This document shows, piece after piece, positions 1 to 64,000 of a stretch of 64,000 nucleotides of DNA. The notes beneath the pieces were generated by a model. The model was not told the origin of the DNA. It made no database searches and saw only the letters and a list, made by a program, of their open reading frames with translations. A program made the position numbers and the translations under genes. Position 1 is the stretch's first letter; the number at the start of each line of letters is the position of its first letter. Source of the DNA: a virus; the IMG/VR virus record IMGVR_UViG_3300033388_005371, positions 7,025 to 71,024 of that record; one strand, 5' to 3'.

Positions 1-2
1 AC

Positions 3-122
3 GGAAACCCAAACATTGTGGGTTCTGGTAGAATTCAAAACTTAGTTATTAACCAATACAACGATAATAATGGTTATACTGCCCCAGATACATCTGGTAA
101 CGTAGGTCAAGTTACAATATAA
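3..122 (+). CDS. 3' end of a gene truncated by the window edge
   Basis: Open frame GNPNIVGSGRIQNLVINQYNDNNGYTAPDTSGNVGQVTI* ending at TAA 120-122, 9 nt before the next ATG. Confidence 0.6.
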   Translation, partial: GNPNIVGSGRIQNLVINQYNDNNGYTAPDTSGNVGQVTI

Positions 123-131
123 AAATTTCTA

Positions 132-515
132 ATGAAGCTTTACAATCTATATAAAGAGCTTATAATGGAAAACACAGCACGTAACTCCATAATAGATGCT
201 ATCGATAACCATTATCGTGTATCAATCTATTACGAAGGTGATGATAATACTGCAGCTGGTAAGCGTACTATTGAGGTATACGCATATGGTACGTCCGTAA
301 GCGGTAATCAAGTGATAAGAGCTTACCAAGTCTTCGGTGACACGAAGACAGTAATACCACAATGGAAGTTATTTAGGGTTGATAGAATCTCTAGATGGGA
401 ACCACAAAATTTCAAGTTTTACGGTCCTATATCAGATAGAGACCCAAGTATTGGGAAATACAACCCGAATGGTGATAGAAGTATGGTAGGTTCCGTGTAT
501 AATGCAAAATTTTAA
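132..515 (+). CDS. Stand-alone WYL-domain protein
   Basis: VSIYY...KRTIEVYAYG...IRAYQ...WKLFRVDRI matches the WYL pattern (R-x-(I/V)-E...F-R-x-D-R-I). Confidence 0.75.
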   Translation: MKLYNLYKELIMENTARNSIIDAIDNHYRVSIYYEGDDNTAAGKRTIEVYAYGTSVSGNQVIRAYQVFGDTKTVIPQWKLFRVDRISRWEPQNFKFYGPISDRDPSIGKYNPNGDRSMVGSVYNAKF

Positions 516-526
516 AATAAAACAAT

Positions 527-1165
527 ATGAGTAATCAAAACCCATTACCACCAGCAGATTTAAGTAAACTTAAGAATATTCTTGGTAATGCTAAGGCTAT
601 CATGAGAAAAACAGAAGGTGGTAACTATGAGACTGGTAACGTTAGTTTAGATACTAGTGTTTCTGGAAATCAATTAGTTGAGGGTAATCAACAAACAGGA
701 CAACCCCAACAAATGAGTAACCCAACAAATAATCCAGCACCACAAATTGTTAATGGGCAAGCAAAATACAGGAACATGGAAACATCTAAGATGCCTTCTT
801 TTATTAAGGAAGCGATGCAGAATAACCCAATACCACAAATGAGTATGGCTGGTAATACTTTTTCATTAGAAGACATGGGTGACTTAGTTGACAAACCAAT
901 ACCAACACAAATGAAAAACCCTAAAAGACCAGCTCAAATTCAAGAGCAACGTCAAGCACCACAGGTACAACAAAATGTAAATGATTCATTTACTGTTAGT
1001 GAAACTGCATTAAGAGGAATCATTAAAGATGTGGTAAAGGATGAATTATTAGAATTCATGTCAGAAACTTTCACAAAGAAATTAACTGAACAAGCAATTA
1101 AAAGAACCATCAACACCCTAATAAAAGAAGGTAAGTTGAAAACTAAGAAACCAGTTAACGGTTAA
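527..1165 (+). CDS. Hypothetical protein, Q/N/P-rich, possibly virion-internal
   Basis: 212-aa ORF followed by a terminator. Confidence 0.6.
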   Translation: MSNQNPLPPADLSKLKNILGNAKAIMRKTEGGNYETGNVSLDTSVSGNQLVEGNQQTGQPQQMSNPTNNPAPQIVNGQAKYRNMETSKMPSFIKEAMQNNPIPQMSMAGNTFSLEDMGDLVDKPIPTQMKNPKRPAQIQEQRQAPQVQQNVNDSFTVSETALRGIIKDVVKDELLEFMSETFTKKLTEQAIKRTINTLIKEGKLKTKKPVNG

Positions 1166-1183
1166 TACTTAAACAATATTTTT

Positions 1184-1213
1184 AAAAAGCTCACATTTAT
1201 GTGAGCTTTTTTT
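1184..1213 (+). terminator. Rho-independent terminator
   Basis: aaaaagctcacat-tt-atgtgagcttttttt hairpin with a T-tract. Confidence 0.8.
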
Positions 1214-1262
1214 ATTTACAAATGAATTTTGTTTCATATCCTTAAAATAAAATACTTTCATT

Positions 1263-2525
1263 ATGAAAAATAATAAAATTAAAGTACTAGTGGTACCAAG
1301 CGATAGAACTGGTGTTAGTTTTTTTCGCTCTACTAAACCACATTTGTATTTAGAACAAATGTTTCCAGAAGAGTTTCACGTAGATATTGATTACTCACCA
1401 CAATTAGATAATGATGAATGGTTAAAACAATATGATGTTGTACATTACCACAGAACACTTGGGCCATACGAAAAGATGGGTCAATTAGTTGAGAGACTTG
1501 ATAATCTTGGGATTGTTAGTGTTATGGATTTGGATGACTACTGGGCACCAGGTACCCACCACCCAGCTCACCTAATCATTAAGAATAACGAATTAGATAA
1601 AAAGATTGTAAGTAACCTACAAGTTGCTAAAAACGTAACCACAACAACACCATTGTTTGCGGAAGAACTTAAAAAGTTAAATAAGAACGTACACGTATTA
1701 CCAAACGCAATTGACCCCAAAGAAAAACAATTCATACCTAATTTAGAAAAATCAGATAGGATTAGAATTGGCTGGCTTGGTGGTTCTTCACACTTGAAAG
1801 ATTTAGAAATATTAAAAGGATTAGTTAGTAAACTTAAAGCAGATAGATTAATCGATAAAGTTCAATTTGTTCTTTGTGGTTTCGACCTTAGAGGGCAAGT
1901 CACTATGATTGATAAAAACACGGGAAAACAAACCCAACGAAAGATTCAACCTAAAGAATCTGTTTGGTACAAGTACGAACAAATTTTTACAAATAATTAT
2001 GATATTGTTAGTCCAGAATATAAAGAACATTTATTAAGGTTTACTAAGGAAGAATTTTACGGAATTAAAAATGAACCATATAGAAGAGTTTGGACCAAAA
2101 ATATTAATAGTTATGCATCTAATTACAACTTATTTGATATTTCATTAGCACCACTTGAAGAAAATAAGTTTAACAAAATGAAAAGTCAGTTGAAGGTAAT
2201 TGAGGCTGGATTCCATAAAAAAGCGATTCTTGCCCAAGACTTTGGCCCTTATCAACTAGATTTAAAAAGTGCATACGAAAAACCAACTAGTAAGAAGGAA
2301 CAACCTAAATTTAATGAAGATGCGAATTCATATTTAATTAAGTCTGAAAAAAATCATAAAGATTGGTATAAACATTTAAAAACCCTAATTAAAGAACCAA
2401 AAAAAATTAAATTATTAGCAAATAACCTTAATAAGACTGTTAAAAACACTTATTCGTTAAAAACAACTACAGAAAATAGGAGAAAATATTATCTAGACCT
2501 TGTGAGTGGCATTAAAAAACCATAA
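1263..2525 (+). CDS. Glycosyltransferase, GT-B fold (GT4-like)
   Basis: DLDDYW, VLPNAID, RIGWLGGSSHLKDL, FDISLAPLEENKFNKMKSQLKVIEAG. Confidence 0.8.
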   Translation: MKNNKIKVLVVPSDRTGVSFFRSTKPHLYLEQMFPEEFHVDIDYSPQLDNDEWLKQYDVVHYHRTLGPYEKMGQLVERLDNLGIVSVMDLDDYWAPGTHHPAHLIIKNNELDKKIVSNLQVAKNVTTTTPLFAEELKKLNKNVHVLPNAIDPKEKQFIPNLEKSDRIRIGWLGGSSHLKDLEILKGLVSKLKADRLIDKVQFVLCGFDLRGQVTMIDKNTGKQTQRKIQPKESVWYKYEQIFTNNYDIVSPEYKEHLLRFTKEEFYGIKNEPYRRVWTKNINSYASNYNLFDISLAPLEENKFNKMKSQLKVIEAGFHKKAILAQDFGPYQLDLKSAYEKPTSKKEQPKFNEDANSYLIKSEKNHKDWYKHLKTLIKEPKKIKLLANNLNKTVKNTYSLKTTTENRRKYYLDLVSGIKKP

Positions 2526-2537
2526 CTTTGTAAAGTA

Positions 2538-2591
2538 TTTTAAATGGTATACCTATAAAAACAAATAATTTTATAGGTATACCATTTAAAA
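2538..2591. repeat. Perfect 23-bp inverted repeat with an 8-nt loop
   Basis: ttttaaatggtatacctataaaa / ttttataggtataccatttaaaa; each arm contains the palindrome GGTATACC. Confidence 0.9.
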
Positions 2592-2626
2592 AACAAATAA
2601 AAATAACAAAGACTTAATTTTTTTTT

Positions 2627-3187
2627 ATGTCTATTACGAGAGAAGAAACTGTTAAAAACGCTAAAAAATATTTTGAAAGTGGTGAAAAGTATGGGTTCAT
2701 GACTTTAGCACTACAAGATAGGTTAGGCGCAAAATTTATTGGTGCACCCGCATCAACTAGAACTGATTTATTTAACGCATATGAAGGTGGATTAATTAAA
2801 CATCTATTAACTATTACTAAATACGCCGTAAAATTAAAAGATATAACACCTAACGGTGATAAAATCGATATGAAATCTTTAATAAAAGTGTGTTGTCTAC
2901 ATCAAATTGGTAAAACAAACCTTTATGTTCCTAATGATTCAAAATGGCACAATGATAGAGGTATGATGTATGAGTTTAACGATTCATTGGTATCTATGCA
3001 AGTTGGTGAACGTTCTGCACACATGGCTATGTGTTGTGGTGTTGAATTATCTGAAGATGAATTTCAAGCAATTGTTAATCATGATAAAACCGATGATGAT
3101 AAACAAGCTAAGTGGCATTCAAATACACTTGCAGTTATCTTAAGGCAAGCTAATGAGCTTGCAATAATGGAAGAAAAAGGTAAGTGA
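2627..3187 (+). CDS. HD-superfamily (YhaM-like) protein with HQ in place of HD
   Basis: APAS...NAYEGGLIKH...LHQIGK...AIVNHD...LRQANELA follows the HD-hydrolase layout. Confidence 0.6.
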   Translation: MSITREETVKNAKKYFESGEKYGFMTLALQDRLGAKFIGAPASTRTDLFNAYEGGLIKHLLTITKYAVKLKDITPNGDKIDMKSLIKVCCLHQIGKTNLYVPNDSKWHNDRGMMYEFNDSLVSMQVGERSAHMAMCCGVELSEDEFQAIVNHDKTDDDKQAKWHSNTLAVILRQANELAIMEEKGK

Positions 3188-3188
3188 T

Positions 3189-3785
3189 ATGGTTAGAACA
3201 AATAATGATAGTCTAATGTCACAGATGAAAAACAAATTAGCAGAGGCACTAGACCCGACTAATAAATATACTCATGAGGAATTTATTAAAGAATATGGTG
3301 AAAAAGATTTTATGGTTTCTAACCCAGACCATATGAAAATAGAATTCAAGTTTGTTAATAACTCAAACAACCAAGACCCAGAATACGCCACTAATGGTTC
3401 ATCTGGTTTTGACTTGAGAGCAAACTTAAAAGAATCGGTAACACTTGGGATTGGTGAAAGAGCCTTAATTCCAACAGGGTTACATTTTCAAATCCCACCA
3501 AATTTCGAAATACAAGTTAGACCAAGAAGTGGATTAGCATTAAAGAAAGGTATATCAGTGTTAAATTCACCTGGTACTGTTGATGCTGATTATCGTGGTG
3601 ATGTTGGTGTGATATTAATTAATCATGGTCAAGAAGAATTTGTAGTTAAGCACGGTGAAAGGATAGCTCAAGCGGTAATCGCAACAGTTATGTCTAAAAC
3701 CATAGTTAACTTAAACAAAGTAGAGTCTATCGATAATAACACCGAGCGTGGTTCTGGTGGCTTTGGACATACTGGTACAAAATAA
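3189..3785 (+). CDS. dut: Trimeric dUTPase
   Basis: SSGFDL, RPRSGLA, NSPGTVDADYRG, RIAQ, RGSGGFGHTG. Confidence 0.95.
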   Translation: MVRTNNDSLMSQMKNKLAEALDPTNKYTHEEFIKEYGEKDFMVSNPDHMKIEFKFVNNSNNQDPEYATNGSSGFDLRANLKESVTLGIGERALIPTGLHFQIPPNFEIQVRPRSGLALKKGISVLNSPGTVDADYRGDVGVILINHGQEEFVVKHGERIAQAVIATVMSKTIVNLNKVESIDNNTERGSGGFGHTGTK

Positions 3786-3794
3786 TTAAAATAT

Positions 3795-4823
3795 ATGAAA
3801 GATATTAAATTTGATTTTAATGATGTGTTGATTCAACCAGCACAGATTACTGATATTTCATCAAGAAGTGAAATAAACCCATTCGATGCGTTTGGGTTTT
3901 TGCCGTTAATAACGGCACCAATGGATACTGTAATAAATGCTGAGAACCAACAAGTGTTTTTTGATAATAATATCATCCCTTGTCAACCAAGAGGTATTGA
4001 ATCTGGACACCAAGGTTTCACATCTTATTCTCTAGTTCAATTCAAAGAGAAGTTTATTGACCAAGATGGTGTTGAACTTACATCAAAAATTCTAATTGAT
4101 ATGGCTAATGGTCATATGAAGGAATTAATTGAGGTAACTAAGGAAGCTAAAGAGATTTATCCAGATATGGTTCTAATGGTAGGTAATGTCGCTCACCCAA
4201 GAACATATCTAGAATTATCAAATGCTGGTGCTGACTATGTTAGAGTTGGAATTGGTAATGGTGGTGGATGTCTAACAACACAACAATTGGGTGTCGGATA
4301 CCCAATGGGTTCATTAATTAGAGATTGTTTCCACATGAGTCTAGCTTTGGATGAGCCAGCTAAAATTGTTGCTGATGGTGGGATGAAAGATTATTCAGAT
4401 ATCATTAAAGCATTAGCATTAGGGGCTGATTATGTGATGGTTGGAAGTATCTTCAATAAAGCACTAGAGAGTGCTTCACCTTGTTTGAAACCTAACACTA
4501 AATTAGCTGGTGGTAAGTGGGCTAAAATTGATTTAGAGGCAGCACAATTGAGATTGAATGCGGGTCAAAAGGTTCACAAAATGTTTAGAGGTATGTCAAC
4601 TAAAGAAGTTCAAAAAGAATGGGGTGTTGAGAAACTTAAAACATCTGAGGGTATCGTTAAGTACCAAGAAGTTGAATACACTATTGATGGTTGGGTTGAA
4701 AACTTCGAATCTTACTTACGTTCAGCTATGAGTTATACTAACTCTAGGGAACTTAAAGCGTTTTGTGGTGGTGTTAAAATGATTCGAATAACTGATAACG
4801 CCTTAAATAGGTTTAAAAAGTGA
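3795..4823 (+). CDS. GMP reductase / IMP dehydrogenase family (no CBS domain)
   Basis: FNDVLIQP, TAPMDTV, IDMANGH, RVGIGNGGGCLT (catalytic Cys), IVADGG, FRGMS, RSAMSY. Confidence 0.85.
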   Translation: MKDIKFDFNDVLIQPAQITDISSRSEINPFDAFGFLPLITAPMDTVINAENQQVFFDNNIIPCQPRGIESGHQGFTSYSLVQFKEKFIDQDGVELTSKILIDMANGHMKELIEVTKEAKEIYPDMVLMVGNVAHPRTYLELSNAGADYVRVGIGNGGGCLTTQQLGVGYPMGSLIRDCFHMSLALDEPAKIVADGGMKDYSDIIKALALGADYVMVGSIFNKALESASPCLKPNTKLAGGKWAKIDLEAAQLRLNAGQKVHKMFRGMSTKEVQKEWGVEKLKTSEGIVKYQEVEYTIDGWVENFESYLRSAMSYTNSRELKAFCGGVKMIRITDNALNRFKK

Positions 4824-4978
4824 TATTAAAAACCAAAAAAGAAATAAAAAGTAGAATTAACCAACTAAATACTGAAATAAGTATGAGTAATTATTATGAT
4901 GGTTGGACCCTTAAAGGGTTGAAAAAAGAATTAACTATCTTGAAAGACAGACTTGATAGAATTAGAAAACGAAAATAA
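4820..4978 (+). CDS. Small hypothetical protein (52 aa, not in the ORF track)
   Basis: GTG start overlapping the upstream TGA; MILKTKKEIKSRINQLNTEISMSNYYDGWTLKGLKKEL...; fills the gap exactly. Confidence 0.5.
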   Translation: MILKTKKEIKSRINQLNTEISMSNYYDGWTLKGLKKELTILKDRLDRIRKRK

Positions 4979-4980
4979 AA

Positions 4981-6633
4981 ATGTTAACAGTTGTATATTG
5001 CACAAAAGAAAGTAAACCAGAACACAAAGAACACTTAATTAAGTCCTCTGGTTTACATAAACACATTGAGGTAATCGAAATCATAAATAAAGGTGAATCA
5101 CTAACTAAATGTTATAATCGTGGCTTAAAACAAGCTAAAAACGATATTATAGTATTTTGTCACGATGATATAATTATTGAAACCAAACAATGGGGTAAGA
5201 AACTAATGAAACAATTTGATACTAATGAACAGATTGGTATTATAGGTGTTGCTGGTTCTAAATTCATGAACACCACTGGTAGATGGTGGGATGACAGAAA
5301 GACAATGTATGGTCGTGTTAAACACACACATAATGGTAAATCGTGGTTATCCGCATATAGTCCAGACCAAGGGAATAACCTAGAACCAGTTTTAAACGTT
5401 GATGGTGTGTGGTTTGCTGTACATAAAGAAAGAATCAAAGAAGAATTTGATGAATCTGTTGAAGGTTTCCACTTTTATGATGTTGATTTTTCATTTTCAA
5501 ATCACTTAGCTGGTTGTGGTGTAGCTGTAACAACAAAGATTAGGGTTAATCACATGTCAATTGGTGAAACAAATGATGAGTGGGAAGCAAATAGAGTTAT
5601 CTTTTCTGAAAAACATAAAGAACGGTTACCACTTAAAATAAATCAAACTTTTGAAAATAGACGATTAAAAATTTTATTATGTTGCCTTAGTTTTAAAAAA
5701 TTAACTGGCTCAGAATTATCAACATTTGAATTAGCAAAAAATCTAATTGAAAAAGGTTGTGATGTTTCAATCTATTCCAATATAGGTGGTCAACTATCAA
5801 TTGAGGCCAAAAAATTAGGTATTAAGTTATATGATATAAACAACCCACCATCATATCGTTTAGGTGATGGTGTCTGGACGTTAAAATCAAATAAAGGTGA
5901 TATTATAAAATCAGAACCAAATAAATTTTATAAAATAAATAACATTGAGTTTGATGTGATACAATGTAATCACAAACCAATTACTCAGAGGATGTTAAAT
6001 TTATACCCAAATAGTAAGTTTGTTAACATTGTTAGGTCAAGATTATTAGAATTAGAAGACCCTATTATTGATGATAGGATTACTGATTATATCGCAATCA
6101 ATGAGTTAGTTAAAAATCATTTAATTAATGAATTTAGTATACCTGAGAAAAAAATTAAATTAATTTACAACATTGTTGATGTTAAAGACACTAACATGAA
6201 TAATTTCATTAAACCAGAAAAAAAATTATTCGTATTCCCAGGTACAATGAATTATTTAAGGAAAAAACCAGTCCATGATGCTGTTGAATATACAAAAGAT
6301 AAGGGTGAATTATGGTTAATTGGTGACGACAATGATTTTGGTTACGCTAAAAAGTTATCTGAAGAAAACGAACACGTAAAATATATTAGTACCACTAAAG
6401 ATATGGGTTCGATATATACAATATGTGATACTGTGTTAGGTTTACATTTAGGTAGAACATTAATTGAGGGGTTAGTTAGTGGTAAAGAATGTATTGGATA
6501 TGATGTTGATAAGGTTGGTAATATACTTAATCGTGAGGATATCACAAAAATGTATGATATTAATTTATTTTCAAAAGAACAAATAATTAATAGTTATATT
6601 GATTTATATATTGACCACTATAATAGATATTAA
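4981..6633 (+). CDS. Two-domain glycosyltransferase (GT-A/GT2-like N-terminus, GT-B/GT4-like C-terminus)
   Basis: YNRGL...VFCHDD...GIIGVAG...GFHFYDVD, then LKILL...TGSELSTFELAKNL...GRTLIEGL. Confidence 0.8.
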   Translation: MLTVVYCTKESKPEHKEHLIKSSGLHKHIEVIEIINKGESLTKCYNRGLKQAKNDIIVFCHDDIIIETKQWGKKLMKQFDTNEQIGIIGVAGSKFMNTTGRWWDDRKTMYGRVKHTHNGKSWLSAYSPDQGNNLEPVLNVDGVWFAVHKERIKEEFDESVEGFHFYDVDFSFSNHLAGCGVAVTTKIRVNHMSIGETNDEWEANRVIFSEKHKERLPLKINQTFENRRLKILLCCLSFKKLTGSELSTFELAKNLIEKGCDVSIYSNIGGQLSIEAKKLGIKLYDINNPPSYRLGDGVWTLKSNKGDIIKSEPNKFYKINNIEFDVIQCNHKPITQRMLNLYPNSKFVNIVRSRLLELEDPIIDDRITDYIAINELVKNHLINEFSIPEKKIKLIYNIVDVKDTNMNNFIKPEKKLFVFPGTMNYLRKKPVHDAVEYTKDKGELWLIGDDNDFGYAKKLSEENEHVKYISTTKDMGSIYTICDTVLGLHLGRTLIEGLVSGKECIGYDVDKVGNILNREDITKMYDINLFSKEQIINSYIDLYIDHYNRY

Positions 6634-6707
6634 TTTTTCTTTAATATTTTTATATTTATATATAAGATATATTAAATTATTGATACAAAATTAAATAATT
6701 ACAAAGT

Positions 6708-7316
6708 ATGTGTGTAAATAAATTTTCAAAAACGATAAAAATTGGTGACAATGTTAAAATTGGTGACAATGTTAAAATTGGTGATTACTGTATTATTGGA
6801 GATAATGTGGTGATTAGTAATGGTGTTATGATTGAACCGTTCACAATTATTGAAAGTGGTGTTAAATTAAATGATAACACTAAAATTGGTTCACACACAA
6901 TACTACATAAAAACTCAATTTTTGGTGAAAACACTATAATAGGACCATATTGTGAAATTGGTGCAGATTTATTAGTTGGGTCAAATTGTATCATACAGGG
7001 TAGAAACAGAACAGCCAATGAGTGCACTATTGAGGATAATGTAACCATTAAATACGGAACAATATTAACATCAAAAGTCTTATTAAAAAAGAATTCTTTT
7101 TTGGGACCAAACGTTATAACTTTAGGGTCAACACATGAACGTATAACCAAACACGGTACCACTATAGGTGAAGATTGTTTTATTGGTGCTGGTACAATAA
7201 TAAATAGTCAAACTATAATCGGGGACAATGTAGTAACTGGGGCACATAGTTACGTAAATAAGGATATTAAAGATTCTGGAATATATGTTGGTACACCTAT
7301 AAAAAAAATTAAATAA
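6708..7316 (+). CDS. Left-handed beta-helix (hexapeptide) acyltransferase
   Basis: Repeated (V/I)xIGxx hexapeptides, IGEDCFIGAG, YVGTP. Confidence 0.85.
   Translation: MCVNKFSKTIKIGDNVKIGDNVKIGDYCIIGDNVVISNGVMIEPFTIIESGVKLNDNTKIGSHTILHKNSIFGENTIIGPYCEIGADLLVGSNCIIQGRNRTANECTIEDNVTIKYGTILTSKVLLKKNSFLGPNVITLGSTHERITKHGTTIGEDCFIGAGTIINSQTIIGDNVVTGAHSYVNKDIKDSGIYVGTPIKKIK
6736..6784 (+). repeat. 18-bp tandem repeat encoding KIGDNV
   Basis: taaaattggtgacaatgt about 2.7 copies. Confidence 0.8.
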
Positions 7317-7318
7317 TT

Positions 7319-7822
7319 ATGTGGATAATAGATGATAAAAATAATAAAATACATGAGACCGCAATAATATGTGATAACGTAACATTAGGGTCTAATAATA
7401 TAATCTACCCATACTGTGTTATTGGCATGCTTGGATTCATAAGAGGTAAAGATGAAGGTACTGGTGAAATAATTATTGGTGATAATAATAAACTTGGTAA
7501 TCATGTCATAATTATGTCTAGTTTTGAAGGTAAGACTATAATCGGTAATGATAATTTAATTATGAATTATGTAAATATTGGTCACGATGTCATTATTGGT
7601 AGTAATAATGAAGTAGGTCCTAGAAGTATTCTTGCTGGATGGTCATCTATTGGTGATAATAATAAATTAAAAATAGCGGTTAATGTCAGAAATAGGGTTA
7701 AAATTGGTAATACCAATATTATCGGTATGTCATCCAATGTTGTTTCTAACATAGATAGTGACACACTATCATACGGTAACCCATGTAAGTTTGTAAAACC
7801 TTTGATTGATGGAAGATATTAA
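7319..7822 (+). CDS. Hexapeptide acyltransferase (LpxA/PglD-like)
   Basis: IHETAII, VNIGHDVIIG (conserved His), YGNPC. Confidence 0.85.
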   Translation: MWIIDDKNNKIHETAIICDNVTLGSNNIIYPYCVIGMLGFIRGKDEGTGEIIIGDNNKLGNHVIIMSSFEGKTIIGNDNLIMNYVNIGHDVIIGSNNEVGPRSILAGWSSIGDNNKLKIAVNVRNRVKIGNTNIIGMSSNVVSNIDSDTLSYGNPCKFVKPLIDGRY

Positions 7823-8816
7823 AGTAAACCCATTAATCGCAACAGTGATATGGGGTAGATTTGATTTATTTAAAATATTCGTTAAACATTATCAACAATT
7901 TGGATTTGACATTCTAGTTATAGGTAGTGAAGGTAAATCTAGTAGGGATTTATGTGAAAATCTAGGTTGTATATATATCGAACACCCAAACACCCCACTA
8001 ACAAAAAAATTCAACAAAAGGGTTGAGTATTTTATGAAACACAAAGAATACACACATCTTTTTATGGTTGGAAGTGATGATTTTCTTGACAAAAAAGGTA
8101 TGGAATTACTTTTAAGACACAGTAAAACATACGATATCGTTCAATGGAATGACATTTACTATTATAACATGGTAACTAACGAAACTATATACTCCTACGG
8201 TTACAAAGGGACAAGACGTAATGGTGAACCCTTAGCACCAGGTCGATGTATTAGCAGGAAAGTAATTGAAAAATTAAATGGTTCATTATGGGGTGTTAAC
8301 ACTAATTCATCTCCAGACTCTAAATTATGGGCCAACTTAAAAAAGAACAACAATAGTATAACATTATCATGTAGGGATAATTCAGTAATATTAGTTGATG
8401 TTAAAACACCTAAAAATAAAAACTCTTTCGATAAAATCATAACTTACGGTATTAAAGCTGGTGTTGATGGTGAAACTAATATGGATATTGTTGACATGTT
8501 AAATGAAGCCAAACTAAAATTAGACCCGTTGAGTAACTTAATTGATAGGAATAAGGTAAGGTCTAAAATTTTAAAAAAAATAGACAATACAAATTATAAT
8601 CAACCTAAAAATATTAAGGAAAAACGAAAAATAGAAAAGGAAAGTAAATTAATCGAACAGAGAAAGAAAACATTAGCTAAAAATAAAAGTAGGAAACCTA
8701 AACACACTAAAGTTAAAAGTAATAATATTGATTTAAAGAAAAAGTTTACCAGTGAGGTACAACAACTTAAAAAAAAAAAGACTCTAACAAACGGGAGACA
8801 AAGACCGATAAGATAA
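7806..8816 (+). CDS. GT-A-like glycosyltransferase with a Lys-rich tail
   Basis: TVIWGR, VIGSEG, NTPLTKKFN, MVGSDDFL, GRCISR. Confidence 0.6.
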   Translation: MMEDIKVNPLIATVIWGRFDLFKIFVKHYQQFGFDILVIGSEGKSSRDLCENLGCIYIEHPNTPLTKKFNKRVEYFMKHKEYTHLFMVGSDDFLDKKGMELLLRHSKTYDIVQWNDIYYYNMVTNETIYSYGYKGTRRNGEPLAPGRCISRKVIEKLNGSLWGVNTNSSPDSKLWANLKKNNNSITLSCRDNSVILVDVKTPKNKNSFDKIITYGIKAGVDGETNMDIVDMLNEAKLKLDPLSNLIDRNKVRSKILKKIDNTNYNQPKNIKEKRKIEKESKLIEQRKKTLAKNKSRKPKHTKVKSNNIDLKKKFTSEVQQLKKKKTLTNGRQRPIR

Positions 8817-8868
8817 TTAGAGATATTAATAATTCACCAAGTAGTATACAAATAAATAAACGATAATC

Positions 8869-8897
8869 TTGCCTATACTTAAAATTTTACATATATT
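8869..8897 (+). promoter_or_regulatory. Sigma70-type (-35/-10) promoter candidate
   Basis: TTGCCT-N17-TATATT, 6 nt before ATG 8904. Confidence 0.45.
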
Positions 8898-8903
8898 AGA
8901 CAT

Positions 8904-9866
8904 ATGAGGTTAGTAAAATGGGTAAAAAATAAAATGGTTGATGTAGCCTTAGCTATGTCTAAGGTTGAGGAAGATACATTATCACAAGGGGGGCTTAATG
9001 TTGAAGGTGGTATTGGTTCTTATCAAAGGGTAAATCAAGGTCGATTATCAGATTCATTACAAAGAGGTGAAATCACCCAAGAGGTAAAGGAACTTAGGTG
9101 GAGAATGTATAAGATAATGAAAGCAACCGATGGTGTTACAGCAACAATTAATGGTTACGATGAATACGGTATGCCAATTGTTGAGGTCAAAGAGAAATCA
9201 AAGAAAAGATACCTTAAAAACATTAAGGTTGATGCTGAGGATTCATACAAACCAATTATGGTTGTTGATAATTCTGAGGTTACTTTGGGTGTGTTCTTGG
9301 AAAATGTTGAGGAACTACCACCAGAAGAGATTGCAAAGACAATTGAAATCACTAGGAACGAAGCTACAGGTAAAGATGAAGGTCGAGCTAGTATTGGTAA
9401 GATATCAAGTAAAACATTAGATTCCAGTAATAAATCGGATAGACCAATTAAGATTATTAGGGATATTAGAACTAAATTTAATATTGAGGATTACACAAAT
9501 AAAATGGTTGTAAGGGAAATTGGTGAGACTGAAAGACTCTTAGAGTTTTATGTGTCAATATATCCAGATGAATATAATAAGAAATCAAGATTTTTTTTAA
9601 GTGAATTAAAAAGAGCCACTAAAAACCCAAGAGCTTGTAACTCGTTAGACATTAATGGTGTTAATTATATCACCTCAAATACTATGGGTGCTAGTGATTA
9701 TGAGTTATACGAATATGGAATCAGTGGTATACATAAGATTGTTGAATTCGATGGTCACTACGTGATTAAGTTTAAAGCTAATGTTACAACCAACGGTGAG
9801 AATATCATCGATAAATTCCGTGAGTTAGAATTAGATAAACGTTACGAGAATAAGGAAGTGAAGTAA
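8904..9866 (+). CDS. Hypothetical protein
   Basis: 320-aa ORF, translationally coupled to the next gene (TAATG). Confidence 0.65.
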   Translation: MRLVKWVKNKMVDVALAMSKVEEDTLSQGGLNVEGGIGSYQRVNQGRLSDSLQRGEITQEVKELRWRMYKIMKATDGVTATINGYDEYGMPIVEVKEKSKKRYLKNIKVDAEDSYKPIMVVDNSEVTLGVFLENVEELPPEEIAKTIEITRNEATGKDEGRASIGKISSKTLDSSNKSDRPIKIIRDIRTKFNIEDYTNKMVVREIGETERLLEFYVSIYPDEYNKKSRFFLSELKRATKNPRACNSLDINGVNYITSNTMGASDYELYEYGISGIHKIVEFDGHYVIKFKANVTTNGENIIDKFRELELDKRYENKEVK

Positions 9867-10084
9867 TGGGAAAACAACCGTTTGTTGTTGTATACAAAAG
9901 ACCTAGAGGAAGAAAACACCTTTTAAAGGTTCTGTATATGAACTTAGAAGATATAATTGACACGAAGAAAAGGAAACCACCAATTCCTCATGAATATGAA
10001 CTAATTGAGATTGGGTGGGGTGAATCCTTTGTTGAGAAATACAAATTAGAATACAATATTAAAGAAATCGATAAAGATGAGTGA
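9866..10084 (+). CDS. Hypothetical protein
   Basis: 72-aa ORF overlapping both neighbours. Confidence 0.6.
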   Translation: MGKQPFVVVYKRPRGRKHLLKVLYMNLEDIIDTKKRKPPIPHEYELIEIGWGESFVEKYKLEYNIKEIDKDE

Positions 10085-10445
10085 TAGAATTAAACAAGTA
10101 CTAGTCGTACGTAAGGATTTAAAAATGAGGCGTGGTAAGGAGAATGCGCAGTGTTCTCACGCATCACAAGCGTTTATGGTTAAAACATATCTTAATGGTG
10201 GTAAACCCACAAAAGAAGCTATTGAATGGTATCAAACTGAACAAACAAAAATTTGTGTTTCAGTTAATTCTGAGAAAGAATTATTACAGATATTTCAAGA
10301 TGCAAAAAACAAGGGGCTTGAGGCTCACTTAATTACAGATGCTGGGCACACCGAATTTAAGGAACCTACTAAAACCGTTGTGGCTATAGGACCAAACAAA
10401 GAGTCACAAATCAATAAACTTACTGGTGGTTTACCTCTAAGGTAA
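10077..10445 (+). CDS. pth2: Peptidyl-tRNA hydrolase, Pth2 family
   Basis: KQVLVVRKDLKMRRGKENAQCSHA, QTKI, LITDAGHTEF, TVVAIGP, TGGLPL. Confidence 0.92.
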   Translation: MSDRIKQVLVVRKDLKMRRGKENAQCSHASQAFMVKTYLNGGKPTKEAIEWYQTEQTKICVSVNSEKELLQIFQDAKNKGLEAHLITDAGHTEFKEPTKTVVAIGPNKESQINKLTGGLPLR

Positions 10446-10447
10446 GA

Positions 10448-10455
10448 TATTTATA
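10448..10455 (+). promoter_or_regulatory. Putative late promoter motif TATTTAT(A/T)
   Basis: The same motif precedes many structural genes (see findings). Confidence 0.5.
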
Positions 10456-10468
10456 ATTAAAACAATAT

Positions 10469-11284
10469 ATGGCTAGAAAGCAAGAAGTTAAAAAGACTGT
10501 ACATGACACAATAAGTTTAATTCTCCCAACGAGATATAGGTTAAAATGTAAAAATCACGTTCAGAAAGATTTTGCTAATCTTATCACTAATAAAGAAATA
10601 ATTGTGGCTGCGGGACCAGCTGGAGTAGGTAAATCTTATGTGGCAGTGGCTAGAGCGATTGAATTACTACAAAACAAATCAAACAGCTACAATAAAATTC
10701 AAATCGCAACTTCTGGTGAGGGTGTCGGTAAAGACCGTGGATTTATACCAGGTTCTTTACGTGAGAAGATGGAACCAGAAATGGGACCTGTAATTAGTAT
10801 CTTTGATAAAATAATTGGGAAATCAAAAAGAATCCAACTAGAAGAGGCTGATATATTAGTCTTGGGTCCATTAACTTATATGAGAGGGGCTTCTATCGAT
10901 AACACCATCCTGTTGATGGAAGAGGCTCAAAACACTTCCCCATTCGAATTGAAATCATTATTAACTAGAATTGGTGAAAATTCAAAATTCATTATTTCTG
11001 GTGACCTTGACCAATCTGATAGGTTTAAGTATGTAAATCAATCTGGATTATATGATGTACTACACAGACATAGAAATATTGATGAGATTGGGTTTATTCA
11101 ATTTGAAATAAAAGATATCGTTAGGAACCCATTAATTTGTAAAATATTATCTAACTATAAAATTTTGGCCTCAGAAGAACCAAAAAAAACCATTAAAAAC
11201 AAACAGAAAGAATACATTAAAAAAAATAAATCATTTAAGGACTCTAGATTCATATTATGGATTAGGAAAAATTTTAAATGGTAA
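10469..11284 (+). CDS. phoH: PhoH-family ATPase
   Basis: GPAGVGKS Walker A, GFIPGSLREKM, YMRGAS, EEAQN, LLTRIG, GDLDQSD, DIVRNPL. Confidence 0.93.
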   Translation: MARKQEVKKTVHDTISLILPTRYRLKCKNHVQKDFANLITNKEIIVAAGPAGVGKSYVAVARAIELLQNKSNSYNKIQIATSGEGVGKDRGFIPGSLREKMEPEMGPVISIFDKIIGKSKRIQLEEADILVLGPLTYMRGASIDNTILLMEEAQNTSPFELKSLLTRIGENSKFIISGDLDQSDRFKYVNQSGLYDVLHRHRNIDEIGFIQFEIKDIVRNPLICKILSNYKILASEEPKKTIKNKQKEYIKKNKSFKDSRFILWIRKNFKW

Positions 11285-11300
11285 ATATATTAAAAAACAT

Positions 11301-11330
11301 AAAAAACCACTATATAGTGGTTTTTTTTTT
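11301..11330 (+). terminator. Rho-independent terminator
   Basis: aaaaaaccacta-ta-tagtggtttttttt. Confidence 0.75.
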
Positions 11331-11388
11331 ACTTTTAATGTTTACATCCCACCTTTTATTAATATTATTATTCATATAATATAATAAT

Positions 11389-11991
11389 ATGAAAATAGGG
11401 ATAACATTAAATGAGGTGATTAGAGACTTCATCGGTCAGTTTGAATATACTTACGATAAGTATATTGGTAAATCTGAAATTAAAGAAGGGGATGTTACTA
11501 GTTTTGAATTAGAAAAATATTTTCCATTTCCTAGCAAAGATGAGTTAAATAAGTTTTTATATTCTGAAGCATCTTTAGAAATATTTGGTCACGCAGACCA
11601 ATTACATGAAAACATCATGAGTCTATTCAACATATTTCTTATGGACATTGAAGATGAGGAAGAACATGAAATTATTTTAATTAGTAGGGAAGCCATTAAA
11701 AGTATTCCAGCAACTTTATTCTTCTTATCTAAGTTAGGGTGTAGAGCAAAGAACTACAAATGGGTTTCAAAACATGAGGATAAATGGGGTGATGTTGATA
11801 TTTTAATCACAGCCAACCCAGAAGCACTGAAATCTAAACCAGAAGGTAAAATATCAATTAAAGTTAATGCATCATACAACAAGGGTGTTGAGTCTGATTT
11901 TGAGATTAACACAATTATGGATTTTATGGATGAATCAACAAGAGGTAAAATATTAAATAGTAAAATAATAACAAATAAATTAATTAACTAA
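11389..11991 (+). CDS. HAD-fold 5'(3')-deoxyribonucleotidase-like protein with a degenerate motif I
   Basis: MKIGITLNEVIRDF (usually IGIDxDxV), ILISRE, K...DILI, ASYN. Confidence 0.55.
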   Translation: MKIGITLNEVIRDFIGQFEYTYDKYIGKSEIKEGDVTSFELEKYFPFPSKDELNKFLYSEASLEIFGHADQLHENIMSLFNIFLMDIEDEEEHEIILISREAIKSIPATLFFLSKLGCRAKNYKWVSKHEDKWGDVDILITANPEALKSKPEGKISIKVNASYNKGVESDFEINTIMDFMDESTRGKILNSKIITNKLIN

Positions 11992-11992
11992 T

Positions 11993-12355
11993 ATGATTAA
12001 CATTGGTGGAACTATGTACTATATTAACTTTGAAGCTTTAGACGAACTTATTTCTACGGATGATAGTTTAAAAGCTCAAGAAATTAAAGAGACAGAAAAT
12101 AAAGAATCTTATGATGATAAAGGTAATTTAATAAGTAGTGTTTTAACTACTAAAACTTATCTAAAAAGTAAAGAAATTGATGGTGCAAGGTATGATTGTG
12201 TAGGTTTGATGCTACAAATCATAATGAATAGTGATGTTGAACTCGATGGGACATTAGGTTTTGAAAGAGCACTTAAATCACAACCACTTAATTGGCAAAT
12301 CGCATACAATACATTAATACATAACGGTATTTTAATTGCTGAAGAAGAAGAATAG
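11993..12355 (+). CDS. Hypothetical protein
   Basis: 120-aa ORF in the operon. Confidence 0.6.
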   Translation: MINIGGTMYYINFEALDELISTDDSLKAQEIKETENKESYDDKGNLISSVLTTKTYLKSKEIDGARYDCVGLMLQIIMNSDVELDGTLGFERALKSQPLNWQIAYNTLIHNGILIAEEEE

Positions 12356-12393
12356 GATGTATAGTAAAATAAAAAAATTAAAAATTTTTTAAA

Positions 12394-13500
12394 ATGAAAG
12401 ACAAAAAACAAGAAGAAATTAAAAAAATAACAGATGCAATTGAGAGGTTAGATAATAAAAACTTCGGGTTATATTTTTTTACATTAGACACAAAAGGAAA
12501 CCCAACAGCTGGTATCGCTAACATTTATGAACACGTTAAGGTTTTAAACAATCTAGGGTATAAAGCTAATATCTTACATGAAAAAGATGATTACCATGGT
12601 GTTCAAGATTGGTTGGGTGAGGAATATACAAAATTACCGCACGTATCTATTGAATCACAAGGCTTAAGTATAACTGCAACTGACTTTATTATCATACCTG
12701 AGATATTTGCAGGATTGATGGACCAAGTAAAGGGGTTACCTAGTAAGAAAATAGTTTTTTCACAATCATATAATAGCGTATTAGATATGCTACCAATAGG
12801 TAAAAGATGGGCTGATTATGGGTTTTTTGATGTAATCACCACATCAAATAAACAAGCCACCTATTTAGGTCACCTATTCCCCAATTTAAAAACACATGTT
12901 GTTCCAGTATCTATACCAGATTACTTTAAACCAACTAAATTAATGAAAGAACCAACCATAGCAATCTCTTCTAGAGACCAATCAGACGCACTTAAGATTG
13001 TTAAATCATTTTATTTACAATACCCAACGTATAAATGGGTTACATTTAAAGACCTTAGAGGATTACCAAGAAAAACTTTTGCAGAAGAATTGGGTAAGAG
13101 TTGTTTAGGTATTTGGGTTGATGATAATGCGGGTTATGGTACGTTTCCACTTGAAGCTATTGAATGTGATACACCAGTAATAGGTAAAATACCAACACTA
13201 GTACCAGAATGGATGGAAGCTCCATCAGAAAACAACACAAATGAAATCACAATTACCAATAACGGTGTGTGGACAAACAATTTTCTTAATATTCCAGAAT
13301 TAATCGCAACCTACATGAAAGTGTGGTTAGAAGATTCAGTACCAGAGGATTTACTATCTGGTATGAAAACTATTAAGGGTGTGCACTCCGAGGAAAACCA
13401 AGTAGCTAAAATTAAAGAAATATATGGTGGTATCATCACTAATAGAAAAGAAGAGTTCGAAGCTATGTTAAAATTACATGAAGAAAATAAAGAAAAATAA
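12394..13500 (+). CDS. Glycosyltransferase, GT-B fold
   Basis: PTAGIANIYEHVKVL, DFIIIPE, GYGTFPLEAIECDTPVIG. Confidence 0.75.
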   Translation: MKDKKQEEIKKITDAIERLDNKNFGLYFFTLDTKGNPTAGIANIYEHVKVLNNLGYKANILHEKDDYHGVQDWLGEEYTKLPHVSIESQGLSITATDFIIIPEIFAGLMDQVKGLPSKKIVFSQSYNSVLDMLPIGKRWADYGFFDVITTSNKQATYLGHLFPNLKTHVVPVSIPDYFKPTKLMKEPTIAISSRDQSDALKIVKSFYLQYPTYKWVTFKDLRGLPRKTFAEELGKSCLGIWVDDNAGYGTFPLEAIECDTPVIGKIPTLVPEWMEAPSENNTNEITITNNGVWTNNFLNIPELIATYMKVWLEDSVPEDLLSGMKTIKGVHSEENQVAKIKEIYGGIITNRKEEFEAMLKLHEENKEK

Positions 13501-14300
13501 TGGCTAAAAAAACAAATAAAACAGACATCACTGTAATTATTCCTGTTCACGATTTAACAGAGAAAACAGAAAAATTATTTACTAACGCCGTATCTAGTGT
13601 GGCAGACCAATTTGTTAGACCAGATACATTAATGATTGTTGTTGCATCTTCGATTAAGAAGGTAATTGATAATTTTGATTTTGGTGAAGTTGCAGATATT
13701 GTAACTATCGTTGAAAATAAAGGTAATACGGATTTTGCATCACAATTAAACCTAGGTGTATCCAAAACCAAAACAACTTGGTTTAGTTTATTGGAATACG
13801 ATGATGAATTTTCTAAAATATGGATTAAAAACGTTAACCAATACAAAAATGTTTATAATGATGTGGAAATGTTTTTACCAATTATTGTTGATGTAAATGA
13901 AAATGGTGAATTTTTAGGTTTAACTAATGAAGCTGTTTGGGCTGCTGAATTTTCTGATGAAATGGGTATACTTGACAATACAGCATTATTAGCTTACCAG
14001 AATTTTAACTTTGACGGTATGGTAATGAAAAAAGAAACATATGAAGATATGGGCGGTATGAAACCATCAATGAAATTAACATTTATTTATGAATTTTTAC
14101 TAAGAGTGACACACTTTTCAAGTAGAGTAATGATTATACCAAGGTTTGGGTATAAACACGTAAATCAAAGGGTAGGTGGGTTGTTCCAAACATATAAAAA
14201 TGAATTATCAGCTGATGAGGCTAGATGGTGGATGGCAACAGCTAAAAAGGAATCTTTTCACCACGAAGATAGAAACATAACGTACGATAAGGGTGAGTAA
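13500..14300 (+). CDS. GT2-family glycosyltransferase
   Basis: DITVIIPVH, AVSSVADQ, QLNLGV, WFSLLEYDD, EFLLR. Confidence 0.8.
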   Translation: MAKKTNKTDITVIIPVHDLTEKTEKLFTNAVSSVADQFVRPDTLMIVVASSIKKVIDNFDFGEVADIVTIVENKGNTDFASQLNLGVSKTKTTWFSLLEYDDEFSKIWIKNVNQYKNVYNDVEMFLPIIVDVNENGEFLGLTNEAVWAAEFSDEMGILDNTALLAYQNFNFDGMVMKKETYEDMGGMKPSMKLTFIYEFLLRVTHFSSRVMIIPRFGYKHVNQRVGGLFQTYKNELSADEARWWMATAKKESFHHEDRNITYDKGE

Positions 14301-15041
14301 ATGGCTGAAAAAAGAGGACGTAAAAGAAAAAACGATTTGTATTTTGGTCCAAATGAAGAGAAAGCTGTTATCGAATTTTTAACATGTGAAGACCCTATTG
14401 AAAGAAATATGATTTACAATAAGTGGTTGAGGTTACCACTTGATAAAATGATTGAAAGTATCATTAGGAGGTATAAACTTTATAGGAAAACATATTCCTT
14501 TGAAGACCTCCACAGTGATACTTTATCATTTTTAATCACAAAAGTAGAGAAATTTGACCACACTAAAGGAGCTAAGGCTTATTCTTATTTTGGAACGATT
14601 TGCAAGAACTATATCTTAATGTTATTAATTAAAGATGATAAGGGGGTTAGACAAAACGCTTCATTTGAAGATGCATTTAACACCATTCAGGATAGAGAAG
14701 ATTTAACATACCACTTAAGTGACACTGATTATGAACTATCTGACTTCATTAAAACACTGTCAGACGAAATTAAAGAAGAACTGGAAGTGGAATATGAATC
14801 TAAAAAAAAGATAACAGAAAACGAGCGTAGGGTAGGTGAAGCACTAATTGATATTTTAGATAACTGGGAGTTTATATTTGAAAATATGGAAGGTGGTTCT
14901 AAATATAATAAAAATACGGTGTTAGCTACTATTAGAGATTATACTAGTTTAACCACTAAAGACATACGTGTCGCTATGCGTAGATTTAAAAAACTATATG
15001 CTTTCATTAAGGAAGATAAGATAGATGAAGGTTATTTGTAA
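14301..15041 (+). CDS. Phage sigma-like transcription factor (T4 gp55-like)
   Basis: LYF...IIRRY...EDL...KFD..KG.KAYSYFGTICKN resembles sigma region 2 and gp55; lies just before structural genes. Confidence 0.55.
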   Translation: MAEKRGRKRKNDLYFGPNEEKAVIEFLTCEDPIERNMIYNKWLRLPLDKMIESIIRRYKLYRKTYSFEDLHSDTLSFLITKVEKFDHTKGAKAYSYFGTICKNYILMLLIKDDKGVRQNASFEDAFNTIQDREDLTYHLSDTDYELSDFIKTLSDEIKEELEVEYESKKKITENERRVGEALIDILDNWEFIFENMEGGSKYNKNTVLATIRDYTSLTTKDIRVAMRRFKKLYAFIKEDKIDEGYL

Positions 15042-15101
15042 AAAACTAAATTAGTAAATATTTATTACTAGGGAATAACATAAAATAAAAACTATAATAA
15101 T

Positions 15102-15491
15102 TTGCCTAGAAAGAAAAAACAACAAATTAAAGTTAACAACTCAACAAGTCTTGAAGGTTTGATGCAAGAAGTTTATAATGATGCTTGTACTCAAATAAAT
15201 GACGCTCAGAGAACTATTAACGAACTAATTAATTCAACTACTGCTGAAGATGTTGATGATGCCACTAAAATTTCCAAAGCTAAAACCGATGCTCAAAAAA
15301 TTAAAGAATCTGGTGTTAAGATTAAATTAGAGGTAGCTAAATTACAAGCTGACATCATAAAACATAATGGTAGTTTAGAAGATGTTAATCAAGCTAGAAC
15401 CAGTAACGGTGCACCATCATTAGACGATTTTAAAAAATTAAGGTCTTGGGTTAAGAATGGTGGTGACGATAATAACGGTAGTGAAACTTAA
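15102..15491 (+). CDS. Hypothetical helical protein (TTG start)
   Basis: 129-aa ORF preceded by TATTTATT at 15059-15066. Confidence 0.55.
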   Translation: MPRKKKQQIKVNNSTSLEGLMQEVYNDACTQINDAQRTINELINSTTAEDVDDATKISKAKTDAQKIKESGVKIKLEVAKLQADIIKHNGSLEDVNQARTSNGAPSLDDFKKLRSWVKNGGDDNNGSET

Positions 15492-15502
15492 ATATTAGTT
15501 AG

Positions 15503-16945
15503 ATGTCTATAGTTGATAAAAAAAAAGAAATATTTGGTCAAATTTCAGCATTAAGAACATCTTGTGAAGGATTTCCAAAATTCGAATTGAATAATTCAAT
15601 GTGTTCAATTGACAACTCAACAAACCCATTAGATTTATTAATTGATTTACTTAAAGTAACAATAGGGTTTGAAAAACTAAGTTCTATATTAACTAATACA
15701 CTCACCTACGATTTAGGTAAGATTGAAATTGAAATTAAAAAAGCACTTAAGAAAGAACTTAAAAGTTTAGTTAGTTGTGGTGTAAACCCATCAATACCAA
15801 ATTTTTTTTTACACCAGAATTTTAATGCATTATCAACTGGTATTAATCTAGATTTAAGAAAAATAGATTATATGGGTGTAATGTTAGTAGACCCCAACAC
15901 TAATGCTGGTTTATTAACATATGAAGACACTAACGGTGGTTTAAATAGTACTGATTTTCACACATATTTATTTGAAACAATCCAACTAGATGGTACACAG
16001 ACTGATTGGGGGAGTAGCACAATTGGTAATGACATATTGTCTATTAAATTTAACTCCACAGGACCAACAAATAATATAATAAATATTAAAGCCAGTGAAT
16101 TTTATAGTAACCCAACTAACAACAAAAAATTGACTGATTTAAATAATGACTTTATAGATAGCGTTAGTTTATTTGGGTCTGGAATTATGATTAACTCACT
16201 AGTTGATAGTTTATTTGGGTCGATTAGTTTTGAATTAAATAAAACAACTGAACAAATAAAAAAAGAGGTCGAAATAGAACATATTATAGAATGTTTTTTA
16301 AATACTGATGATACAACTATTGTTGATGACTCCTTTTTTGAGTTTTCAAATGAAGCTATTAGGATTCAAGAAGAGGAAGCAAACAATAGACAAAAAGGTA
16401 TTAAAGTTTTATCAAATTGTGGTAACGTAGCTAGTTCAGTGCCAACAAGTACTTTAAGTGCGTTAACTATGAGTATCATGTCTGCAACAACAGTTGGTAG
16501 TACTGCTGATATAATTACTAAAGGTATAGATAATATCGCTAACGAAGCTTCTGAAGAAGTTGATGATAAAAATAAAATAACTGCAAAATTAAACTTCATA
16601 GATGGTGCAATTAGAAAATTAATGATTAAAATGGGTAACGTAATACTATCACCTAAAGTTATATCAATATTTGCTGTTAATCACGCTATAGTTTATGGAA
16701 CTGATTTAGACAACCCAGTAAACTGGATGAAATTAAATAAAACATTAATGAATTCTATCGTAACAGCAATTAGAGAGACATTTATCAAAATACTTTTAGA
16801 AGAAGCTATTAAAAACATAAAAAATATAGTTAAATGCGCCTCTCAACAAGTTGTGACTGAATATGCTAAAACACAATCAGCACAATTAGCTAGTCTTGTT
16901 GGTATACCACAAGATGTTTTACGTATGATTCAGGGGTTAGGTTAA
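15503..16945 (+). CDS. Putative virion structural protein
   Basis: 480-aa ORF in the operon with the gp5-like gene; function inferred from context. Confidence 0.5.
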   Translation: MSIVDKKKEIFGQISALRTSCEGFPKFELNNSMCSIDNSTNPLDLLIDLLKVTIGFEKLSSILTNTLTYDLGKIEIEIKKALKKELKSLVSCGVNPSIPNFFLHQNFNALSTGINLDLRKIDYMGVMLVDPNTNAGLLTYEDTNGGLNSTDFHTYLFETIQLDGTQTDWGSSTIGNDILSIKFNSTGPTNNIINIKASEFYSNPTNNKKLTDLNNDFIDSVSLFGSGIMINSLVDSLFGSISFELNKTTEQIKKEVEIEHIIECFLNTDDTTIVDDSFFEFSNEAIRIQEEEANNRQKGIKVLSNCGNVASSVPTSTLSALTMSIMSATTVGSTADIITKGIDNIANEASEEVDDKNKITAKLNFIDGAIRKLMIKMGNVILSPKVISIFAVNHAIVYGTDLDNPVNWMKLNKTLMNSIVTAIRETFIKILLEEAIKNIKNIVKCASQQVVTEYAKTQSAQLASLVGIPQDVLRMIQGLG

Positions 16946-16958
16946 AAAAATATAAATT

Positions 16959-17426
16959 ATGGCATGTGAAGACGGAGGTGTTGGATGTAGAGGCACCAAA
17001 AAAGGACAAAGTAGGGGTGGACTTAATTTAAGTTCAATAACTAATGTATTAAAAATATTAGGTGCCGCATTTAAGTTGCAGAGTACACCAGCAACACCAT
17101 TACCACCACCATTATTAATGGTTGGGGCCAAACTAAGGCCTGGGTTATCCGCTCGTAATATAGCATCTAGAATCATATCTAGACAATCAGAAGCTGGGGC
17201 CCCAACAGGGGATATTTTTTCTGAAGGCAATAATATTTCTGAATCACTAGAAACCATTAGAGTCCAAGAAATAACTAATGCAATACTTACTGAAGCAAAA
17301 GTTGAAATAACTGTTGCACCTGGTTCAATACAAACAACTTCACTTGGTATTGGTAACTTTGGTGCACCTGTAACATCCACAGGTATGAATACTAACATTG
17401 TAAGTGGGGATGGAATATTAAGGTAA
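16959..17426 (+). CDS. Putative baseplate/spike-associated protein
   Basis: 155 aa, Gly/Thr-rich C-terminus, upstream of the gp5-like gene. Confidence 0.4.
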   Translation: MACEDGGVGCRGTKKGQSRGGLNLSSITNVLKILGAAFKLQSTPATPLPPPLLMVGAKLRPGLSARNIASRIISRQSEAGAPTGDIFSEGNNISESLETIRVQEITNAILTEAKVEITVAPGSIQTTSLGIGNFGAPVTSTGMNTNIVSGDGILR

Positions 17427-17427
17427 T

Positions 17428-17613
17428 ATGAAAAATTATAAAGACATGGGCAATAACCAAATTATGGTAGAAATCGTATCATTACAAGCTGAACATGAAG
17501 CTATTAAGGTTAGAATCCTACAAGAAATGGATAATTTAGAGTTAATTGAAAAAAAATTTAATGAAGCTAATAAAACATTAGTGGCTAGGATTAAAGGGCA
17601 AAGAGATGAGTAA
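17428..17613 (+). CDS. Small coiled-coil protein
   Basis: 61-aa ORF tightly packed in the operon. Confidence 0.55.
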   Translation: MKNYKDMGNNQIMVEIVSLQAEHEAIKVRILQEMDNLELIEKKFNEANKTLVARIKGQRDE

Positions 17614-18535
17614 CAAATATAATTTTAAAGGAAATAGTATATACGATAAAAATGGGGAAAATATTAAAGTATTTCACTTCGCAATCGTTGAATCAACCAA
17701 CGACCCATTTGAAGGTGGTAGGATTAAAGCTAGAATTAAAGGTGTTGATGATTCAAAAACAACTGGTAACTTACCATTTTCATTCCCTATGCTTCAAAAA
17801 TTCTTTCATGTTGTACCCAGAATTGGTGAGACAGTCATGGTATTTACGCCAGACCCTAAAAACACTAATGTTGATAGGGTTTATGTGGGACCAATAATTT
17901 CACAACCTCAAAGACTATATAATGACCCAGAATTATATACATCCAGGTCATTACTAGATAGTGGATACAAAGACCCATCACCATCACCATCAAGTATTCC
18001 AGAAAATAAAGGTGTTTACCCAAACAAAAAAGAAGTGGCATTTCAAGGTAGGAAAAACACTGATATAATTTTTAAAGATAACGAAGTTAGAATTAGAGCG
18101 GGTAAATTTATTACGACTAACAATGGGGAGATACCAAAATTTAATAAAATAAATCCAGCATACATCCAACTTAAACACGAAGCTGTTATAAAAAAAGAGA
18201 ATGGTAAAAGTGATGAGTTAGGTAGTGTCACGAACATTGTTGCCTCTAAAATTAATTTATTAACACACAAAGATGGTGCACCTAGATTTACATTGGATGA
18301 CCAAGATGATTTAATTAAAGAAGGTGAATTATTAAAAATATTAGAAGATTCACATCAATTAGTATTCGGCGATAAATTAGTCCAGTATCTTAAATTACAA
18401 AGGGCAGCCTTTAGCAACCACGTACATAGGTACCATGGTAAAAAAGCGGAAGACCTTTCTGGGTCAGACGATATCGATAATTATCTTGACTATGACCTAG
18501 ATTCTATGTTATCTAAAAACGTGCGTACAAATTAA
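17606..18535 (+). CDS. Baseplate hub/spike protein with a gp5/VgrG-type OB fold
   Basis: AIVESTNDPFEGGRIKARI...LPFSFP...VVPRIGETVMVF; C-terminal HVH metal-binding motif. Confidence 0.7.
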   Translation: MSNKYNFKGNSIYDKNGENIKVFHFAIVESTNDPFEGGRIKARIKGVDDSKTTGNLPFSFPMLQKFFHVVPRIGETVMVFTPDPKNTNVDRVYVGPIISQPQRLYNDPELYTSRSLLDSGYKDPSPSPSSIPENKGVYPNKKEVAFQGRKNTDIIFKDNEVRIRAGKFITTNNGEIPKFNKINPAYIQLKHEAVIKKENGKSDELGSVTNIVASKINLLTHKDGAPRFTLDDQDDLIKEGELLKILEDSHQLVFGDKLVQYLKLQRAAFSNHVHRYHGKKAEDLSGSDDIDNYLDYDLDSMLSKNVRTN

Positions 18536-18566
18536 ATTTTGTTGATATTTATTATAAAAGAATATC

Positions 18567-19973
18567 ATGGTAATACGTACATTTTTCGATAGAAATAATA
18601 CAATCATTTATAATGATTTAACAAACACAGGTAGAAACCCAGTAACCGAACTATTTTATGGTGGTGCTGTTGGAGACGAAACATATAGTAGGTTTTTATT
18701 TCACTTTGATGAATCTAGACTAAAAGAAATTCATGAGTGCGGTGGGTTTGGTGACTTAACTAAAGTAAAACACACACTAAGGATGACTAACACTGGTGCT
18801 TTCGACACTGACCTATTAGGTAAAACAACTTGTGGTGGTAAAGCTAGGTCTTGTTCATTTGATTTAAACGTATTTAAAATAAATCAAGAATGGGACGAAG
18901 GTAATGGTTACGATTATGGCTCATGTGGTTTTTTAAGTACTGGTAATGGTTCGGTAGTGTCAAGCTGCCCATCTAACTGGATGGAGGCTGAAACACAAAC
19001 ACCATGGTTTAATGGTAATGGAACATATACCGCAACAACTAGTGGGGACACTGTAGGTACACAACACTTTGAACAAGGGAACGAAAATATTAAAATTGAT
19101 ATAACCGATTATGTTAATAATATTTTAACTGGTGATACAAATTATGGGTTAGGGTTAGCATACTCACCACTACTAGAAGCCACCCCAACTAATGAATTAC
19201 AGTACGTTGGGTTCTTTACTAGACACACACAAACATTCTACGAACCATTCTTAGAAACAATTTATGATAACCCGATTAAAGACGATAGGGCAAATTTTTA
19301 TTTAGATAAAGTTAATAAAATTTATTTATATTCAAATGTAGGTGGTACACCAACTACACTGGATAATTTACCAACATTAACAATTACAGACCAATCAGGT
19401 GAAGTTATGACTGGATTTACAGTAACACAAGTTAGTTGTGGGGTATACTGTGCTGAAGTTATGATACCATCTTCTGGTTATAGTGATTGTATAACATTTG
19501 AAGATACTTGGGGTGACATTAATATTAATGGTGTTTCTTTACCAGACGTTGAATTAGAGTTTTTTGCAAAAGATGCCTCAGATTATTACAATATTGGTGA
19601 TAGTAGTGAATTACCTAAAAAATATGGTTTCACTGTCACAGGTATTAATAGCGATGAAAGGATTAAACGTGGTGACATTAGAAGGGTAAATGTGTCCGCT
19701 AGAATACCATACACCGTTAATCAGACCCAAGTTATAGATGATTTACAATACAGACTGTATGTTAAGGAAGGTAATGCAGACTATAATGTAATTGATTTCC
19801 AAGATATAAATAGAGCTTTTAATGGTAACTATTTTCTATTAGATACAGCTGGGTTAATACCAAACACTTACTACTTAGATATTAAAGTAACATCTAATTA
19901 TGAAGTCAGAACAATACCAAACGTACTTAAATTTGAAATAGTTAACCAAGCTGAATTAAGAGACTCACAATAA
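18567..19973 (+). CDS. Putative virion structural protein, beta-rich
   Basis: SRFLFHFD...QEWDEGNG...IDITDYV...YGLGL; late motif at 18546. Confidence 0.55.
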   Translation: MVIRTFFDRNNTIIYNDLTNTGRNPVTELFYGGAVGDETYSRFLFHFDESRLKEIHECGGFGDLTKVKHTLRMTNTGAFDTDLLGKTTCGGKARSCSFDLNVFKINQEWDEGNGYDYGSCGFLSTGNGSVVSSCPSNWMEAETQTPWFNGNGTYTATTSGDTVGTQHFEQGNENIKIDITDYVNNILTGDTNYGLGLAYSPLLEATPTNELQYVGFFTRHTQTFYEPFLETIYDNPIKDDRANFYLDKVNKIYLYSNVGGTPTTLDNLPTLTITDQSGEVMTGFTVTQVSCGVYCAEVMIPSSGYSDCITFEDTWGDININGVSLPDVELEFFAKDASDYYNIGDSSELPKKYGFTVTGINSDERIKRGDIRRVNVSARIPYTVNQTQVIDDLQYRLYVKEGNADYNVIDFQDINRAFNGNYFLLDTAGLIPNTYYLDIKVTSNYEVRTIPNVLKFEIVNQAELRDSQ

Positions 19974-20046
19974 CTGAAATAACTTAATTACGATATTAAA
20001 ATGAGGGTTTATACGAATTCTCATTTTTTTTGCATAAGTTTGCCAC

Positions 20047-20988
20047 ATGAAGAATATATTAATTACTGGTGGTGCTGGTTTCATTGGGTCACATGTTGCG
20101 AACCACTTTTATAAAAAATACCCAGAGTATAATATCTTTGTACTTGACGACTTACTATATGCCGCTAATGAGGGGTATATTAATAAAAAAATTAAATTAC
20201 TTAAGGTCAATATTTGTAATTACCTAGACTTAAATGAAGTATTTGTGGATTATAATATCACTGACATTATACACCTAGCTGCTGAATCACATGTTGATAA
20301 TTCAATTAAAAACCCAACAACTTTTATAGATACAAATATTGTTGGCACACACAACCTACTTATTCTAGCTAAAAAGTATTTTAATAGTGATAGTACATTC
20401 TATCATGTATCAACAGATGAGGTTTACGGGCATTTAAGTTTAACTGACAAACCTTTTACAGAAAATACCCGATATGACCCTAGAAGCCCTTATTCAGCAT
20501 CAAAAGCTGCTTCTGACCATTTAGTTAGGAGTTATTATCACACATTTAATTTACCTATTGTGATATCTAATTGTTCAAATAACTATGGACCACACCAACA
20601 CCTAGAAAAATTAATACCTAAAACAATAACAAACGCATTAAAAGGTGATAAGATACCAGTCTACGGTACTGGTGAGAATATTAGGGATTGGTTATGGGTT
20701 GGTGACCACGTTTCAGCTATTGATATAATATTCCATAAAGGTAAATGTGGTGAAACTTACAACGTTGGTGGGAATAATGAAATTAGTAATATTAATATCG
20801 TAAAACAAATATTAGATATTGTTGGTGCCTCACATAACCACATAGAATTTGTTGAAGACAGGTTGGGTCACGATTTTAGATACGCAATTGATAACACCAA
20901 ACTAAAAACTGAATTAGGGTGGGAACCAAAGAAAGATTTTATAAGTGGGATTAAAGAAACTACTTATTTTTATGGAAAAATATTGTGA
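20047..20988 (+). CDS. rfbB: dTDP-glucose 4,6-dehydratase
   Basis: ITGGAGFIG, HLAAESHVDNSI, HVSTDEVYG, PYSASKA, CSNNYGP, RDWLWV, DRLGHDFRYA. Confidence 0.95.
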   Translation: MKNILITGGAGFIGSHVANHFYKKYPEYNIFVLDDLLYAANEGYINKKIKLLKVNICNYLDLNEVFVDYNITDIIHLAAESHVDNSIKNPTTFIDTNIVGTHNLLILAKKYFNSDSTFYHVSTDEVYGHLSLTDKPFTENTRYDPRSPYSASKAASDHLVRSYYHTFNLPIVISNCSNNYGPHQHLEKLIPKTITNALKGDKIPVYGTGENIRDWLWVGDHVSAIDIIFHKGKCGETYNVGGNNEISNINIVKQILDIVGASHNHIEFVEDRLGHDFRYAIDNTKLKTELGWEPKKDFISGIKETTYFYGKIL

Positions 20989-21139
20989 TATAATATTTTT
21001 TTACATATATTTGCATTATATTAAACATATAAGTTTTAATGTTACTTGATATTATTAGGTAAACATATTAAACTAAAGGAACACACCCACCATCAATAGA
21101 TGGTTTAGGGTTATTTATAGATTGATAAAAAAAAATAAA

Positions 21140-21271
21140 ATGACTAAATCAAATTTTTTAATAGTGGAATCAAAAGAATTGGAAGAAATTAAAGAAATAA
21201 TTAAAACAACACCTAATAATTCGAATTTAGGTAAGAAAATTAGGGAATATATTAATAAACAAAAAAAATAA
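21140..21271 (+). CDS. Small hypothetical protein (43 aa, not in the ORF track)
   Basis: MTKSNFLIVESKELEEIKEIIKTTPNNSNLGKKIREYINKQKK*, downstream of TATATTTG at 21006-21013. Confidence 0.5.
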   Translation: MTKSNFLIVESKELEEIKEIIKTTPNNSNLGKKIREYINKQKK

Positions 21272-21276
21272 GAAAA

Positions 21277-21501
21277 ATGAAAAGAATTACAATACATTTA
21301 AGTGGCGTTAAACAAATATTAACTGAAAAAAAAGTTAAAAACGACAATAATGGTTATGATTATGTTAAGAAAAAAATTTGTATAAATACAATAACAAAAA
21401 AAGTCTTTAATGATGAGGACGGAATTACATTTATGAATAACTATATTGAAAGACATAGGGGACAAAAAGTAACCAAATATTATTTTACAAACATTAAATA
21501 A
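21277..21501 (+). CDS. Hypothetical protein
   Basis: 74-aa ORF ending before a bidirectional terminator. Confidence 0.55.
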   Translation: MKRITIHLSGVKQILTEKKVKNDNNGYDYVKKKICINTITKKVFNDEDGITFMNNYIERHRGQKVTKYYFTNIK

Positions 21502-21518
21502 TATACTGTTATTTATAC

Positions 21519-21556
21519 AAAAAAAAAAGGTCTAGAATTTCTAGACCTTTTTTTTT
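21519..21556. terminator. Bidirectional terminator between convergent units (ends the capsid transcript)
   Basis: A-tract-ggtctagaa-t-ttctagacc-T-tract. Confidence 0.85.
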
Positions 21557-21574
21557 ATATAAGTAATATTACTA

Positions 21575-23362
21575 TTATCTTAATTCTGCAATGTTGAATG
21601 TTGGAATACCGTCAACTCTTACGTGTCCGTAGAATCTATTGTTAACAACTTTCTTCGCATATCTTGTCATAATCCCCTTCACTGGTGCGAAGTTAAATGG
21701 ATTGTACATTGTAGGTGTTAATTGCATTGGTACGTAAGGTGCATAAATGTACCCTGTATCTAATAATGACTTACCTTTGTGACCGATAATCATTGAGTTA
21801 GCTGGAGCGTAAGGGTCTCTATATACTTGGTATCTACCAGATAATGAACCTACTCTCTCAATTCCCATGTTATATTGGTCTTGCTCAGGAGAAGCATCAC
21901 TTACGTGGAAGTACTCTAAATCATCCATTACTGCTGAGATTTCAGAAGAAACAACAATGAAGTTGGCTCCACCTCTCAAAGTAGACTTATGGATTTGTGC
22001 AGAAATTTGATTAACTTTAGTAATTAAAGTTTGGTTCCACTCTTTTTGTGTATATGGTGATGCAGCAGAAGAAGCTTTTCTCCATCCGTTGTAATCCCAT
22101 CTTAATTGCCATGCAGCAGCTTTTCTCAAATCTCTTAAGATTTCTCTATCGATTTCAGCAGCAACTTGCTCAGAAAGCATCGCAGTTAATTCAGCTTCAG
22201 CATCGATGTTGTGGAATGCACTAACATCTTGAGCTAATTCTGGTGACCATGTTGCTCTTAATTTTCTTTCTTCAACAGAAACAACAACTTCATCAAGTTT
22301 GAATGAAACCTCACCAAGCTCAGTTTCTAACTCTAAAGAAGCATATTCTGCCCATGAAGCTACGAAATCAGCAGAAGTAGCACCAGTAAGTGTAGTTCCA
22401 ATATAACCATCGTAAGTTTCAGTTACAGTAGCAGGGTGACTTAAATCAGCCTCTAAATATATGTTCCCTAAAGAATCACAAATATCATCATACTCAACAA
22501 TACCTTTACCGTATTTGTTTGTCACCAATCTAAATGGGATTTCAGCGTTAGCTGCAATAATCTCAACACCATCAGCATCAATAAATGGTGTAGAACCGTT
22601 AACAATCTTAAGTGATGCTAAGAACGACTCAGTATCCATGTTGTTACCATCTGGTCCAGTTAATCTACCCTTGTCATTTCCAGCTCCACCAGTGAATCCA
22701 GATACTCTTAACATAACGTTTCTTAAAGAACCGTCTGTAGATAATGCAGATGCTGAAGCATCAGCTTGGTCAGTAAACTCACCATTAGCACCCATAGTAA
22801 CGATTGTTACATTACCAGCAACAATAGTGATTTCACCCTTAGAAGCATCAAATAAACCATCATTGTAATAGATATCGTAAAGGTTCTTTGCAGCGAAATT
22901 AGTTAACGCACAACCAGCAGAAGCAGTAACACAATCTGGTAATTGGTCAGCCATAGATGTGTGTGCAGACAATGATGCATTACCTGTTAAATGTGGGTTA
23001 CCGTAGTTACCAGCATTATCTGTTCTATCAGATGTTTGTGGTACAAAGAAGAACAATTTACCAATAGGCATGTTCATTGCTTGTACTGAAACGATATCAT
23101 TCGCTAAAAGTTTAGAGAATACTCTCCTTACAATAGGAAATACTACTGTCTCGAAAGACCCAGAAGAATCTGCTGTAGTTGATTCGTTTAATAAATGAGA
23201 CGCTTCATTTTCATATAATTGAGCGATATTCTCTTTTACGTGTCCTTTAAGTCCCTCTAAGAAACCTAAACCTTCCCATTTTTGTTGAGTTTGTTGACGT
23301 ACTTGTTTCATGTGGTTTAATCCGATATTTCCGATTTCTCCAGATGTTAATAAATGATTCAT
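21575..23362 (-). CDS. Major capsid protein, T4 gp23 family, with a central insertion
   Basis: PIVRRVF..LLANDIVSVQAM, RKLRATWSPELAQD, HNIDAEAEL, EIDREI, GYIYAPYVP, GIMTRY. Confidence 0.95.
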   Translation of the reverse strand: MNHLLTSGEIGNIGLNHMKQVRQQTQQKWEGLGFLEGLKGHVKENIAQLYENEASHLLNESTTADSSGSFETVVFPIVRRVFSKLLANDIVSVQAMNMPIGKLFFFVPQTSDRTDNAGNYGNPHLTGNASLSAHTSMADQLPDCVTASAGCALTNFAAKNLYDIYYNDGLFDASKGEITIVAGNVTIVTMGANGEFTDQADASASALSTDGSLRNVMLRVSGFTGGAGNDKGRLTGPDGNNMDTESFLASLKIVNGSTPFIDADGVEIIAANAEIPFRLVTNKYGKGIVEYDDICDSLGNIYLEADLSHPATVTETYDGYIGTTLTGATSADFVASWAEYASLELETELGEVSFKLDEVVVSVEERKLRATWSPELAQDVSAFHNIDAEAELTAMLSEQVAAEIDREILRDLRKAAAWQLRWDYNGWRKASSAASPYTQKEWNQTLITKVNQISAQIHKSTLRGGANFIVVSSEISAVMDDLEYFHVSDASPEQDQYNMGIERVGSLSGRYQVYRDPYAPANSMIIGHKGKSLLDTGYIYAPYVPMQLTPTMYNPFNFAPVKGIMTRYAKKVVNNRFYGHVRVDGIPTFNIAELR

Positions 23363-23392
23363 AATTTTAATTTTTAAATCTTAATTGTTAGA

Positions 23393-24841
23393 TTAATTTT
23401 TTGGCGTTTCCACCCTTTTAATTAAATCTATTATTCTGTGTGTTGAAGCATCAACGTAAGCTGTGTTTTCATTTAATCGTTTAGAAACACTACTTCCAGC
23501 TTCTTTAGAAATTTTATTTTCTATCGCTTCATTGATTGGTGTTTTTTTAGTCAATTCAGATGCGATTGTTTTATATAACCTTTTTGATTCTTTGATAGTT
23601 GATACCTCATTATCAAATCTTGCAATAATTGCTTCCTTTTCCACTTTAGTTGTTGAGTGTTCAGTAAACAACCTTGTTACGTTGGTTAAATTAGTATTAA
23701 AAACAACTGTTTCCCCTAACATAGTTCTAAACTTTTTAAGTGCACCCTTAAATTCAGAGTTTTCTTGTTTTAATCGTTTAGATTCAGCTAAAAGTTTGTT
23801 GTATTTTTTAACAGTTTCCTCAAGTTTTTCATTTGTGTGCGCAGTACCAACATATTTAACTTTACCACCAACTTTTTTAGTCTCATCAACAACCTCTTCT
23901 TCATTTTCATCAATAGCTTCTTCTTTCTCCATAATGTGGTCAGCGTGATTATCACCACCTTTTTTACCATTATCGTCAAATCCACCTTTAAGATTGTCAC
24001 CAGCCCAGTTATCATCATTTTCATTTCCGACTTTAGCTTTTTGACCTTCGATGTCACCAGTATTAGGAGCCTTAGCTTCACTACCCATAGTCACATCAGA
24101 CGTTGATGTTCTTGGTTTACCGTTTGCAGTTGCACCAATACTTGTCTCTTCTGTTATTTCTTCATTTTCAGAAACCTCTTCCTCTTCTTCAAGTGTTACT
24201 TCATAAACAACACCCTCACCTAGACCTTCTTCGTAAGGAGTCTCAGTTTCAGTTTCTTCGTACTCACTATCAACACCCATCCCCATTTCTGAGTCAAGTC
24301 CTAACCCCATTTCTGGTGCTAATCCTTCTACTGATTCATCATTACCACCTAATTTAACATGGTACTCAGAACCACTAGGGTCTTTGATATGTACTTCATT
24401 ATCGGATACTACTTCGATTTCATCATCACCAGATAATTTCTTATATACAGAAATTACTTCCTCGTCTGATGCCCCAGTCATGTCCATTTCATAATCCTCT
24501 ACAGATTCTTCTTCACCACCATAGTTCATTTCACTATCTTCCGTGTCGTCCATACCAGCCTCTTCGTAGTCGTCAGATGCCACATCCAATTCTAATTCGT
24601 CTTCTTCAGTTTCATCACCAGCAACTTCATCATCACTAGCATCTTCTAAATCTAACTCATCAGCATCTTCAACATCCTCTTCCTCATAGTCATCTTCTTG
24701 CAAAGATTCTTTAACCAAACCATCAATTTCTTCTCTAGCTACACTACGAAGTATTTCTTTAGTATTGGAATTTAAAGCTTCTTGAATCCTATTCGCATCC
24801 AATAAAGCTTCTTCAATTATCGACTTTTTCTTTTCGGCCAT
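23393..24841 (-). CDS. Prohead core/scaffolding protein (gp22-like position)
   Basis: Very acidic, coiled-coil C-terminus, lies between protease and capsid genes. Confidence 0.75.
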   Translation of the reverse strand: MAEKKKSIIEEALLDANRIQEALNSNTKEILRSVAREEIDGLVKESLQEDDYEEEDVEDADELDLEDASDDEVAGDETEEDELELDVASDDYEEAGMDDTEDSEMNYGGEEESVEDYEMDMTGASDEEVISVYKKLSGDDEIEVVSDNEVHIKDPSGSEYHVKLGGNDESVEGLAPEMGLGLDSEMGMGVDSEYEETETETPYEEGLGEGVVYEVTLEEEEEVSENEEITEETSIGATANGKPRTSTSDVTMGSEAKAPNTGDIEGQKAKVGNENDDNWAGDNLKGGFDDNGKKGGDNHADHIMEKEEAIDENEEEVVDETKKVGGKVKYVGTAHTNEKLEETVKKYNKLLAESKRLKQENSEFKGALKKFRTMLGETVVFNTNLTNVTRLFTEHSTTKVEKEAIIARFDNEVSTIKESKRLYKTIASELTKKTPINEAIENKISKEAGSSVSKRLNENTAYVDASTHRIIDLIKRVETPKN

Positions 24842-24964
24842 TTTATTTTTCTTTTAGAAATTTTGTTAAATGAGCTTTACGCTCTTTCTTGTTAATAAAT
24901 ATGTATTAAAATTCAAAAAATCCTGTTTTCACTAAAAAAAACTGAATCTAATTTTAACACATGT

Positions 24965-25663
24965 TTAGTCATCAAGTAAAAATTTATTTAACTTGTCAAC
25001 TAATAGTGGTTTTTTCTTCTTAGTATTTTCCACAAACGGTCTCGCTTCTTGAGAACCTTTAAACATATAAGCACCTGGGGTTGACGGACTAGTAACAATA
25101 TCCCAACAGATTAATTCAAAATCATCTTGCACAATATTTTTTCCTTTTATTTCTTTAAGTGAACCAACACCTCTAGAAGAAACACCAACCCTAATTCCTT
25201 TTCTCAACATGTTGGCAACCCTATCACCCTCACATGAAATAATTCCTTGGGTAACAAAACCTGGTGACATTAAGATTTCTATTTCACCCACAAGTGTTTT
25301 ACCTTCCCACCATATCTTAGTGATTTCATGTGACACCCTATCGTTAGAAATTATAGATGATTCTGGGTGGTCCGATTCACCAATAGCTGACCTATTGTCA
25401 ATTAATACTTGATAAGCTTCCGCTTGTTTTCTTAATAAATGTTCTGGGTATATTCTTCCGTTTCTATTCTCAACTCCGTACTTCTGTAGGACTACAAATA
25501 ACTTCAATGGCTCAGCCATCACTATTCCACCTTTTTCTAACTTCTTAACCTCCGTAATGAAAGGTTTGTTACGAATGTCGTTTGGTGCGATAAACCCCGC
25601 ATCACTTTCAATCATAATACCGAAACCAGTTTTCCCAGCTTTTAATAATTTTATATCAGACAT
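24965..25663 (-). CDS. Prohead protease, T4 gp21 family
   Basis: NRNGRIYP, GESDHP, VSHEI, GVSSRGVGS, DFELICWDIVTSPSTPGA. Confidence 0.93.
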   Translation of the reverse strand: MSDIKLLKAGKTGFGIMIESDAGFIAPNDIRNKPFITEVKKLEKGGIVMAEPLKLFVVLQKYGVENRNGRIYPEHLLRKQAEAYQVLIDNRSAIGESDHPESSIISNDRVSHEITKIWWEGKTLVGEIEILMSPGFVTQGIISCEGDRVANMLRKGIRVGVSSRGVGSLKEIKGKNIVQDDFELICWDIVTSPSTPGAYMFKGSQEARPFVENTKKKKPLLVDKLNKFLLDD

Positions 25664-25699
25664 ATTGTTTGCTTTAGTAATAAATATATCACCACAAAC

Positions 25700-25732
25700 A
25701 AAAAACCCTTAACTGAATTAGTTAAGGGTTTT
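25700..25732. terminator. Rho-independent terminator
   Basis: aaaaacccttaact-gaatt-agttaagggttttt. Confidence 0.8.
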
Positions 25733-25751
25733 AATTGAAAATTATTTTATA

Positions 25752-26201
25752 TTAATTTTTCTTTTTATTAAAAGTAAATTGGTTAAAGTTATCCAAACAC
25801 GTTACTGCTTCACTAATTATACTCGATAATAATTCTGGTGTCGCCCCACCATTAATTGTACTATTATTTGAATGTTTTTGAAATATAGTCATCTCACAAT
25901 TCATAAAACTTCTCTTACCAAATCTAACACCAGATTCTCGCATATCTAAATCAACAATTGTCCTATCTGAATAAAACTTGTTCGGGTGTTTACCAACTAA
26001 GTGATTATAAGTTGATTGTCTAACACATTTATTTAGTTTACTAATCACCCTACCGTAATCCATATCTTTATCTGATGTTGGTTCACCCCAGGCTGATATA
26101 TTTACATAAATTGCTTTAGCGTTTTTATTATCAACGGTCCCACAAACTATATTGTAATTTGGTGATAAATCCATTTTCACTTCTTTCCCTCTTTTAGACA
26201 T
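25752..26201 (-). CDS. Hypothetical protein
   Basis: 149-aa ORF with its own promoter and terminator. Confidence 0.6.
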   Translation of the reverse strand: MSKRGKEVKMDLSPNYNIVCGTVDNKNAKAIYVNISAWGEPTSDKDMDYGRVISKLNKCVRQSTYNHLVGKHPNKFYSDRTIVDLDMRESGVRFGKRSFMNCEMTIFQKHSNNSTINGGATPELLSSIISEAVTCLDNFNQFTFNKKKN

Positions 26202-26232
26202 ACTTTACTATTATTAGTGTATTATTAGTATA

Positions 26233-26261
26233 AGTATAGTTATTTTTTTTTAAAATGTCAA
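26233..26261 (-). promoter_or_regulatory. Near-consensus sigma70-type promoter
   Basis: TTGACA-N17-TATACT on the minus strand, upstream of 26201. Confidence 0.55.
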
Positions 26262-26268
26262 CTAATAA

Positions 26269-26649
26269 TTACGACCCAAAAATTTTATCCCAAAAGATAG
26301 CAATAGTCATTAAAGCTTGAACTATCACCCATATCATCATGGCTTGTGTTTTAAACGTCTTAAAACTATCATGTTCTTTTAAATGTTGTGTTAATTGTGT
26401 TGGTGACATCTGTTCTTCCATTTTTTGTTTCCAATCCTTAATTTCTTTAAGTTCTGCGGTAGAAATGGTCTCCTGAACCTTAGCTTTCCAGTTTTTAATG
26501 TCATCTACAGTATTTTCGATTGTCTTAACCTTAGCTAGTTGAATACTTAACTCTTCAACTTTTTTATTAAAGTCGTCTTGTTTCCTAGAAATCTCATCTA
26601 ACCTGTGTAATATTAATTCTACATTCACGTTATCCATATTGTTTTCCAT
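26269..26649 (-). CDS. Coiled-coil protein with a C-terminal transmembrane helix (holin-like?)
   Basis: Heptad region, then AMMIWVIVQALMTIAIFW. Confidence 0.5.
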   Translation of the reverse strand: MENNMDNVNVELILHRLDEISRKQDDFNKKVEELSIQLAKVKTIENTVDDIKNWKAKVQETISTAELKEIKDWKQKMEEQMSPTQLTQHLKEHDSFKTFKTQAMMIWVIVQALMTIAIFWDKIFGS

Positions 26650-26656
26650 ATTTTAA

Positions 26657-27430
26657 TTATTCGCTTAAATCATTTTTTAATTCAATTAGTTTACTAATAT
26701 CACTTATAAAACTTTCTGAAATAAACTCTAATCTAAGTAACCTATCTTTTACTGCCAGTAATTTTTCCTTAGAATCAATATCAGACTCAACTAGATTTTT
26801 ATCAACTAAATCAATACATTCTCTTGAAAGATTTTCATAGATTTCTTTTTTACCATCTTCATCAGATTCTAAGATGGATTTAAAAACACTTTTTTCATTC
26901 TCACTTAATTCTGAGTACTTATCGTTAAACTTATCAACCGCAATATTTGATAAAACACTATTTGGTAAGTGATTCATCTCGACTGATTCTTTAACTTCAT
27001 TTTTTTTAATATAATCAACAACCCCACTTAATGATTCAACTATTGTATCAACATTTTTTGGTTTTTTATCAGTGAATATTAATGATGTGATATTCTCATG
27101 TAACTGACTGAAATCATTAGATTCTAAAGGTAATTTATCTTCCATAAGTAAAGCTTTAGTTAAAGACATGTTTGCCTCTCGTATTTCATCTTTTGAGTAT
27201 TTAGATAAAACATCAATGTTTGTCTTAACAAACTCAGTTGCTTTATGTTCATTTGTTTCTACCTTACCCTCTATATTGTTGTATATTAAGAATTGTGCTT
27301 TAAGGATTTTATTACCCTTAATAGATTTAACATACTCTTTAAATATTTTTTTCTTTTTTGTGTCATTTGTTGCAATCGCCTCAACCAATAATGAATTGAA
27401 TATATTTTTAATTTTCCCGAAATTTTGCAT
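26657..27430 (-). CDS. Putative head-assembly protein
   Basis: 257 aa, helical, downstream of the portal gene, late motif at 27447. Confidence 0.55.
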   Translation of the reverse strand: MQNFGKIKNIFNSLLVEAIATNDTKKKKIFKEYVKSIKGNKILKAQFLIYNNIEGKVETNEHKATEFVKTNIDVLSKYSKDEIREANMSLTKALLMEDKLPLESNDFSQLHENITSLIFTDKKPKNVDTIVESLSGVVDYIKKNEVKESVEMNHLPNSVLSNIAVDKFNDKYSELSENEKSVFKSILESDEDGKKEIYENLSRECIDLVDKNLVESDIDSKEKLLAVKDRLLRLEFISESFISDISKLIELKNDLSE

Positions 27431-27479
27431 AACTATTGAATTTATTAATAAATATTAGTGGTCAACCAAAAAGGTAGTT

Positions 27480-29540
27480 TTAATCACCTAATTTATTATC
27501 GATTTCATCAATCATATTATTAATGTCATCATTTATTTTAAGATTTTTATTAAACATTTTAGTTCTTTTCTCAATCTTTTCTTCTAATGGGGTTATAGAT
27601 TCAGCCAATTTATCTAAATAACTACCACTATATTTTTTAATTTTACGATTATGTTGTGCCACTAATCTTTTTTTACCTTCGGTTAACATATTATTAACTA
27701 TTTTGTAGTTTTCACCAAAATCTTCTACATCCCCATCAGCATCACCAAAATCCTCACTACCAGCACCATCAAAATCACCAGCATCACCTAAATCACCAAA
27801 ATCTTCTACATCCCCATCAGCATCACCAAAATCTTCCTCACCAGTTTCACCAAAATCTAAATCATCAGCACCTAAACCGCCGCCTCCACCGAAGCCACCT
27901 CCTCCAGCACCAGAAGAACCACCTTCTTCACCACCTTCTTCACCAGAAGAACCACCTTCTCTAGCGACATCCATATCACCATAAATTTTATCAACCTTAT
28001 CAAATAAACCAGTGTATTTAATAACTTGTGATGTATTTTCTAATTCAGAAGCTGCGGCTTTTTCCATTCGTTGTTCTAATAAATCTTGCTTAATCTCATC
28101 ATCAGACCACCCTAAAATCTCCCTCTTAGCCTTTGTCATACTCATAAGACCGAAACCATTACCAGAATCACTAACAGCGTCTTTATATGCGGTAATTTTT
28201 TGTTGTAGGTGTTCAATTTTAAGCATTTCCGCTTGAGTTGATGGGTTATTAAGTGTAAGTGTAAAGTTATCTAAATCTTCCTCAAACCCTAATAAGTATA
28301 GATGGATGATTGCAACTTTATTTAACTCCATAATCATCGCCTGTTGAATCCTATTTATCGTCCTAGAAAATCTAATATCTTGTAAAGCCAAATTTTTACC
28401 CTCACCAACAGCCTCTTCAAACCCTAAAAATGCTTTAGGTACCCTTAGTGCTGTAAATAGTTTTCTTTGTAAGTATTCAATATCTGCAATTTGGTCTAAG
28501 TTTTGGGCCCCTGGCAATGTATCTATCGGGTTTTGTGCGTTTTCATCTCTAACTGGGATAAAAATATCTTGGTCCATACCTAACTGGTTATATCTTAAAT
28601 CAATTTGACCAGTTTGTGGGTCAACCAACGGACTACGTTTAAACCTATTAGCGATATCATTAACATATGAAGGTACATCCTCGTTATCAATATTACCAAC
28701 AAACACTTTATACACTCTCCTTTCTGGGGCCCTTGTAACCCTATATACTAACATTGCGTCCTCAGATAACACAAGTTGTTTCCATATTCTTCTAGCCTTC
28801 TCTAATACAGATGTACCATAAGGTATCCTTCTATCATCACCAAGTAATCTAAAGTGAGCAATCTGCCATGAATTAAATTCAACATCTTTAGTTTTCCAGT
28901 AAAACTTAACATTATTTTGTTTATCATCATAATTAGAATCATATCTTTGTGTACCACCAACAACATCGTGAATATCACCCTCTTTTCTTTCCATCTCAAA
29001 AGTAGGTAACTGTTTAACCCCTTTAACACCTTCCTTATCACTTATATTTAAATAAACAAAATTATCACCATATTTACAAGTATTTCTAGTCCACATTGGT
29101 AATGAAGTGTGAATATCCAACCTATTTTTGAATAAATCCTCTAATATTGATTTAACTCTATTTGAGTCCGAATAAATATTAATAACTTGCCCCTTATCGT
29201 TAGGGGTAGTTGCTTCTTCCATCATAATATCCAACGCCGCTGAAATCTCAGGGTAAAATTCCATTGATTCAAAATCAGAATAAGAACCAATACGTGTTGT
29301 TTCGTAATGAATCGCTTGTTGGTACAACTCATTATCCACCTTAGACCACATACCACTAAGGTATTTATTTTGTTGAGCTTGTAACTTAGCTGCATTGTAT
29401 TCGTCCTTTGATTGAGTTTTAAGTAACTCGTCATTCCCCAACGAATAGTGATTAGTTTTATTTTTTGGTAAGTTCACACCATCTGGTGCAAATATATTAT
29501 TTAATCTTTGAAATACTGTCAAATTTTTCTTTTTTGCCAT
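27480..29540 (-). CDS. Portal protein, T4 gp20 family
   Basis: PEISAALDI, KYGDNF, YGTSVLEKARR, LVYRVTRAPERRVY, IDTLPGAQNL, LFTALRVPK, DIRFSRTI. Confidence 0.93.
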   Translation of the reverse strand: MAKKKNLTVFQRLNNIFAPDGVNLPKNKTNHYSLGNDELLKTQSKDEYNAAKLQAQQNKYLSGMWSKVDNELYQQAIHYETTRIGSYSDFESMEFYPEISAALDIMMEEATTPNDKGQVINIYSDSNRVKSILEDLFKNRLDIHTSLPMWTRNTCKYGDNFVYLNISDKEGVKGVKQLPTFEMERKEGDIHDVVGGTQRYDSNYDDKQNNVKFYWKTKDVEFNSWQIAHFRLLGDDRRIPYGTSVLEKARRIWKQLVLSEDAMLVYRVTRAPERRVYKVFVGNIDNEDVPSYVNDIANRFKRSPLVDPQTGQIDLRYNQLGMDQDIFIPVRDENAQNPIDTLPGAQNLDQIADIEYLQRKLFTALRVPKAFLGFEEAVGEGKNLALQDIRFSRTINRIQQAMIMELNKVAIIHLYLLGFEEDLDNFTLTLNNPSTQAEMLKIEHLQQKITAYKDAVSDSGNGFGLMSMTKAKREILGWSDDEIKQDLLEQRMEKAAASELENTSQVIKYTGLFDKVDKIYGDMDVAREGGSSGEEGGEEGGSSGAGGGGFGGGGGLGADDLDFGETGEEDFGDADGDVEDFGDLGDAGDFDGAGSEDFGDADGDVEDFGENYKIVNNMLTEGKKRLVAQHNRKIKKYSGSYLDKLAESITPLEEKIEKRTKMFNKNLKINDDINNMIDEIDNKLGD
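27712..27833 (-). repeat. 41-bp direct duplication in the acidic portal tail (DFGDADGDVEDFG x2)
   Basis: Identical copies at 27712-27752 and 27793-27833. Confidence 0.85.
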
Positions 29541-29587
29541 AACTCTATTTTTACACTATTATAACCTATTATTAACCAAATTAAAGG

Positions 29588-29830
29588 TTATTTCACATAA
29601 TCACACTCAACGTAAGCAATCCTATGTTGTTGACCTTTTGAATCAACAGTAATTTCAGCCATATACCTAACAATCCAGTCTTCACCTTGAGACCTTGGCA
29701 CAGCTGTACACCCAGTATTTCCACTAAGTTTAAATTTTTTCGCCTTCTTATCAGAAGCGGATGGAGACCATTTATATAAGTTTTTATCATATGGTTTCCT
29801 TACGAATGTTTTATTTTTATCTAACCCCAT
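29588..29830 (-). CDS. Hypothetical protein between terminase and portal
   Basis: 80-aa ORF. Confidence 0.55.
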   Translation of the reverse strand: MGLDKNKTFVRKPYDKNLYKWSPSASDKKAKKFKLSGNTGCTAVPRSQGEDWIVRYMAEITVDSKGQQHRIAYVECDYVK

Positions 29831-29838
29831 AATTATAA

Positions 29839-31644
29839 TTATCTCATTCCACTAAATAACCACATGTAATCACCATTTGGGTCCTGCATATTTTTCTTAA
29901 CAGAATCAGAAAACTTAGGTTTTGGTGTTGATACCTTGTTTCTTTGCTTTTTAGAAACAAAATTATTTCCTTGATATTTTTCTTTACCATCCGAATCACC
30001 AACCATAACCCAGCCAGACAACATAGCTTTAGTTTGTTTATTTGCTTTTTCTAATTTTTTAAATGAATGTTCTAACACCCATAACGACATAGCCAATGCC
30101 ATAAGTAAATCATCATGTTTACCCTCCTGATGGTCTGGCCTACCATTTTTATATATAAAAGTTTTCATCTCAGAAGTCATTCTTCTAGACCTAACTTTAA
30201 TTTGGTCAGTTCTAATCATATACTCCAAGTTTTGAATCATAGGAAGTCTAACACCATTAGCATTAAAGCCTGGTACATCATTACCCCCACTTGAATATTT
30301 TTCTAAATCTTTTTTCCTAGCCAACACCTTACTTCTATCATCATAATGTAAATTAGTGTAACCAATTTCAAGTAACTTAAGGACAGTTGTGACTCCCATA
30401 CCACCCGCAATATCAACTACAGCCATAGCATTGTAAATCTCACCATATTCTTCAACAACCTGAGCTAATAAATCTGGCGGTGTTTTACCCTTATATTCCA
30501 TAACTTGCTCCATAGTAGTAAAGTCTAAAACAACTATAGTAGATGAATCAGCACCATCACCTCTAGCCACATCTACCCCCATAATATATTTATGGCCTTC
30601 TATGGGTTGTTCCCATATCCAAATCTCACCATCATTACCAGCAATCCATTTAGGGTCCCTAACATTATATTTTTCTTGGTGCATAATATGTTCATCAGCA
30701 ATAACATTACCACCAGAACCTAAAAATGACACATCAAGCTCTTGTGCAATCATACGGGCATCATTATTCATACCTTTACACATTTCTTCATACCAGAATG
30801 ATTTTGGTTTCCAACCATCCGAAACTCTTTTAGCATACGATTCTTTGTTGAAGATAATTTCACGCTCCATAACCTCTTCTACCTCACCAGACTCATTTTC
30901 AATATCTTTATACCATCTAAGGTCTTTGTTATATCTAGGGTCTTCATACCAGTACATCTCAATAATATTAAAGTTATTATCCTTAGTTTTAGCTTGTTCA
31001 TATGTTTCATAATACAAAGCATCTTGACCATTTGGTGTGGAAATGAGTGTTGCCCTACCACCAGTACCAAGTGCCGTTAAAGCAGCACCAAAAACAATTG
31101 CACCATTATCAATAAAGGCAGCCTCATCCATCACTAAATGAGTAGGTGTATAACCCCTTAACGCATCTTTAGATGTTGCAACAGCTTTTACCCTAGAATT
31201 ATTTGGTAATTTAAGTTCTTTCTTAGACTCAGTAAGAAAAATATTTTTAGCTTCTTTTTCTGGTGAACCATAATAATCTGAACCCCATACCCACCTTGGT
31301 AATTGTAATAAAAAATCTTTAACTTTAGCTAAAAATTCCTGAGCCATATCTTGCTTATTCGCTAGAATCAACATTGCCTCTGGGTTATCTTTATCAGCTA
31401 AACCAACTTGGACAGCTAAATAAGCAGCAGTGGTGGTAGACACCCCAGCTTGTCTAGGTTTAACCGCAATGTTAAATCTATGTTCTTTATAAGCAGAAAT
31501 AATTTCTTTTTGTTTTGGGAATAATTTAAACGGAACGAACCCCTCCTGAGTCTTATCAAATGTTTCTAAATAGGATTCAATAGCGTATATTGGGTCCATT
31601 AAACAATGTGCGTACTCCTTCATTATTTCTTGTGCTGTTAACAT
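29839..31644 (-). CDS. Terminase large subunit, T4 gp17-like
   Basis: KPRQAGVST, LVMDEAAFI Walker B, ISTPNG, QELD, YIMGVDVARG, HDDLLMA. Confidence 0.93.
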   Translation of the reverse strand: MLTAQEIMKEYAHCLMDPIYAIESYLETFDKTQEGFVPFKLFPKQKEIISAYKEHRFNIAVKPRQAGVSTTTAAYLAVQVGLADKDNPEAMLILANKQDMAQEFLAKVKDFLLQLPRWVWGSDYYGSPEKEAKNIFLTESKKELKLPNNSRVKAVATSKDALRGYTPTHLVMDEAAFIDNGAIVFGAALTALGTGGRATLISTPNGQDALYYETYEQAKTKDNNFNIIEMYWYEDPRYNKDLRWYKDIENESGEVEEVMEREIIFNKESYAKRVSDGWKPKSFWYEEMCKGMNNDARMIAQELDVSFLGSGGNVIADEHIMHQEKYNVRDPKWIAGNDGEIWIWEQPIEGHKYIMGVDVARGDGADSSTIVVLDFTTMEQVMEYKGKTPPDLLAQVVEEYGEIYNAMAVVDIAGGMGVTTVLKLLEIGYTNLHYDDRSKVLARKKDLEKYSSGGNDVPGFNANGVRLPMIQNLEYMIRTDQIKVRSRRMTSEMKTFIYKNGRPDHQEGKHDDLLMALAMSLWVLEHSFKKLEKANKQTKAMLSGWVMVGDSDGKEKYQGNNFVSKKQRNKVSTPKPKFSDSVKKNMQDPNGDYMWLFSGMR

Positions 31645-31735
31645 ATCTTTTTATAATAAATATGTTGAACCCCCTAAAAACAAAAAAACCCCATGAATGG
31701 AGTTTTTTTTTTGTTGTGTAATATATTTTTATTTG

Positions 31736-32959
31736 TTACAAATTAGACAAATCAATATCGTCTAATTCATCAAAACCAAAAGAATCATCATCATTGTTCA
31801 TTTCTTTTATTGAAGCTTCATAATCATCCCTTTTAATATCCTCATCAATATTAGATACAATCTCTTTAATTTTATCTTTACCTTCTTTAGACCCCAACAT
31901 AATTTCCCTCATTGTGTGGTTAAATTCTTCAGTTGGTAGTGAAACTAAATCAACATATATGTGGTGTTTTTTATCAAAATCTTTAGAATCAATACAATCA
32001 GTAAATCTTTCCCATATTGGCGCACCCAACCTCATATCCCAAGGTTCAGCATTAATATAGTCAGCCTTACCTAAAACATACTCAGTTAACTTTTGGTCTT
32101 CTGGTAACCCATGCATAGATAAAATTTCCATAACTCCTTTAACTAATTCGTGAATTAACACTGGAAATACAACTGCTTGTGCGTGTATTATTGGTTTACC
32201 ATCAACGAATTCAACCTTAACAACCCCACCAGCTTCCCTTTGCATAGTATCATCCATGGTCAAATAACCATAATCAGCCGCCGCCATCATTTTAGCGTAT
32301 TTATTTGGTAATGTTGGATTAATACCTAATAATTCTTTATCAGCTAAATGAAACATGTGGTGACCTTTCTTGGCAGCACCTTGAGACATAGCATTAATAA
32401 ATCTTCTTTTATATACCTCACCATTTGCTGAAGTAACACTATCATGATTATCAAATTCCATACTTTCAATTCTAACTGGTGAAGGGTTTTTCCTAATACC
32501 TTCAATATCAATGTCTCTTTTAAGTTCTGCAATAATTTCAACATCATCTTCACCCATATCATATTCTTTTCTAACCATATTAATTGCTAACTCTTGTAAT
32601 ACTTCTTTACTAGAATCCTCCAACTTCATACAATCACTAATTAATGGCATCATGTTTTTAACCGCATCCATTGGGTCAGCAGTTTCAGAATCAAATTGTC
32701 TCTTATAGTTTTTTAGTACATCACCAAATCTTTTGGATATAATCTTTTCTTCAAAGTGTGACTCATCACTATCTGGAAATATTGGGTGTACACCAAGTGT
32801 GTGACTCCTATCTCTCAATTGTTTAGCTAAGTTAGGATGTACCCTTTCTGAATGTCCTTCCTCATATACAATTCTACTTTCATTAACTAACTTTGTTGGT
32901 TTACCTTTAAGCATTTCTCTCTCTAATGCTTTTTTAATTATATCTTCTAACCTACCCAT
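31736..32959 (-). CDS. Hypothetical head-associated protein
   Basis: 407 aa; FPVLIHELVKG is HE-like but not a full HExxH. Confidence 0.6.
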   Translation of the reverse strand: MGRLEDIIKKALEREMLKGKPTKLVNESRIVYEEGHSERVHPNLAKQLRDRSHTLGVHPIFPDSDESHFEEKIISKRFGDVLKNYKRQFDSETADPMDAVKNMMPLISDCMKLEDSSKEVLQELAINMVRKEYDMGEDDVEIIAELKRDIDIEGIRKNPSPVRIESMEFDNHDSVTSANGEVYKRRFINAMSQGAAKKGHHMFHLADKELLGINPTLPNKYAKMMAAADYGYLTMDDTMQREAGGVVKVEFVDGKPIIHAQAVVFPVLIHELVKGVMEILSMHGLPEDQKLTEYVLGKADYINAEPWDMRLGAPIWERFTDCIDSKDFDKKHHIYVDLVSLPTEEFNHTMREIMLGSKEGKDKIKEIVSNIDEDIKRDDYEASIKEMNNDDDSFGFDELDDIDLSNL

Positions 32960-33525
32960 TATTTTTTATTTTTTAATATATGTTCCACCATCGCTGATTT
33001 TGTCATTCTTGGTCTAGTATTTTCTAATTTAACCCCTTCCCCATTTGATTGTTTACCTAACTCTTTTAACGAAGATAAGACTGATGTTAATTTAACCCTA
33101 GGAACACCAATTCTTTCCGCAAACGCAGCGATTAACTCAGCCTTTTCAACTGGTTTATCTATTTTTTTAATTACAGCTTCAAATTGCCCTAGATTTAATT
33201 TATCCATAAATCTTTGCACATCAGCCTGTAATTTAGGGACATCAGTTGTTTCCGTTTCACCAATATTCTTTCTACCCATTGGTAACTTACCCTTTTTAGG
33301 TTTTTCAGCTGGAATGTCTTTTCTACCCATTGGTAACTTACCCTTTTTAGGTTTTTCAGCTGGAATGTCTTTTCTACCCATTGGTAAAGTTTCATCAACA
33401 ATCTTAACGATTGTATCATCATCTAAATCATCTTCCATTTCCTTATATTTATCGGAACTCATGACAACATTTTTTTGGTTACTCATTTCTACTAATGCTC
33501 TCCCTATCTTCTTTTTTTGGTCCAT
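32959..33525 (-). CDS. Hypothetical protein with an internal 17-aa tandem repeat
   Basis: LPMGRKDIPAEKPKKGK x2.3. Confidence 0.6.
   Translation of the reverse strand: MDQKKKIGRALVEMSNQKNVVMSSDKYKEMEDDLDDDTIVKIVDETLPMGRKDIPAEKPKKGKLPMGRKDIPAEKPKKGKLPMGRKNIGETETTDVPKLQADVQRFMDKLNLGQFEAVIKKIDKPVEKAELIAAFAERIGVPRVKLTSVLSSLKELGKQSNGEGVKLENTRPRMTKSAMVEHILKNKK
33269..33387 (-). repeat. 51-bp perfect tandem repeat, about 2.3 copies
   Basis: Units start at 33269, 33320 and 33371 (partial). Confidence 0.9.
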
Positions 33526-33928
33526 TACTTTTTACTTTATATTCTAATACGAAATCTTTTTCGTATAATGAGTCCTCAACGGACTTTATTGTTTGTCCGA
33601 ACATAAAACTAAGTCTACGTTCTGGATACACCTCATAATCAGTTATATTCTCCCAAGCTAAAGCGATTATACCATCGATAGAATCCCAAACAGCAAAAGT
33701 ATCACTATTTTGAACTGTATCTAACTTAAAATCTGGTGTTAAAACACCCACAGCTTTAATTAAATCTTTCCTTGGTGGACTTGGCTGACCAGAAGCAGGA
33801 TATAAGTCCCAATCCTCACCATCAACATCTTTTGTCGTGTCTGAAAAGATAAACTCATAATTAGTTTCACCCTTCCAATCACTACCTAAAACATTCACAT
33901 ATATTAAAAACAAACCTTCTTTATCCAT
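33479..33928 (-). CDS. Hypothetical protein
   Basis: 149-aa ORF in the late operon. Confidence 0.6.
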   Translation of the reverse strand: MDKEGLFLIYVNVLGSDWKGETNYEFIFSDTTKDVDGEDWDLYPASGQPSPPRKDLIKAVGVLTPDFKLDTVQNSDTFAVWDSIDGIIALAWENITDYEVYPERRLSFMFGQTIKSVEDSLYEKDFVLEYKVKSNGPKKEDRESISRNE

Positions 33929-33929
33929 A

Positions 33930-36134
33930 TTAATTTATTTCTTCAATATAATCACTACTAATATCACTTAATTCTAAGTTAGTGTCTGGATTACCATAAA
34001 ACTCAACACCCAGAACATAAGTTTTACCATCTGGTGAATCAATTGATTCATAATTATAAACCCAAGGTTCATCATAAGCCAATGGTTTATCAATATATTC
34101 ACCAGTGTTTTCGAATTTTAAATCAATCTCACTATCACCTAAATTAACCTTTACAATAGCTATGTTTTTATCTAAAAATTTAGTGTTAATTATTTTACCG
34201 TTAATGTCATTTACCTCAGACAAAACACCATTATCGGTATTAGCTTTTGGCTCAACTTTTGGTTGTATGGTTGGCCTGAAAGGTTTTTGTCTTCTAGTTG
34301 GTTTAACATCTGGAGCAGTTTTTGGTTTAACTTTTGGTTTAACCTCAGTTGCCTCAATTAACTTCTTCATAATATCCTTTTTACTTACAAAGTTATACAT
34401 TTTTTTACCATTTTCCAAATCCTCACCTAAAATATTTGAAACAGACCTTGATGACCACATTTTACATGACCAATAACCTGCACTGGTTTTATCTTTCTTT
34501 TGGTCACATTTATGTCTAGCTCTAAACGATTTTCTCCTTTCTGGGTCGTCTCTTTTAATTTCCATATTTTTATCACCGAAATTAACTTTAACCACATTAC
34601 CTTTATCATTTTTAACATAAACCTTATATTTTTTAACATCACCTCTACTTGGTTTATTAAGTTTAACTTTTTTACCTTTATATTCGGCTTCACTGATGTA
34701 CTCACCTTCAGATAGTGCATTAATAAATGATTCTTCTATAGATTCACTTTTCTTACCCCAACTCTTACCTTTACCTTTAGATTTACACGCTGATGGTGTT
34801 GGTCTACATGCTGGATACTTAGCTCTTTTCTCACCATCCTTTCTACCACATGGTTTACATTTATTTTTACCATCAACTTCCCTACAAGTGTTACAATCAA
34901 CCCAACCACTAGAACTACCTTCACCACCTTGTCTACTAAACCATTTATGTAAACCTTCTTTTTCCTCAGTAGTTAATGATTCTTCATATTCAGTGTTTTC
35001 TATAATAGAATTAGATTCAACACTTTCATTCTTCCAAATCTTACCTTTCCTACATTTTACGACAGCACCAGATGCATAAGCTGACGGCCACGTATCATAT
35101 TTTCTTTTTGCTATCCTAGTACACCTATCATCTTTTTTTTCATCAGATTTTTTTTCATTAACCGTTTGACTAGACCAAAGCTTAATTTCACCATTTTCTG
35201 TGGTTAAAAAATCAGCGACTTCTTCCGCATCATCAGCAGATGTGGATATATGGTCATCAGCCCAACCCATACCCTTTAATTTATTAACCCTATCGGATTT
35301 ATCCATAGATAATATTTTTTCAGCATCAGTCTTCATGTTTTTTAGGTTTTTAACCATAGTAGTATCGTCTTCACCAATATTGGTATTTAAACTATTGTGG
35401 TTACCAAACCTAGAACTTTCCTCCATTTCATCACCTTCACCATCAGTATTAGTGTCAACATTGACATCACCACCTTTGCCGTCAGTATCAACATCAACAT
35501 TAACATCAATATTTTCACTATTTTTTCCAGATGATTTAACTTTTTTAATAATATCTGATTGGTCATCGCTATCCATTTGACCAGTATGTGTTGCCGACAA
35601 CACAGAGTTAACCACAAACTTCTCTAAATCAAAATCTGGTTGACCCTCTTGGTCACTGTACGACCTAAGTGATTGACCTATTTTACCTGCTAATTGTTGA
35701 ATATATTTATCTGGCTCAGTCTCTTCATCAGCTTCCACACCAGCTTCAAATGGTTCATCATTAAATGGTTTATCACTTGGTTTATTACCACCATTATCAC
35801 CAAACTCATCACCACCTAAGTCATCACCGAACTCATCACCGAACTCATCACCACCTAAATCTTCTAAACCATCCAAGGAATCACCAACTGAAGGTTCCGA
35901 ATTTGGAACCTTCAATTTGAATTTTGTTTCTTTTATATCATCTAAGTTATAACCATCTTCTTCGTCCGCAAATAAACCAGTAGACATATTGTCAGAATGG
36001 GTTTCATTTACAACTAACTTATAATCATTAAAAGATGGGTTGTTTTTGTAAGAATTAACGTCAGACATCAACGCTTCAAGAGAATTGAATTTTTTTGGTT
36101 TACTAAAATAAGGTTTATCGTTTTGATAAACCAT
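33930..36134 (-). CDS. Modular putative internal head protein; probable -1 frameshift extension of 36179..36949
   Basis: Acidic linkers separate Cys/basic modules (WPSAYASG; WVDCNTC...YPACRP; FGD...RRKSFRARHKC...AGYWSC); the frame stays open upstream to the A10 run. Confidence 0.65.
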   Translation of the reverse strand: MVYQNDKPYFSKPKKFNSLEALMSDVNSYKNNPSFNDYKLVVNETHSDNMSTGLFADEEDGYNLDDIKETKFKLKVPNSEPSVGDSLDGLEDLGGDEFGDEFGDDLGGDEFGDNGGNKPSDKPFNDEPFEAGVEADEETEPDKYIQQLAGKIGQSLRSYSDQEGQPDFDLEKFVVNSVLSATHTGQMDSDDQSDIIKKVKSSGKNSENIDVNVDVDTDGKGGDVNVDTNTDGEGDEMEESSRFGNHNSLNTNIGEDDTTMVKNLKNMKTDAEKILSMDKSDRVNKLKGMGWADDHISTSADDAEEVADFLTTENGEIKLWSSQTVNEKKSDEKKDDRCTRIAKRKYDTWPSAYASGAVVKCRKGKIWKNESVESNSIIENTEYEESLTTEEKEGLHKWFSRQGGEGSSSGWVDCNTCREVDGKNKCKPCGRKDGEKRAKYPACRPTPSACKSKGKGKSWGKKSESIEESFINALSEGEYISEAEYKGKKVKLNKPSRGDVKKYKVYVKNDKGNVVKVNFGDKNMEIKRDDPERRKSFRARHKCDQKKDKTSAGYWSCKMWSSRSVSNILGEDLENGKKMYNFVSKKDIMKKLIEATEVKPKVKPKTAPDVKPTRRQKPFRPTIQPKVEPKANTDNGVLSEVNDINGKIINTKFLDKNIAIVKVNLGDSEIDLKFENTGEYIDKPLAYDEPWVYNYESIDSPDGKTYVLGVEFYGNPDTNLELSDISSDYIEEIN

Positions 36135-36178
36135 TTTACTTAAATCACTTTTACTCCAAACAACCTTAATACTTTCAT

Positions 36179-36949
36179 TTAGACTTTTTTTTTTAAAGCC
36201 TCTTGTAGTGCTTTAATTTCTGTTTCAGACATACCATTAACCATATTTAGTAACTTGTCTTCACTTTCTTCAATCGATAAAGCTTTACCAATCTTAAGTC
36301 TATTATTCACTAAATAACCATGTGACTCTTTAATATTTTCTTCACCAGTAATCATTTTATCGATAGCTGATTCATCTTCAGATAATTCAACATCCTCACC
36401 CATAATTTCAGTATCATGACCTTGCTCCCCAGCTTTGTGTTTACCTTGATTAGTTAAACTATCAACAGGGTCTTTATCAAAATCACCATCTAAATTATCA
36501 CCAGACGTAACTTTATCAATATCGTAGTTGGTCCCTTCCATTTCACCAACGAAACCAATACCACCAGCACTAGATTCCATTAAATTATCATTTTCAAACA
36601 CATTAACTTTATCTCCACCGAATGATTCATTTATACTTAAGAATTTAAGGTTAAGTTGTTTTATTGCCTTTGCATATGTTGGATACGCTTCACTTTTTTT
36701 ATTTTTAAGACCACCAATATAGTTAAAATCTTCACTTATCAAACCACTATTTTTTTCAGATGTCTTAATATAATATTCATGATTTTCTCTAACAATACCA
36801 TATACAACACCGTTAGGTGCAATCTTAGTAAGTTCCACAACTGAGTTACTTGTTGATTCATTAATAGTACCACCCATTAACTCTCTCATACGGTCTAATA
36901 CTTGATTACCCTTAAGACCTTTAGGGTTGATTCTGTTATTTGTTTTCAT
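36179..36949 (-). CDS. Putative internal head protein (N-terminal part of the frameshift fusion)
   Basis: 256 aa, ends GCT TTA AAA AAA AAA GTC TAA; late motif at 36966. Confidence 0.65.
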   Translation of the reverse strand: MKTNNRINPKGLKGNQVLDRMRELMGGTINESTSNSVVELTKIAPNGVVYGIVRENHEYYIKTSEKNSGLISEDFNYIGGLKNKKSEAYPTYAKAIKQLNLKFLSINESFGGDKVNVFENDNLMESSAGGIGFVGEMEGTNYDIDKVTSGDNLDGDFDKDPVDSLTNQGKHKAGEQGHDTEIMGEDVELSEDESAIDKMITGEENIKESHGYLVNNRLKIGKALSIEESEDKLLNMVNGMSETEIKALQEALKKKV

Positions 36950-36985
36950 ATTAAATCGATTTTATAATAAATATACGTTTATTCT

Positions 36986-37222
36986 TTAAAGTATTATATC
37001 TACCTTAAGTGTGTTAATTGGTGAACCAACAAGAAAAATTCCGTTTGTTGGTGAAATTTCACCAACCCTAATATCTAGTGTTGAACCAGCCGTCATAGTA
37101 ACTGTAGTACCATTAATGGTAGGTGAAGCATCCGAACCTGCGTAAACTTGTGTGTACGTAAATTCTGTTAAATCAGCATCAGCTGCTGCATGTATTACTG
37201 AATTATCTTTAAAAAGTGCCAT
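36986..37222 (-). CDS. Small beta-rich protein, possibly structural
   Basis: 78 aa, late motif at 37240. Confidence 0.55.
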   Translation of the reverse strand: MALFKDNSVIHAAADADLTEFTYTQVYAGSDASPTINGTTVTMTAGSTLDIRVGEISPTNGIFLVGSPINTLKVDIIL

Positions 37223-37289
37223 AGTTACGTTTATTTATTTATAAATATATAGGAAGAAAAAAAAAGTACCCACTCGGATACTTTAAATT

Positions 37290-37475
37290 TTAATAACATT
37301 TTACACAACCAATGATGGGATTAAACATTCTCATATCGGAATACCATTTATCTAGTTTGTACTTACGTAACCTATTAAACCTAATATATACCGAAAATCC
37401 ATAAACACTATCATTTTCAATTAGCGCATAAATTCTTTTTTTAACTGACTTACTCATACACTTATTTAATTTCAT
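37290..37475 (-). CDS. Small hypothetical protein
   Basis: 61-aa ORF downstream of thyA. Confidence 0.35.
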   Translation of the reverse strand: MKLNKCMSKSVKKRIYALIENDSVYGFSVYIRFNRLRKYKLDKWYSDMRMFNPIIGCVKCY

Positions 37476-37509
37476 TTTTTTTCATTGTTTAATTTAATAA
37501 ATACATATA

Positions 37510-38619
37510 TTAATTAGAAAGTGGGGCTTTAATTTCTGGATGTGATTGATAATTTAAAATCTTAACATTCTCATAACAATAGTCGAAGATACTATCAGCC
37601 CTCCCCAACTTCAACTGAGGTAGTGGTTTAGCACTCCTAGATAACAACTCTTCCACTTGTTCCATGTGGTTATTATACAAGTGTACATCACCTAATGACC
37701 CAATCAATTCATTAGGTACCATATTAACTTGCTGTGCAATCATATGTAGTAATAACGCATAACTCGTAATATTAAATGGTAACCCTAAGAACGTATCAAC
37801 AGACCTTTGGTTCCACATTAGTGATACCTTGTACTTTGGTATATCAGCTCTCTCGTAATCCGATTCGTAATGGTCTTCCATAACAAATGTACCTTCCCTC
37901 ATCATTGCTCTATCAATACTAATCGCCCAGTTATTATCCGCACAATGTTGTACGTACAAGTTCTCACGCTCTTCGTTTGTTAGTTCTACCGTATTCAATT
38001 GGAATCCGTAGTGGCATGGTGGTAACGTCATTTTATCTAAATCACCCACATTCCATGCATTAACCATAATTCTCCTTGAGTTAGGGTTATCCTTAAGGGT
38101 ATCAATTGCCTTTTGAATTTGATTGTGACCTTTATTAAGCCCTTCAATCTCATCACCAGATACAATCTTATATCCACCCCAATCAACCCATTGTTTACCA
38201 TATACAGGACCCAATTCACCCCACTTCTTAGCGAACTCACCATCAATTTTAATTTTGTTGATGAATTCTTCTTTTGTTAATAAATTATCATGTTGAAGTA
38301 CATCATGTGATTCAACTGGTGGTAGATTAGTAATATATTTCTTATAAGCATCTCCAACCCAAATCATATTCCCTTGCTGAACTAATGGTTTAATATTAGT
38401 ATCACCATTTAAGAACCATAATAATTCTGTAGTAATACCCTTCATAAACATTTTTTTTGTTGTTAACATTGGGAAACCATCACCCATATTAAACCTAATC
38501 ACCCTACCAAAGACAGAAACTGTACCCGTCCCAGTACGGTCTTCTTTTTTAACCCCATTAGTTATTATATCTTTAAGTAAGTCTTGATAAACTTTATCAA
38601 CCTTATCCATTTTTTTCAT
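37510..38619 (-). CDS. thyA: Thymidylate synthase
   Basis: DRTGTGT, ELLWFL, LGPVYGKQW, SRR, LPPCH, QRSVDTFLGLPFNI, GDVHLYNNH. Confidence 0.96.
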   Translation of the reverse strand: MKKMDKVDKVYQDLLKDIITNGVKKEDRTGTGTVSVFGRVIRFNMGDGFPMLTTKKMFMKGITTELLWFLNGDTNIKPLVQQGNMIWVGDAYKKYITNLPPVESHDVLQHDNLLTKEEFINKIKIDGEFAKKWGELGPVYGKQWVDWGGYKIVSGDEIEGLNKGHNQIQKAIDTLKDNPNSRRIMVNAWNVGDLDKMTLPPCHYGFQLNTVELTNEERENLYVQHCADNNWAISIDRAMMREGTFVMEDHYESDYERADIPKYKVSLMWNQRSVDTFLGLPFNITSYALLLHMIAQQVNMVPNELIGSLGDVHLYNNHMEQVEELLSRSAKPLPQLKLGRADSIFDYCYENVKILNYQSHPEIKAPLSN

Positions 38620-39034
38620 TATTTAATTTAGAGATTAAGAACTGAACTCTAGTTAACATTGAGTCATCTATAGTTTCGTTTTTACTATAACCTTTTATTG
38701 TCGTATCCATCGCTTTAATCAAGTCACCTTCTATCGCTTTAATTTCAGCAACTTGGTGTTTCTCAACTTCAGCAATGATTTTTGCTGGGTCAATATCTTC
38801 ACCTTTAGTAACTGGGTGTTTTTTAATGTACGTATTTAAAATTTTCCCTTGGGACTCAGCAATTTCGAATCTTGTATAATCCGTAGCTGGAACACCTGTG
38901 TACATATAATTAGTACCTTTATTAAATGTGATTGTCAACGTTTCGTTCACTTTATCATACTTTGACGCAAGTATGTTTGATGATTTGTAAATTGCTTTTA
39001 CAATCCCTTCTTTTTCTACTTTTTTTAAAATCAT
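38603..39034 (-). CDS. KTSC-domain protein
   Basis: SSNILASKYD...LTITFNKG..YMYTGVP...F..AESQGK..N..IK. Confidence 0.8.
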   Translation of the reverse strand: MILKKVEKEGIVKAIYKSSNILASKYDKVNETLTITFNKGTNYMYTGVPATDYTRFEIAESQGKILNTYIKKHPVTKGEDIDPAKIIAEVEKHQVAEIKAIEGDLIKAMDTTIKGYSKNETIDDSMLTRVQFLISKLNNEKNG

Positions 39035-39050
39035 TGTTCTATTTATTTAT

Positions 39051-39272
39051 TTATTTTTTATTAAAAGTCTGGTAAGACTTCATATCTGATAGTTCAAATA
39101 CTGAACCTTCTGTTTTAACCATATTAGTTACACTATCGTGACTTTCACTAACTATAATAATTTTATCAGCAGTTACAACCATACCAACATTTTCAAATTC
39201 TGTTGTTTTTTCCATAATAGTATCACTCTTCCAAGTTAAAATAATTTTTGCGTATTTTGGGGCACTTTGCAT
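39051..39272 (-). CDS. Hypothetical protein
   Basis: 73-aa ORF below a TACCTTTG promoter element (39309-39316, minus). Confidence 0.55.
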   Translation of the reverse strand: MQSAPKYAKIILTWKSDTIMEKTTEFENVGMVVTADKIIIVSESHDSVTNMVKTEGSVFELSDMKSYQTFNKK

Positions 39273-39388
39273 TTTATATAATTTAAAATTTTGGTTATTT
39301 ATTTAATGCAAAGGTACAAAACTTTTTTTGAAAAACAAGATTGATTTTTAAAAAAAAACACATATCTTTGTACTAAATAATAAATAAT

Positions 39389-41890
39389 ATGAAGAGGGAT
39401 ATAACACCTAAAGTTAAATTAATCATGAAAAATGCCTTTGCTGAAGCAAAGGCTTTTGACGATACCAAACTTAGGCCAGAACACATCATGATAGCTATAT
39501 TAAATCATGATAATAATAAATGTGTTAGTATTTTAAGAGATATGAATGTTGATTTATTAAATTTATACGATAAAATAAGTGAACATTTAAAAGGTGTTGA
39601 TATAACACCTAGAATTACAATGACAAAAAGAAAATTACCACCTAGTGATGTCACAGCTGAAATTTTTAAAACTGTCGATTTAGTGTGCGATGAGTTGGGT
39701 CACTCATCTATCGACACCAGACACGTTATGTTAGCGATTTTAGAAAACGACACACCAACGACCAACATACTAAATAATATAGGTATTAATTACAAAAATT
39801 ATAAAAAAGAAATTATGAATGAAAATGAAAATATAAAAGGTACGTTCGATGAGTTTGAAGATGATATAAACGACACACCTAAAAAGTCTAATAACAAAAA
39901 AAAGAAAAAGGTTAATAGTAAAACCCCAGTACTAGATAACTTTTGTAGAGATGTATCTAAATCTGCTGAGGACGGTTTAATTGACCCAGTAGTTGGTAGA
40001 AAGTCAGAAATACAAAGGGTTTCCACCATCCTTTCTAGGAGAAAAAAAAATAACCCAGTATTGATTGGTGAACCAGGTGTTGGTAAAACATCTATAGTTG
40101 AGGGTTTAGCCTCATTAATTAAAGATAAAAAAGCACCTAGGGTTTTATTAAAAAAAAGAGTCTTATCATTAGATTTACCATCAATAGTTGCAGGAACAAA
40201 GTATCGTGGGCAATTTGAAGAAAGAATGAAAGCTATATTAGAAGAACTTAGAGCTAACTCAGATGTTATTTTATTTATTGATGAGTTACACACAATGGTT
40301 GGTGCTGGTAATGCTAGTGGGTCACTAGACGCATCCAACATACTTAAACCAGCATTAGCCAGAGGTGAAATACAAGTGATTGGTGCAACCACATTGGATG
40401 AATATAGGGAAAATATTGAAAAAGATGGTGCACTTAAAAGGAGATTTCAAGAAGTATTAGTTGAAGAACCCACTAATGAGGAAACTAAAGAAATACTTAT
40501 CAATATTAAAGATAAATATGAGGAACACCACAAGGTAAGATACACTAATGAATCGATTGAAGAATGTGTGAAGATGGCTGATAGATATATTTCAGATAGG
40601 GCCATGCCAGATAAAGCAATAGATATACTTGATGAAGCTGGTGCAATTACTAACGTAAACATTGATGTCCCAGAAAATATTAAAAAACTTGAAGCTCAAA
40701 GAGAACAGATTGAAGAACAAAAAATACTTGTTGTTTCAAAACAACAATATGAGAAAGCAGCGAAACTTAGGGATAGTGAGGTGAAAATTGAGGAATCACT
40801 TGAAAAAGCTAAGAAACAATGGATTGATACACTAGATAAAGAACCCACACTAATTACTACTGATTTAATTTCAGAAGTTGTATCCAACATGACTGGTATC
40901 CCACTTAACAAAGTATCTACTGAAGACACTAAACATTTAGCAAATATGATTGAAGATTTAACTGGTACGGTTATCGGTCAAGACGATGCTGTTGAAAAGG
41001 TTAGTAAAGCAGTCAAAAGGAGTAGACTTGGCATTAGAAAAGGTGGGAAACCTATTGGTTCATTTATATTTCTAGGACCAACTGGTGTAGGAAAGACATA
41101 CCTTGCCAAACTATTATCAGAATACGTATTCGGTGATAAAGAATCAATGGTTAGAATTGACATGTCAGAATACATGGAAAAATTCTCAGTATCTAGATTG
41201 ATAGGTGCACCTCCAGGGTATGTGGGTTATGAAGAAGGTGGTAAATTAACGGAAGCAATTCGTAGAAAACCTTACTCAGTAGTACTTTTTGATGAAATTG
41301 AGAAGGCACACCCAGACGTGTTTAACTTATTATTACAATTATTAGATGAAGGCCAATTAACTGATTCATTGGGTCGTAAAATTGACTTCAAAAACACGAT
41401 GATTATTATGACATCAAATGTTGGTGTTAAAGAAATGAATAGTTTTGGTTCAGCTGTCGGATTCTCAACTGGTGACACCTTAGCTAAGGAAGAAAAAAGG
41501 TCCCACACTATTCTAGAAAAAGCACTTAAGAAAAAATTTCCACCAGAATTTCTTAACCGTTTAGATGATACAATAATTTTCAACTCATTAAGTGAAAAAG
41601 ATATTCAACAAATTATTGAACTTGAGATGACTGATGTTGAAGCTAGAATGTTTGAACTTGGTTACAAAGTTAAGTTGGATAAAAAAGGTATGGAATATAT
41701 AGCCAAACAAGGTTATGAACCAGAATTTGGGGCTAGACCATTAAGTAGAGCGATTCAAAGGTATGTTGAAGACCCAATAGCTGACGAAGTAATTAAGGGA
41801 AATATTAAAGAGGGGGATACAATCAAAATAACTTACAGTAAAGCTAAAGATAATATGGTTATTAAAGTAACCAACCCCAATAAAAATTAA
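39389..41890 (+). CDS. clpC: ClpC-like Hsp100 AAA+ ATPase
   Basis: Clp N-domain, GEPGVGKT, FIDELH, UVR-like QQYEKAAKLRD, GPTGVGKT, RIDMSEYME, VGF loop, GARPL. Confidence 0.92.
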   Translation: MKRDITPKVKLIMKNAFAEAKAFDDTKLRPEHIMIAILNHDNNKCVSILRDMNVDLLNLYDKISEHLKGVDITPRITMTKRKLPPSDVTAEIFKTVDLVCDELGHSSIDTRHVMLAILENDTPTTNILNNIGINYKNYKKEIMNENENIKGTFDEFEDDINDTPKKSNNKKKKKVNSKTPVLDNFCRDVSKSAEDGLIDPVVGRKSEIQRVSTILSRRKKNNPVLIGEPGVGKTSIVEGLASLIKDKKAPRVLLKKRVLSLDLPSIVAGTKYRGQFEERMKAILEELRANSDVILFIDELHTMVGAGNASGSLDASNILKPALARGEIQVIGATTLDEYRENIEKDGALKRRFQEVLVEEPTNEETKEILINIKDKYEEHHKVRYTNESIEECVKMADRYISDRAMPDKAIDILDEAGAITNVNIDVPENIKKLEAQREQIEEQKILVVSKQQYEKAAKLRDSEVKIEESLEKAKKQWIDTLDKEPTLITTDLISEVVSNMTGIPLNKVSTEDTKHLANMIEDLTGTVIGQDDAVEKVSKAVKRSRLGIRKGGKPIGSFIFLGPTGVGKTYLAKLLSEYVFGDKESMVRIDMSEYMEKFSVSRLIGAPPGYVGYEEGGKLTEAIRRKPYSVVLFDEIEKAHPDVFNLLLQLLDEGQLTDSLGRKIDFKNTMIIMTSNVGVKEMNSFGSAVGFSTGDTLAKEEKRSHTILEKALKKKFPPEFLNRLDDTIIFNSLSEKDIQQIIELEMTDVEARMFELGYKVKLDKKGMEYIAKQGYEPEFGARPLSRAIQRYVEDPIADEVIKGNIKEGDTIKITYSKAKDNMVIKVTNPNKN

Positions 41891-41930
41891 TACCATTAAT
41901 AAATAAGTTTATTGGTAATTAAATTAAAAA

Positions 41931-41954
41931 TAAAAGCGACTTAAGTCGCTTTTA
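41931..41954 (+). terminator. Rho-independent terminator
   Basis: taaaagcgact-ta-agtcgctttta. Confidence 0.7.
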
Positions 41955-41970
41955 TTGTATATTTATATTT

Positions 41971-42681
41971 ATGATTAAAAGTATTTTAAAATCAAAGTAT
42001 GGTGAGTATTTAGAATCCATAGATATCTATGAGAATAAAACTAGTTTAATTCTTTCTAGAATCATTATTAAAGATAAGTTTAAAGGTGAAGGTATTGGTA
42101 GTAAACTAATGAGTGACTTAATCGATTACGCCGAAAGTAATGACCAAATAATTGCACTAACCCCATCATCTGACTTTGGTGGTAACAAAAATAGGTTAGT
42201 TCAGTTTTACAAGAGATTCGGATTCAAACACAACAAAGGGGTTCATAAAAGTTATGAATTTACTCACACAATGATAAGATACCCCAGTTTAAGTGAAAAT
42301 ATGGAGACAATTAAGGAAACGAAACAAAAACAATTAATTAGAAAATTAATTAGGGAAAACATTAATTTAAATGTTACTGATGAAACACCAGATACAATAA
42401 CATACGACATTTATTATAAAGAAAGACCAGCTGGTTCAATTACTACAGGTCCAGCACCAGAATCATTGGGTGAATATACTGAAGAAATAGTGAGTTTATA
42501 TTTAGAAGATGAGTATACCAGCATCAATGTGGCAAATCAAGCTGTAAAAGCATTATGGAACGCTCATAAGGACATCAATAGGTTCGTTATAAACATTCCA
42601 TATACCAGTCATTTATTTTGGGAGAAACTAGGTTTCCAAAGGCTAAATGATTCCTTTCACATGTTAATGAGGGGCCACTAA
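41971..42681 (+). CDS. Tandem GNAT-fold acetyltransferase
   Basis: KGEGIGSKLM...LVQFYKRFGF, then a second degenerate GNAT ending FWEKLGF. Confidence 0.75.
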   Translation: MIKSILKSKYGEYLESIDIYENKTSLILSRIIIKDKFKGEGIGSKLMSDLIDYAESNDQIIALTPSSDFGGNKNRLVQFYKRFGFKHNKGVHKSYEFTHTMIRYPSLSENMETIKETKQKQLIRKLIRENINLNVTDETPDTITYDIYYKERPAGSITTGPAPESLGEYTEEIVSLYLEDEYTSINVANQAVKALWNAHKDINRFVINIPYTSHLFWEKLGFQRLNDSFHMLMRGH

Positions 42682-43460
42682 TTAGCCACTAAAAGTTTTG
42701 ACTGTATCCCTTTAATGTATTTGTGTTGATTTATATCACCACCATTGGCAATATATTTGTTAGCACCACTACTACCCATATTGTAAGAAACAAGTTGAGT
42801 TGTAATATCACCTATTTTATCTAAGTTACGTTTAGTAATGAATCCCCACATAATTATGTTGTTGGTGACATCACTTAACCATTCTCTAGTTTTAACTATC
42901 TTTTGAGAATTACTTAAAGTATCTGCAAATGCAAATGAGAAATCACCAGCACCTAAAATCCCCATAACTTTAATATCGGCTGTGTCAGCATGTTTACGCA
43001 TATAACCTAAAGCGGTAGAAGGCATAATCTGACATAAACCAATACATCCAGCTGAACTAACAACTAAATCACCATTAGACCTATATTGCTTAGCCCCAGA
43101 TTCAAGTAAAATTTGTCCACTATACATTTCCCTATGTTTATCAGTTTTATCTAATCCATAAGTATTCATAACATCAACAAATTTTTTTACCGTTACTGAA
43201 TCAATATTTTTGTTAAACACTTTAAATTTAGGAAACACATAATTAAAATTACTATCTATAATAATTTTAATTGAATCAATAACTTCCACATTGTGAACCA
43301 CATTAGTATCAATAACTAATGAATCATTTAGGTTATTTAAAACAACAAAATCTTTAGGATTATTTGGACCCTTAAGTGCAACACTTAATAAAGTCACTAA
43401 TACAATATTTACACAACCACCCAGTAACACCAAAAGTGTTCTTAATATATCTTTATTCAT
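42678..43460 (-). CDS. Membrane-anchored lytic transglycosylase (SLT family)
   Basis: N-terminal TM helix; QILLESG (catalytic Glu), SSAGCIGLCQIMPSTA, SYNMG. Confidence 0.85.
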   Translation of the reverse strand: MNKDILRTLLVLLGGCVNIVLVTLLSVALKGPNNPKDFVVLNNLNDSLVIDTNVVHNVEVIDSIKIIIDSNFNYVFPKFKVFNKNIDSVTVKKFVDVMNTYGLDKTDKHREMYSGQILLESGAKQYRSNGDLVVSSAGCIGLCQIMPSTALGYMRKHADTADIKVMGILGAGDFSFAFADTLSNSQKIVKTREWLSDVTNNIIMWGFITKRNLDKIGDITTQLVSYNMGSSGANKYIANGGDINQHKYIKGIQSKLLVAN

Positions 43461-43501
43461 AACAAACTTATTATTTTAACAACAAATATACAGTTAATAA
43501 A

Positions 43502-43927
43502 TCACTTTTCAAAATTGTTACCAATATATTCATAACTGAAACAAACTCGTTTGTTATCACCATAATGATTTTTAAAGACATTTAAATGATTTATATCAGT
43601 CCTTAATTTCCTATTCTTACTAGTTGCTTTCCATAATGGTGAGTGTTGCATATAGTAACCCATTCTTGGGTGAGCACTTTTAGAAAAAAATCGTTTTCCA
43701 TCGTCTAAATAAATTTGTGCAATTGCATCTATGAATTTAACACCAATACCTAACCCTTGATAATCTGGAAGCACAACAACACGATGTCCACGCCAAGCAT
43801 TTTTTAAATAACCACTAGGCATTGCAATTGTTGCCAGAAATCCCACAACATTACTACCCCATGTGGCCACATAACACCTAGTTGGCCCGTGTAAGTCCCC
43901 CCTTAAATAGTGATGGTCTTTAAACAT
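43502..43927 (-). CDS. Mom-like GNAT domain (C-terminal half of the frameshifted ABC-GNAT)
   Basis: FKDHHYL, RVVVLPDYQGLGIG, HP; the frame is open upstream to the U9 run (RPEINIEI...W). Confidence 0.8.
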   Translation of the reverse strand: MFKDHHYLRGDLHGPTRCYVATWGSNVVGFLATIAMPSGYLKNAWRGHRVVVLPDYQGLGIGVKFIDAIAQIYLDDGKRFFSKSAHPRMGYYMQHSPLWKATSKNRKLRTDINHLNVFKNHYGDNKRVCFSYEYIGNNFEK

Positions 43928-44592
43928 GGGCCAGATATTGCGATTTGCTTTATGTATTTCGATATTGATTTCTGGTCGGACAAAAAAAAACCATCATAGA
44001 CTTCTCCACTATCAGTATTAATCACCCAATCTGGTTCCAACCAGTCTAAAACATCTTCATGGCAGGTGACAATCACCACATTTTTAATATTGTTCTTTTT
44101 AATATACTTGGATAATGACACTGAGGCTGCTTTAGCTACGTTCCTATCCACTACCGATGTAAATTCATCTATGACTGCCCCATCTTTTATTTTTCTAGCT
44201 AAATCAGCCCTAAATTTCTCACCATTAGATAACACATGGTATGGTTTATACCAATTGGGTACCGTATTTAATCCAACAGCACTTAATTTATTAATCCCAT
44301 CATCTGGGTCATCGAAATGTGATATGATTGATTTATTTGGGTCCCATGTTGGATAAATTTCTTGACCAAATTCTTGCATAAGGGTTGTCTTACCAGAACC
44401 AGAAGACCCAACAATAACGCCTACACTAAAATTTTTAGGTAATTTTTTAGGTTTAAGCCAAGGATAGTACTTAGAAGTCCCATCAAATATACAATCGAAT
44501 GCTTTTTCAGAAGCTTCAATATATTTATCCTTATTTACCGAAGATGTTATAGGTGTTTTATTCTTAATTAATTTTTCGATTAATCTATCCAT
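43903..44592 (-). CDS. Soluble ABC-type ATPase (N-terminal half)
   Basis: GSSGSGKT, LSNGEKFRADLA signature, IDEFTSVVDR, VTCH. Confidence 0.85.
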   Translation of the reverse strand: MDRLIEKLIKNKTPITSSVNKDKYIEASEKAFDCIFDGTSKYYPWLKPKKLPKNFSVGVIVGSSGSGKTTLMQEFGQEIYPTWDPNKSIISHFDDPDDGINKLSAVGLNTVPNWYKPYHVLSNGEKFRADLARKIKDGAVIDEFTSVVDRNVAKAASVSLSKYIKKNNIKNVVIVTCHEDVLDWLEPDWVINTDSGEVYDGFFLSDQKSISKYIKQIAISGPCLKTITI

Positions 44593-44629
44593 AAAATAAA
44601 CCTACACCCTCATAGTTTAAAGTAAACGT

Positions 44630-44661
44630 TTTGGTTTTTAAAAATATTAACCATATATTTG
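44630..44661 (+). promoter_or_regulatory. Bacteroidota-type promoter
   Basis: TTTG-N20-TATATTTG upstream of ATG 44689. Confidence 0.7.
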
Positions 44662-44688
44662 TGGTAAATAAAAAAAAATATTAAAACT

Positions 44689-45101
44689 ATGGCAGGTATA
44701 AAGAACAAACCCGTATATTTATACGGTAAAAAAGGAAATTTTATCAGGGAATTTAAAAATTCAGTAGAATTTTGTAAAATTTTTGGATTTAATAAAAACT
44801 TTTTTGCTGTAAAAAATTCAAGAAAATAGCGAGTTTAAAAAAGATTGGTAGGGATGGAGTGCTAAAATTTCTTAAAAGGACACATAGCCCTTATGTAGGG
44901 ACAGGTAAAGCAGTTTCTAACACTAAGTATAAAAAAAGTGGTGATGGTGAAGTAAAACTATTTGATTTAGATGGAGATGAAATGGCAACTTTTAGAGATT
45001 TATTTACAGCTAAGGCACTTTTACCTAAATATGCTCAATCTTTTTCTGCAAGGGTAAAAACCACAGATAGTGGTATAAAAATAGTTTATTTAAAAAAGTA
45101 A
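44689..45101 (+). pseudogene. NUMOD1-like protein split by a -1 frame break (44689..44829 plus the 44859..45101 frame)
   Basis: KPVYLYGKKGNFIREFKNS in frame 1 and EVKLFDLDGDEMATF in the -1 frame; the frames overlap at GTA AAA AAT. Confidence 0.45.
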
Positions 45102-45199
45102 ATAACTATGGTATTAACAAAAAACAAAAAAAAGTGAATTACACAACAATAGCTGGTCACAACGCAACCAGCTATTATTAAGGTATTTTATGGGTACAA

Positions 45200-45394
45200 C
45201 TACTTAGTTGACTCAGTAAGTCTATTAATCTTTGATTCTAAATCTTTAATTCTAGACTCAAGAATAGCACTACCTTCTTTGGTTGCATTTTCAGCAATCC
45301 ATTCTTTTTTCTTTTCTGCTACAGCTTCTGTAACTATGTTGTCAATTAATTCAACCAACTCTGCTTCTGCAATTTTTACAATTTTCTTAGACAT
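45200..45394 (-). CDS. Small protein with a KIVKIxExEL...IVTE motif, putative head-packaged
   Basis: Late motif at 45430; hairpin terminator at 45148-45177. Confidence 0.6.
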   Translation of the reverse strand: MSKKIVKIAEAELVELIDNIVTEAVAEKKKEWIAENATKEGSAILESRIKDLESKINRLTESTK

Positions 45395-45456
45395 GTTTTA
45401 ACGTTTAAAATATATTTTATTAGTCTAATAATAAATATGTACAAAAATGTTAAAGT

Positions 45457-46137
45457 GTGGATTTTGGTAATATTTATCATAAAATGACTATGATGAAATT
45501 ACATAATGATTGGATTATAAATGGGGTGCTTGACATAGAGTACAAACAATATGAGTTATTAACATATTTACAAAAAATAGAAAAAAAATTTGATAATTTA
45601 AAACTTTACCCTTATTTTTCTGACTTAACTAAACATTATGTTGATTTACTAGAATACAAAAAAACTAAAAAAAAGTTAATAAAAAAAATAATTTATGAAA
45701 ACCTAACCATTAATGATGGTTACATTTTAAATATTGATAATTTAATCGATTTTTCATTAATAGAGTTAAGAAAAAAAATAAATTTAGGTAAATTTATTTA
45801 TGATGAGGTTGAAAAATGTGTTGACATAGTGGGGATTGGACCAACGTCAGTTGTGAATGACAAAGGTTACTTTATAATCCATGATGAAACTATTGATGTT
45901 TATGGATATGAATTAAATCCACTAAACCATATTAAAACAAAAATAATTAGGTCCTACCCTAATGATTATCATTTTAGTTATGAAAATATAAGAATGGATT
46001 TAATTTGTGATTCACAAATTATTAATCCACCAACATTTCTTATTGATACACCAATAAAATACCCAATAAAAGAAACACTAATACCAATAACAAAAATACT
46101 TTTGGTTAAAGAACTTTCTCAACCAAAAATATTTTAA
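45457..46137 (+). CDS. Hypothetical protein (true start probably ATG near 45484-45493)
   Basis: DW...DIEYKQYELLTYLQ...LYPYFSDL. Confidence 0.55.
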   Translation: MDFGNIYHKMTMMKLHNDWIINGVLDIEYKQYELLTYLQKIEKKFDNLKLYPYFSDLTKHYVDLLEYKKTKKKLIKKIIYENLTINDGYILNIDNLIDFSLIELRKKINLGKFIYDEVEKCVDIVGIGPTSVVNDKGYFIIHDETIDVYGYELNPLNHIKTKIIRSYPNDYHFSYENIRMDLICDSQIINPPTFLIDTPIKYPIKETLIPITKILLVKELSQPKIF

Positions 46138-46258
46138 GTAATTGTTTTTTTTTCAAATTTTTCATTTTTGCAAAGTATGATATTGCATCATCAACACACG
46201 TTGCGTTAATTTTTTTAATGATTTCACCATTAAATAGTTTTAATACATATTCTCCCAT
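46106..46258 (-). CDS. Small hypothetical protein (start trimmed to MGEYV)
   Basis: The longer track ORF overlaps the YkuK-like gene. Confidence 0.4.
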   Translation of the reverse strand: MGEYVLKLFNGEIIKKINATCVDDAISYFAKMKNLKKKQLLKIFLVEKVL

Positions 46259-46307
46259 ATATGAAATATATATGATTATACACAAAAGTCCAAAGATTAT
46301 GATGTAT

Positions 46308-46883
46308 TTATTTACACATTTTATCAGCACCTTTAGAAGCCGCATACGCATCGGGCTTTATTTTAGCATCCCAACCCATACCCTTAATATAACCTAAAGC
46401 CTCACTCATTGCAACATTAGAATCATACCTTGGGTCCTGATTTATATCAGCATGAATCTCCATAGTTACACCATATAAATCTAAAAGAGGCCATATTTCA
46501 TAACCAACAGCGATAGAACTACTAACCTCCTTAAGCATTCTTTGGTTAATAACCTCCTTCTCCCTATGCTTCTTTTTGTTCGTTGAAGCTTTCATTTCTT
46601 CCCAGAATGTGGTACCTAAAACCATCGCACCCCTACCAGCATAAACATCAACTTTTTCTTTTGAACCATCCCATTTTTTTTTATATTCAATACCCATATA
46701 CTCACTAGTTTCAATTACAATAGCAGTTGCAAATTTATAACCAGCACCAGCCTTTTGTGAATCAGTACCAATACATACTTTAAATTCAAAACCTTTTGCT
46801 ATTTCTTTTGTAAATAAGTCTTCTAAATATTCTAATAGTGGTTTATCTATTTTACCACTATTTACTCTTTTCCATGTAGTCAT
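46308..46883 (-). CDS. RNase H-like YkuK family protein
   Basis: VCIGTDSQ, FATAIVI, RMLKEV, EIHADIN, KPDAYAASKGADK. Confidence 0.85.
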   Translation of the reverse strand: MTTWKRVNSGKIDKPLLEYLEDLFTKEIAKGFEFKVCIGTDSQKAGAGYKFATAIVIETSEYMGIEYKKKWDGSKEKVDVYAGRGAMVLGTTFWEEMKASTNKKKHREKEVINQRMLKEVSSSIAVGYEIWPLLDLYGVTMEIHADINQDPRYDSNVAMSEALGYIKGMGWDAKIKPDAYAASKGADKMCK

Positions 46884-46973
46884 AGTTATTTTATTTTAAT
46901 AGTTTTTTAATTTAATAACAAAACCCTCCTATAATAGGAGGGATTTACTAATACCATATTTAATTTAAAACAT

Positions 46974-48440
46974 TTAATCAATGTTGTTTTTAAATTTAAC
47001 ATTAGGTAATAATTTTTTTAATTTATTATAATTTTCATCCCCTATCTCGTCTTTTTTTACAGAAACACCATAAAGGTTACCCCCCATACTTGAATCCAGA
47101 TAACAAATTTCATCTGAAATATCATTAATATTATTACCGAGTAAATTAATATAAACTAAATTTTTACACTTACCAATCTCTTTAGGTATTGAAGTAAGTC
47201 TATTATTAGGTACTGACAAAACTTCAAGCTCTGGTAAAGTAAACATACTCGGTGTTAGTTCACATAAACCTAATTCTGCTAAAAATATAAATTTTGTTTT
47301 TCTAAATCTAGATAAATCTGGTAGTTTAGGTATATCTACTTGTTTAAACCTAATCGTTGGTTGGTCTTTGTCAAGTAAATCAAACAATATATTTGTAAAA
47401 CCAAAACTAATTAAGTACTTAATATAAGGATTATCATTAGTCGAACCAACAAATTCTGATGCGTGTGGACTTAACTCCTCATAGAAAAAATCACCTAATA
47501 CCTCAGATTTTGAAATAATATCATTATAAATATTTATGTTTGGACCATTACTCCTATCTCTTAATTGGTTACTCTCAAAATGTATTTGACACATAAGATT
47601 GTTAGGGATGTCATCTTCAACGAATTCACCATTTAAAAATTTGTTATCTATAATAATATATATTTTAGACTTATCACCACTTGGTGTTTTACGATTAGTA
47701 TAATTATCAAACATACCGTTATTTGGTTTAGCTGTACACCAACTAGCAACACTATCAAATAACACACTAGCATCCCTAGTAAGTGGAATATATAATGTGA
47801 AATTTCTATCTCTAACTGGTATTAATGCTTGACCAGCATCAACAAATCTTTGCATATTTCTCTCAAACCCACTTAAATCTCTTTCAATAAATGGGTCAAC
47901 AGCAACAAACAATTGCGATAAGTCTTCATATTGATTAATATTTGTTGGGTCACTAATATTTTTAAGTGTGAAGTTAGAGGTACATAATTCATTAAATAAT
48001 CGTTTACGTTTATTAGTATCAAATAACTTCAAATACATATTTGCTTGAGGCAAATCCTCAGCCCCAAACCTAATTGCATCACTATTTTTGCCAGATTTAA
48101 TTAACTTAGTAAACACACTTAACATCCATTGTAAATATATTTTATTTTTAGTTGGGTCGGCAACAACCATTGCTGAAAAAATACCCTCATGAATATGAAC
48201 TTTTTTCTTATAAGAAATTGTCTCAGAACCATTATAAATGGTGGTTTTACTAACCACTGAATCTAATAGACCATAAATAATCTCATTATCCACACCAACC
48301 ATATTACTATTAGAAGTAGTTACTTTAGTTACTTCATGCCCATTTTTAATTATCCCATCAACTAGTCCATCAACTTCATCATCTAAAAAAACGTTATATT
48401 TTTCAGCTAAGAATTTTAATCTATTTTCAATATTAACCAT
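46974..48440 (-). CDS. Protein with a C-terminal leucine-rich repeat
   Basis: ADPT...YLQW...SWCTA...QIHFES, then LPELEVLSVPNNRLTSIPKEIGKCKNLVYINLLGNNI. Confidence 0.75.
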   Translation of the reverse strand: MVNIENRLKFLAEKYNVFLDDEVDGLVDGIIKNGHEVTKVTTSNSNMVGVDNEIIYGLLDSVVSKTTIYNGSETISYKKKVHIHEGIFSAMVVADPTKNKIYLQWMLSVFTKLIKSGKNSDAIRFGAEDLPQANMYLKLFDTNKRKRLFNELCTSNFTLKNISDPTNINQYEDLSQLFVAVDPFIERDLSGFERNMQRFVDAGQALIPVRDRNFTLYIPLTRDASVLFDSVASWCTAKPNNGMFDNYTNRKTPSGDKSKIYIIIDNKFLNGEFVEDDIPNNLMCQIHFESNQLRDRSNGPNINIYNDIISKSEVLGDFFYEELSPHASEFVGSTNDNPYIKYLISFGFTNILFDLLDKDQPTIRFKQVDIPKLPDLSRFRKTKFIFLAELGLCELTPSMFTLPELEVLSVPNNRLTSIPKEIGKCKNLVYINLLGNNINDISDEICYLDSSMGGNLYGVSVKKDEIGDENYNKLKKLLPNVKFKNNID

Positions 48441-48492
48441 AAGTCATAATTTATATGTACTTTACAAATATATGAAAATAATCGTTAATAAC

Positions 48493-48527
48493 AAAAAAAA
48501 ATGTGACTAATAGTCACATTTTTTTTT
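48493..48527. terminator. Bidirectional-type terminator
   Basis: A-tract-tgtgacta-a-tagtcaca-T-tract. Confidence 0.75.
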
Positions 48528-48865
48528 TATTCGTAGAACCTTTTAAATAGGTCATCATTTTTGTATTCCATAAGTTTTCGTGAATAAACACATAATGTTG
48601 TTTTAACATCATTATTTCTATTTATAATGTCCAGTATGATATCGTTAGGGTCTCCACCCCCAGTAAGTCTATACTTAACCTCTTCGAATAAATTAACCCT
48701 ATTTAATGTAATTAATTCACTCATTATTGTTTCATAAGTGTGCCACCTTTCTATGGTCTCTTCGTCAGTGTTAGCTAATGAGTTTTTTATAAATCTGTTA
48801 TACATTTTATCTAGCACATTGTACGTACCAGAACCCGCTTTGATAGTAATATTAGAATTATCCAT
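48527..48865 (-). CDS. Hypothetical protein, paralog of 49331..49681
   Basis: Shared W..Y...I.E...E.xYRLT...DPND...xII. Confidence 0.6.
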   Translation of the reverse strand: MDNSNITIKAGSGTYNVLDKMYNRFIKNSLANTDEETIERWHTYETIMSELITLNRVNLFEEVKYRLTGGGDPNDIILDIINRNNDVKTTLCVYSRKLMEYKNDDLFKRFYE

Positions 48866-49009
48866 GTTACCATAAATTTAACTTTGTTATTTGATTATAA
48901 ATATTAAACTAAACTTAAATATTGAAGCTTTATTAGTTAAAAATCATTTAACCTTGGATAGGATTTAACTAGATAGGATTTATTTAAAAAAAAAATTATG
49001 AGTATAATT

Positions 49010-49213
49010 TTATGATAATTTTTTTAACATTCTTTGAGCTTTCTCAAGTTGCTCAGGTGAACTTAAAATCTTTTCAAAAAGCTCATTCTTTTTATCAACA
49101 AATGTATCAATAGCGTCTAGTTGTTTTTTTGTGAACTTTGACTTTCCTTTAAAAAACTCTTCAGACTTTTCCATTTGTTCTTCAACAATTTTATCTAAAT
49201 TTTTATTTCCCAT
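49010..49213 (-). CDS. Small hypothetical protein
   Basis: 67-aa ORF. Confidence 0.5.
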   Translation of the reverse strand: MGNKNLDKIVEEQMEKSEEFFKGKSKFTKKQLDAIDTFVDKKNELFEKILSSPEQLEKAQRMLKKLS

Positions 49214-49330
49214 AATAGTACAAATTTAATAATTTTTTATTTAACTATGCCTCTTCCTTTTCTTTTAGCTTAATTAATACGAATTGATAACCATTTTTAT
49301 TACCCTTATAATTAAAGTTTTCCCTACTCA

Positions 49331-49681
49331 TTAATTAAAATTCATAATCTTATTGTATAGACGCTCTAATTCTGGTGAACGTTGTTTAATTTCTTTAATT
49401 ATTTCAATACAAACATCGTTTGGGTCTTCTTTATCTGTAAGTCTATACTGTAACTCTTTAACCCTAACCATATCTTTAATATTGTGCTTGAATTCAATTA
49501 TAACTTGATTATACGTAACCCAAGCCTTTTTAATACTAAGTGACTCCGAACTAAGTCTACCAGTTAAGTTCTCCTCATAAAGTTTTTCCACAATAGTTTC
49601 CTCATACTTAGACTCTAAATAAGTTTCAAAACCACCATACAAATCTTTAAGTTCTTTCTTTATTTTATCCCTCAAACACAT
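49331..49681 (-). CDS. Hypothetical protein, paralog of 48527..48865
   Basis: ELQYRLTDKEDPNDVCIEII. Confidence 0.6.
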   Translation of the reverse strand: MCLRDKIKKELKDLYGGFETYLESKYEETIVEKLYEENLTGRLSSESLSIKKAWVTYNQVIIEFKHNIKDMVRVKELQYRLTDKEDPNDVCIEIIKEIKQRSPELERLYNKIMNFN

Positions 49682-49685
49682 ATAA

Positions 49686-49952
49686 TTAAGTCTTAATATA
49701 GATGTTTTTCAAATGTTCAACAATCTCACCACTAGTAATGCTCAAATCCAACTTACACTCTAATTTTATAGATAATAATTCAAACAAATCAATTACACCA
49801 TCATAAATCATTTGTTGGTGTAATAACCCTTGTTCTGTTTTTTCACCAGTTAACCTTGAATGATAAAAATTAATCATACTTCTTTCAATCATTTTAGATT
49901 CTTTCGGGTAGTGTGTGTTGATGAATTCTAATATTATATTCTCAATACTCAT
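49686..49952 (-). CDS. Hypothetical protein
   Basis: 88 aa, ATGA-coupled. Confidence 0.5.
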   Translation of the reverse strand: MSIENIILEFINTHYPKESKMIERSMINFYHSRLTGEKTEQGLLHQQMIYDGVIDLFELLSIKLECKLDLSITSGEIVEHLKNIYIKT

Positions 49953-50290
49953 GACATTGTTATGTTTTTAGATAACCGACTAGAGTTATTTAAATCCCCC
50001 CTATACCAATCATTAATTATCTGTTGAATAAATTCATCACCTAACTGATATTTATACTTAAAATAATCGAATAATGACCTAACAGTCATTAATTCTTGAC
50101 TCACTTTATTAAGTATCATCGCTTCCTCATGGAATTCACCCCCTTTTTTATATGTACCTTGTGATGGTTCATAGTTTAAATCTAAGTCAGCGACAATACG
50201 TCTAACCATAGTTTCGTGAGCATCAGATTCACAAATATAATTTTTTAATACTTTTAATTGGTTCTCTGATATTATTACTTTTGTTCCCAT
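49949..50290 (-). CDS. Hypothetical protein with a KVIISENQL...ICE N-terminal motif
   Basis: Late motif at 50294-50301. Confidence 0.6.
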   Translation of the reverse strand: MGTKVIISENQLKVLKNYICESDAHETMVRRIVADLDLNYEPSQGTYKKGGEFHEEAMILNKVSQELMTVRSLFDYFKYKYQLGDEFIQQIINDWYRGDLNNSSRLSKNITMS

Positions 50291-50311
50291 ATTAATAAAT
50301 ATTTGGTTAAT

Positions 50312-50350
50312 AAAAAAAAAACGAGGTGATTATCACCTCGTTTTTTTTTT
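50312..50350. terminator. Rho-independent terminator
   Basis: A-tract-cgaggtgat-t-atcacctcg-T-tract. Confidence 0.8.
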
Positions 50351-50357
50351 ATCATTA

Positions 50358-50675
50358 TTATTTTAAAGAATTAATTTTATCTTGATAAACAGTTTTTGAT
50401 TTTAGACCAATTAACCTATCCACTTCCTTACCATCTTTAAAGTAAATAACTACTGGAATACTTTTAACCCCGTATGATGTAGCCAATTCTGGATTTTTAT
50501 CAACATTAACCTTACCAATCGCAACATTTTCATCACTTTTATTATCCAAGGTTAATTCATCAATGATTGGACCAACCACCCTACATGGTCCACACCACTG
50601 AGCCCAAAAATCCAACACTACAATATTTGTTTTTAAAACCCCATCTATGTTTGAGTCTGTAACTTCTAATGTCAT
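50358..50675 (-). CDS. trxA: Thioredoxin
   Basis: LDFWAQWCGPCR, KVNVD, YGVKSIP, FKDG. Confidence 0.95.
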   Translation of the reverse strand: MTLEVTDSNIDGVLKTNIVVLDFWAQWCGPCRVVGPIIDELTLDNKSDENVAIGKVNVDKNPELATSYGVKSIPVVIYFKDGKEVDRLIGLKSKTVYQDKINSLK

Positions 50676-50742
50676 ATGTATTTTTTATTTTTTATTTTTT
50701 ATTTTATTTGAAATAATAATATATATTTATAATTAAAAATCA

Positions 50743-51015
50743 ATGACACCTACAACATTTATTTGGAAACACTTCTTTTCTAGGTTAATACCCCCAAGCC
50801 ATCCCGCAGTTTATCAGTACGTTAAGGGTGGACACAGAAGTAAAGAAACTGCAATTAAACGTGTCACCGAAGAGGTCTATGATTATTGTAACCCTTACTG
50901 GATGGGAGATGATGTTTTTGACTTAGTATTCGTCAAAAAAGTATCTAAACAATACCTTAAGGTTATGGAACAAGAATATAAATGTGGTAACATTAAGATA
51001 CGAGAAATATATTAA
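50743..51015 (+). CDS. Hypothetical protein
   Basis: 90 aa, TATTTATA at 50724. Confidence 0.5.
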   Translation: MTPTTFIWKHFFSRLIPPSHPAVYQYVKGGHRSKETAIKRVTEEVYDYCNPYWMGDDVFDLVFVKKVSKQYLKVMEQEYKCGNIKIREIY

Positions 51016-51307
51016 ACTTACTTTTAATTTCTTTAACCTTTAAGTAATAATCTTCGTACTTTTTGTACTTAAAAAATTTAGCAACATATGTTGCGGACTC
51101 TTTAACCGATATACCCAATATATCAGTTACCTCACCTAAAATTGGTAACATATACATCTCAACACCCCCATAATTATTATCCTCAATACCTTTAGTAATA
51201 TAATTTGTAAATAAATAATAACCATCAAATTCACTATTATTAAAAACTATAATGGATGCATCAACAATAACTAAATTAATATATTCTTCAAAAATATCCT
51301 TACTCAT
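50993..51307 (-). CDS. Hypothetical protein
   Basis: 104-aa ORF. Confidence 0.5.
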   Translation of the reverse strand: MSKDIFEEYINLVIVDASIIVFNNSEFDGYYLFTNYITKGIEDNNYGGVEMYMLPILGEVTDILGISVKESATYVAKFFKYKKYEDYYLKVKEIKSKFNIFLVS

Positions 51308-51319
51308 AACTATAAATTT

Positions 51320-52123
51320 TTAATTATCACCAATGACTACAACACCAAAATTTTTAAGATTCCCCTTCTCTGGTACATTAACATACATTATTTTCTCCAT
51401 ATCTGGAAATACCCCACCTAACTTTTTAAAGTCTAAAATATCTAATTCAGTACCATATAAATCAATAAGCTTAGACTTAAAAGTCACCACATAACCACCA
51501 AGTTCACACAATGCACCAAACGAAGATAATTCACTAAGACGCAAATCCAATGACCCATTAATATGGTATAAACGACCTAATGAATTTAAAGATTTACACC
51601 CACTAATTATAACATCCCCACTAACTTCTCTCAAATCACCAAGGGAACTAAGCTTATTATTCAATAATAAATTCAGTTTACCATTTATTAGTTGAATATT
51701 ATTTAATGACTCAACTTTAGTACCAAATAAAAATAAATCCCCATTTATTTCAACCAAATTATTAAATTTTTCGAAACTTGTTGTTTCAATATATAGACTA
51801 CGACAATATGATAATTTACTAGTTGTTTCAATCCTACACTGTGATACCCTAATATCCCCTTCAACGGTTTTTAAATCACCAAAATCTTCAATATCACTAG
51901 CACCAACACTTAAGTTACCATCAATTCGTTTCAACTTACCCATAGATTTCACCCCTAAAATACCATTCAAATTAATATTACCAGTAAAATATTCTCGTTT
52001 ATTAAAATAATTAATTAATGTGTCACCAACCTCACTAGTTTTACAATCAAATAATCGTGAGACACTAGTGACATTAATGTTATCTAATTTATCAATTAAT
52101 TTATTTTCAATTCTATCAAACAT
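51320..52123 (-). CDS. LRR / receptor-L-like beta-solenoid repeat protein
   Basis: About 22-aa repeats of the form SLGxLxxVxGxLxL. Confidence 0.7.
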   Translation of the reverse strand: MFDRIENKLIDKLDNINVTSVSRLFDCKTSEVGDTLINYFNKREYFTGNINLNGILGVKSMGKLKRIDGNLSVGASDIEDFGDLKTVEGDIRVSQCRIETTSKLSYCRSLYIETTSFEKFNNLVEINGDLFLFGTKVESLNNIQLINGKLNLLLNNKLSSLGDLREVSGDVIISGCKSLNSLGRLYHINGSLDLRLSELSSFGALCELGGYVVTFKSKLIDLYGTELDILDFKKLGGVFPDMEKIMYVNVPEKGNLKNFGVVVIGDN

Positions 52124-52200
52124 AGTACAAATATAAAGATTAAATGTTAAATAACCAAATAATTTATTGACAAATTAATTTATTTTAATTAAACTTAGGT

Positions 52201-52581
52201 ATGAACAAAATAAATGATAAGGTAAAAAACCTAATATTAAGGTATATAAATTGTAATTATAAAGTCCTTAATAATTATATTTTTTGCAATACAGATTATA
52301 AAATATCACCAAACAAAATGTCACAATCTATTAGTCTAGCATTTGATATTTCATTAAACTCATCTGACCAAATAATAATGACTTGGTTAATAAATAATGA
52401 CTATCAAAACATAATCGTTAATTGGTATCGAGTACCAGAAGAATATGATTATAAACCCAGTTGGTTTCAAACCATTGAATCTGGCACCTATACCTACACA
52501 ACTAATAATAGTAATTATATTATGGGTGTAGATGCAGCAATTACAATCGACCAACATATTGTTTTAACAACCCAAGCATAA
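52201..52581 (+). CDS. Hypothetical protein
   Basis: 126 aa; TTGACA-N17-TAAACT upstream (about 52167-52195). Confidence 0.5.
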   Translation: MNKINDKVKNLILRYINCNYKVLNNYIFCNTDYKISPNKMSQSISLAFDISLNSSDQIIMTWLINNDYQNIIVNWYRVPEEYDYKPSWFQTIESGTYTYTTNNSNYIMGVDAAITIDQHIVLTTQA

Positions 52582-52821
52582 TTAAACACCATGGAGTTCA
52601 TTAATAATTTCTTCAATTTCATTTATCTTATCAGACAAATCTGGATTTGAACCCATAAAACCCTCAAAAACCCTCCAATCCTCAATAGAGGTAATACAGT
52701 TAGTTAATAACTTGTTGTTTTCAAAATCATTGTAATCTTCATGAACTTTTTTTAAAACAACAGCGGCTTTATGTAGTTTTTTTATTTTATCTCGATATAC
52801 CATTAAATCAACTTTTTTCAT
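52582..52821 (-). CDS. Hypothetical protein
   Basis: 79-aa ORF. Confidence 0.5.
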   Translation of the reverse strand: MKKVDLMVYRDKIKKLHKAAVVLKKVHEDYNDFENNKLLTNCITSIEDWRVFEGFMGSNPDLSDKINEIEEIINELHGV

Positions 52822-52892
52822 AAAAAAATATTTTAAACAAATTTAGGGTATTAGTTTGATTTTGACAAGTATTTTAATATATATTATCTAAT

Positions 52893-53165
52893 ATGAATAA
52901 TATAGATGAATTTTCTATGAAAATTATGTTAGATTTTCTTCAAACAAATTTTCCAGTAAAAAGATTAAAAGACGGTAGACGTTTTAGACGTGGTATTGTA
53001 TTGGACAGCGGGTTTATTGGTAGACAAAGTATTAAAACCTACATGGCACCAAAATCTGAACGCAGACGAACATTCATATTATTATCTAAAATATTAGAAG
53101 ATGTGTTTGGCATCCCTAAATACGAAATAAATACTGTTCTAACCATATACTTAAATATAATATAA
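52893..53165 (+). CDS. Hypothetical basic protein
   Basis: 90-aa ORF. Confidence 0.55.
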   Translation: MNNIDEFSMKIMLDFLQTNFPVKRLKDGRRFRRGIVLDSGFIGRQSIKTYMAPKSERRRTFILLSKILEDVFGIPKYEINTVLTIYLNII

Positions 53166-53170
53166 CAAAA

Positions 53171-53740
53171 TTATTTTTTCTTTTCAAAAGTTAATTCACT
53201 AAAATATTTTACATTATTACCATCAATACTCCCATATGTCTCTTGGACATAAAAGTTAGCTTGATTATCCGTACCATTAAGGTACGCTGATATAGGTCTA
53301 GAACTACCACCTAATTTTTGAGGACCAAACCCATTTTCAACTATAGTCATATTACTAGTAGTTAAATAAAACCCATAGGGTTGTATACTATCATTATTTA
53401 ACCAAAACTCACCAGTATTAGGTATGGTAGGTGGTGCAATAAACGTCCATGTGGTCGAATCTTTAACAATTCTTTCAAAATCAAATACCACACCCTCATA
53501 CCTTAAACTAGATACTGTTTTATTGTTGTCAAAATGCCCGTAAACAGTTTTTTCACCAGTATCTAGATTATCAATATACATTTTCCCATCCACTAATAAC
53601 CATTCCCCAAACACAGAAATTGTACTATCAACATTTTCTACTTGTACTATAGGTTCAACATTAGGTGTTATAATCTTTTTTTGACAAGAAGTTAAATTGA
53701 TAAATAAAAATAAACCTAATAGCACTAATAATTTTTTCAT
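53171..53740 (-). CDS. Lipoprotein (lipocalin-like?)
   Basis: MKK-hydrophobic-LTSC lipobox; GEW motif; host-type promoter at 53769-53799. Confidence 0.75.
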   Translation of the reverse strand: MKKLLVLLGLFLFINLTSCQKKIITPNVEPIVQVENVDSTISVFGEWLLVDGKMYIDNLDTGEKTVYGHFDNNKTVSSLRYEGVVFDFERIVKDSTTWTFIAPPTIPNTGEFWLNNDSIQPYGFYLTTSNMTIVENGFGPQKLGGSSRPISAYLNGTDNQANFYVQETYGSIDGNNVKYFSELTFEKKK

Positions 53741-53905
53741 TCTGTTAATTTTAAATGTTAATGTGTGACAAATATAAGTAAATTAATTTAATCTACAAAA
53801 TTTTTTAATAAATTAATTTACTATTAAAGACATTTAATTGTGATTTAGTAATTATCCACCGATGAATACTTGTTTATAAATAAAAAAGTATGTACCTTTG
53901 TGTTA

Positions 53906-54439
53906 ATGGAAAATTTAGATAAAAGAAATACTGGGTTTTTAAAAGACTTATTAAAATATGGTAAAACTGGTGAAAAAGACATCGCTAGTTTTTTTAAATC
54001 CAGAGGTTATACAATTAATAAGACTAAAAATGATAGTAAATATGATTTTAAAATGACCAAAAACGGTAAAACAAAAACCGTTGAAGTTAAATCCGATTAT
54101 AAATGTATAACACCATCAATACCGTCACTACCAACTAAAGATACTGGTAATATATTTATTGAATACCAGTCTTGGGGTAAAGCTGGTGGAATTGAGGCAA
54201 CAGAAGCGGACGTATTTGCTTACATGTTTGGTGCCCTAAAACCTAGAGAACTATGGTTAATATCAGTATATGATTTAAAAGAATTGATTAAAAATAATAA
54301 TTTCATCACCACTAAAGATTCTGGTGATGAAGGTAGTGACACGGAAGGATATTTAATACCAAGATGGGAACATTTTAATTCATTCGCTGTGTACAAAGAA
54401 ATAGATAATTTATGGAAGATACAAAAAAACCAAAATTAA
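53906..54439 (+). CDS. PD-(D/E)XK nuclease (start trimmed to ATG 53906)
   Basis: GEK...YDF...VEVKSD...TGNIFIEY...GIEATEAD; TACCTTTG promoter element at 53893. Confidence 0.7.
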   Translation: MENLDKRNTGFLKDLLKYGKTGEKDIASFFKSRGYTINKTKNDSKYDFKMTKNGKTKTVEVKSDYKCITPSIPSLPTKDTGNIFIEYQSWGKAGGIEATEADVFAYMFGALKPRELWLISVYDLKELIKNNNFITTKDSGDEGSDTEGYLIPRWEHFNSFAVYKEIDNLWKIQKNQN

Positions 54440-54906
54440 CAATAGAATTGGTACCCACAACTTGTTTTTTTTCTAATGTTAGAAGTCAAATACCAAAAAA
54501 AGAATGGGATAGACTGCGTAAGGAATCATATAAGAACGCCAAATATAAATGTGAAGTTTGTGGTAGTACTGGATTAGAACAAGGCTATAAACACGCCCTA
54601 GAATGTCACGAAATATGGTCATATGATGATGAAACCAAAACACAAAAGTTAGAGGGTTTAATTTCATTATGTCCAAGATGTCACCAAGTAAAACATATTG
54701 GTAGAACAACAATAATTGGTAAGCAAGCGGAAGCTTTTAAACAGTTAGAAAAAGTTAATGGGTGGGACCATAAACAAGTTGTGGATTATGTTGCTGAAGC
54801 GTTCCTTACACATCGTTGGCGTTCTAATTGGGAATGGAAACTAGATATAAGTATGCTTACTGAGGTTTACGGGGTTGATAAAAAAATAATTAAGGAAGGG
54901 CGTTAA
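54412..54906 (+). CDS. HNH endonuclease
   Basis: CEVCG...LECHEIW...LISLCPRCHQVKH. Confidence 0.85.
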   Translation: MEDTKKPKLTIELVPTTCFFSNVRSQIPKKEWDRLRKESYKNAKYKCEVCGSTGLEQGYKHALECHEIWSYDDETKTQKLEGLISLCPRCHQVKHIGRTTIIGKQAEAFKQLEKVNGWDHKQVVDYVAEAFLTHRWRSNWEWKLDISMLTEVYGVDKKIIKEGR

Positions 54907-55130
54907 TTATTTTTTTTAATATCTTTTAACGTGTTTTTTAATATATCACTATTATTAAAAACTTGTATGTGTTCATCAACGGTACCATTCTTTTTATAGT
55001 GTGGTAAAACAACTAATTCAAAATGTTTTACTTGTTTCCTATACCACATACTATTTTCACGCATAAGTTCCTCGTATGAATACTGTGTCACCAACCATCT
55101 ACCAAATAAAACCATCTTAACTTCCTCCAT
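54903..55130 (-). CDS. Hypothetical protein
   Basis: 75-aa ORF. Confidence 0.5.
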   Translation of the reverse strand: MEEVKMVLFGRWLVTQYSYEELMRENSMWYRKQVKHFELVVLPHYKKNGTVDEHIQVFNNSDILKNTLKDIKKNN

Positions 55131-55150
55131 ATCTAATAATTTTTTTACAC

Positions 55151-55465
55151 TTATTTAGTTGGATTATACGCTTTATAACTAGCAACCAATTCATCACCAG
55201 CCTTTATTTTTTTAATCGTTCTAATCATCAAAACTTCAACTTGATACTCTTGATGAAATCTCATAAAATTTTCAATATTAGGGGTTTCCGAATGATTATA
55301 AAACCCACCCAAAGGTAAGCGAATTAACCCATTATCCCACCTAGAATCCTTAACGTGAGTAATCCCTAATTCAACTCCAATATCAATATCTTCTACTGCA
55401 AATAATCCTAACCCATCAATATCACTACTCTTAATGGTTAATTGTCTCGGTAACGGTCTATACAT
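55151..55465 (-). CDS. Minimal SET-domain methyltransferase
   Basis: SDIDGLGLFA, FYNHSETPN, IKAGDELVASY. Confidence 0.88.
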   Translation of the reverse strand: MYRPLPRQLTIKSSDIDGLGLFAVEDIDIGVELGITHVKDSRWDNGLIRLPLGGFYNHSETPNIENFMRFHQEYQVEVLMIRTIKKIKAGDELVASYKAYNPTK

Positions 55466-55481
55466 AATTTATCTTTTTTTT

Positions 55482-55847
55482 TTATGACCCAAACTTTTCT
55501 GGGTAATTATCTATTAAATTTTTAAGTATTCCTTCAAACTTACACACAGTCTCATAATCTAACCCAGAAATTGCATTGTAAGTCCTAATATCATATAATG
55601 AAATCATAGGGTTATTCTTACCCATATTTAACCCATTGCGACTAACATCACTAGGTTTCTTATCCTCAGCAGTCGTACCTTTTAACTGGTGCCATAAATC
55701 TTCAATACTAATTGAAACTTCACCAGTTTTCATCCCTTTTAACTTTAATATTACTTTTTGCTCACCACTAATTGTAATATTTATTTCCCTATCCCCAATT
55801 TTAACACTTGATTCCCTTATTAAATCCTTTACTAATTTAGTTGCCAT
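55482..55847 (-). CDS. Hypothetical protein
   Basis: 121-aa ORF. Confidence 0.55.
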   Translation of the reverse strand: MATKLVKDLIRESSVKIGDREINITISGEQKVILKLKGMKTGEVSISIEDLWHQLKGTTAEDKKPSDVSRNGLNMGKNNPMISLYDIRTYNAISGLDYETVCKFEGILKNLIDNYPEKFGS

Positions 55848-55848
55848 A

Positions 55849-56463
55849 TTACGCTCTTAATTTTTCTAATAATTCTGAAAATTCACCATAGTAATCCCTA
55901 GTATCAAATTCATCTGGGTGAATACTCTTAAACTTAAAATACATCTCATTGCAAACACTAAAGTCCACAATCTTTTGGTACTCCTTTAATTGTAAACCAA
56001 AGTGTAATATTCTCAATGCGTGGAACATCCCCTTTTTAGCCCTATCCTTGAACCCAGACTTAGCTTGTTGGTTAGCAACGTGACGACTAGAAGATGCCTT
56101 AGAAATAATCTTCTTAATCATAGTCTTTGTATCCCAGTTAGTAACCTTGAAGTCCCAACTATTTTTAAGCACAATATCGTCAGGTAATGACAAACACTCT
56201 AATGAGGTAACGTCATAATCATTTATTGCGTTAATGAACCCACCTCTGGAATAAACAACACCTTGAATTAAACCATCCACACTAGTTAATGGTGAAGTTA
56301 ACTTAAAGGAACCATCACCTAATATCCCACTTTTCATAATGATTATGAAATCACTATCCGACTTAGAATCAGCCGTACCATACACTTGACTCCCATAAGG
56401 AAAAATAGATAATACTTCACCCTTAATAGAAAGCTCATTTATTATCTTATCTGAATCTATCAT
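55849..56463 (-). CDS. Pol-beta-superfamily nucleotidyltransferase
   Basis: YGSQVYGT...SDSDF (GS...DxD), KGMFHALRIL. Confidence 0.8.
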   Translation of the reverse strand: MIDSDKIINELSIKGEVLSIFPYGSQVYGTADSKSDSDFIIIMKSGILGDGSFKLTSPLTSVDGLIQGVVYSRGGFINAINDYDVTSLECLSLPDDIVLKNSWDFKVTNWDTKTMIKKIISKASSSRHVANQQAKSGFKDRAKKGMFHALRILHFGLQLKEYQKIVDFSVCNEMYFKFKSIHPDEFDTRDYYGEFSELLEKLRA

Positions 56464-56479
56464 AAATTAGTTTTATTTG

Positions 56480-56531
56480 TTTTAACATCATCACTATTGT
56501 ACTTAAATAACCATAAACAATTACGTTATAA
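56480..56531 (-). mobile_element. Degenerate attC-like site (end of cassette cluster 1)
   Basis: TTATAAC carrying the upstream stop codon ... GTTAAAA; weak inner pairing. Confidence 0.3.
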
Positions 56532-56762
56532 AATATAAGAGGATTTACTTTGCCTTAAAATCTCTTTTTCTATAACTTTTGGGAAATCACTCCAACCCTT
56601 TTCATTTAACATATTTAACTCTTTAGCATATCTTCCATGCATAGAGTTTTCTTTATTTACTTTTATAAAGTAATAACAAACACCATCATAGTAGTTTATT
56701 AACTTAACTTTTTCACCTTCTATGTTGTATATTTTTTCGTCTTTACTTTCTTGTAATTTCAT
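56526..56762 (-). CDS. Cassette-like small protein
   Basis: 78 aa; stop codon lies in a TAAC box. Confidence 0.55.
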   Translation of the reverse strand: MKLQESKDEKIYNIEGEKVKLINYYDGVCYYFIKVNKENSMHGRYAKELNMLNEKGWSDFPKVIEKEILRQSKSSYIL

Positions 56763-56823
56763 ATTGTTCTGTTTTTATTTAATCCGTTAAAAATATAACC
56801 ATATTAGAGCGCATTAAAACACA

Positions 56824-57079
56824 TAATAACATTGTGTAAGTAAACATAAAATTTACTTAACAATAATATCTTGTAGTTTTTCAATTCTATTTAGCCACTT
56901 ATCACGCTCATAGATATTGCTGCCAACCGCATAAATAAACCTTATACCTTTTTGTTTTACTAACATTTCTTTTCTTAACTCATACTTTACGACTTTTTTA
57001 CAGCAAAAATCTATGAGCTTTCTAACTATCCATTGTTTCATAATCGTAAATTTTTTGTTTCTTATACTTAGCGTTATAC
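56824..57079 (-). mobile_element. attC-like site whose loop holds a 62-aa ORF
   Basis: GTATAAC-GCTAA-GTATAAG-AAACA-AAAAATTTAC ... GTAAATTTT-A-TGTTT-A-CTTACAC-AAT-GTTATTA. Confidence 0.6.
56853..57041 (-). CDS. Small protein encoded inside an attC-like stem
   Basis: 62 aa; TTACGATT-ATG ... AAG-TAA-ATTTT. Confidence 0.55.
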   Translation of the reverse strand: MKQWIVRKLIDFCCKKVVKYELRKEMLVKQKGIRFIYAVGSNIYERDKWLNRIEKLQDIIVK

Positions 57080-57403
57080 ACCATATTCACGATAATAAAC
57101 CTTCCCATCTTTTTTGTTTTTTAGATTAACAGAGAATTTACCATCAGTACATTCTACATCCCAATCTTCATCTTTCTCTTCTCCTTTTGCTCTGTTAAAA
57201 AACAAAAGTCTATTGCAGTCACAAGAGTAGTTGTTCTCTTCCCAATTAAAAACAGATGGGTGCTCGTCACCTATTTCTAAAATTTCGTGGGTTTCAAATT
57301 CTCTTATTTCACCAGTATCGTTTTTCCTAATTTCAGCAATGCATTCTACCCGAATACAGTTTTTTATTTGGTGACTTTCTTTTTTTACCACTATCCAATC
57401 CAT
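57074..57403 (-). CDS. Cassette-like protein with a CDCNR motif
   Basis: 109 aa; WEENNYSCDCNR; stop codon lies in a TAAC box. Confidence 0.65.
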   Translation of the reverse strand: MDWIVVKKESHQIKNCIRVECIAEIRKNDTGEIREFETHEILEIGDEHPSVFNWEENNYSCDCNRLLFFNRAKGEEKDEDWDVECTDGKFSVNLKNKKDGKVYYREYGV

Positions 57404-57580
57404 CTATTTTTAAATTAAGTTTTATAAAAATACGGTGCATAACACCCTTCTTTAAATTCATTCATAATATAATACTTTTAAAATACTCTATTCATTCCAC
57501 CAGTGCGTTATTCCCACTTCTTTAGCATAGTAACACCAAGTGTTGTGGTCGCTTACCATTGTAATACCTTGTGTGTCATT

Positions 57581-57823
57581 TTCATAACACAATAAAAATT
57601 ACTTACGTTCCTCTACTTTATATCTGTTGCTTAAAATAGAATAGGCTTCTAATTCTGATAGTTCATATTTTCTAACCATACTTAGCAATTCAAAAATATC
57701 GTTCCATTGTTTAAGTTGCTTACCTATTGTATTTCCTTCAATCTTTAATTCTTTCTTTGTTAATTTTCTTATATCGCTCATATTCGTAATTTTTAAAACA
57801 CTTCATACAATCGTCCGTTATGC
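57581..57823 (-). mobile_element. attC-like site with a partly deleted right arm and a 60-aa ORF in the loop
   Basis: GCATAAC...AAAAATTACG-AAT-ATG ... AAG-TAATTTTTA...GTTATG. Confidence 0.45.
57599..57781 (-). CDS. Small protein flanked by AAAAATTAC/GTAATTTTT inverted repeats
   Basis: 60 aa. Confidence 0.55.
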   Translation of the reverse strand: MSDIRKLTKKELKIEGNTIGKQLKQWNDIFELLSMVRKYELSELEAYSILSNRYKVEERK

Positions 57824-58132
57824 TTTATAAAAAAACCAATAAAGCAAACTAACACTAATTTAGGTAGAACTATATTTTTTCCCACCCAAATTGTGTGGTG
57901 TAACAGTATTTATCAAAAAAACACAAACCCCAACCATCCACTTTTATACCATCTTGTAGAGCAAATAACCCACACTCAATAAAACCTAAAATCTTAAACG
58001 TTTTTATCCCTTTTTTCATCTTAAAAGTGCCTAACATATAAAATATAGTTAGGACTTGTTTAATTATTTAAGTGTATTACAAGCCACACTTAATAGCTTA
58101 TTAATCAACAACCTTAGTTTCTATACCACAAA

Positions 58133-58690
58133 TCATATATTTAAATTTAATGTCGCAATAGCATCAATCTTGAAATGCGAAATAAACTTATTGAAGTAAA
58201 ATTTTTTACCACCAACAGTTTTGTAATTCGACTTGTAAGTAATCTCACCCAACCTAACATTACATGAACCAACACTAACATCCTTTGACAACAACACACC
58301 CCTGTGTGGTGGGGATGAATGCCATGAGTAAACAATATATAATAACGCATAATCAATAATCGATGGGTCATCGGTACCACCCAACGGTGCTGAATAAGAA
58401 TCCCCATAATAATCCCCTAAGAATTTATTAAATGAATCTAAGTCTGATTGAGTAGAAGCTAATGTAAATTGCCTAGTAACACACTCGTAAGTATTTGTGC
58501 CAGAATGCATCAAACTATCATTGAGAAACATGTTAATCGTATTAACCTTTGAAATAATATGTAACTCAGAATCGTACACTAATGGCACAACACCATTCGC
58601 AACCCTATATTCGTTAACGTAATCAAATAATAATGAATCTTGTCCGAATGTACTCACCGTAATCAATAAAAATAATACTAATAATTTCAT
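58133..58690 (-). CDS. Secreted CAP (SCP) domain protein (start trimmed to MKLLVL)
   Basis: Signal peptide; VNEYRVANGVVPL, HS, E, WHSSPPHRGVLL. Confidence 0.8.
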   Translation of the reverse strand: MKLLVLFLLITVSTFGQDSLLFDYVNEYRVANGVVPLVYDSELHIISKVNTINMFLNDSLMHSGTNTYECVTRQFTLASTQSDLDSFNKFLGDYYGDSYSAPLGGTDDPSIIDYALLYIVYSWHSSPPHRGVLLSKDVSVGSCNVRLGEITYKSNYKTVGGKKFYFNKFISHFKIDAIATLNLNI

Positions 58691-58709
58691 ATCTGTTAGT
58701 TTTGTTTCA

Positions 58710-58741
58710 CAAATATAATAACAATAACTAATATAACCAAA
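58710..58741 (-). promoter_or_regulatory. Bacteroidota-type promoter
   Basis: TTTG-N20-TATATTTG. Confidence 0.75.
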
Positions 58742-58978
58742 TAATTTCCCCATTATTTTCTAAATAATTACTACGTGTTTAATACATAATTCACCCACAC
58801 ACTTAATCCCCATTCATATATTTTTTTAATTTATTTTTTAGGGAAGAAGGGGGCTGGGGGATGAAGGGTCCGTTTAGGGCGGCATTACATAAAAAACCGC
58901 GATTCCAGCCAATTAGAGCGGTTTTTTAAATCCTCGATTCCTTAACCCTATCCACATTTTAAATAAGTATATACTTAC

Positions 58979-59425
58979 TTATATTTTTTTAAACCAAAAT
59001 TTCTTCTTAGGTAATATCACCATAAACATCTCCTTAGTCCCAATAGGTGAATCCCCAACCAATGTAGGTAAAATAGGTGCGTCAACCCCAGTCTTGTCCC
59101 CTAAAGCCTCATATTCTAATATAGCACTATCATATATAAGCTTCTTATCATTGTAAAGGTCAACCCTATCTCTCCACTCCTTATACTGTGTTTTGAAATT
59201 ACCCTGATGAACCAATTGATACTTTTCCGTATTATCTACCGTAAAATTAAATAATAAAGTGAAAGGGTTGGCAAACTTACACGTAGGATTAGACACAATC
59301 GTCTTACTACCCCTAATTATATGCTTCTCAGAACGAATTTGATAATACTTACTTATCCTACCTAGTAATTTACCATACCATATCGATAATCTACTCCCAC
59401 CTATTTCTCTTTTATTTTCTTCCAT
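58979..59425 (-). CDS. Hypothetical protein
   Basis: 148 aa; downstream hairpin aaaaaaccgc...gcggtttttt at 58891-58927. Confidence 0.55.
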   Translation of the reverse strand: MEENKREIGGSRLSIWYGKLLGRISKYYQIRSEKHIIRGSKTIVSNPTCKFANPFTLLFNFTVDNTEKYQLVHQGNFKTQYKEWRDRVDLYNDKKLIYDSAILEYEALGDKTGVDAPILPTLVGDSPIGTKEMFMVILPKKKFWFKKI

Positions 59426-59456
59426 GTTTTAACCTATTATTAATTTATATTTTTTT

Positions 59457-60410
59457 TTAACCTATTATAACAGTACCACTAAAATCCCACCCTGTCATTA
59501 AACAATGACTATCGTACGCATAATAAGTATGACCATCTGGTGACATGAACTCAACAGTATAGTCAACAATTTGACCATCATTGTGGTGCTCACCCTTATA
59601 GGATATGTTAATCTCCCAGTCAGTTAGTGAACTTATATCTAAACCAAATTCCTCTTGAAATATTTCTATATATATTTCATCAAATACCAATTCACCACTA
59701 TCATATGCGAATAACAAACTATTTAATTCACTACCTCTGAATACTATAGGAAATGGTGGCTTAGCAATAACTTCTTTTTTGCTGGTGGACCTAGTTCTTT
59801 TAATTTCAATATGTTTTAATATTTCATGCATCTCTAATTCGAATACGGTTTTATTCAAATAGTTTTTAACCCTCTTTTTAATCTTAGTAGATTTAAATAA
59901 TTTTAACTGCTTCTCTAACCATATATCAATTTCTTTAATACCATTAATGTAGTATTCCTTTTCATAATGAGTATCACCCCCATTACCAGTAGTAAATGTT
60001 AAATCATGATAATATTCACTTAGATTATCAAAATAATATGAAACAGAATGTCTATAATCGTTATCACTTAATAAATCCTTATTAAGATACACAGTTTTTG
60101 AATAACCCTTTTTTGGTGTGAAGTTTTCTGGGGCTTCATTCCACTCTTTAATTACCTTATTCGCAATACGCTTAATTTTTTTAACATCTTTAATTAATTT
60201 CTCAGATAACTTGGTAAGAACTTCTTCAACAACTTCATCAACGTTTGGATAGTCAATTATTTTAAATGTTGCACCATGTATATCTAACTCAATTAATTTA
60301 ACCCCCATCTCTGGTTGGGTCATGCTTGATTTAATTCCTTTTGTTTCCTTTAGAATATTGAATGTTGGTTTCAATATAAAGGGTTTATTAATGTTTCTTA
60401 TAAAATCCAT
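59457..60410 (-). CDS. Hypothetical protein
   Basis: 317 aa; host-type promoter at 60415-60446. Confidence 0.6.
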   Translation of the reverse strand: MDFIRNINKPFILKPTFNILKETKGIKSSMTQPEMGVKLIELDIHGATFKIIDYPNVDEVVEEVLTKLSEKLIKDVKKIKRIANKVIKEWNEAPENFTPKKGYSKTVYLNKDLLSDNDYRHSVSYYFDNLSEYYHDLTFTTGNGGDTHYEKEYYINGIKEIDIWLEKQLKLFKSTKIKKRVKNYLNKTVFELEMHEILKHIEIKRTRSTSKKEVIAKPPFPIVFRGSELNSLLFAYDSGELVFDEIYIEIFQEEFGLDISSLTDWEINISYKGEHHNDGQIVDYTVEFMSPDGHTYYAYDSHCLMTGWDFSGTVIIG

Positions 60411-60445
60411 ATTGCAAATATAATGATTATTATATGAAAGACCAA

Positions 60446-60584
60446 ATATTTTTTACCAAAAATTTCTAGAAAATTTTTTTTTAAAAAGAGGTAACTTATA
60501 TTTTTTACCAAAAATTTCTGAAAAATTTTTTTTTAAAAAAGGGGTAACTTATATTTTTTTGCCAAAAATTTCTGAAAAATTTTT
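60446..60584. repeat. About 52-bp A/T-tract tandem repeat, about 2.6 copies
   Basis: atatttttt(a/g)ccaaaaatttct(a)gaaaattttt...ggtaactt units near 60446, 60498 and 60551. Confidence 0.85.
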
Positions 60585-60620
60585 CTGTGACATCATGTGC
60601 CCTATTTTAGGGTCGCCACG

Positions 60621-60682
60621 GAGGGGGGTATAAGAGGGTTTACGGGGGGAGGGGTACGGGGGGAGGGTCTACCCACCCTCCC
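60621..60682 (+). other. G-tract cluster (G-quadruplex-capable) with an overlapping hairpin
   Basis: Six runs of 3-6 G; tacggggggaggg x2; GGGAGGGT-N6-ACCCTCCC. Confidence 0.7.
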
Positions 60683-60732
60683 TACGTCATTATCCCTTAT
60701 ATATCACCTAATTAATTATTAATATATACAAA

Positions 60733-60761
60733 TAAATCCACACATATTTTGTGTGGATTTA
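60733..60761. terminator. Hairpin terminator closing the early region
   Basis: taaatccacaca-tattt-tgtgtggattta. Confidence 0.7.
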
Positions 60762-60783
60762 TTAACATTGTATTATTATTAAC

Positions 60784-61374
60784 TTATATTGTTACACCTT
60801 GTAATTTTAATTCGTTAATTGAGTTAAAAGTAAATCGTCTAATTTTATCGTTTCTAAGGTTAGCAAGTTTTTTTATTTCTTTTTTTGCTAATGTTTTTGG
60901 TCTACTATTTACATTCGGGTAAGTACCTTTAACTAAAATTGTTTTTCTCTCACACACACCACTAACAAAAACCTTTCCACTCTCCTTGTTTTGTTTAATT
61001 CCTTTAGCAAGAGTAATAAAAGCGTCAGTTTGTCCATCAGAACGTCTTATTGTACTATCTCCGTCCTTTCTAAGTTGTTCTTTTTCTGTTTCTGTTGCAG
61101 TAAGTTTAGCAAGGCTAGTAAGTAATTCAGAATAAGCTTTCGTTGCTACCTCTTCACCGTATTTTTTAATAACAGTTTTAATGTTTAATTGTTTAAGTGT
61201 TTCAAGGTCTTTATTTAACATATTAGTGTAGTTATACCCTACTAATAATGTTTGGTTACTTATTTCCCCTTTAGAGTTCTCGTAACCTCTCACACCAACG
61301 AATGTTGTACCGTTAATAGTTTTAGCCGTTACTAATGCTTTAATCCCTCTAAGTGTTTCTTTTAATGTGTTCAT
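60784..61374 (-). CDS. Hypothetical early protein
   Basis: 196 aa; strong promoter at 61402-61433. Confidence 0.65.
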   Translation of the reverse strand: MNTLKETLRGIKALVTAKTINGTTFVGVRGYENSKGEISNQTLLVGYNYTNMLNKDLETLKQLNIKTVIKKYGEEVATKAYSELLTSLAKLTATETEKEQLRKDGDSTIRRSDGQTDAFITLAKGIKQNKESGKVFVSGVCERKTILVKGTYPNVNSRPKTLAKKEIKKLANLRNDKIRRFTFNSINELKLQGVTI

Positions 61375-61401
61375 AATTTCTATTGTTTTAATTTGACATT
61401 A

Positions 61402-61433
61402 CAAATATAATAAACTTTTATATATTTACCAAA
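61402..61433 (-). promoter_or_regulatory. Early Bacteroidota-type promoter in a repeated block
   Basis: TTTG-N20-TATATTTG followed by TAATGTCAAATTAAAACA. Confidence 0.8.
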
Positions 61434-61449
61434 CTTTTTTGTAATTAAA

Positions 61450-61569
61450 TTACATAAATTTATATAATTCTTTTTCAAATTCTTTTTCAGCTTGTTTTTT
61501 AATTAGTTTGTATTTAATACGACTACCAATTAGTAAAACAATAATAAATAATAATAATAGGGTCACCAT
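61450..61569 (-). CDS. Small membrane protein (not in the ORF track)
   Basis: MVTLLLFIIVLLIGSRIKYKL... Confidence 0.45.
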   Translation of the reverse strand: MVTLLLLFIIVLLIGSRIKYKLIKKQAEKEFEKELYKFM

Positions 61570-61571
61570 AA

Positions 61572-61748
61572 TTAACGTTTATTTGTTTTGTTTGGAATCA
61601 TTGGGGCTAACATACCCATCCAAAATAATGAACTGAATACGAACCCACAATACCAATCCATTGGGGTTGTTGGCATCACACCAAAAGCTGTTGTGAATAC
61701 TGCTAATAAAATAACGCTTAGAAAATAAATAAATAACATTGACTTCAT
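61572..61748 (-). CDS. Small two-TM membrane protein (58 aa, not in the ORF track)
   Basis: MKSMLFIYFLSVILLAVFTTAFG...FVFSSLFWMGMLAP; promoter block at about 61758-61807. Confidence 0.55.
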   Translation of the reverse strand: MKSMLFIYFLSVILLAVFTTAFGVMPTTPMDWYCGFVFSSLFWMGMLAPMIPNKTNKR

Positions 61749-61815
61749 AATATATATTGTTTTAATTTGACATTACAAATATAATAAACTTTTATTAATA
61801 TTCCTAATTTATATA

Positions 61816-62127
61816 CTATATTTTTTCAATATTATTTGTTTTAGTGTTTAATTTATAATTGTTATCACTTTCATTGTAAGGTTTATTTTTACTCCACATT
61901 GGGTAGAAACACCCACTATAATATCTAACACTATACACTTTATTACCAACATGAATATTACAATCTCTATATTTAGAAATATTCATTTGGTCGGCTAATT
62001 CCGTTGTATAAACATGCCCATTTAATTTCTTAAATTCACCATCACCCCAATTTTCAATACCTCTAGCAGTTATTAAGCCATTAGTGTATAATTTTTTCCA
62101 ATCTATTCTAGTTAATTCAGTATCCAT
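61816..62127 (-). CDS. Hypothetical early protein
   Basis: 103 aa; YYSGCFYP; promoter at 62155-62186. Confidence 0.6.
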   Translation of the reverse strand: MDTELTRIDWKKLYTNGLITARGIENWGDGEFKKLNGHVYTTELADQMNISKYRDCNIHVGNKVYSVRYYSGCFYPMWSKNKPYNESDNNYKLNTKTNNIEKI

Positions 62128-62154
62128 AATTTTATGTGTTTTAATTTGACATTA

Positions 62155-62186
62155 CAAATATAAGAAACTTTTATATATTTACCAAA
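62155..62186 (-). promoter_or_regulatory. Early Bacteroidota-type promoter in a repeated block
   Basis: TTTG-N20-TATATTTG plus the same downstream block. Confidence 0.8.
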
Positions 62187-62228
62187 GTTTTTTGTATGTT
62201 TTTTTATTTTATTTTAAATCACTTTTTA

Positions 62229-62260
62229 TTTGGTGGATACAAACATTATGCTTATATTTG
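62229..62260 (+). promoter_or_regulatory. Divergent Bacteroidota-type promoter with no sizeable ORF downstream
   Basis: TTTG-N20-TATATTTG on the + strand. Confidence 0.6.
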
Positions 62261-62476
62261 TATTGTTGATATAAAAGTGAATTGGGCTGAGTTAAATCTT
62301 AGAAGAGTAGACTCCAACCTACCTTATATTTTTTTTGTGTAATAAAAGTCGTATAAAAATTAGGTTTATTGGATTATTTTTTGTACCTTTACATATTATA
62401 CACTATACTAATATTAGTATAATTAAATCACCCAACATAAAACAATCTCATAATTTTATGTTGGGTAATTAGTTAT

Positions 62477-62821
62477 TTAGTCTTCAACAAATTTAATTGT
62501 ATCGTAATCAATAGAGTTTTCTAACACATCAAAATCGTATAGGTTTGTGTTTAGTAGTTGGAAATAACATTTAACACTTTCGACAATTATATAGTAATAG
62601 TTTTTAGTAATATTATTGGTGCTTACTGTCACTATTTTATTAATATTATTTTTATTACTTTTGTTAGCCATACCAAACACACCACCAAGTGTGTTAATCA
62701 CTTGTCCTTTACAATTTGGGAAAACAATAAGGTCGTGTTTAGTATTTCCATATGGTTCGGTACATTTAATATCTTTAAAGAATTGCACTTGTTTTACTGT
62801 TTTGAATGTTTTGTTTGACAT
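62477..62821 (-). CDS. Hypothetical early protein
   Basis: 114 aa; promoter at 62849-62880; hairpin at about 62430-62466. Confidence 0.55.
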   Translation of the reverse strand: MSNKTFKTVKQVQFFKDIKCTEPYGNTKHDLIVFPNCKGQVINTLGGVFGMANKSNKNNINKIVTVSTNNITKNYYYIIVESVKCYFQLLNTNLYDFDVLENSIDYDTIKFVED

Positions 62822-62941
62822 AATTTTAATTATTTTAATTTAACATTACAAATATAAGTATAATATATTGAACTACCAAATATAATACTGTTTTATTTAC
62901 ATTTGTGTGCACAAATGTGTACCTAAGCTAATACTATTTTC

Positions 62942-63163
62942 TTAGTTTTTGCCATAGTGGTGTAATTTTAAATTAACATTCTCTAAAGATGTTTTGATGT
63001 CTTCTAACTGCGAAGTGTAAGACCATTCTGTATCTTCTCTACTAATAGCCTCTATGCCTAATTCTACTTTTTGTAGAATACTTTGTAGTTCTTTTAAAGC
63101 CTCTACTTTTACTTTACTATTATTTGTTGCATCTGTAATGCAGTCTAATAAATTATTAGTCAT
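62942..63163 (-). CDS. Hypothetical early protein
   Basis: 73 aa; promoter at 63192-63221. Confidence 0.55.
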   Translation of the reverse strand: MTNNLLDCITDATNNSKVKVEALKELQSILQKVELGIEAISREDTEWSYTSQLEDIKTSLENVNLKLHHYGKN

Positions 63164-63250
63164 AATTTCTTTGTTTTAATTATCTATACGTCAAATATAG
63201 TAAATAGTTTGTAAATACAAAAGAAGTATTCAAAAAAAATACCGTGATGT

Positions 63251-63304
63251 AGATAACACGGTATAAAACGCCATTAAAACAGGCGTTTATACTCAACGTT
63301 ATAG
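63251..63304 (-). mobile_element. attC-like site (54 bp)
   Basis: CTATAAC-GTTGA-GTATAAA-CGCC-N9-GGCG-T-TTTATAC-CGT-GTTATCT. Confidence 0.65.
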
Positions 63305-63505
63305 GTAATAGAGTGAGCGTTCTTTTACCTTATTGAGACCTCTATGGTTTTTTAAGTAAATGTCATTATCTATTATCACCAAAGCCCCTATTATATCTAT
63401 TCCCCCATGTTCTGTTTCTCCACTATAACGACTACCTATAACAAAGTGTAAAACACCATTGTCATAAGTATTAATTGCTATTCTATCAGTTCCTATCAGT
63501 TCCAT
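63299..63505 (-). CDS. Cassette-like small protein
   Basis: 68 aa; stop codon lies in the TAAC box. Confidence 0.55.
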   Translation of the reverse strand: MELIGTDRIAINTYDNGVLHFVIGSRYSGETEHGGIDIIGALVIIDNDIYLKNHRGLNKVKERSLYYL

Positions 63506-63571
63506 TAATTCAATTTTTCAAAGTCAGTGGGTAAAATCCCACCGATTTCATATTATCAACGTTATATGCAA

Positions 63572-63808
63572 TTACAATTCGTCAAATTCATAATCTACTG
63601 CATCAGTTGCATCTAAACTAAATTTATACAAAGGTTTCTGTAAATCGTTAATATCAAATATCAACTTTCTATCAATTGAAATTATATATTCACCTTGTTG
63701 TAAGTTGTCCAGTATTCCTTGCTCAATATCTTGCTCTACCTCTGTTTCAGTATGGTAGTTGTATATTGTCATATCAAATAATCCGTTAATGCTAAATTCT
63801 ATTGCCAT
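63572..63808 (-). CDS. Cassette-like small acidic protein
   Basis: 78 aa; lies between two GCATATAAC/GTTATATGC boxes. Confidence 0.6.
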   Translation of the reverse strand: MAIEFSINGLFDMTIYNYHTETEVEQDIEQGILDNLQQGEYIISIDRKLIFDINDLQKPLYKFSLDATDAVDYEFDEL

Positions 63809-63840
63809 AATATTTCTCTTTTTTTATTGTTAATTAAAAA

Positions 63841-63905
63841 GCATATAACACTAGCTATATGCCATACTCGTTCCTCGTTCAGCACATAGCCAAACCGTTA
63901 TATGC
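63841..63905 (-). mobile_element. attC-like site (65 bp)
   Basis: GCATATAAC-GGTTT-GGCTATGTGC-N19-GCATATAGC-TAGT-GTTATATGC. Confidence 0.65.
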
Positions 63906-63999
63906 AATATACACAAGGTAACACCTCAACCGAATCAGAAGCATCTTCCAATATACTTTGGTCTATTTCATCTGAAAATGTTGGTGAGCCAAAGTTATC
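63898..63999 (-). CDS. 3' end of a cassette-like gene truncated by the window edge
   Basis: DNFGSPTFSDEIDQSILEDASDSVEVLPCVYCI*; stop codon lies in the TAAC box. Confidence 0.55.
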   Translation of the reverse strand, partial: DNFGSPTFSDEIDQSILEDASDSVEVLPCVYCI

Positions 64000-64000
64000 A

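What the first reader, a model, noticed from the sequence alone, without database searches (positions are those of the whole stretch)
33930..36949. Candidate -1 frameshift creating a ~1006-aa head polyprotein
Seen: 36179..36949 ends GCT TTA AAA AAA AAA GTC TAA, containing the heptamer U UUA AAA (36197-36191) and an A10 run. The -1 frame continues KSLNESIKVVWSKSDLSK straight into the 734-aa ORF, and the bridge has an LNE protease-type site. A GGTTTATC/GATAAACC hairpin (36132-36112) overlaps the annotated ATG. The long ORF is a chain of small Cys/basic modules separated by x-x-E sites. Inference: a Gag-Pol-like arrangement that fixes the ratio of a short core protein to a long polyprotein cut by the prohead protease. 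Phage programmed frameshifts are best known in tail chaperone and capsid genes.
Basis: partly seen in the sequence, partly recalled or inferred. Interest (0 to 1): 0.75.

Follow-up and report, generated by a model that had tools for sequence, protein, structure and literature searches.

The report
Conserved A-run frameshift in jumbo phages
A run of ten A's at the end of a 256-codon phage gene, kept in every relative examined, most likely lets some messages or ribosomes slip one base and fuse that protein to a long downstream one, a known way for viruses to make two related proteins in a set ratio.

Summary
On the minus strand, P1 (36949..36179) ends TTA AAA AAA AAA GTC TAA. The -1 frame is open from 36212 into the 734-aa ORF. 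The window is a 71-kb IMG/VR virus record, about 20% complete.

The layout is conserved and cannot be a sequencing error. All 79 related loci with a downstream homolog have it in the -1 frame. All 81 sequences (59 clusters at 90% P1 identity) carry an unbroken A9-A11 run inside a 10-61 nt shift window. In 46 of 58 representatives, conserved -1-frame protein sequence lies upstream of any start codon. A sister clade encodes the two parts as one ORF without a run. Eight database proteins equal the predicted fusion.

No stimulator next to the run is conserved either. Elsewhere in these genes 40 of 42 KKK triplets are broken by AAG. I therefore favour RNA-polymerase slippage (about 0.5) over ribosomal -1 slippage (about 0.35). 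Recoding by either route: about 0.9.

Cutting by the T4-type prohead protease is plausible, because [LIV]-x-E sites are conserved, but it is unproven. A second inverted repeat found only in the recoding clade is unexplained.

The parts
36179..36949 (-). P1 ORF (256 aa): conserved N-terminal region, a small alpha/beta domain, an acidic disordered middle, and C-terminal helices ending L-K-K-K-V-stop
   Evidence: alignment of 54 homologs; AF2 model with pLDDT 62
36185..36194 (-). A10 run, the recoding site (0 frame: TTA AAA AAA AAA GTC)
   Evidence: The run is A10 in 70, A9 in 9 and A11 in 2 of 81 sequences. 175 of 177 Lys codons overlapping the run are AAA.
36182..36212 (-). Shift window, from the first codon after the -1-frame stop to the last sense codon of the 0 frame; the frame change must happen here
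   Evidence: across the family the window is 10-61 nt
33930..36212 (-). -1 frame ORF (760 codons plus stop). The annotated 734-aa ORF starts at ATG 36134, inside a window-specific insertion
36174..36182 (-). L-N-E in the -1 frame, spanning the 0-frame TAA; candidate T4-type protease site at the junction
   Evidence: [LIV]-x-E at this place in 75 of 81 sequences. The L/I/V is forced by nTA of the stop codon; the E is not.
36857..36865 (-). I-N-E (P1 residues 29-31), conserved candidate cleavage site before the alpha/beta domain
   Evidence: [LIVM]-x-E in 52 of 54 aligned homologs
36626..36634 (-). I-N-E (P1 residues 106-108), conserved candidate cleavage site after the alpha/beta domain
   Evidence: [LIVM]-x-E in 53 of 54 aligned homologs
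36112..36132 (-).
   Evidence: The region is absent in L001.
35907..35924 (-). K-F-K-L-K-V, the family motif K[YF]KLK[LV] of the -1 ORF
   Evidence: Found in 58 of 59 representatives. It lies upstream of the first ATG of the -1 ORF in 47 of 58, and upstream of any ATG/GTG/TTG in 46 of 58. Codons vary synonymously.
35886..35917 (-). 13-bp inverted repeat or hairpin overlapping that motif (dG -19.6 kcal/mol, z -5.8); role unexplained
   Evidence: absent in the sister clade
35526..35768 (-). Conserved three-helix core of P2 (residues 140-220 counted from the junction Ser); also present in the single-ORF sister clade
34506..34697 (-). Basic beta+alpha module (phrog_7595; DUF5754-like, below the Pfam cut-off), preceded by I-S-E
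   Evidence: An [LIVM]-x-E lies within the 22 residues before this module in 11 of 11 occurrences; in the printed rows it directly precedes (A/S/G)E[YH].G.KV.
33933..34208 (-). C-terminal beta-sandwich domain (pLDDT about 90)
   Evidence: no PDB match with Z of 6 or more
24965..25663 (-). Prohead serine protease (Peptidase_S77, T4 gp21 family), the inferred processing enzyme

Best explanation
This is a conserved recoding site. The DNA carries A10, so standard decoding gives the 256-aa P1. I propose that RNA polymerase slips on the T10 template stretch and adds one A to a fraction of transcripts. An A11 message reads L-K-K-K-S-L-N-E and continues through the -1 ORF, giving a 1005-aa P1-P2 fusion. 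Messages of other lengths end within a few codons in either other frame. One gene pair therefore gives a short and a long protein with the same N-terminus in a set ratio.

Shown: the conserved layout, and that the fusion is the ancestral-type protein. Inferred: that the slip is made by the polymerase and not the ribosome (my odds 0.5 against 0.35). Also inferred, at about 0.5: that both products enter the prohead through the shared N-terminal part and are cut at conserved [LIV]-x-E sites by the S77 protease, releasing small domains, several of them basic.
For: Frame: the downstream homolog is in the -1 frame in 79 of 79 loci that have one. The 80th locus, L038, is cut by the contig end but shows the same open frame.

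Run: A9-A11 in 81 of 81 sequences, which form 59 clusters at 90% P1 identity with P1 identity down to 44%. The shift window is 10-61 nt and in the narrowest cases holds little besides the run. The run starts at all three codon phases (65, 13 and 3 sequences), yet its length is kept.

No independent start: the conserved K[YF]KLK[LV] motif lies upstream of any ATG/GTG/TTG of the -1 ORF in 46 of 58 representatives, with synonymous codon variation.

The fusion is real biology. 24 of 56 longer homologs form one clade (SH-aLRT 98) that encodes the P1 N-domain plus the P2 core in a single ORF without a run. 8 of 56 are in-frame proteins equal to the predicted trans-frame product; for example, P0019 matches L021.

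Run length matters. Outside the junction, 40 of 42 KKK tripeptides in these genes carry an AAG, although AAG is only 17% of Lys codons. At the junction, 175 of 177 run-overlapping Lys codons are AAA.

No conserved helper next to the run. The 22-40 nt after it have mean MFE -3.3 kcal/mol and mean z -0.8 (n=56). The 40 nt before it have mean z -0.28 (n=59). SD-like 4-mers occur upstream in 20 of 59.

Both other frames close quickly. The 0-frame stop follows 2-24 nt after the run. The third frame stops within 9 codons in 59 of 59. Passages of PMC5009743 describe the same layout for Thermus dnaX. An A11 tract in Citrobacter tssM1 gives about 20-25% slippage, and both products are needed (PMC4256274 passages).

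Head link. Synteny o78-P1-P2-o149-(o188)-o407-TerL is kept: among 58 relatives o149 is found in 57, o407 in 54 and TerL in 43, and portal within the fetched flank in 9. Portal, S77 protease and gp23-type capsid gene follow in the window. [LIVM]-x-E is present at P1 29-31 in 52 of 54 and at 106-108 in 53 of 54, at the junction in 75 of 81, and before the basic module in 11 of 11. T4 gp21 cuts after L/I-X-E, and short N-terminal propeptides target proteins into the core (PMC9026906 passages).
Against: No RNA data: no RNA run holds the stretch, so mRNA heterogeneity was not observed. Every run of 9 or more A's also contains an in-frame A AAA AAA or A AAA AAG heptamer. The ribosomal route is therefore not excluded, and avoidance of A runs elsewhere fits it as well. 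The host polymerase and its slippage behaviour are unknown.

An inverted repeat restricted to the recoding clade lies 16-48 nt after the run in 40 of 57 representatives. It could be a distant ribosomal stimulator, which polymerase slippage would not need.

For the head-protein part: there is no homology to any known head protein. No fold match was found: Foldseek E was above 0.001 against PDB, and the best VIA Z was 5.7. [LI]-x-E enrichment is only z about 2 in P1 and P2, and ClpB reaches 2.3.
Confidence: 0.5

Rival explanations
1. Same products, different machine. The mRNA keeps A10, and a fraction of ribosomes slip back one base on A AAA AAA (tandem Lys-tRNA re-pairing) or slide on the poly(A) stretch, entering the -1 frame.
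For: An in-frame A AAA AAA or A AAA AAG heptamer is present in the shift window of all 80 sequences scored (the window plus 79 loci; L038 was not scored), and a subset also has T TTA AAA. Lys codons on A runs are classical bacterial shift sites; dnaX uses A AAA AAG (abstract start of PMC4344849 in the listing). Ribosomes slide on iterated AAA (PMC4363877, abstract start only). A stable inverted repeat specific to the recoding clade begins 30-37 nt after the run in 27 of 57 representatives, counted from the list printed. If a lead ribosome paused there, the next ribosome would sit on the run. That collisions promote frameshifting is my recollection and comes from no call.
Against: A heptamer needs 7 A's, yet no sequence has fewer than 9, and no AAG interrupts the run, with two exceptions at its 3' edge. 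No structure at the usual 5-9 nt spacing is conserved, and many loci fold to 0.0 kcal/mol there. No upstream SD-like element is conserved (20 of 59). The repeat is 88-264 nt away in 17 of 57, including this window. It folds as well on the antisense strand.
Confidence: 0.35
2. DNA-level phase variation. The A tract changes length during replication, so some genomes (A11) make the fusion and others (A10) only P1.
For: Homopolymers are hypermutable. 8 of 56 longer database homologs are in-frame KKK fusions scattered among frameshifted relatives.
Against: 0 of 80 IMG/VR loci are in frame. The 8 come from a search restricted to long proteins, which enriches for fusions, and each stands for a single member sequence on one or two contigs. 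A lytic phage that needs both products in one cell cannot get a useful ratio from rare replication slips (inference).
Confidence: 0.06
3. Two separate genes: P2 starts at its own start codon (ATG 36134 in the window) and no fusion is made.
For: The window has an ATG 45 nt after the P1 stop.
Against: That ATG lies in a window-specific insertion. In 46 of 58 representatives conserved coding sequence precedes any possible start. The frame relation is fixed in 79 of 79. The sister clade is a single ORF.
Confidence: 0.05
4. Assembly or sequencing error in a homopolymer, or a recent pseudogene.
For: A10 versus A11 is a typical homopolymer error. The window is a metagenomic record.
Against: The same out-of-frame state occurs in 80 other contigs from many samples, with A9, A10 and A11 runs each compensated so that the -1 relation holds. 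A short independent contig covers the run without an indel (weak).
Confidence: 0.02

Closest known systems
Thermus thermophilus dnaX (tau/gamma) by transcriptional slippage
   Same: A long A run, stop codons close by in both other frames, and two products sharing an N-terminus (PMC5009743 passages; here).
   Different: There the long product is in the zero frame and slippage gives the short one. Here slippage gives the long one. The gene family is unrelated, and slippage here is inferred, not observed.
Citrobacter rodentium tssM1 / Shigella mxiE, spa13 (poly-A transcriptional frameshifting)
   Same: An A tract just before a premature stop. Added A's restore a long C-terminal part at about 15-55%. 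Both forms and their ratio matter. AAG substitution abolishes the effect (PMC4256274 passages).
   Different: Those are bacterial secretion genes in single species or small groups. Here the site is kept across at least 59 sequence clusters of uncultured phages.
Phage structural -1 frameshifts: lambda G/GT tail chaperone, T7 10A/10B capsid, Lactobacillus phage A2 major head protein
   Same: A fixed ratio of a short and a C-terminally extended structural protein from overlapping frames. Tail chaperones dominate the known phage cases (PRFect passages). A2 was seen only in that paper's reference list. Lambda and T7 are recalled.
   Different: Those use a heptamer, usually with nearby stimulators, and the extensions are modest. 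Here the signal is a run of 9 or more A's without a conserved neighbour, and the extension is about 750 aa and multi-domain.
Retroviral Gag-Pol
   Same: Works alike in outline: a frequent short product and a rare long polyprotein sharing the assembly-targeting N-terminus, later cut by a virion protease (established knowledge).
   Different: No homology. Processing here is inferred from motifs only, and there are no enzymes in the long part as far as searches show.
T4 prohead core and internal proteins (gp22, gp67, gp68, IPI-III, Alt) with capsid-targeting propeptides
   Same: A T4-type head module with an S77 protease. Conserved L/I-x-E sites bracket small domains. Acidic linkers alternate with basic modules. 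An N-terminal conserved stretch ends in I-N-E (PMC9026906 passages).
   Different: No sequence or fold similarity to any of them. The T4 proteins are separate small genes, not a recoded polyprotein.

Membership tests
Transcriptional slippage site (homopolymer type) | Uninterrupted run of about 9 or more A or T in the coding strand | tested here: met
   A9-A11 in 81 of 81 sequences. 175 of 177 Lys codons overlapping the run are AAA.
Transcriptional slippage site (homopolymer type) | The alternative frames are arranged so that length variants give defined products (one long ORF, early stops in the others) | tested here: met
   The -1 ORF is 266-760 codons where complete. The 0-frame stop follows 2-24 nt after the run. 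The third frame stops within 9 codons in 59 of 59.
Transcriptional slippage site (homopolymer type) | The mRNA population is heterogeneous in run length while the DNA is not | not testable with these tools
   No RNA run holds the stretch. Contigs only, and they barely cover the run.
-1 programmed ribosomal frameshift cassette (dnaX / IS3 type) | Slippery heptamer X XXY YYZ in the zero frame within the overlap | tested here: met
   A AAA AAA or A AAA AAG is in frame in all 80 sequences scored; L038 was not scored.
-1 programmed ribosomal frameshift cassette (dnaX / IS3 type) | Stimulatory structure 5-9 nt downstream and/or an SD-like element upstream, conserved | tested here: not met
   The proximal 22-40 nt have mean MFE -3.3 and mean z -0.8, with many at 0.0. 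The upstream 40 nt have mean z -0.28. SD-like 4-mers occur in 20 of 59. A distant inverted repeat exists.
-1 programmed ribosomal frameshift cassette (dnaX / IS3 type) | Trans-frame protein made from a homogeneous mRNA | not testable with these tools
   Needs in vitro translation or mass spectrometry.
T4-type prohead protease substrates (core / internal head proteins) | Genome encodes a gp21-family (Peptidase_S77) protease in a T4-type head module | tested here: met
   PF03420 at E 3.8e-21; also Portal_T4, Gp23 and a T4-type TerL.
T4-type prohead protease substrates (core / internal head proteins) | Conserved L/I-x-E cleavage motifs at domain boundaries | tested here: met
   52 of 54, 53 of 54, 75 of 81 and 11 of 11 at four boundaries. 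Overall enrichment is only z about 2 and not specific.
T4-type prohead protease substrates (core / internal head proteins) | Presence in proheads or virions, with fragments ending after Glu | not testable with these tools
   No cultured relative: tblastn of P1 against 50,697 phage records gave no match.
T4-type prohead protease substrates (core / internal head proteins) | Sequence or fold similarity to gp22, gp67, gp68, IPs or Alt | tested here: inconclusive
   No Pfam or PHROG head family matched P1 or P2. Fold searches gave nothing with E of 0.001 or less against PDB, or Z of 6 or more. BFVD's top hits are uncharacterised phage proteins.
DUF5754 (PF19058) / phrog_7595 basic module | Profile match above the curated threshold | tested here: inconclusive
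   PF19058 scores 19.8 bits against a cut-off of 27.4 (E 8.2e-4), over the full profile length 1-49/49. phrog_7595 has E 2.1e-15. tblastn finds the module in pelagiphage, roseophage and other records, annotated hypothetical.

The most novel reading that the evidence does not exclude
The A run and the clade-specific inverted repeat form a two-part ratio device that has not been described. Polymerase slippage sets the share of A11 messages. The stem downstream forms only on messages whose ribosomes stopped at the P1 stop, where it caps or attenuates the untranslated P2 part, and it is melted on shifted messages. Together they dose a Gag-Pol-like head polyprotein. The polyprotein carries several small basic DNA-binding proteins into the capsid of a large group of uncultured jumbo phages, for injection with the DNA.
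Probability: 0.12. Interest if true: 0.75.

Novelty: new member of a known kind. Interest (0 to 1): 0.55.

Why it matters
Gene callers split this locus into two unrelated hypothetical genes in every record, and wrongly start the second at an internal ATG. Recognising the recoding joins them into one protein family with a defined architecture. It also links them to a single-ORF sister clade.

The site gives a clean natural test bed for separating polymerase slippage from ribosomal slippage. The run is held at 9-11 A's across deep divergence, has no nearby helper, and A runs are avoided elsewhere in the same genes.

If the products are protease-cut head contents, this would be a way for T4-like jumbo phages to dose packaged proteins from one message. 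The basic modules occur in many marine phages and are of unknown function. In that case they would become candidates for packaged, injected proteins.

Tried and rejected
1. RNA evidence: the look-up of sequencing runs listed no RNA holder. Read laying on four DNA contig sets covered the run with only one 151-nt contig of a relative, without an indel. This is too weak to use.

3. Function by similarity.
- Pfam and PHROGs give nothing for P1. For P2 they give only phrog_7595, phrog_727 and a sub-threshold DUF5754.
- The ESM Atlas returns only 'hypothetical protein' clusters.
- For the AF2 model of P1 (pLDDT 62), Foldseek found nothing against PDB, and only uncharacterised phage proteins in BFVD.
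- For the AF2 model of the -1 ORF (pLDDT 56, four folded parts), the best VIA Z was 5.7 and Foldseek E was above 0.07. Single domains were not folded alone, so a known fold is not excluded.

4. RNAalifold on 57 aligned repeat regions predicted no consensus pair, because the stems are not in one register. Per-sequence z-scores were used instead.

5. Rfam: only sub-threshold snoRNA-like noise.

6. An upstream stem abutting the run (AAAGC...GCTTT in the window and its close relatives) is not significant family-wide.

7. DNA of the in-frame variants P0003 and P0042 could not be found in viral or metagenome contigs. Whether their run is A11 or interrupted is therefore unknown.

8. A second A11 run at 8769-8779 (+) is only the C-terminal KKKK of ORF 7806..8816, with no open alternative frame.

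9. Stop-codon reassignment was considered and dropped, because reading through the TAA stays in the wrong frame.

10. Literature: six searches listed no paper on this family, or on an A-run recoding site in a jumbo-phage head module. The library lacks most subscription journals and supplements were closed, so this is weak evidence of absence.
Full report
**What is in the window.** On the minus strand a 256-aa ORF (P1, 36949..36179) ends GAG GCT TTA AAA AAA AAA GTC TAA. The A10 run is 36194-36185. The -1 frame is closed by a stop at 36215-36213 and is then open from 36212. It reads STTRGFKKKSLNESIKVVWSKSDLSK and runs into the 734-aa ORF 36134..33930. A shift inside the run would give a protein of 254 + 751 = 1005 aa.

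The window is part of a 71-kb IMG/VR virus record that CheckV rates at 20% complete. Relatives sit on contigs of up to about 360 kb. This is therefore a fragment of a jumbo phage with about 30% G+C. Downstream on the same strand lie three unassigned ORFs, then a T4-type large terminase and a T4-type portal. After those come three small ORFs, a Peptidase_S77 prohead protease, a 482-aa ORF at the scaffold position, and a gp23-type capsid gene.

**Is it more than chance?** The run alone is not. The window has 38 A9 matches on both strands against 18.7 expected, and most lie outside the listed ORFs. The evidence comes from relatives.

- A scan of IMG/VR with P1 returned 80 loci.
- In all 79 loci that extend far enough to show a P2 homolog, that homolog is in the -1 frame relative to the P1 homolog.
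- The 80th locus, L038, ends 25 codons into the same open frame.
- Every one of the 81 sequences has an A run between the -1-frame stop and the 0-frame stop: A10 in 70, A9 in 9 and A11 in 2.
- The space in which the frame must change is 10-61 nt. In the tightest cases it holds the run and three more bases.
- The 81 sequences fall into 59 clusters at 90% P1 identity, and P1 identity to the window goes down to 44%.
- Where the run length differs, the run starts at a different codon phase (65, 13 and 3 sequences at the three phases). The -1 relation is kept throughout.

A homopolymer miscall cannot produce this pattern.

**The downstream frame is translated from the run onward.** A motif K[YF]KLK[LV] follows the junction in 58 of 59 representatives. 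It lies upstream of the first ATG of the -1 ORF in 47 of 58, and upstream of any ATG, GTG or TTG in 46 of 58. Its Leu, Lys and Tyr codons vary synonymously. That insertion is missing from L001, whose P1 is 83% identical.

**The fusion is the ancestral kind of protein.** A search of the large protein collection for longer homologs of P1 gave 56 proteins. They fall into three groups.

- 24 end in KKK plus 0-9 residues. These are longer P1 forms with the same ending.
- 24 carry the P1 N-domain, an acidic linker, a KKVIKVDAP-type motif and the conserved P2 core in one ORF, with no KKK. On a tree of the N-domain they are one side of a branch with SH-aLRT 98.
- 8 are in-frame proteins whose junction reads ...KKK[S/T/D/N]L.E..., exactly the predicted trans-frame product. 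P0019 equals the 0-frame end plus the -1-frame start of L021. P0003 sits next to L004.

These 8 are scattered among frameshifted relatives, needing at least 3 and up to 6 changes on the tree. Each stands for a single member sequence on one or two contigs. They come from a search that selects long proteins. I read them as run-length variants or assembly errors. Their DNA could not be fetched.

**Which machine slips?** All runs contain an in-frame A AAA AAA or A AAA AAG, so a ribosomal -1 shift is possible. Four results point to run length itself as the signal.

- No sequence has fewer than 9 A's, although 7 would serve a ribosome.
- Of 177 Lys codons overlapping the run, 175 are AAA. Elsewhere in the same P1 and -1 ORFs, 40 of 42 KKK tripeptides contain an AAG, although AAG is only 17% of Lys codons there. 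A9 runs are thus avoided except at this one place.
- Nothing next to the run is conserved. The 22-40 nt after it fold weakly (mean -3.3 kcal/mol, mean z -0.8, many at 0.0). The 40 nt before it have mean z -0.28. SD-like words occur upstream in 20 of 59. T TTA AAA occurs in only part of the family.
- Both other frames close at once. The 0-frame stop follows 2-24 nt after the run, and the third frame stops within 9 codons in 59 of 59.

This is the layout described for Thermus dnaX, where slippage was shown to be transcriptional (PMC5009743, passages). It resembles the A11 tract of Citrobacter tssM1, which gives about 20-25% longer product, with both forms needed (PMC4256274, passages).

I therefore put polymerase slippage, with one extra A giving the -1 frame, at about 0.5. 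I put ribosomal slippage or sliding at about 0.35 (PMC4363877, abstract start only). No RNA data could be found, so this remains inference.

**An unexplained second element.** Overlapping the K[YF]KLK[LV] codons is a strong inverted repeat. In the window it is 35917..35886, with a 13-bp stem, -19.6 kcal/mol and z -5.8. Across 58 representatives the 75 nt from the motif have mean z -3.0, and 79% are below -2. Windows 400 nt further on have mean z -0.18. The stems differ in sequence and in the peptide they encode, for example GAKSAP, GGGSATP, PAPAGNAP and VPNSEPS. The pairing is therefore what is conserved.

In 8 sister-clade loci where the equivalent motif was found, no such structure follows it (z from -1.63 to +0.80). 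In two further loci my pattern did not find the motif. The repeat thus goes with recoding.

It starts 16-48 nt after the run in 40 of 57 representatives and 88-264 nt after it in 17 of 57, including the window. It has no U tract after it (by eye from the sequences printed). It folds equally well on the other strand. It gives no common register in RNAalifold and matches no Rfam family. It could be a translation-sensitive cap or attenuator on unshifted messages, a distant roadblock for ribosomes, or a DNA element. I could not tell which.

**What the proteins may do.** P1 has a conserved N-terminal stretch, a small alpha/beta domain (residues about 32-105, pLDDT about 80), a disordered acidic middle, and C-terminal helices ending LKKK. 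[LIVM]-x-E is present at residues 29-31 in 52 of 54 homologs and at 106-108 in 53 of 54, bracketing the domain.

The triplet across the 0-frame stop reads [LIV]-x-E in 75 of 81. The hydrophobic residue is forced by nTA, but the Glu is free.

The -1 ORF model shows four folded parts separated by long disordered, mostly acidic or Cys/Lys-rich stretches:

- a three-helix core (140-220), shared with the sister clade;
- a helical module (275-330);
- a basic beta+alpha module (497-560; phrog_7595, DUF5754-like);
- a beta-sandwich (660-751).

The basic module is preceded by [LI]-x-E then (A/S/G)E[YH].G.KV in 11 of 11 occurrences.

T4 gp21 cuts after L/I-X-E, and N-terminal propeptides of 10-19 residues target proteins into the prohead core (PMC9026906, passages). 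This phage encodes a gp21-family protease. The order o78-P1-P2-o149-(o188)-o407-TerL is kept across the family.

These points make a protease-processed, prohead-targeted polyprotein a reasonable reading, at about 0.5. Overall [LI]-x-E enrichment is only z about 2, and ClpB shows as much. No similarity to a known head protein was found.

**Comparison and novelty.** The device works like known homopolymer recoding sites and like the phage short/long structural pairs. Tail chaperones dominate the known phage cases (PRFect passages). Lambda G/GT and T7 10A/10B are recalled from memory. It is not a member by homology of any of those gene families.

Six literature searches listed nothing on this family. 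The library is incomplete and supplements were closed.

I file it as a new member of a known kind: a well-supported, previously unannotated recoding site conserved across a large group of uncultured jumbo phages. The slipping machine and the role of the products remain open.

Noticed in passing
window 35886-35917 (-); L001-L080 at the equivalent place: Strong inverted repeat overlapping the K[YF]KLK[LV] codons of the -1 ORF. It is conserved as pairing, not as sequence. It is present in the recoding clade (mean z -3.0) and absent in 8 loci of the single-ORF sister clade. Its role is unknown.
   Followed up: partly
P1 and -1 ORFs of 59 representatives (window 33930-36949 and loci): A9 runs are avoided away from the junction. 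40 of 42 other KKK tripeptides contain an AAG, although AAG is 17% of Lys codons.
   Followed up: yes
proteins P0020, P0029, P0031, P0033-P0041, P0043-P0046, P0048-P0051, P0053-P0056; loci L081-L090: A sister clade encodes the P1 N-domain and the P2 core as one 515-663 aa ORF without the C-terminal helices of P1, without KKK and without the hairpin. Contigs reach up to about 297 kb.
   Followed up: partly
window 36009-36173 (-), approximate: An insertion of about 58 aa directly after the junction, flanked by L-N-E and V-N-E. It is absent from the closest relative L001. It holds the annotated start ATG 36134 and looks like an extra small module slotted between two candidate cleavage sites.
   Followed up: partly
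window 8769-8779 (+): An A11 run at the C-terminal end of ORF 7806..8816 (…QQLKKKKTLTNGRQRPIR*). The other frames close at once, so it is not a second recoding site.
   Followed up: yes
window 33479-33525 (-): ORFs 33479..33928 (149 aa) and 32959..33525 (188 aa) overlap by 47 nt as listed. Both are conserved in relatives (149-aa ORF in 57 of 58, 188-aa ORF in 26 of 58). Whether this reflects start-codon choice or another overlap was not examined.
   Followed up: no
window 21575-23362 (-): The capsid gene is 595 aa, but the gp23 profile matches only residues 331-580. The N-terminal 330 residues are unassigned.
   Followed up: no
window 26657-27430 (-) and 23393-24841 (-): The 257-aa ORF after the portal and the 482-aa ORF at the scaffold position show [LI]-x-E excess (12 against 5.7 expected; 15 against 9.6). 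This fits prohead core proteins of a T4-type head.
   Followed up: partly
window 37510-38619 (-), 39389-41890 (+), 38603-39034 (-): A thymidylate synthase of 369 aa (the profile is 266 long, so it probably carries an insertion), an 833-aa ClpB-like double AAA+ ATPase, and a KTSC-domain protein sit just upstream of the locus. Of 58 relatives, ThyA is kept in 39, KTSC in 38 and ClpB in 36.
   Followed up: no
window 31703-31712 (-): Another A10 run lies in the gap between the stop of the 407-aa ORF and the start of the terminase gene.
   Followed up: no

Follow-up and report, generated by a model that had tools for sequence, protein, structure and literature searches.

A conserved nine-thymine run points to programmed recoding of an ABC-ATPase/GNAT acyltransferase gene in a giant phage

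Introduction

An ABC-type ATPase and a GNAT acyltransferase domain are encoded in two overlapping reading frames on the minus strand of a phage genome fragment, and a run of nine thymines lies at the place where one domain would have to pass into the other. Do these frames specify two separate proteins, are they the remains of a gene damaged by mutation or misassembly, or do they form a single gene whose halves are joined by a programmed change of frame; and, in the last case, is it the RNA polymerase or the ribosome that slips? The fragment is a 71-kb IMG/VR record from a metagenome assembly with a CheckV completeness of 20%, and the 64,000-nucleotide stretch of it that we analysed is called the window below. 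Relatives of the locus are found on contigs of 353-368 kb, which indicates that the source is a giant phage. An initial annotation, made from the sequence alone, had suggested that a -1 event on the T run joins the two open reading frames, by ribosomal frameshifting, polymerase slippage or phase variation, and that the acyltransferase is Mom-like. The family of ABC-GNAT proteins was reportedly first described in 2013, by Iyer et al. in NAR.

Results

All features of the locus lie on the minus strand. ORF1, in the zero frame, extends from an ATG at 44592 to a TAA at 43905-43903 (43903-44592) and encodes an ABC-type ATPase of 229 aa. The T9 run (43990-43982; U9 in the mRNA) is located inside this ORF in the context ...GAA GTC TAT GAT GGT TTT TTT TTG TCC GAC..., and the slip site GGT TTT TTT TTG includes the heptamer U_UUU_UUU; the minus-strand sequence bears out the initial reading of GAT GGT TTT TTT TTG at these positions. 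The -1 frame is closed by a TGA two codons ahead of the run (43999-43997), opens at a TGG at 43996, where its translation reads W FFF VRPEINIEIHKANRNIWPMFKDHHYL..., and continues through a linker and a GNAT acyltransferase domain to a stop at 43504-43502 (43502-43996). Because the -1 frame is shut by this TGA, the frame change must fall between 43996 and 43903, a zone that is bounded on its other side by the ORF1 stop. The first start codon in the -1 frame is the ATG at 43927, with no ATG, GTG or TTG earlier in that frame; counted from this ATG the downstream ORF comprises 141 aa (43927-43502). In ORF1 the ATPase domain reaches to about residue 203, and the last 26 residues form an out-of-frame tail, whose TAA falls inside the HHYL codons of the other frame. 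The whole recoded gene would span 43502-44592 and is predicted to yield the 229-aa ATPase when no slip occurs and an ATPase-GNAT fusion after a -1 slip or the addition of one U. Counting up to G201-F-F, adding one F and then 159 codons, the fusion has 363 aa, in agreement with the total of about 363 aa first estimated for a -1 entry into the GNAT ORF. A -1 ribosomal shift and a ten-U mRNA give the same junction, G-F-F-F-V, and the predicted junction peptide of the fusion is …DGFFFVRPEINIEIHK.

Homopolymers of this kind are frequent in the AT-rich window: 38 runs of the T9 type were counted on both strands with overlapping matches, compared to 18.6 expected from dinucleotide shuffles, none of which reached 38. 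Some stretches of at least nine T's or A's are located inside ORFs, for example at 40042-40050 within an 833-aa ClpB-like ORF (39389-41890). A lone T9 is thus unremarkable in the window; its placement exactly at the domain joint together with its conservation exceeds chance. Neighbouring genes in the window encode an SLT transglycosylase, another GNAT and an RNase H-like protein. The second GNAT gene, two genes away on the opposite strand (41971-42681, plus strand; 236 aa), is unrelated to the one studied here and has a long C-terminal extension (Acetyltransf_10, E 1.8e-10).

The two frames correspond to consecutive parts of one known protein family. A single PHROG profile, phrog_11143 (357 positions), covers both halves: ORF1 matches positions 5-195 (E 3.7e-62) and the -1 frame matches positions 200-353 (E 2e-36). 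The proposal that the two ORFs are halves of one ABC-ATPase/GNAT protein is thereby supported; their connection through a -1 event on U9 is supported by the conservation described below. Pfam assigns the -1 frame to Acetyltransf_7 (31.4 bits) and Acetyltransf_1 (30.1 bits), both over the cut-off; for ORF1, ABC and P-loop models match below threshold only, with ABC_tran at 21.7 bits versus a cut-off of 25. NCBIfam likewise returned only sub-threshold ABC and GNAT models, and the PADLOC library of defence systems only matches at the level of the P-loop. By eye, ORF1 contains GSSGSGKT, LSNGE, VIDEF and CH, which we take to be the Walker A motif, the ABC signature, the Walker B motif and the H-loop, respectively. 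In the GNAT half H27, Y28, L29, Q78 and G79 are invariant among 63 sequences; H27 to L29 belong to the HHYL motif, and Q78 and G79 to a conserved Q-G-x-G.

That ABC-GNAT fusions exist, as the initial annotation stated, is confirmed not only by the PHROG profile but also by single genes in cultured phages. A tblastn search against cultured phages matched both halves in about 60 records, and the single-gene form occurs in Aeromonas phage PX29, Burkholderia phage phiE255 and in phages of Gordonia, Vibrio, Nonlabens and Porphyromonas. A search that started from an in-frame relative retrieved more than 3142 fused proteins, and near homologues in the protein database read GFFFVRP across the joint. 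Close DNA matches in cultured phages were absent except for a 93-nt stretch in Lactococcus phage P335. In the AlphaFold model of a natural in-frame relative (P0002; pLDDT 92.8), the FFF closes the ATPase domain and a short linker follows; the Foldseek matches of this model include ABC nucleotide-binding domains (MalK and Wzt, for example) as well as small GNATs. The homologue in Tenacibaculum phage pT24 (LC168164) has its joint in frame but carries a TGA inside the GNAT domain (…WNGVPV*INVISPLP…; positions 3136-3138 of locus L002). The pT24 record annotates two 'ABC transporter' genes, and the TGA could represent a nonsense mutation, readthrough or a sequencing error.

The initial annotation pointed to conservation of the split in homologues as a check, and we find the split to be widespread. 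A scan of viral contigs with ORF1 as query returned 80 loci of 49-84% identity, in 65 of which the GNAT half lies in the -1 frame; in the remaining 15 it is in frame. When the window is added, the 81 rows comprise 62 with T9 and a -1 break, one with T8C and a -1 break (L022), three with GGA AAT TTT A and a -1 break (L065, L069 and L070), three with T10 in frame (L060, L066 and L067), and 12 that are in frame without a run. These reduce to 66 distinct sequences: 51 T9, one T8C, two A_AAT_TTT, two in-frame T10 and 10 in-frame without a run. Of the 52 distinct sequences that combine a T run with a -1 break, 51 have the run intact. A maximum-likelihood tree was calculated for 62 rows, leaving out the truncated L069, L076, L080 and L082. 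A single clade of 54 rows (SH-aLRT 97) unites every frameshifted row with the two T10 rows, which are separate tips nested inside it, and stands apart from the eight in-frame rows.

Run length was also surveyed with a sequence pattern open to 7 to 11 T's. Since the 15 bases that follow the T's are fixed in this pattern, the survey reaches only the part of the clade that shares them. Among the viral matches (n=52) there were 51 T9 and one T10, and 80 of the 82 metagenome matches divide into 76 T9, one T10 and three unrelated genes, so that T9 is found in 127 of 129 related contig matches from the two collections. Distinct 350-nt contexts from both (n=103) comprise 98 T9, two T10 and three unrelated chance matches; within the detectable range of 7 to 11, no T7, T8 or T11 was present among the related contexts. 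In-frame T10 variants were observed in L060, L066/L067 and L189. Together with the GFFFVRP homologues, the two T10 in-frame variants indicate that a fully fused gene is viable, a point against the recoding explanation. Read-level data consist of Logan contigs, each run being represented by at most 0.18 of the sampled words. A Logan contig from run X4, which may be the source sample, spans the T run without a gap (151 nt, depth 8.4). Another, from sponge-metagenome run X2 and 95-99% like the window, stops inside the T run at 43989, which may reflect length heterogeneity or low depth.

Could the break be an artefact or a sign of decay, that is, a homopolymer miscall of a true T10 or a recent pseudogene? 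Homopolymers are error-prone on some platforms, and the window derives from a metagenome assembly; however, the same T9 recurs in nearly all related contig matches of two collections and in the X4 contig, and selection has maintained both parts of the gene. Pairwise comparison of 41 full-length T9 sequences gave median dN/dS values of 0.12 for the ATPase part and 0.19 for the GNAT part, at a dS of about 1.3-1.6 that comes close to saturation of synonymous sites. Purifying selection acts on both halves. Upstream of the run, variability peaks at the third codon position of the zero frame, and downstream of it at the third position of the -1 frame; no frame interruptions of the downstream ORF were found across the loci. 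The conserved break and the purifying selection on both halves imply that the arrangement is neither an assembly error nor a dead gene, and we regard such an origin as hardly credible. A switch at the DNA level would be a different matter: T9 would be the OFF state, and replication slippage to T10 would turn the fusion ON in part of the population. Runs of nine do mutate fast, in-frame T10 variants exist, and the X2 contig that ends in the run would be compatible with heterogeneity, or with mere low depth. Nevertheless, T9 is the consensus in 98 of 100 related distinct contexts from many samples, with T10 in the other two and none of T7, T8 or T11; the T10 rows are isolated tips; a long-held OFF state is incompatible with a dN/dS of 0.19 for the GNAT part; and the A_AAT_TTT variants, which cannot phase-vary, hold the same break. 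From the three mechanisms offered in the initial annotation, slippage by polymerase or ribosome therefore fits these observations, whereas phase variation is very unlikely.

It is similarly improbable that the locus encodes two separate proteins, with the GNAT protein beginning at the ATG at 43927 through coupling or re-initiation near the ORF1 stop and without any frame change. Almost all members of the T9 clade keep this ATG, which precedes the ORF1 stop by 24 nt, and GenBank annotations of Firmicutes phages do give two genes. But homology to the in-frame proteins extends over the 21 codons that separate the run from the ATG, the tblastn alignments begin at residue 1 or 2 past the run in 80 of 80 loci, the frame contains no earlier start codon, and the Firmicutes homologues lack a Met at that position. 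Moreover, in the AlphaFold model of the window's -1 frame translation (pLDDT 86.4) these 21 codons make up the first beta-strand of the GNAT fold (strand 1, residues 10-15; the Met is residue 22), and a product starting at 43927 would lack this strand. We conclude that programmed recoding probably exists at the run and fuses the ATPase to the GNAT domain, and from these sequence comparisons we put the probability of this reading at about 0.9.

Both slippage mechanisms find recognizable features in the window. The heptamer GG-U_UUU_UUU-UG of a programmed -1 frameshift is present in the zero frame within the frame overlap, and so is the feature of transcriptional slippage, a conserved homopolymer of about nine A or T. 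A stimulatory structure 5-9 nt downstream is present in L065, L069 and L022 and is missing from the window. We folded the 69-nt segment downstream of each slip site and expressed its stability as a z-score. The three strongest hairpins belong to the three sequences with shorter sites (two A_AAT_TTT and one T8C), with free energies of -25.5, -19.2 and -19.8 kcal/mol and z-scores of -6.6, -4.8 and -4.3, and they begin about 4-6 nt past the slip site (L065, L069/L070, L022). In contrast, the 51 T9 sequences have a median z-score of +0.2, only one of them (L007) falling below -3; this difference between shorter and longer sites is based on just two or three independent lineages. The segment in the window contains no hairpin (-4.2 kcal/mol, z +0.6 to +0.8), and RNAalifold detected no shared downstream structure among 54 sequences (-0.8 kcal/mol, zero compensatory pairs). 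The strong hairpin of L007 (3612-3680; -15.9 kcal/mol, 11-bp stem), the sole one among the 51 T9 sequences, may represent an intermediate between the two modes. A conserved Shine-Dalgarno-like GGAG/GGTG 13 nt ahead of the run was considered and rejected as a signal; it encodes a Gly-Glu that is found family-wide.

A short heptamer followed by a hairpin is the classic ribosomal signal. A nine-base run without a hairpin is the classic substrate for slippage by RNA polymerase, and bacterial RNA polymerase slips efficiently on runs of nine A or T, as exploited by Thermus dnaX (PMC5009743). That the relatives with shorter sites have a hairpin and the T9 sequences and the window do not favours polymerase slippage for the window, and we consider the chances that recoding here is mainly due to the polymerase to be about even. 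A purely ribosomal mechanism, in which two Phe-tRNAs would slip in tandem by -1 on U_UUU_UUU with no stimulatory hairpin and the two extra T's would serve as context or in Phe/Leu coding, is a somewhat weaker but serious competitor. It can point to the perfect X_XXY_YYZ heptamer in the zero frame within the run and to the nearest relatives without T9 (L065 and L069/L070 with A_AAT_TTT, L022 with T8C), which keep the same -1 break and clearly use ribosomal-type signals, so that the same machinery could act on U_UUU_UUU. L007, moreover, combines T9 with a hairpin, and Firmicutes phages appear to use A_AAA_AAG, A_AAG_GGC and U_UUU-type sites at the same joint. What speaks against an exclusively ribosomal shift is the length of the run: seven T's suffice for the heptamer, yet nine are kept in 98 of 100 related distinct contexts. 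The ninth T is synonymous for Phe, and TTC makes up 19% of the Phe codons elsewhere in these genes (TTT 663/817, or 0.81). Furthermore, the hairpin that accompanies all three shorter sites is missing in 50 of the 51 T9 sequences.

Breaks at this joint also occur in other phages. A scan with the ATPase of Streptococcus phage Javan141, combined with the loci of cultured Firmicutes phages, gave a -1 break at the joint in 22 of 22 rows. The sequence at the joint is CTG GGG GAG in Thomasclavelia phage TR-TP1, CAG GTT TTT CAA in Streptococcus phages Javan141 and MismyG and in Lactococcus phage P335, ACA AAG GGC in Oenococcus phage Vinitor-27 and GCA AAA AAG in Enterococcus phage 9184, each with a -1 break; which bases are slippery in these Firmicutes phages is our reading of their sequences. 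An IMG/VR contig whose ATPase is about 40% identical to that of Javan141 (L108) has a T9 at the joint and a -1 arrangement, which suggests an independent origin. In Javan420 (L088, about 1629-1662) and its IMG/VR copy (L092) there is a second frame break in an A-rich stretch of the GNAT half that may be due to decay or an assembly error.

The suggestion that the GNAT half is Mom-like was not substantiated. Pfam Mom (PF25680) did not match it at E<=1, with Mu Mom as positive control scoring 2.1e-75; in hhalign, Mu Mom scored 1.4% and an alignment of 30 Mom members 4.7%; and no Mom model was among the NCBIfam matches at E<=0.1. Foldseek matches of the GNAT-only model, with ranks up to 50 listed, included IAA acetyltransferase, RimI, SpeG, PaiA and similar enzymes; no Mom entry was among the matches listed, and the Mom crystal structure possibly lies outside the searched set. 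By profile comparison, the GNAT half is not a member of the Mom family. The part of the suggestion that concerned an HY motif holds in so far as both proteins have a short H-Y motif after the first helix, a likeness that stays at the level of the motif.

Discussion

The locus is best described as one gene with two predicted products. Standard decoding would give a soluble ABC-type ATPase of 229 aa, and a one-base shift at the nine-T run would give the 363-aa fusion of ATPase and GNAT acyltransferase. In the window the main route would be slippage of the RNA polymerase on T9, which adds one U to some of the transcripts, with a possible contribution from ribosomal -1 tandem slippage on U_UUU_UUU. 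The short and the long product would share the ABC dimer interface and may be needed in a set ratio. The fusion may acylate a base of a nucleic acid, as has been predicted for the family: Iyer et al. 2021 (PMC7824862, section 3.4.7) discuss the pairing of GNAT and ABC ATPase and predict an acyl modification of a DNA base, and they keep this pairing apart from Mom and cite Tenacibaculum phage pT24 for it. The gene of small phages lies between a ParB/Srx-like gene and a terminase gene, which precede and follow it, respectively. A search for ParB_N in the 71-kb record, itself a fragment, had no match.

The recurrence of the break at one joint allows for a more tentative interpretation, which we consider less likely than not. 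The ABC-GNAT family may need a set ratio of the ATPase alone to the ATPase-acyltransferase, a need that AT-rich phages would have met at least five separate times at the same joint with interchangeable devices: T9 in the giant phages and independently in L108, A_AAT_TTT plus hairpin, GUUUUUC in Streptococcus and Lactococcus phages, A_AAG_GGC in Oenococcus, A_AAA_AAG in Enterococcus and G5 in Thomasclavelia phages. One clade would have swapped a ribosomal for a polymerase signal. A possible reason for a set ratio is an asymmetric ABC dimer with a single acyltransferase arm that modifies phage DNA around packaging.

Recognition of the recoding corrects the annotation of many phage genomes, in which gene callers split the gene into an 'ABC transporter' and a 'hypothetical protein' or 'acetyltransferase'. 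It also points to a possible stoichiometric requirement in a very widespread phage enzyme that is a predicted DNA modifier and is represented in culture by Lactococcus, Streptococcus, Gordonia and Aeromonas phages. Close relatives, which are well sampled, change frame at this joint either on nine identical bases with no hairpin or on a short heptamer followed by one, and so constitute a natural experiment on how polymerase and ribosomal slippage replace each other. The family is already in print as a predicted DNA-base acylase; among the main texts searched, none deals with its recoding. The GeneTack paper does treat clusters of ABC transporters, which its text ascribes to translational coupling of transporter genes.

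Several known systems resemble the gene in part. The published phrog_11143 family has the same two domains in the same order, and pT24 is among our tblastn matches; in its treatment in PMC7824862, as far as the sections on this pairing go, recoding is not mentioned, whereas the window and a large clade of giant phages hold the domains in different frames. Phage Mu Mom (PF25680) is a GNAT-fold enzyme that glycylates DNA adenine using Gly-tRNA (PMC13219725). It shares with the GNAT half the superfamily fold, the phage origin, a nucleic-acid base as proposed target and the short H-Y motif after the first helix; however, there is no profile similarity, and Mom comes without an ABC ATPase. In mxiE of Shigella and related type III secretion genes, transcriptional slippage extends the product (PMC5009743). 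The likeness is that polymerase slippage on a T or A run fuses two overlapping frames into a longer protein; the difference is that mxiE is a chromosomal or plasmid regulator without the logic of a domain joint. We know of no alternation with ribosomal signals among the relatives of mxiE. In E. coli dnaX, tau and gamma result from a ribosomal -1 shift at A_AAA_AAG. The dnaX of Thermus thermophilus instead relies on transcriptional slippage on a nine-base run (PMC5009743). The protein families are unrelated, and in E. coli the slip leads to the shorter product, whereas in the window it would lead to the longer one. Nevertheless, dnaX too is a single gene in which slippage at a set position yields two products with the ATPase part in common, and its lineages reach one outcome either by a heptamer with a hairpin or by a nine-base homopolymer.

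What the first reader, a model, noticed from the sequence alone, without database searches (positions are those of the whole stretch)
56480..64000. Integron-like gene-cassette arrays (attC-like sites) in a jumbo phage genome
Seen on the minus strand: small unrelated ORFs in two clusters (56.5-57.8 kb and 63.2-64 kb, running off the window) are separated by imperfect hairpins of one design: ..TAAC, a 5-nt spacer, an inner stem, a 3-4-nt spacer, then GTTAT. Full sites lie at 63251-63304 and 63841-63905, split sites at 56824-57079 and 57581-57823, and partial sites at about 63506-63569 and 56480-56531. Four genes (ending 56526, 57074, 63299, 63898) have their TAA stop inside the TAAC box. Known: integron attC sites have R'' (..AAC) and R' (GTT..) boxes, an unpaired spacer and extrahelical bases, and cassette stops often fall in R''. 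No tyrosine recombinase is in the window. Inference: a phage-borne cassette system that captures and shuffles small early genes using a phage or host integrase.
Basis: partly seen in the sequence, partly recalled or inferred. Interest (0 to 1): 0.88.

Follow-up and report, generated by a model that had tools for sequence, protein, structure and literature searches.

The report
Integron-like gene cassettes in phage
Several small genes at the end of this fragment of a very large marine phage are bounded by folded DNA sites of a widespread family that behaves like the gene-cassette sites of bacterial integrons, which suggests how such phages and their Bacteroidota hosts swap small genes.

Summary
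The window is the end of a 71-kb fragment of a jumbo-type phage. It holds one strong site (63838-63909, minus) and one clear diverged site (63246-63310) of a large element family: YAAC, 5-nt spacer, GGCTATG-type arm, variable hairpin, YATAGSY arm, 3-4-nt spacer, GTTR. A third site (63431-63573) is weak. The family occurs in hundreds of viral contigs and in Bacteroidota chromosomes. It carries the classical integron cassette signature: the 7 nt after GTT of one site are complementary to the 7 nt before AAC of the next site, not to its own. Homology between related contigs breaks at AAC. Near-identical phage contigs hold the same cassettes in different order. Two window genes (57074-57403, 57599-57781) are such cassettes. 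Neither this contig nor 28 of 29 element-bearing viral records encodes a tyrosine recombinase. Bacterial arrays sit beside Xer/IntI-like recombinases that lack the IntI insertion. Polaribacter phage P12002L, where attC clusters are published, carries the same family. Verdict: real, a new variant of a known kind. The enzyme and any activity in this phage are not shown.

The parts
63838..63909 (-). Canonical attC-like element. R'' is GCATATAAC (63905-63897) and contains the TAA stop at 63900-63898. Then come the spacer GGTTT (63896-63892), L'' GGCTATG (63891-63885), a variable hairpin, L' ATATAGC (63860-63854), the spacer TAGT (63853-63850), R' GTTATATGC (63849-63841) and a T-run (63840-63836).
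   Evidence: R1 69.2 bits, E 3.7e-16; R2 71.3 bits. DNA fold is -13.4 kcal/mol (z -4.6) on the minus strand and -9.4 on the plus strand. Sequence read.
63246..63310 (-). Second, diverged element of the GTATA-type L-box subfamily. R'' is TACCTATAAC (63307-63298) with the stop at 63301-63299. Then come the spacer GTTGA, the stem GTATAAACGCC...GGCGTTTTATAC, the spacer CGT and R' GTTATCT (63257-63251).
   Evidence: R2 32.7 bits, E 2.3e-5; R1 12.0 bits. Fold is -8.3 kcal/mol, z -3.1.
63431..63573 (-). Possible third, long site. R'' is GCATATAAC (63569-63561), 8 nt after the stop of gene 63572-63808. It has an inner hairpin TCGGTGGG...CCCACTGA and a candidate R' GTTATAGGTA (63442-63433).
   Evidence: R2 15.2 bits, E 0.54, which is weak. 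The R'' box is identical to that of the canonical element.
63561..63849 (-). Cassette 1. It runs from GTTATATGC to GCATATAAC, which are 9-nt terminal inverted repeats, and encloses gene 63572-63808 (78 aa, no family).
   Evidence: Pair listed; sequence. Short Logan contigs of two runs cover just 63560-63847 and 63562-63869 (table 8).
63298..63442 (-). Possible cassette 2. It runs from GTTATAGGTA to TACCTATAAC, a perfect 10-nt inverted repeat 145 nt apart, inside or overlapping ORF 63299-63505 (68 aa).
   Evidence: 0 mismatches. About 0.3-1% chance for a pre-named R'' box by my estimate. Not otherwise supported.
57073..57443 (-). Cassette 3. It runs from GTTATGCACC (57443-57434) to GGTGTATAAC (57082-57073) and encloses gene 57074-57403 (109 aa, no family). 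It has no L''-hairpin-L' part upstream in this window.
   Evidence: DNA homology to L001, L002, L003 and L007 (92.8% identity) covers exactly 57444-57073 and stops at the C of TAAC. The downstream contexts differ in L001, in L002/L003, in L007 and in the window. In L001-L003 the unit starts GTTATGCACC and ends GGTGCATAAC, a perfect reverse complement.
57599..57823 (-). Cassette gene 57599-57781 (60 aa) preceded by the box GCATAAC (57823-57817). The 3' boundary is decayed in the window.
   Evidence: 87% aa identity to L055 8589-8768, which lies inside a 15-site array. DNA homology starts at CATAACG.
57061..57078 (-). Half-site TATAACG CTAA GTATAAG: an R'' box, a spacer and a GTATA-type L'' arm, with no returning arm.
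   Evidence: Read. It resembles AACG..GTATA arms in L001/L002 and in P12002L. No model hit.
56524..56530 (-). TATAACG box holding the stop of gene 56526-56762. No hairpin follows.
   Evidence: No model hit.
56464..58132 (-). Variable segment of five small genes without known family. It lies between a CAP-like gene (58133-58753) and a nucleotidyltransferase gene (55849-56463).
   Evidence: Both flanking genes are conserved in the 353-kb relative (L270 7174-7776 and 10001-10615, 74% and 78% aa). The 2.2 kb between them there holds unrelated genes and no TAACG boxes. Pfam and PHROGs found no family for the five genes.
63228..63262 (-). Plain terminator-like hairpin ACCGTG...CACGGT followed by TTTTTTTT. 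It overlaps the R' box of the second element.
   Evidence: Fold -5.0 kcal/mol, z -3.2; sequence.
63898..64000 (-). 3' end of a gene that runs off the contig end. Its TAA lies in the R'' box of the canonical element.
   Evidence: The window end is the contig end.

Best explanation
The hairpins at 63.2-63.9 kb belong to a large family of attC-like folded recombination sites shared by phages of Bacteroidota and by Bacteroidota chromosomes. A site reads, on the strand that folds best: N7'-AAC, 5-nt spacer (GGTTT), left arm (GGCTATG or GTATA-type), variable covarying hairpin, right arm (YATAGSY), 3-4-nt spacer, GTT-N7. The mobile unit runs from just after one AAC to the next AAC. It therefore carries its own hairpin body, its GTT-N7 box, one or a few genes and its N7'-AAC box. 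When such a unit is circularised its two ends pair and complete the site, as in integron cassettes. Read on the opposite strand, the crossover lies at the canonical G|TT position. In bacteria the arrays lie next to a co-directional tyrosine recombinase of the Xer/IntI kind that lacks the IntI-specific insertion. I infer that this host enzyme, or a relative of it, acts on folded single-stranded phage DNA during infection and inserts, excises and reshuffles cassettes, because the phages themselves encode no such enzyme. In this window the system is small and partly decayed. It has a mini-array of two or three sites at the contig end, two clean cassettes (63849-63561 and 57443-57073) and several half-sites. 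In the phage orientation the hairpin plus T-run probably also serves as a transcription terminator. Shown: the site family, its structure, the cassette-end complementarity, breakpoints at AAC, shuffled order in near-identical contigs, absence of a recombinase in phage records, and recombinase adjacency in bacteria. Inferred: the enzyme, the single-stranded substrate, circular intermediates, and present-day activity in this phage.
For: Family. Of 132 matches in those 119 loci, 114 are preceded by T or C and 58 fit a strict full-design pattern. In 120 bacterial stretches, 20 of 125 matches fit the strict pattern, mostly in Bacteroidota records.

Structure. On a model-fitted alignment 95.9% of cells pair, against 84.7% in shuffles (0 of 500 shuffles reach it). 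There are 115 double changes against 41 in shuffles, and slid controls pair in 27-61% of cells. Compensatory changes were also seen on the MAFFT alignment.

Cassette signature, viral set. The 7 nt after GTT of site n match the 7 nt before AAC of site n+1 in 4.08 of 7 positions on average, and 28 of 75 pairs have a run of 4 or more. For a site's own boxes the figures are 2.61 of 7 and 5 of 169. The reversed control gave 0 of 75, and random pairs 4%. Fisher p = 4.9e-12.

Cassette signature, bacterial set. 12 of 22 cross pairs have a run of 4 or more, against 2 of 71 own pairs and 0 of 22 controls. p = 1.1e-7.

Breakpoints. 23 of 37 internal homology ends of HSPs of 250 nt or more stop at the C of AAC or one base after it, against 4.4% of random positions.

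Shuffling. L001 and L002 share six blocks at 97-99.6% identity in the order A,B,C,D,E,F against A,B,E,C,F,D.

Window. Model hits. The 109-aa gene sits in four different contexts with breaks at GTT.. and ..AAC. The 60-aa gene lies inside the L055 array. The segment is replaced in the 353-kb relative.

Enzyme. No PF00589, PF00239 or PF01797 in the contig. PF00589 is present in 1 of 29 element-bearing viral records, and 10 of the 11 records that are at least 90% complete have none. R1 sites lie within 9 kb of the best IntI-like recombinase in 9 of 14 fetched bacterial regions; two of the 14 were chosen knowing that a site was near. Those recombinases score 193-241 bits on NF040815 and 178-234 bits on TIGR02249 (cut-off 265), and they lack the ~55-residue insertion of the canonical IntI aligned with them.

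Precedent. P12002L carries five sites of this family around its methyltransferase genes. The paper reports a cluster of attC sites with two methyltransferase genes there and IntI1 recombination of one of its two tested sites (PMC9892861; section 3.4 and passages read).
Against: Only one site in the 71-kb contig is strong. Even the broader model adds just one clear site. The complete 353-kb relative has no site at E <= 0.01, so the system is not a stable feature of this phage lineage.

No recombinase is linked to the phage sites, and the bacterial recombinases lack the insertion that IntI needs for folded attC sites by published work (Escudero et al. 2016, PMC4792948; seen only as a search listing and abstract).

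The canonical IntI found in one bacterial genome has no R1 site beside it (L254).

Sites in bacteria are also dispersed singly, which fits a REP-like repeat as well.

The viral and bacterial sets were seeded with an exact 15-mer, and the alignments used for the counts were fitted to the model, so conservation of the left arm is overstated.

Most contigs are metagenome assemblies, so mis-joins at repeats could mimic some reshuffling, though not the end complementarity.

The hairpin plus T-run also looks like an intrinsic terminator.
Confidence: 0.68

Rival explanations
1. The family is integron-like, but in this phage the sites are inert relics. A few cassettes and one intact site came in by recombination with array-bearing phages and are now decaying. 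Today they serve, at most, as terminators between small genes.
For: There is one strong site and one diverged site in 71 kb. The 56.5-57.8 kb cluster has half-sites only. Cassette 57443-57073 lacks its hairpin body, which is present in L001-L003. The 353-kb relative has no site. A T-run follows the canonical hairpin, and a separate terminator overlaps the second site.
Against: The canonical site is intact and identical in its variable part to copies in many other contigs. The contig ends inside the array, so more sites may lie beyond it. About 80% of the genome is unseen.
Confidence: 0.35
2. Shuffling works as it does for PeSL motifs. The conserved intergenic motif is a regulatory terminator or promoter element, and ordinary homologous recombination between its 15-25 conserved bases swaps the genes in between. 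This has been described for promoter-stem-loop motifs in T4-type phages.
For: An exact 15-mer is shared by many sites. The phages lack a site-specific recombinase. The hairpin plus T-run is terminator-like. Breakpoints at the edge of a conserved block are what homologous exchange would also give. PeSL papers PMC2839356 and PMC4122927 were seen as a search listing and abstracts only.
Against: Homologous exchange neither needs nor creates the complementarity between the variable 7 nt at the two ends of each cassette. Several breaks lie at ..TAAC where no conserved motif follows. The same sites form arrays beside tyrosine recombinases in bacteria. One P12002L site is reported as recombined by IntI1.
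Confidence: 0.12
3. The elements act in RNA as terminators or processing sites. The complementary cassette ends are long-range RNA stems flanking each gene, for example for RNase III processing, and are not DNA recombination sites.
For: In phages the elements are co-oriented with the genes (47 of 72 intervals, 1 opposite, 24 unclear). The stop codon lies in or just before the AAC box in 124 of 166 sites. G.T pairs favour the sense strand. T-runs follow many copies.
Against: In bacterial arrays the genes run antisense to the same element strand (16 of 18 intervals). Transcripts there would carry the poorly folding complement, yet the end complementarity persists. Identical cassettes occur in different DNA contexts with breaks at the boxes.
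Confidence: 0.05
4. The sites are ends or targets of a single-strand transposition system run by a HUH enzyme (as in IS200/IS605 or REP/RAYT) or by another unknown phage enzyme, not by a tyrosine recombinase.
For: The sites are imperfect hairpins with a conserved short sequence beside them. Single copies are dispersed in bacterial genomes. The phages have no tyrosine recombinase.
Against: No Y1 transposase is present in the contig. The R/L box architecture, the AAC/GTT triplets and the cassette-end rule are those of attC sites. Arrays abut tyrosine recombinases. I did not search the other viral records or the bacterial arrays for HUH genes.
Confidence: 0.04

Closest known systems
[quoted passage not shown] 2023, PMC9892861)
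   Same: Both have R''-AAC and GTT-R' boxes, L''/L' arms set off by short unpaired spacers, a variable middle part, and stop codons in R''. In both, the first bases of a cassette are complementary to its own R'', and the crossover lies at the G|TT / AA|C position. The arrays are co-oriented and the phage has no integrase. Polaribacter phage P12002L carries this very family.
   Different: In phages the genes run opposite to the usual cassette direction relative to the site. The left arm and spacer are unusually conserved in sequence (AACGGTTTGGCTATG). The bacterial partner enzyme is not a canonical IntI. I could not run IntegronFinder or HattCI, and I could not map the published P12002L_attC1/attC2 onto my hits because supplements are closed.
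Complete integrons with an 'inverted' integrase gene co-directional with the cassettes (Treponema type; recalled, not checked in any call)
   Same: In the Bacteroidota arrays the recombinase gene lies upstream of the cassette genes and is co-directional with them.
   Different: The recombinases score below the integron-integrase cut-off and lack the IntI insertion. Most carry an extra ~100-residue N-terminal part with no Pfam family.
PeSL mobile regulatory cassettes of T4-type phages (PMC2839356, PMC4122927; search listing and abstracts only)
   Same: Both are conserved stem-loop motifs between small accessory genes in variable regions of large virulent phages, and both are linked to gene shuffling without a phage integrase.
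   Different: PeSLs are promoter-terminator motifs thought to act by homologous recombination. Here the ends of each unit are complementary to each other, and the sites occur in bacterial arrays beside tyrosine recombinases.
Xer-dependent dif modules of Acinetobacter plasmids (PMC7399989; search listing and abstract only)
   Same: Both are small gene modules bounded by recombination sites for a Xer-type host tyrosine recombinase, with no dedicated enzyme on the element.
   Different: dif-like sites are double-stranded 28-bp sites, not long hairpins with R and L boxes, and no cassette-end complementarity rule is described for them.
REP elements with RAYT, and IS200/IS605 ends (recalled)
   Same: Both are dispersed intergenic imperfect hairpins at gene ends.
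   Different: No HUH enzyme was found, and the site architecture and cassette rule differ.

Membership tests
Integron attC site | Outer boxes R'' (..AAC) and R' (GTT..) that pair | tested here: met
   AAC and GTT are invariant in the 48-sequence alignment. AAC is at the expected place in 190 of 200 viral model hits and GTT in 191 of 200; these counts lean on the model. The window sites 63838-63909 and 63246-63310 have both boxes.
Integron attC site | Inner arms L''/L' separated from the R boxes by short unpaired spacers of unequal length; variable middle part | tested here: met
   The spacers are 5 nt and 3-4 nt, and the arms pair with covariation. Site length runs from about 62 to about 147 nt.
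Integron attC site | Extrahelical bases that mark the recombining strand | tested here: inconclusive
   There is a conserved G.T closing pair (124 of 137 sites) and an unpaired G in the left arm. One strand folds better: -13.4 against -9.4 kcal/mol. Equivalence to the canonical extrahelical G and T was not established.
Integron attC site | The start of a cassette is complementary to the R'' box at its own end (circular-cassette signature) | tested here: met
   Viral set: 28 of 75 cross pairs against 5 of 169 own pairs. Bacterial set: 12 of 22 against 2 of 71. In the window: 63849-63841 with 63569-63561, and 57443-57434 with 57082-57073.
Integron attC site | Crossover at G|TT (AA|C on the folded strand) | tested here: met
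   23 of 37 homology ends stop at AAC or AACG, against 4.4% at random positions. Resolution is limited to the conserved letters TAACG.
Integron attC site | Recombined by an integron integrase | not testable with these tools
   The paper reports that IntI1 recombined one of two tested P12002L sites (section 3.4 read). P12002L carries this family. Which of my five hits was tested is unknown because supplements are closed.
Integron attC site | Detected by the IntegronFinder/HattCI attC models | not tested
   These models are not available here. Rfam 15 gave only two chance-level matches in 54-64 kb.
CALIN (at least 2 attC sites within 4 kb, no integrase) | Two or more co-oriented sites close together and no IntI nearby | tested here: met
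   Sites at 63838-63909 and 63246-63310, both on the minus strand and about 530 nt apart. No PF00589 in the contig. The test used my own models, not IntegronFinder.
Complete integron | intI gene with the IntI-specific additional domain beside the array | tested here: not met
   None in the contig. The bacterial array-adjacent recombinases score 178-234 bits, below the 265-bit cut-off of TIGR02249, and lack the insertion.
PeSL regulatory cassette | Composite early promoter plus stem-loop motif as the repeated unit | tested here: not met
   The promoter-like repeats of this window (61367-62890) are separate from the hairpin sites. The sites carry no shared promoter-like hexamers in the consensus scan. 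The comparison rests on abstracts only.
IS200/IS605 or REP/RAYT | Associated Y1 HUH enzyme | tested here: not met
   No PF01797 in the contig. Other records were not searched.

The most novel reading that the evidence does not exclude
Bacteroidota carry their own integron-like system. Its integrase is a Xer-type tyrosine recombinase without the IntI insertion, and its folded sites form one conserved family. The cassettes of this system are shared with virulent phages, jumbo phages included, and are actively reshuffled inside them. The phages encode no recombinase and carry the cassettes in reversed gene orientation. The host enzyme would thus build and edit the accessory-gene arrays of the viruses that infect it.
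Probability: 0.4. Interest if true: 0.85.

Novelty: new variant of a known kind. Interest (0 to 1): 0.72.

Why it matters
Integrons are regarded as rare or absent in Bacteroidota. This rests on passages read in the IntegronFinder 2.0 paper (PMC9024848) and in a 2024 preprint (10.1101/2024.07.02.601686). Phage-borne attC clusters are known only from a handful of genomes (PMC9892861). The results here point to one conserved site family that links Bacteroidota chromosomes with many marine phage contigs. It carries the classical cassette signature and shows signs of recent reshuffling. Its bacterial partner enzymes lack the hallmark IntI domain. If this is confirmed, it gives a concrete, testable route for the turnover of small accessory genes in virulent phages. 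Polaribacter phage P12002L and its host would be a tractable laboratory pair. It would also give a natural test of whether the IntI insertion is needed for recombination of folded sites.

Tried and rejected
Rfam 15 on 54-64 kb at E <= 10 gave only two chance-level matches: mir-3149 (E 1.2) and anti-hemB (E 0.71).

Megablast of 56-64 kb against isolate phages found nothing. Blastn with the 77-nt element found only four chance hits at E about 8. A 15-nt core is too short for that search, so this says nothing about absence.

Relatives of the 317-aa protein by peptide patterns: none.

A contig-wide scan for GTT-N7...N7'-AAC pairs with at most 1 mismatch gave 222 pairs against 144 +/- 17 in shuffles. 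The pattern is strand-symmetric and noisy in this AT-rich DNA, so I used it only for pre-named boxes.

Weak R1/R2 hits were rejected. 36782-36824 lies inside a coding frame. I did not inspect 22556-22610, 2842-2903 and the other hits with E > 0.05, and I treat them as chance.

The first 7.2 kb of the contig has no hit better than 13 bits.

They join an R'' box to a GTTAT box across a gene in the order that showed no complementarity in the family (reversed control, 0 of 75). CATAAC at 57822-57817 and GTTATG at 57587-57582 may be the two halves of one site split by an inserted cassette, as seen in P12002L, but 6 nt is not evidence.

Sequencing runs: only short, low-depth Logan contigs were available, and the best holder has 25% of the words. 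A contig joint linking 63900 to 57588 with two letters between (table 5c) would place the 60-aa gene in front of a canonical site in that sample. The tool did not list it among supported joints, so I treat it as a hint only. Parts without cover and the low-side joints (58691 to 63238 and others) are not used.

The whole-genome R1 scans scored only 150 or 40 of several hundred to about 1,500 first-look candidates per genome. The counts (8 of 120 sampled genomes of the phylum of G052) are therefore lower bounds.

I made no protein-structure, protein-atlas or complex prediction calls, because no protein claim here needed one. They may hold the coordinates of P12002L_attC1/attC2.

Full report
WHAT THE WINDOW IS. 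The window is bases 7025-71024 of a single 71,024-nt IMG/VR virus record with no terminal repeats, and its end at 64000 is the contig end. CheckV rates the record 20% complete. The DNA is 26-35% G+C. The nucleotidyltransferase gene at 55849-56463 and thirteen other minus-strand ORFs between 49.9 and 61.4 kb have syntenic homologues (34-79% aa) in a 353,143-nt contig with direct terminal repeats, rated 100% complete. 'Fragment of a jumbo phage' is therefore a fair description. A Polaribacter MAG contig (L150) carries a site with the same variable part as the window's strong site, and the element family is common in Flavobacteriaceae and other Bacteroidota records. A Bacteroidota host is likely.

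CHECK OF THE OBSERVATION. On the minus strand, four genes end with TAA inside TATAACG, at 56526, 57074, 63299 and 63898. The heptamer is not enriched in the window as a whole (9 copies against 7.5 expected), but 5 of its 8 minus-strand copies lie between 56.5 and 63.9 kb.

The hairpin at 63841-63905 is as described. It reads GCATATAAC, GGTTT, GGCTATGTGC ... GCATATAGC, TAGT, GTTATATGC, then TTTTT. As single-stranded DNA it folds at -13.4 kcal/mol (z -4.6) on the minus strand and at -9.4 on the plus strand. The hairpin at 63251-63304 has the same layout with other arm sequences (fold z -3.1).

The 'partial' site near 63506-63569 has a perfect copy of the first box but no convincing return arm. 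The 'split' sites at 56824-57079 and 57581-57823 and the 'partial' site at 56480-56531 are isolated boxes, and no model finds a site there. No tyrosine recombinase, serine recombinase or Y1-HUH enzyme is encoded anywhere in the contig.

A LARGE ELEMENT FAMILY. The 109-aa gene at 57074-57403 led to relatives. In four viral contigs (L001, L002, L003, L007) its DNA is 92.8% identical to the window. The homology covers only 57444-57073. It begins at GGTGTT..ATGCACC and ends at the C of ..ATAAC, and what follows differs in L001, in L002/L003, in L007 and in the window. Upstream of the gene, L001-L003 carry a hairpin whose left part (AACGGTTTGGCTATG) is identical to the window site at 63.9 kb.

A 15-mer is expected by chance at about this rate in collections of this size, so only the contexts count. 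Of 132 matches in the 119 viral loci, 114 are preceded by T or C and 58 fit a strict pattern for the whole design. In the bacterial loci 20 of 125 fit it, and these sit in Bacteroidota-type records. Rows that look coding (for example L010, L016, L021, L037, L050, L076) are chance matches.

The consensus is YAAC, GGTTT, GGCTATG, a variable hairpin, YATAG(CC/GT), NNT, GTTR. RNAalifold pairs AAC(G) with (T)GTT and the two arms, with compensatory changes in the pairs next to the arms. On a model-fitted alignment of 85 further viral hits, 95.9% of cells pair against 84.7% in shuffles (0 of 500). There are 115 cells with changes on both sides against 41, and slid controls give 27-61%. That alignment leans towards the structure.

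A covariance model (R1) found 200 hits at E <= 1 in 126 viral loci and 87 in 61 bacterial loci. The hits often form arrays on one strand, for example 15 in the 12.9 kb of L055 and 23 in its whole 71-kb record.

THE CASSETTE SIGNATURE. If these were simple hairpins, the bases outside AAC and GTT of one site should pair with each other. They do not. Own pairs match in 2.61 of 7 positions, the same as random pairs (2.64), and 5 of 169 have a run of 4 or more. Instead, the 7 nt after GTT of a site are complementary to the 7 nt before AAC of the next site downstream. The mean is 4.08 of 7, with 28 of 75 pairs at a run of 4 or more and 23 of 75 at 6 or more of 7. The reversed control gave 0 of 75 (Fisher p 4.9e-12). 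Pairs less than about 600 nt apart are nearly always perfect; the misses are mostly long gaps, where an undetected site may lie between.

The bacterial set behaves the same way: 12 of 22 cross pairs, 2 of 71 own pairs, 0 of 22 controls (p 1.1e-7). Each unit GTT-N7 ... gene ... N7'-AAC thus has its own pair of inverted ends. This is the argument from which circular integron cassettes and the G|TT crossover were originally deduced (recalled: Hall, Stokes and co-workers, early 1990s; not checked in any call).

BREAKPOINTS AND RESHUFFLING. In an all-against-all blastn of the 127 viral sequences, 23 of the 37 internal right-hand ends of HSPs of 250 nt or more stop at the C of AAC or one base later. 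Random positions do so in 4.4% of cases. 26 of 43 left-hand ends have an AAC within the first 17 aligned bases, against 33% at random. Several breaks lie at ..TAAC where the two contigs continue with quite different sequence. The variable hairpin travels with the gene downstream of it (L001 against L002). The exchanged unit therefore runs from one AAC to the next.

L001 and L002 share six blocks at 97-99.6% identity in different order: A,B,C,D,E,F against A,B,E,C,F,D. L003 has F followed by D. These are metagenome contigs, so mis-assembly at repeats cannot be fully excluded. It would not, however, produce the end complementarity.

WHAT THIS MEANS FOR THE WINDOW. With R1 only 63838-63909 is strong (69.2 bits). 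A broader model built from 115 viral hits (R2) scores it at 71.3 bits, scores 63246-63310 at 32.7 bits (E 2.3e-5), and joins 63573-63431 weakly (15.2 bits, E 0.54). The 63.2-63.9 kb cluster is therefore a small co-oriented array that runs off the contig.

The cassette rule holds in the window. GTTATATGC (63849-63841) pairs with GCATATAAC (63569-63561) around gene 63572-63808. GTTATAGGTA (63442-63433) pairs perfectly with TACCTATAAC (63307-63298). GTTATGCACC (57443-57434) pairs with GGTGTATAAC (57082-57073) around the 109-aa gene.

A second gene of the lower cluster, 57599-57781, is 87% identical in protein to a gene inside the L055 array, with DNA homology starting at CATAACG. The whole segment 56464-58132 is replaced by unrelated genes without such boxes in the 353-kb relative, and that genome has no site at E <= 0.01. 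The window thus holds acquired cassettes and a few sites, some of them decayed. It does not hold a large intact array. Short Logan contigs from two runs cover just 63560-63847 and 63562-63869, that is, cassette 1 alone. This is a weak hint that the unit occurs in other contexts.

THE ENZYME QUESTION. Of 29 viral records that carry the sites, one encodes a PF00589 protein, and 10 of the 11 records rated at least 90% complete have none. In 30 element-bearing Bacteroidota genomes, one has a canonical integron integrase (425 bits), and no site lies beside it. In the others the best hits to the integron-integrase model are split, with positions 2-180 and 240-314 matched and the middle missing.

I fetched 14 regions around such genes. 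Two of them (L255, L256) were chosen knowing that a site was near. R1 sites lie within 9 kb in 9 of the 14, as co-oriented arrays of up to 5 in the region and at least 8 when L183 is added. In L257, L258, L259, L261, L262 and L265 the folding strand of the sites points at a recombinase gene on the other strand. Recombinase and cassette genes are therefore co-directional, with the recombinase first. In L255 and L256, from the genome that also has the canonical IntI, a recombinase fragment lies on the same strand as the sites.

The recombinases match NF040815 ('tyrosine recombinase/integron integrase', 193-241 bits, four of nine over its 220-bit cut-off) and TIGR02249 (178-234 bits, cut-off 265). 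They have the SAM_4 and catalytic domains and conserved catalytic residues. They lack the ~55-residue insertion present in the canonical IntI aligned with them. Most carry an extra ~100-residue N-terminal part without a family. A host enzyme of this kind is the best candidate for the phage sites, but nothing here shows that it acts on them.

ORIENTATION AND STRAND. In viral arrays the longest frame between sites lies on the element's folding strand in 47 intervals, on the other strand in 1, and is unclear in 24. In bacterial arrays the counts are 2 and 16. Read on the bacterial coding strand, the sites have the canonical integron layout: gene, then R''-L''...L'-R', with the crossover at G|TT. 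The strand that folds best is then the canonical 'bottom' strand. Phage arrays carry their genes the other way round.

The stop codon lies inside TAAC in 47 of 166 viral sites, and within 25 nt upstream in 77 more. The arm-closing pair is G.T in 124 of 137 sites, which becomes an A.C mismatch on the other strand. Because the gene direction flips between hosts and phages while the DNA rule stays, a purely RNA-level function is unlikely to be the conserved one. In phages the hairpin plus T-run may still terminate transcription.

WHAT IS KNOWN. Qi et al. 2023 (PMC9892861; outline, section 3.4 and passages read) scanned 10,705 phage genomes. [quoted passage not shown] One is in Polaribacter phage P12002L, with two methyltransferase genes, and IntI1 recombined five of six tested phage sites, including one of the two from P12002L.

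R1 finds five sites in P12002L at E < 0.01, all on the minus strand: 30000-30065, 30901-30964, 32215-32290, 38027-38099 and 38871-38945. They flank its methyltransferase and Mom-like genes. The cassette rule is visible there too: GTTACCTA.. with ..TAGGTAAC, and GTTGTATG.. with ..CATACAAC at a half-site. The window's family has thus already been met once, under the name attC. I could not map the tested sites onto my hits because supplements are closed.

The IntegronFinder 2.0 paper says that only integrases without cassettes had been seen earlier in Bacteroidetes, and that one complete integron was found in Salinibacter (passage read). A 2024 preprint counts Bacteroidota among clades earlier found without integrons (passage read). 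Three full-text searches found no description of this family or of its recombinases: attC/integron/bacteriophage genome/Bacteroidetes; integron-like/Bacteroidota/gene cassettes/tyrosine recombinase/attC; and Flavobacteri/gene cassette/tyrosine recombinase/hairpin/attC/Xer. That is no proof that none exists. PeSL motifs of T4-type phages (abstracts) are the nearest phage analogue working by homologous recombination.

VERDICT. The finding is real. The sites at 63.2-63.9 kb are members of an attC-like family, and at least two window genes are cassettes of it. The integron-like reading is the best supported (about 0.68). A substantial chance remains (about 0.35, not exclusive) that in this phage the sites are relics. 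A homologous-recombination reading (0.12), an RNA-only reading (0.05) and a HUH-type reading (0.04) fit the data less well.

The kind is known (attC clusters in phages). The new elements are the family-wide evidence, the reversed gene direction in phages, the link to Bacteroidota arrays and their non-canonical recombinases, and the occurrence in a jumbo-type phage.

LIMITS. The sets were seeded with an exact 15-mer. The models were built from those sets. Several counts rest on model-fitted alignments. Whole-genome scans scored only a part of their candidates. Most sequences are metagenome contigs. No experiment or read-level evidence shows recombination.

Noticed in passing
window 61367-62890 (minus-strand genes): Four copies of a 77-nt repeat (68-90% identical to the reference copy) sit directly upstream of the start codons at 61374, 61748, 62127 and 62821. 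Their core is TTATATTTGTAATGTCAAATTAAAAC. It looks like a phage promoter of the Bacteroidota TAnnTTTG type; that motif is recalled, not tested.
   Followed up: no
window 60449-60607 and 60600-60700: Three tandem 53-nt units lie next to an unusually G+C-rich, C-tract-rich stretch (..GGGAGGGTGGGTAGACCCTCCCCCCGTACCCCTCCCCCCGT..) in the 370-nt gap between genes 60784-61374 and 59457-60410. A similar C-rich patch lies at about 58840-58900. No explanation.
   Followed up: no
L265 (with L183), a Bacteroidales MAG chromosome: An array of at least 8 co-oriented sites over about 10.7 kb ends about 430 nt from a 383-aa Xer/IntI-like recombinase gene. All cassette genes are co-directional with the recombinase. 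It looks like a complete integron-like locus.
   Followed up: partly
L261 and G052:C1:2237876-2245569 (Cyclobacterium xiamenense complete genome): There are two separate places where a Xer/IntI-like recombinase gene (301-aa and 393-aa open frames) is followed within 3-7 kb by sites on the opposite strand. This suggests more than one array per genome.
   Followed up: partly
many viral loci, e.g. L013 913-1052, L018 276-419, L026 4590-4731: A second class of sites shares YAACGGTTTGGCTATG but continues with a hairpin of the type TGTAGTGCC...ACTACAC followed by TAAC, instead of the YATAGSY arm and GTT. The next gene starts about 60 nt later. These may be half-sites or a different functional form.
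   Followed up: no
Polaribacter phage P12002L (L271) 29248-32290 and 37305-38945: Every DNA methyltransferase or Mom-like gene of this isolate phage is bracketed by sites of the family. The anti-restriction genes are therefore the cassettes there.
   Followed up: partly
L270 2139-7173 against window 58754-58978: The 353-kb relative has about 5 kb of extra small genes where the window has a 225-nt gap with a G+C-rich terminator-like hairpin. This is a second variable slot, with no sites in either genome.
   Followed up: no
window 36782-36824 (minus): The best secondary model hit (16.8 and 19.2 bits) lies inside a coding frame (..TKIAPNGVVYGIVREN..). I take it as a chance match.
   Followed up: yes
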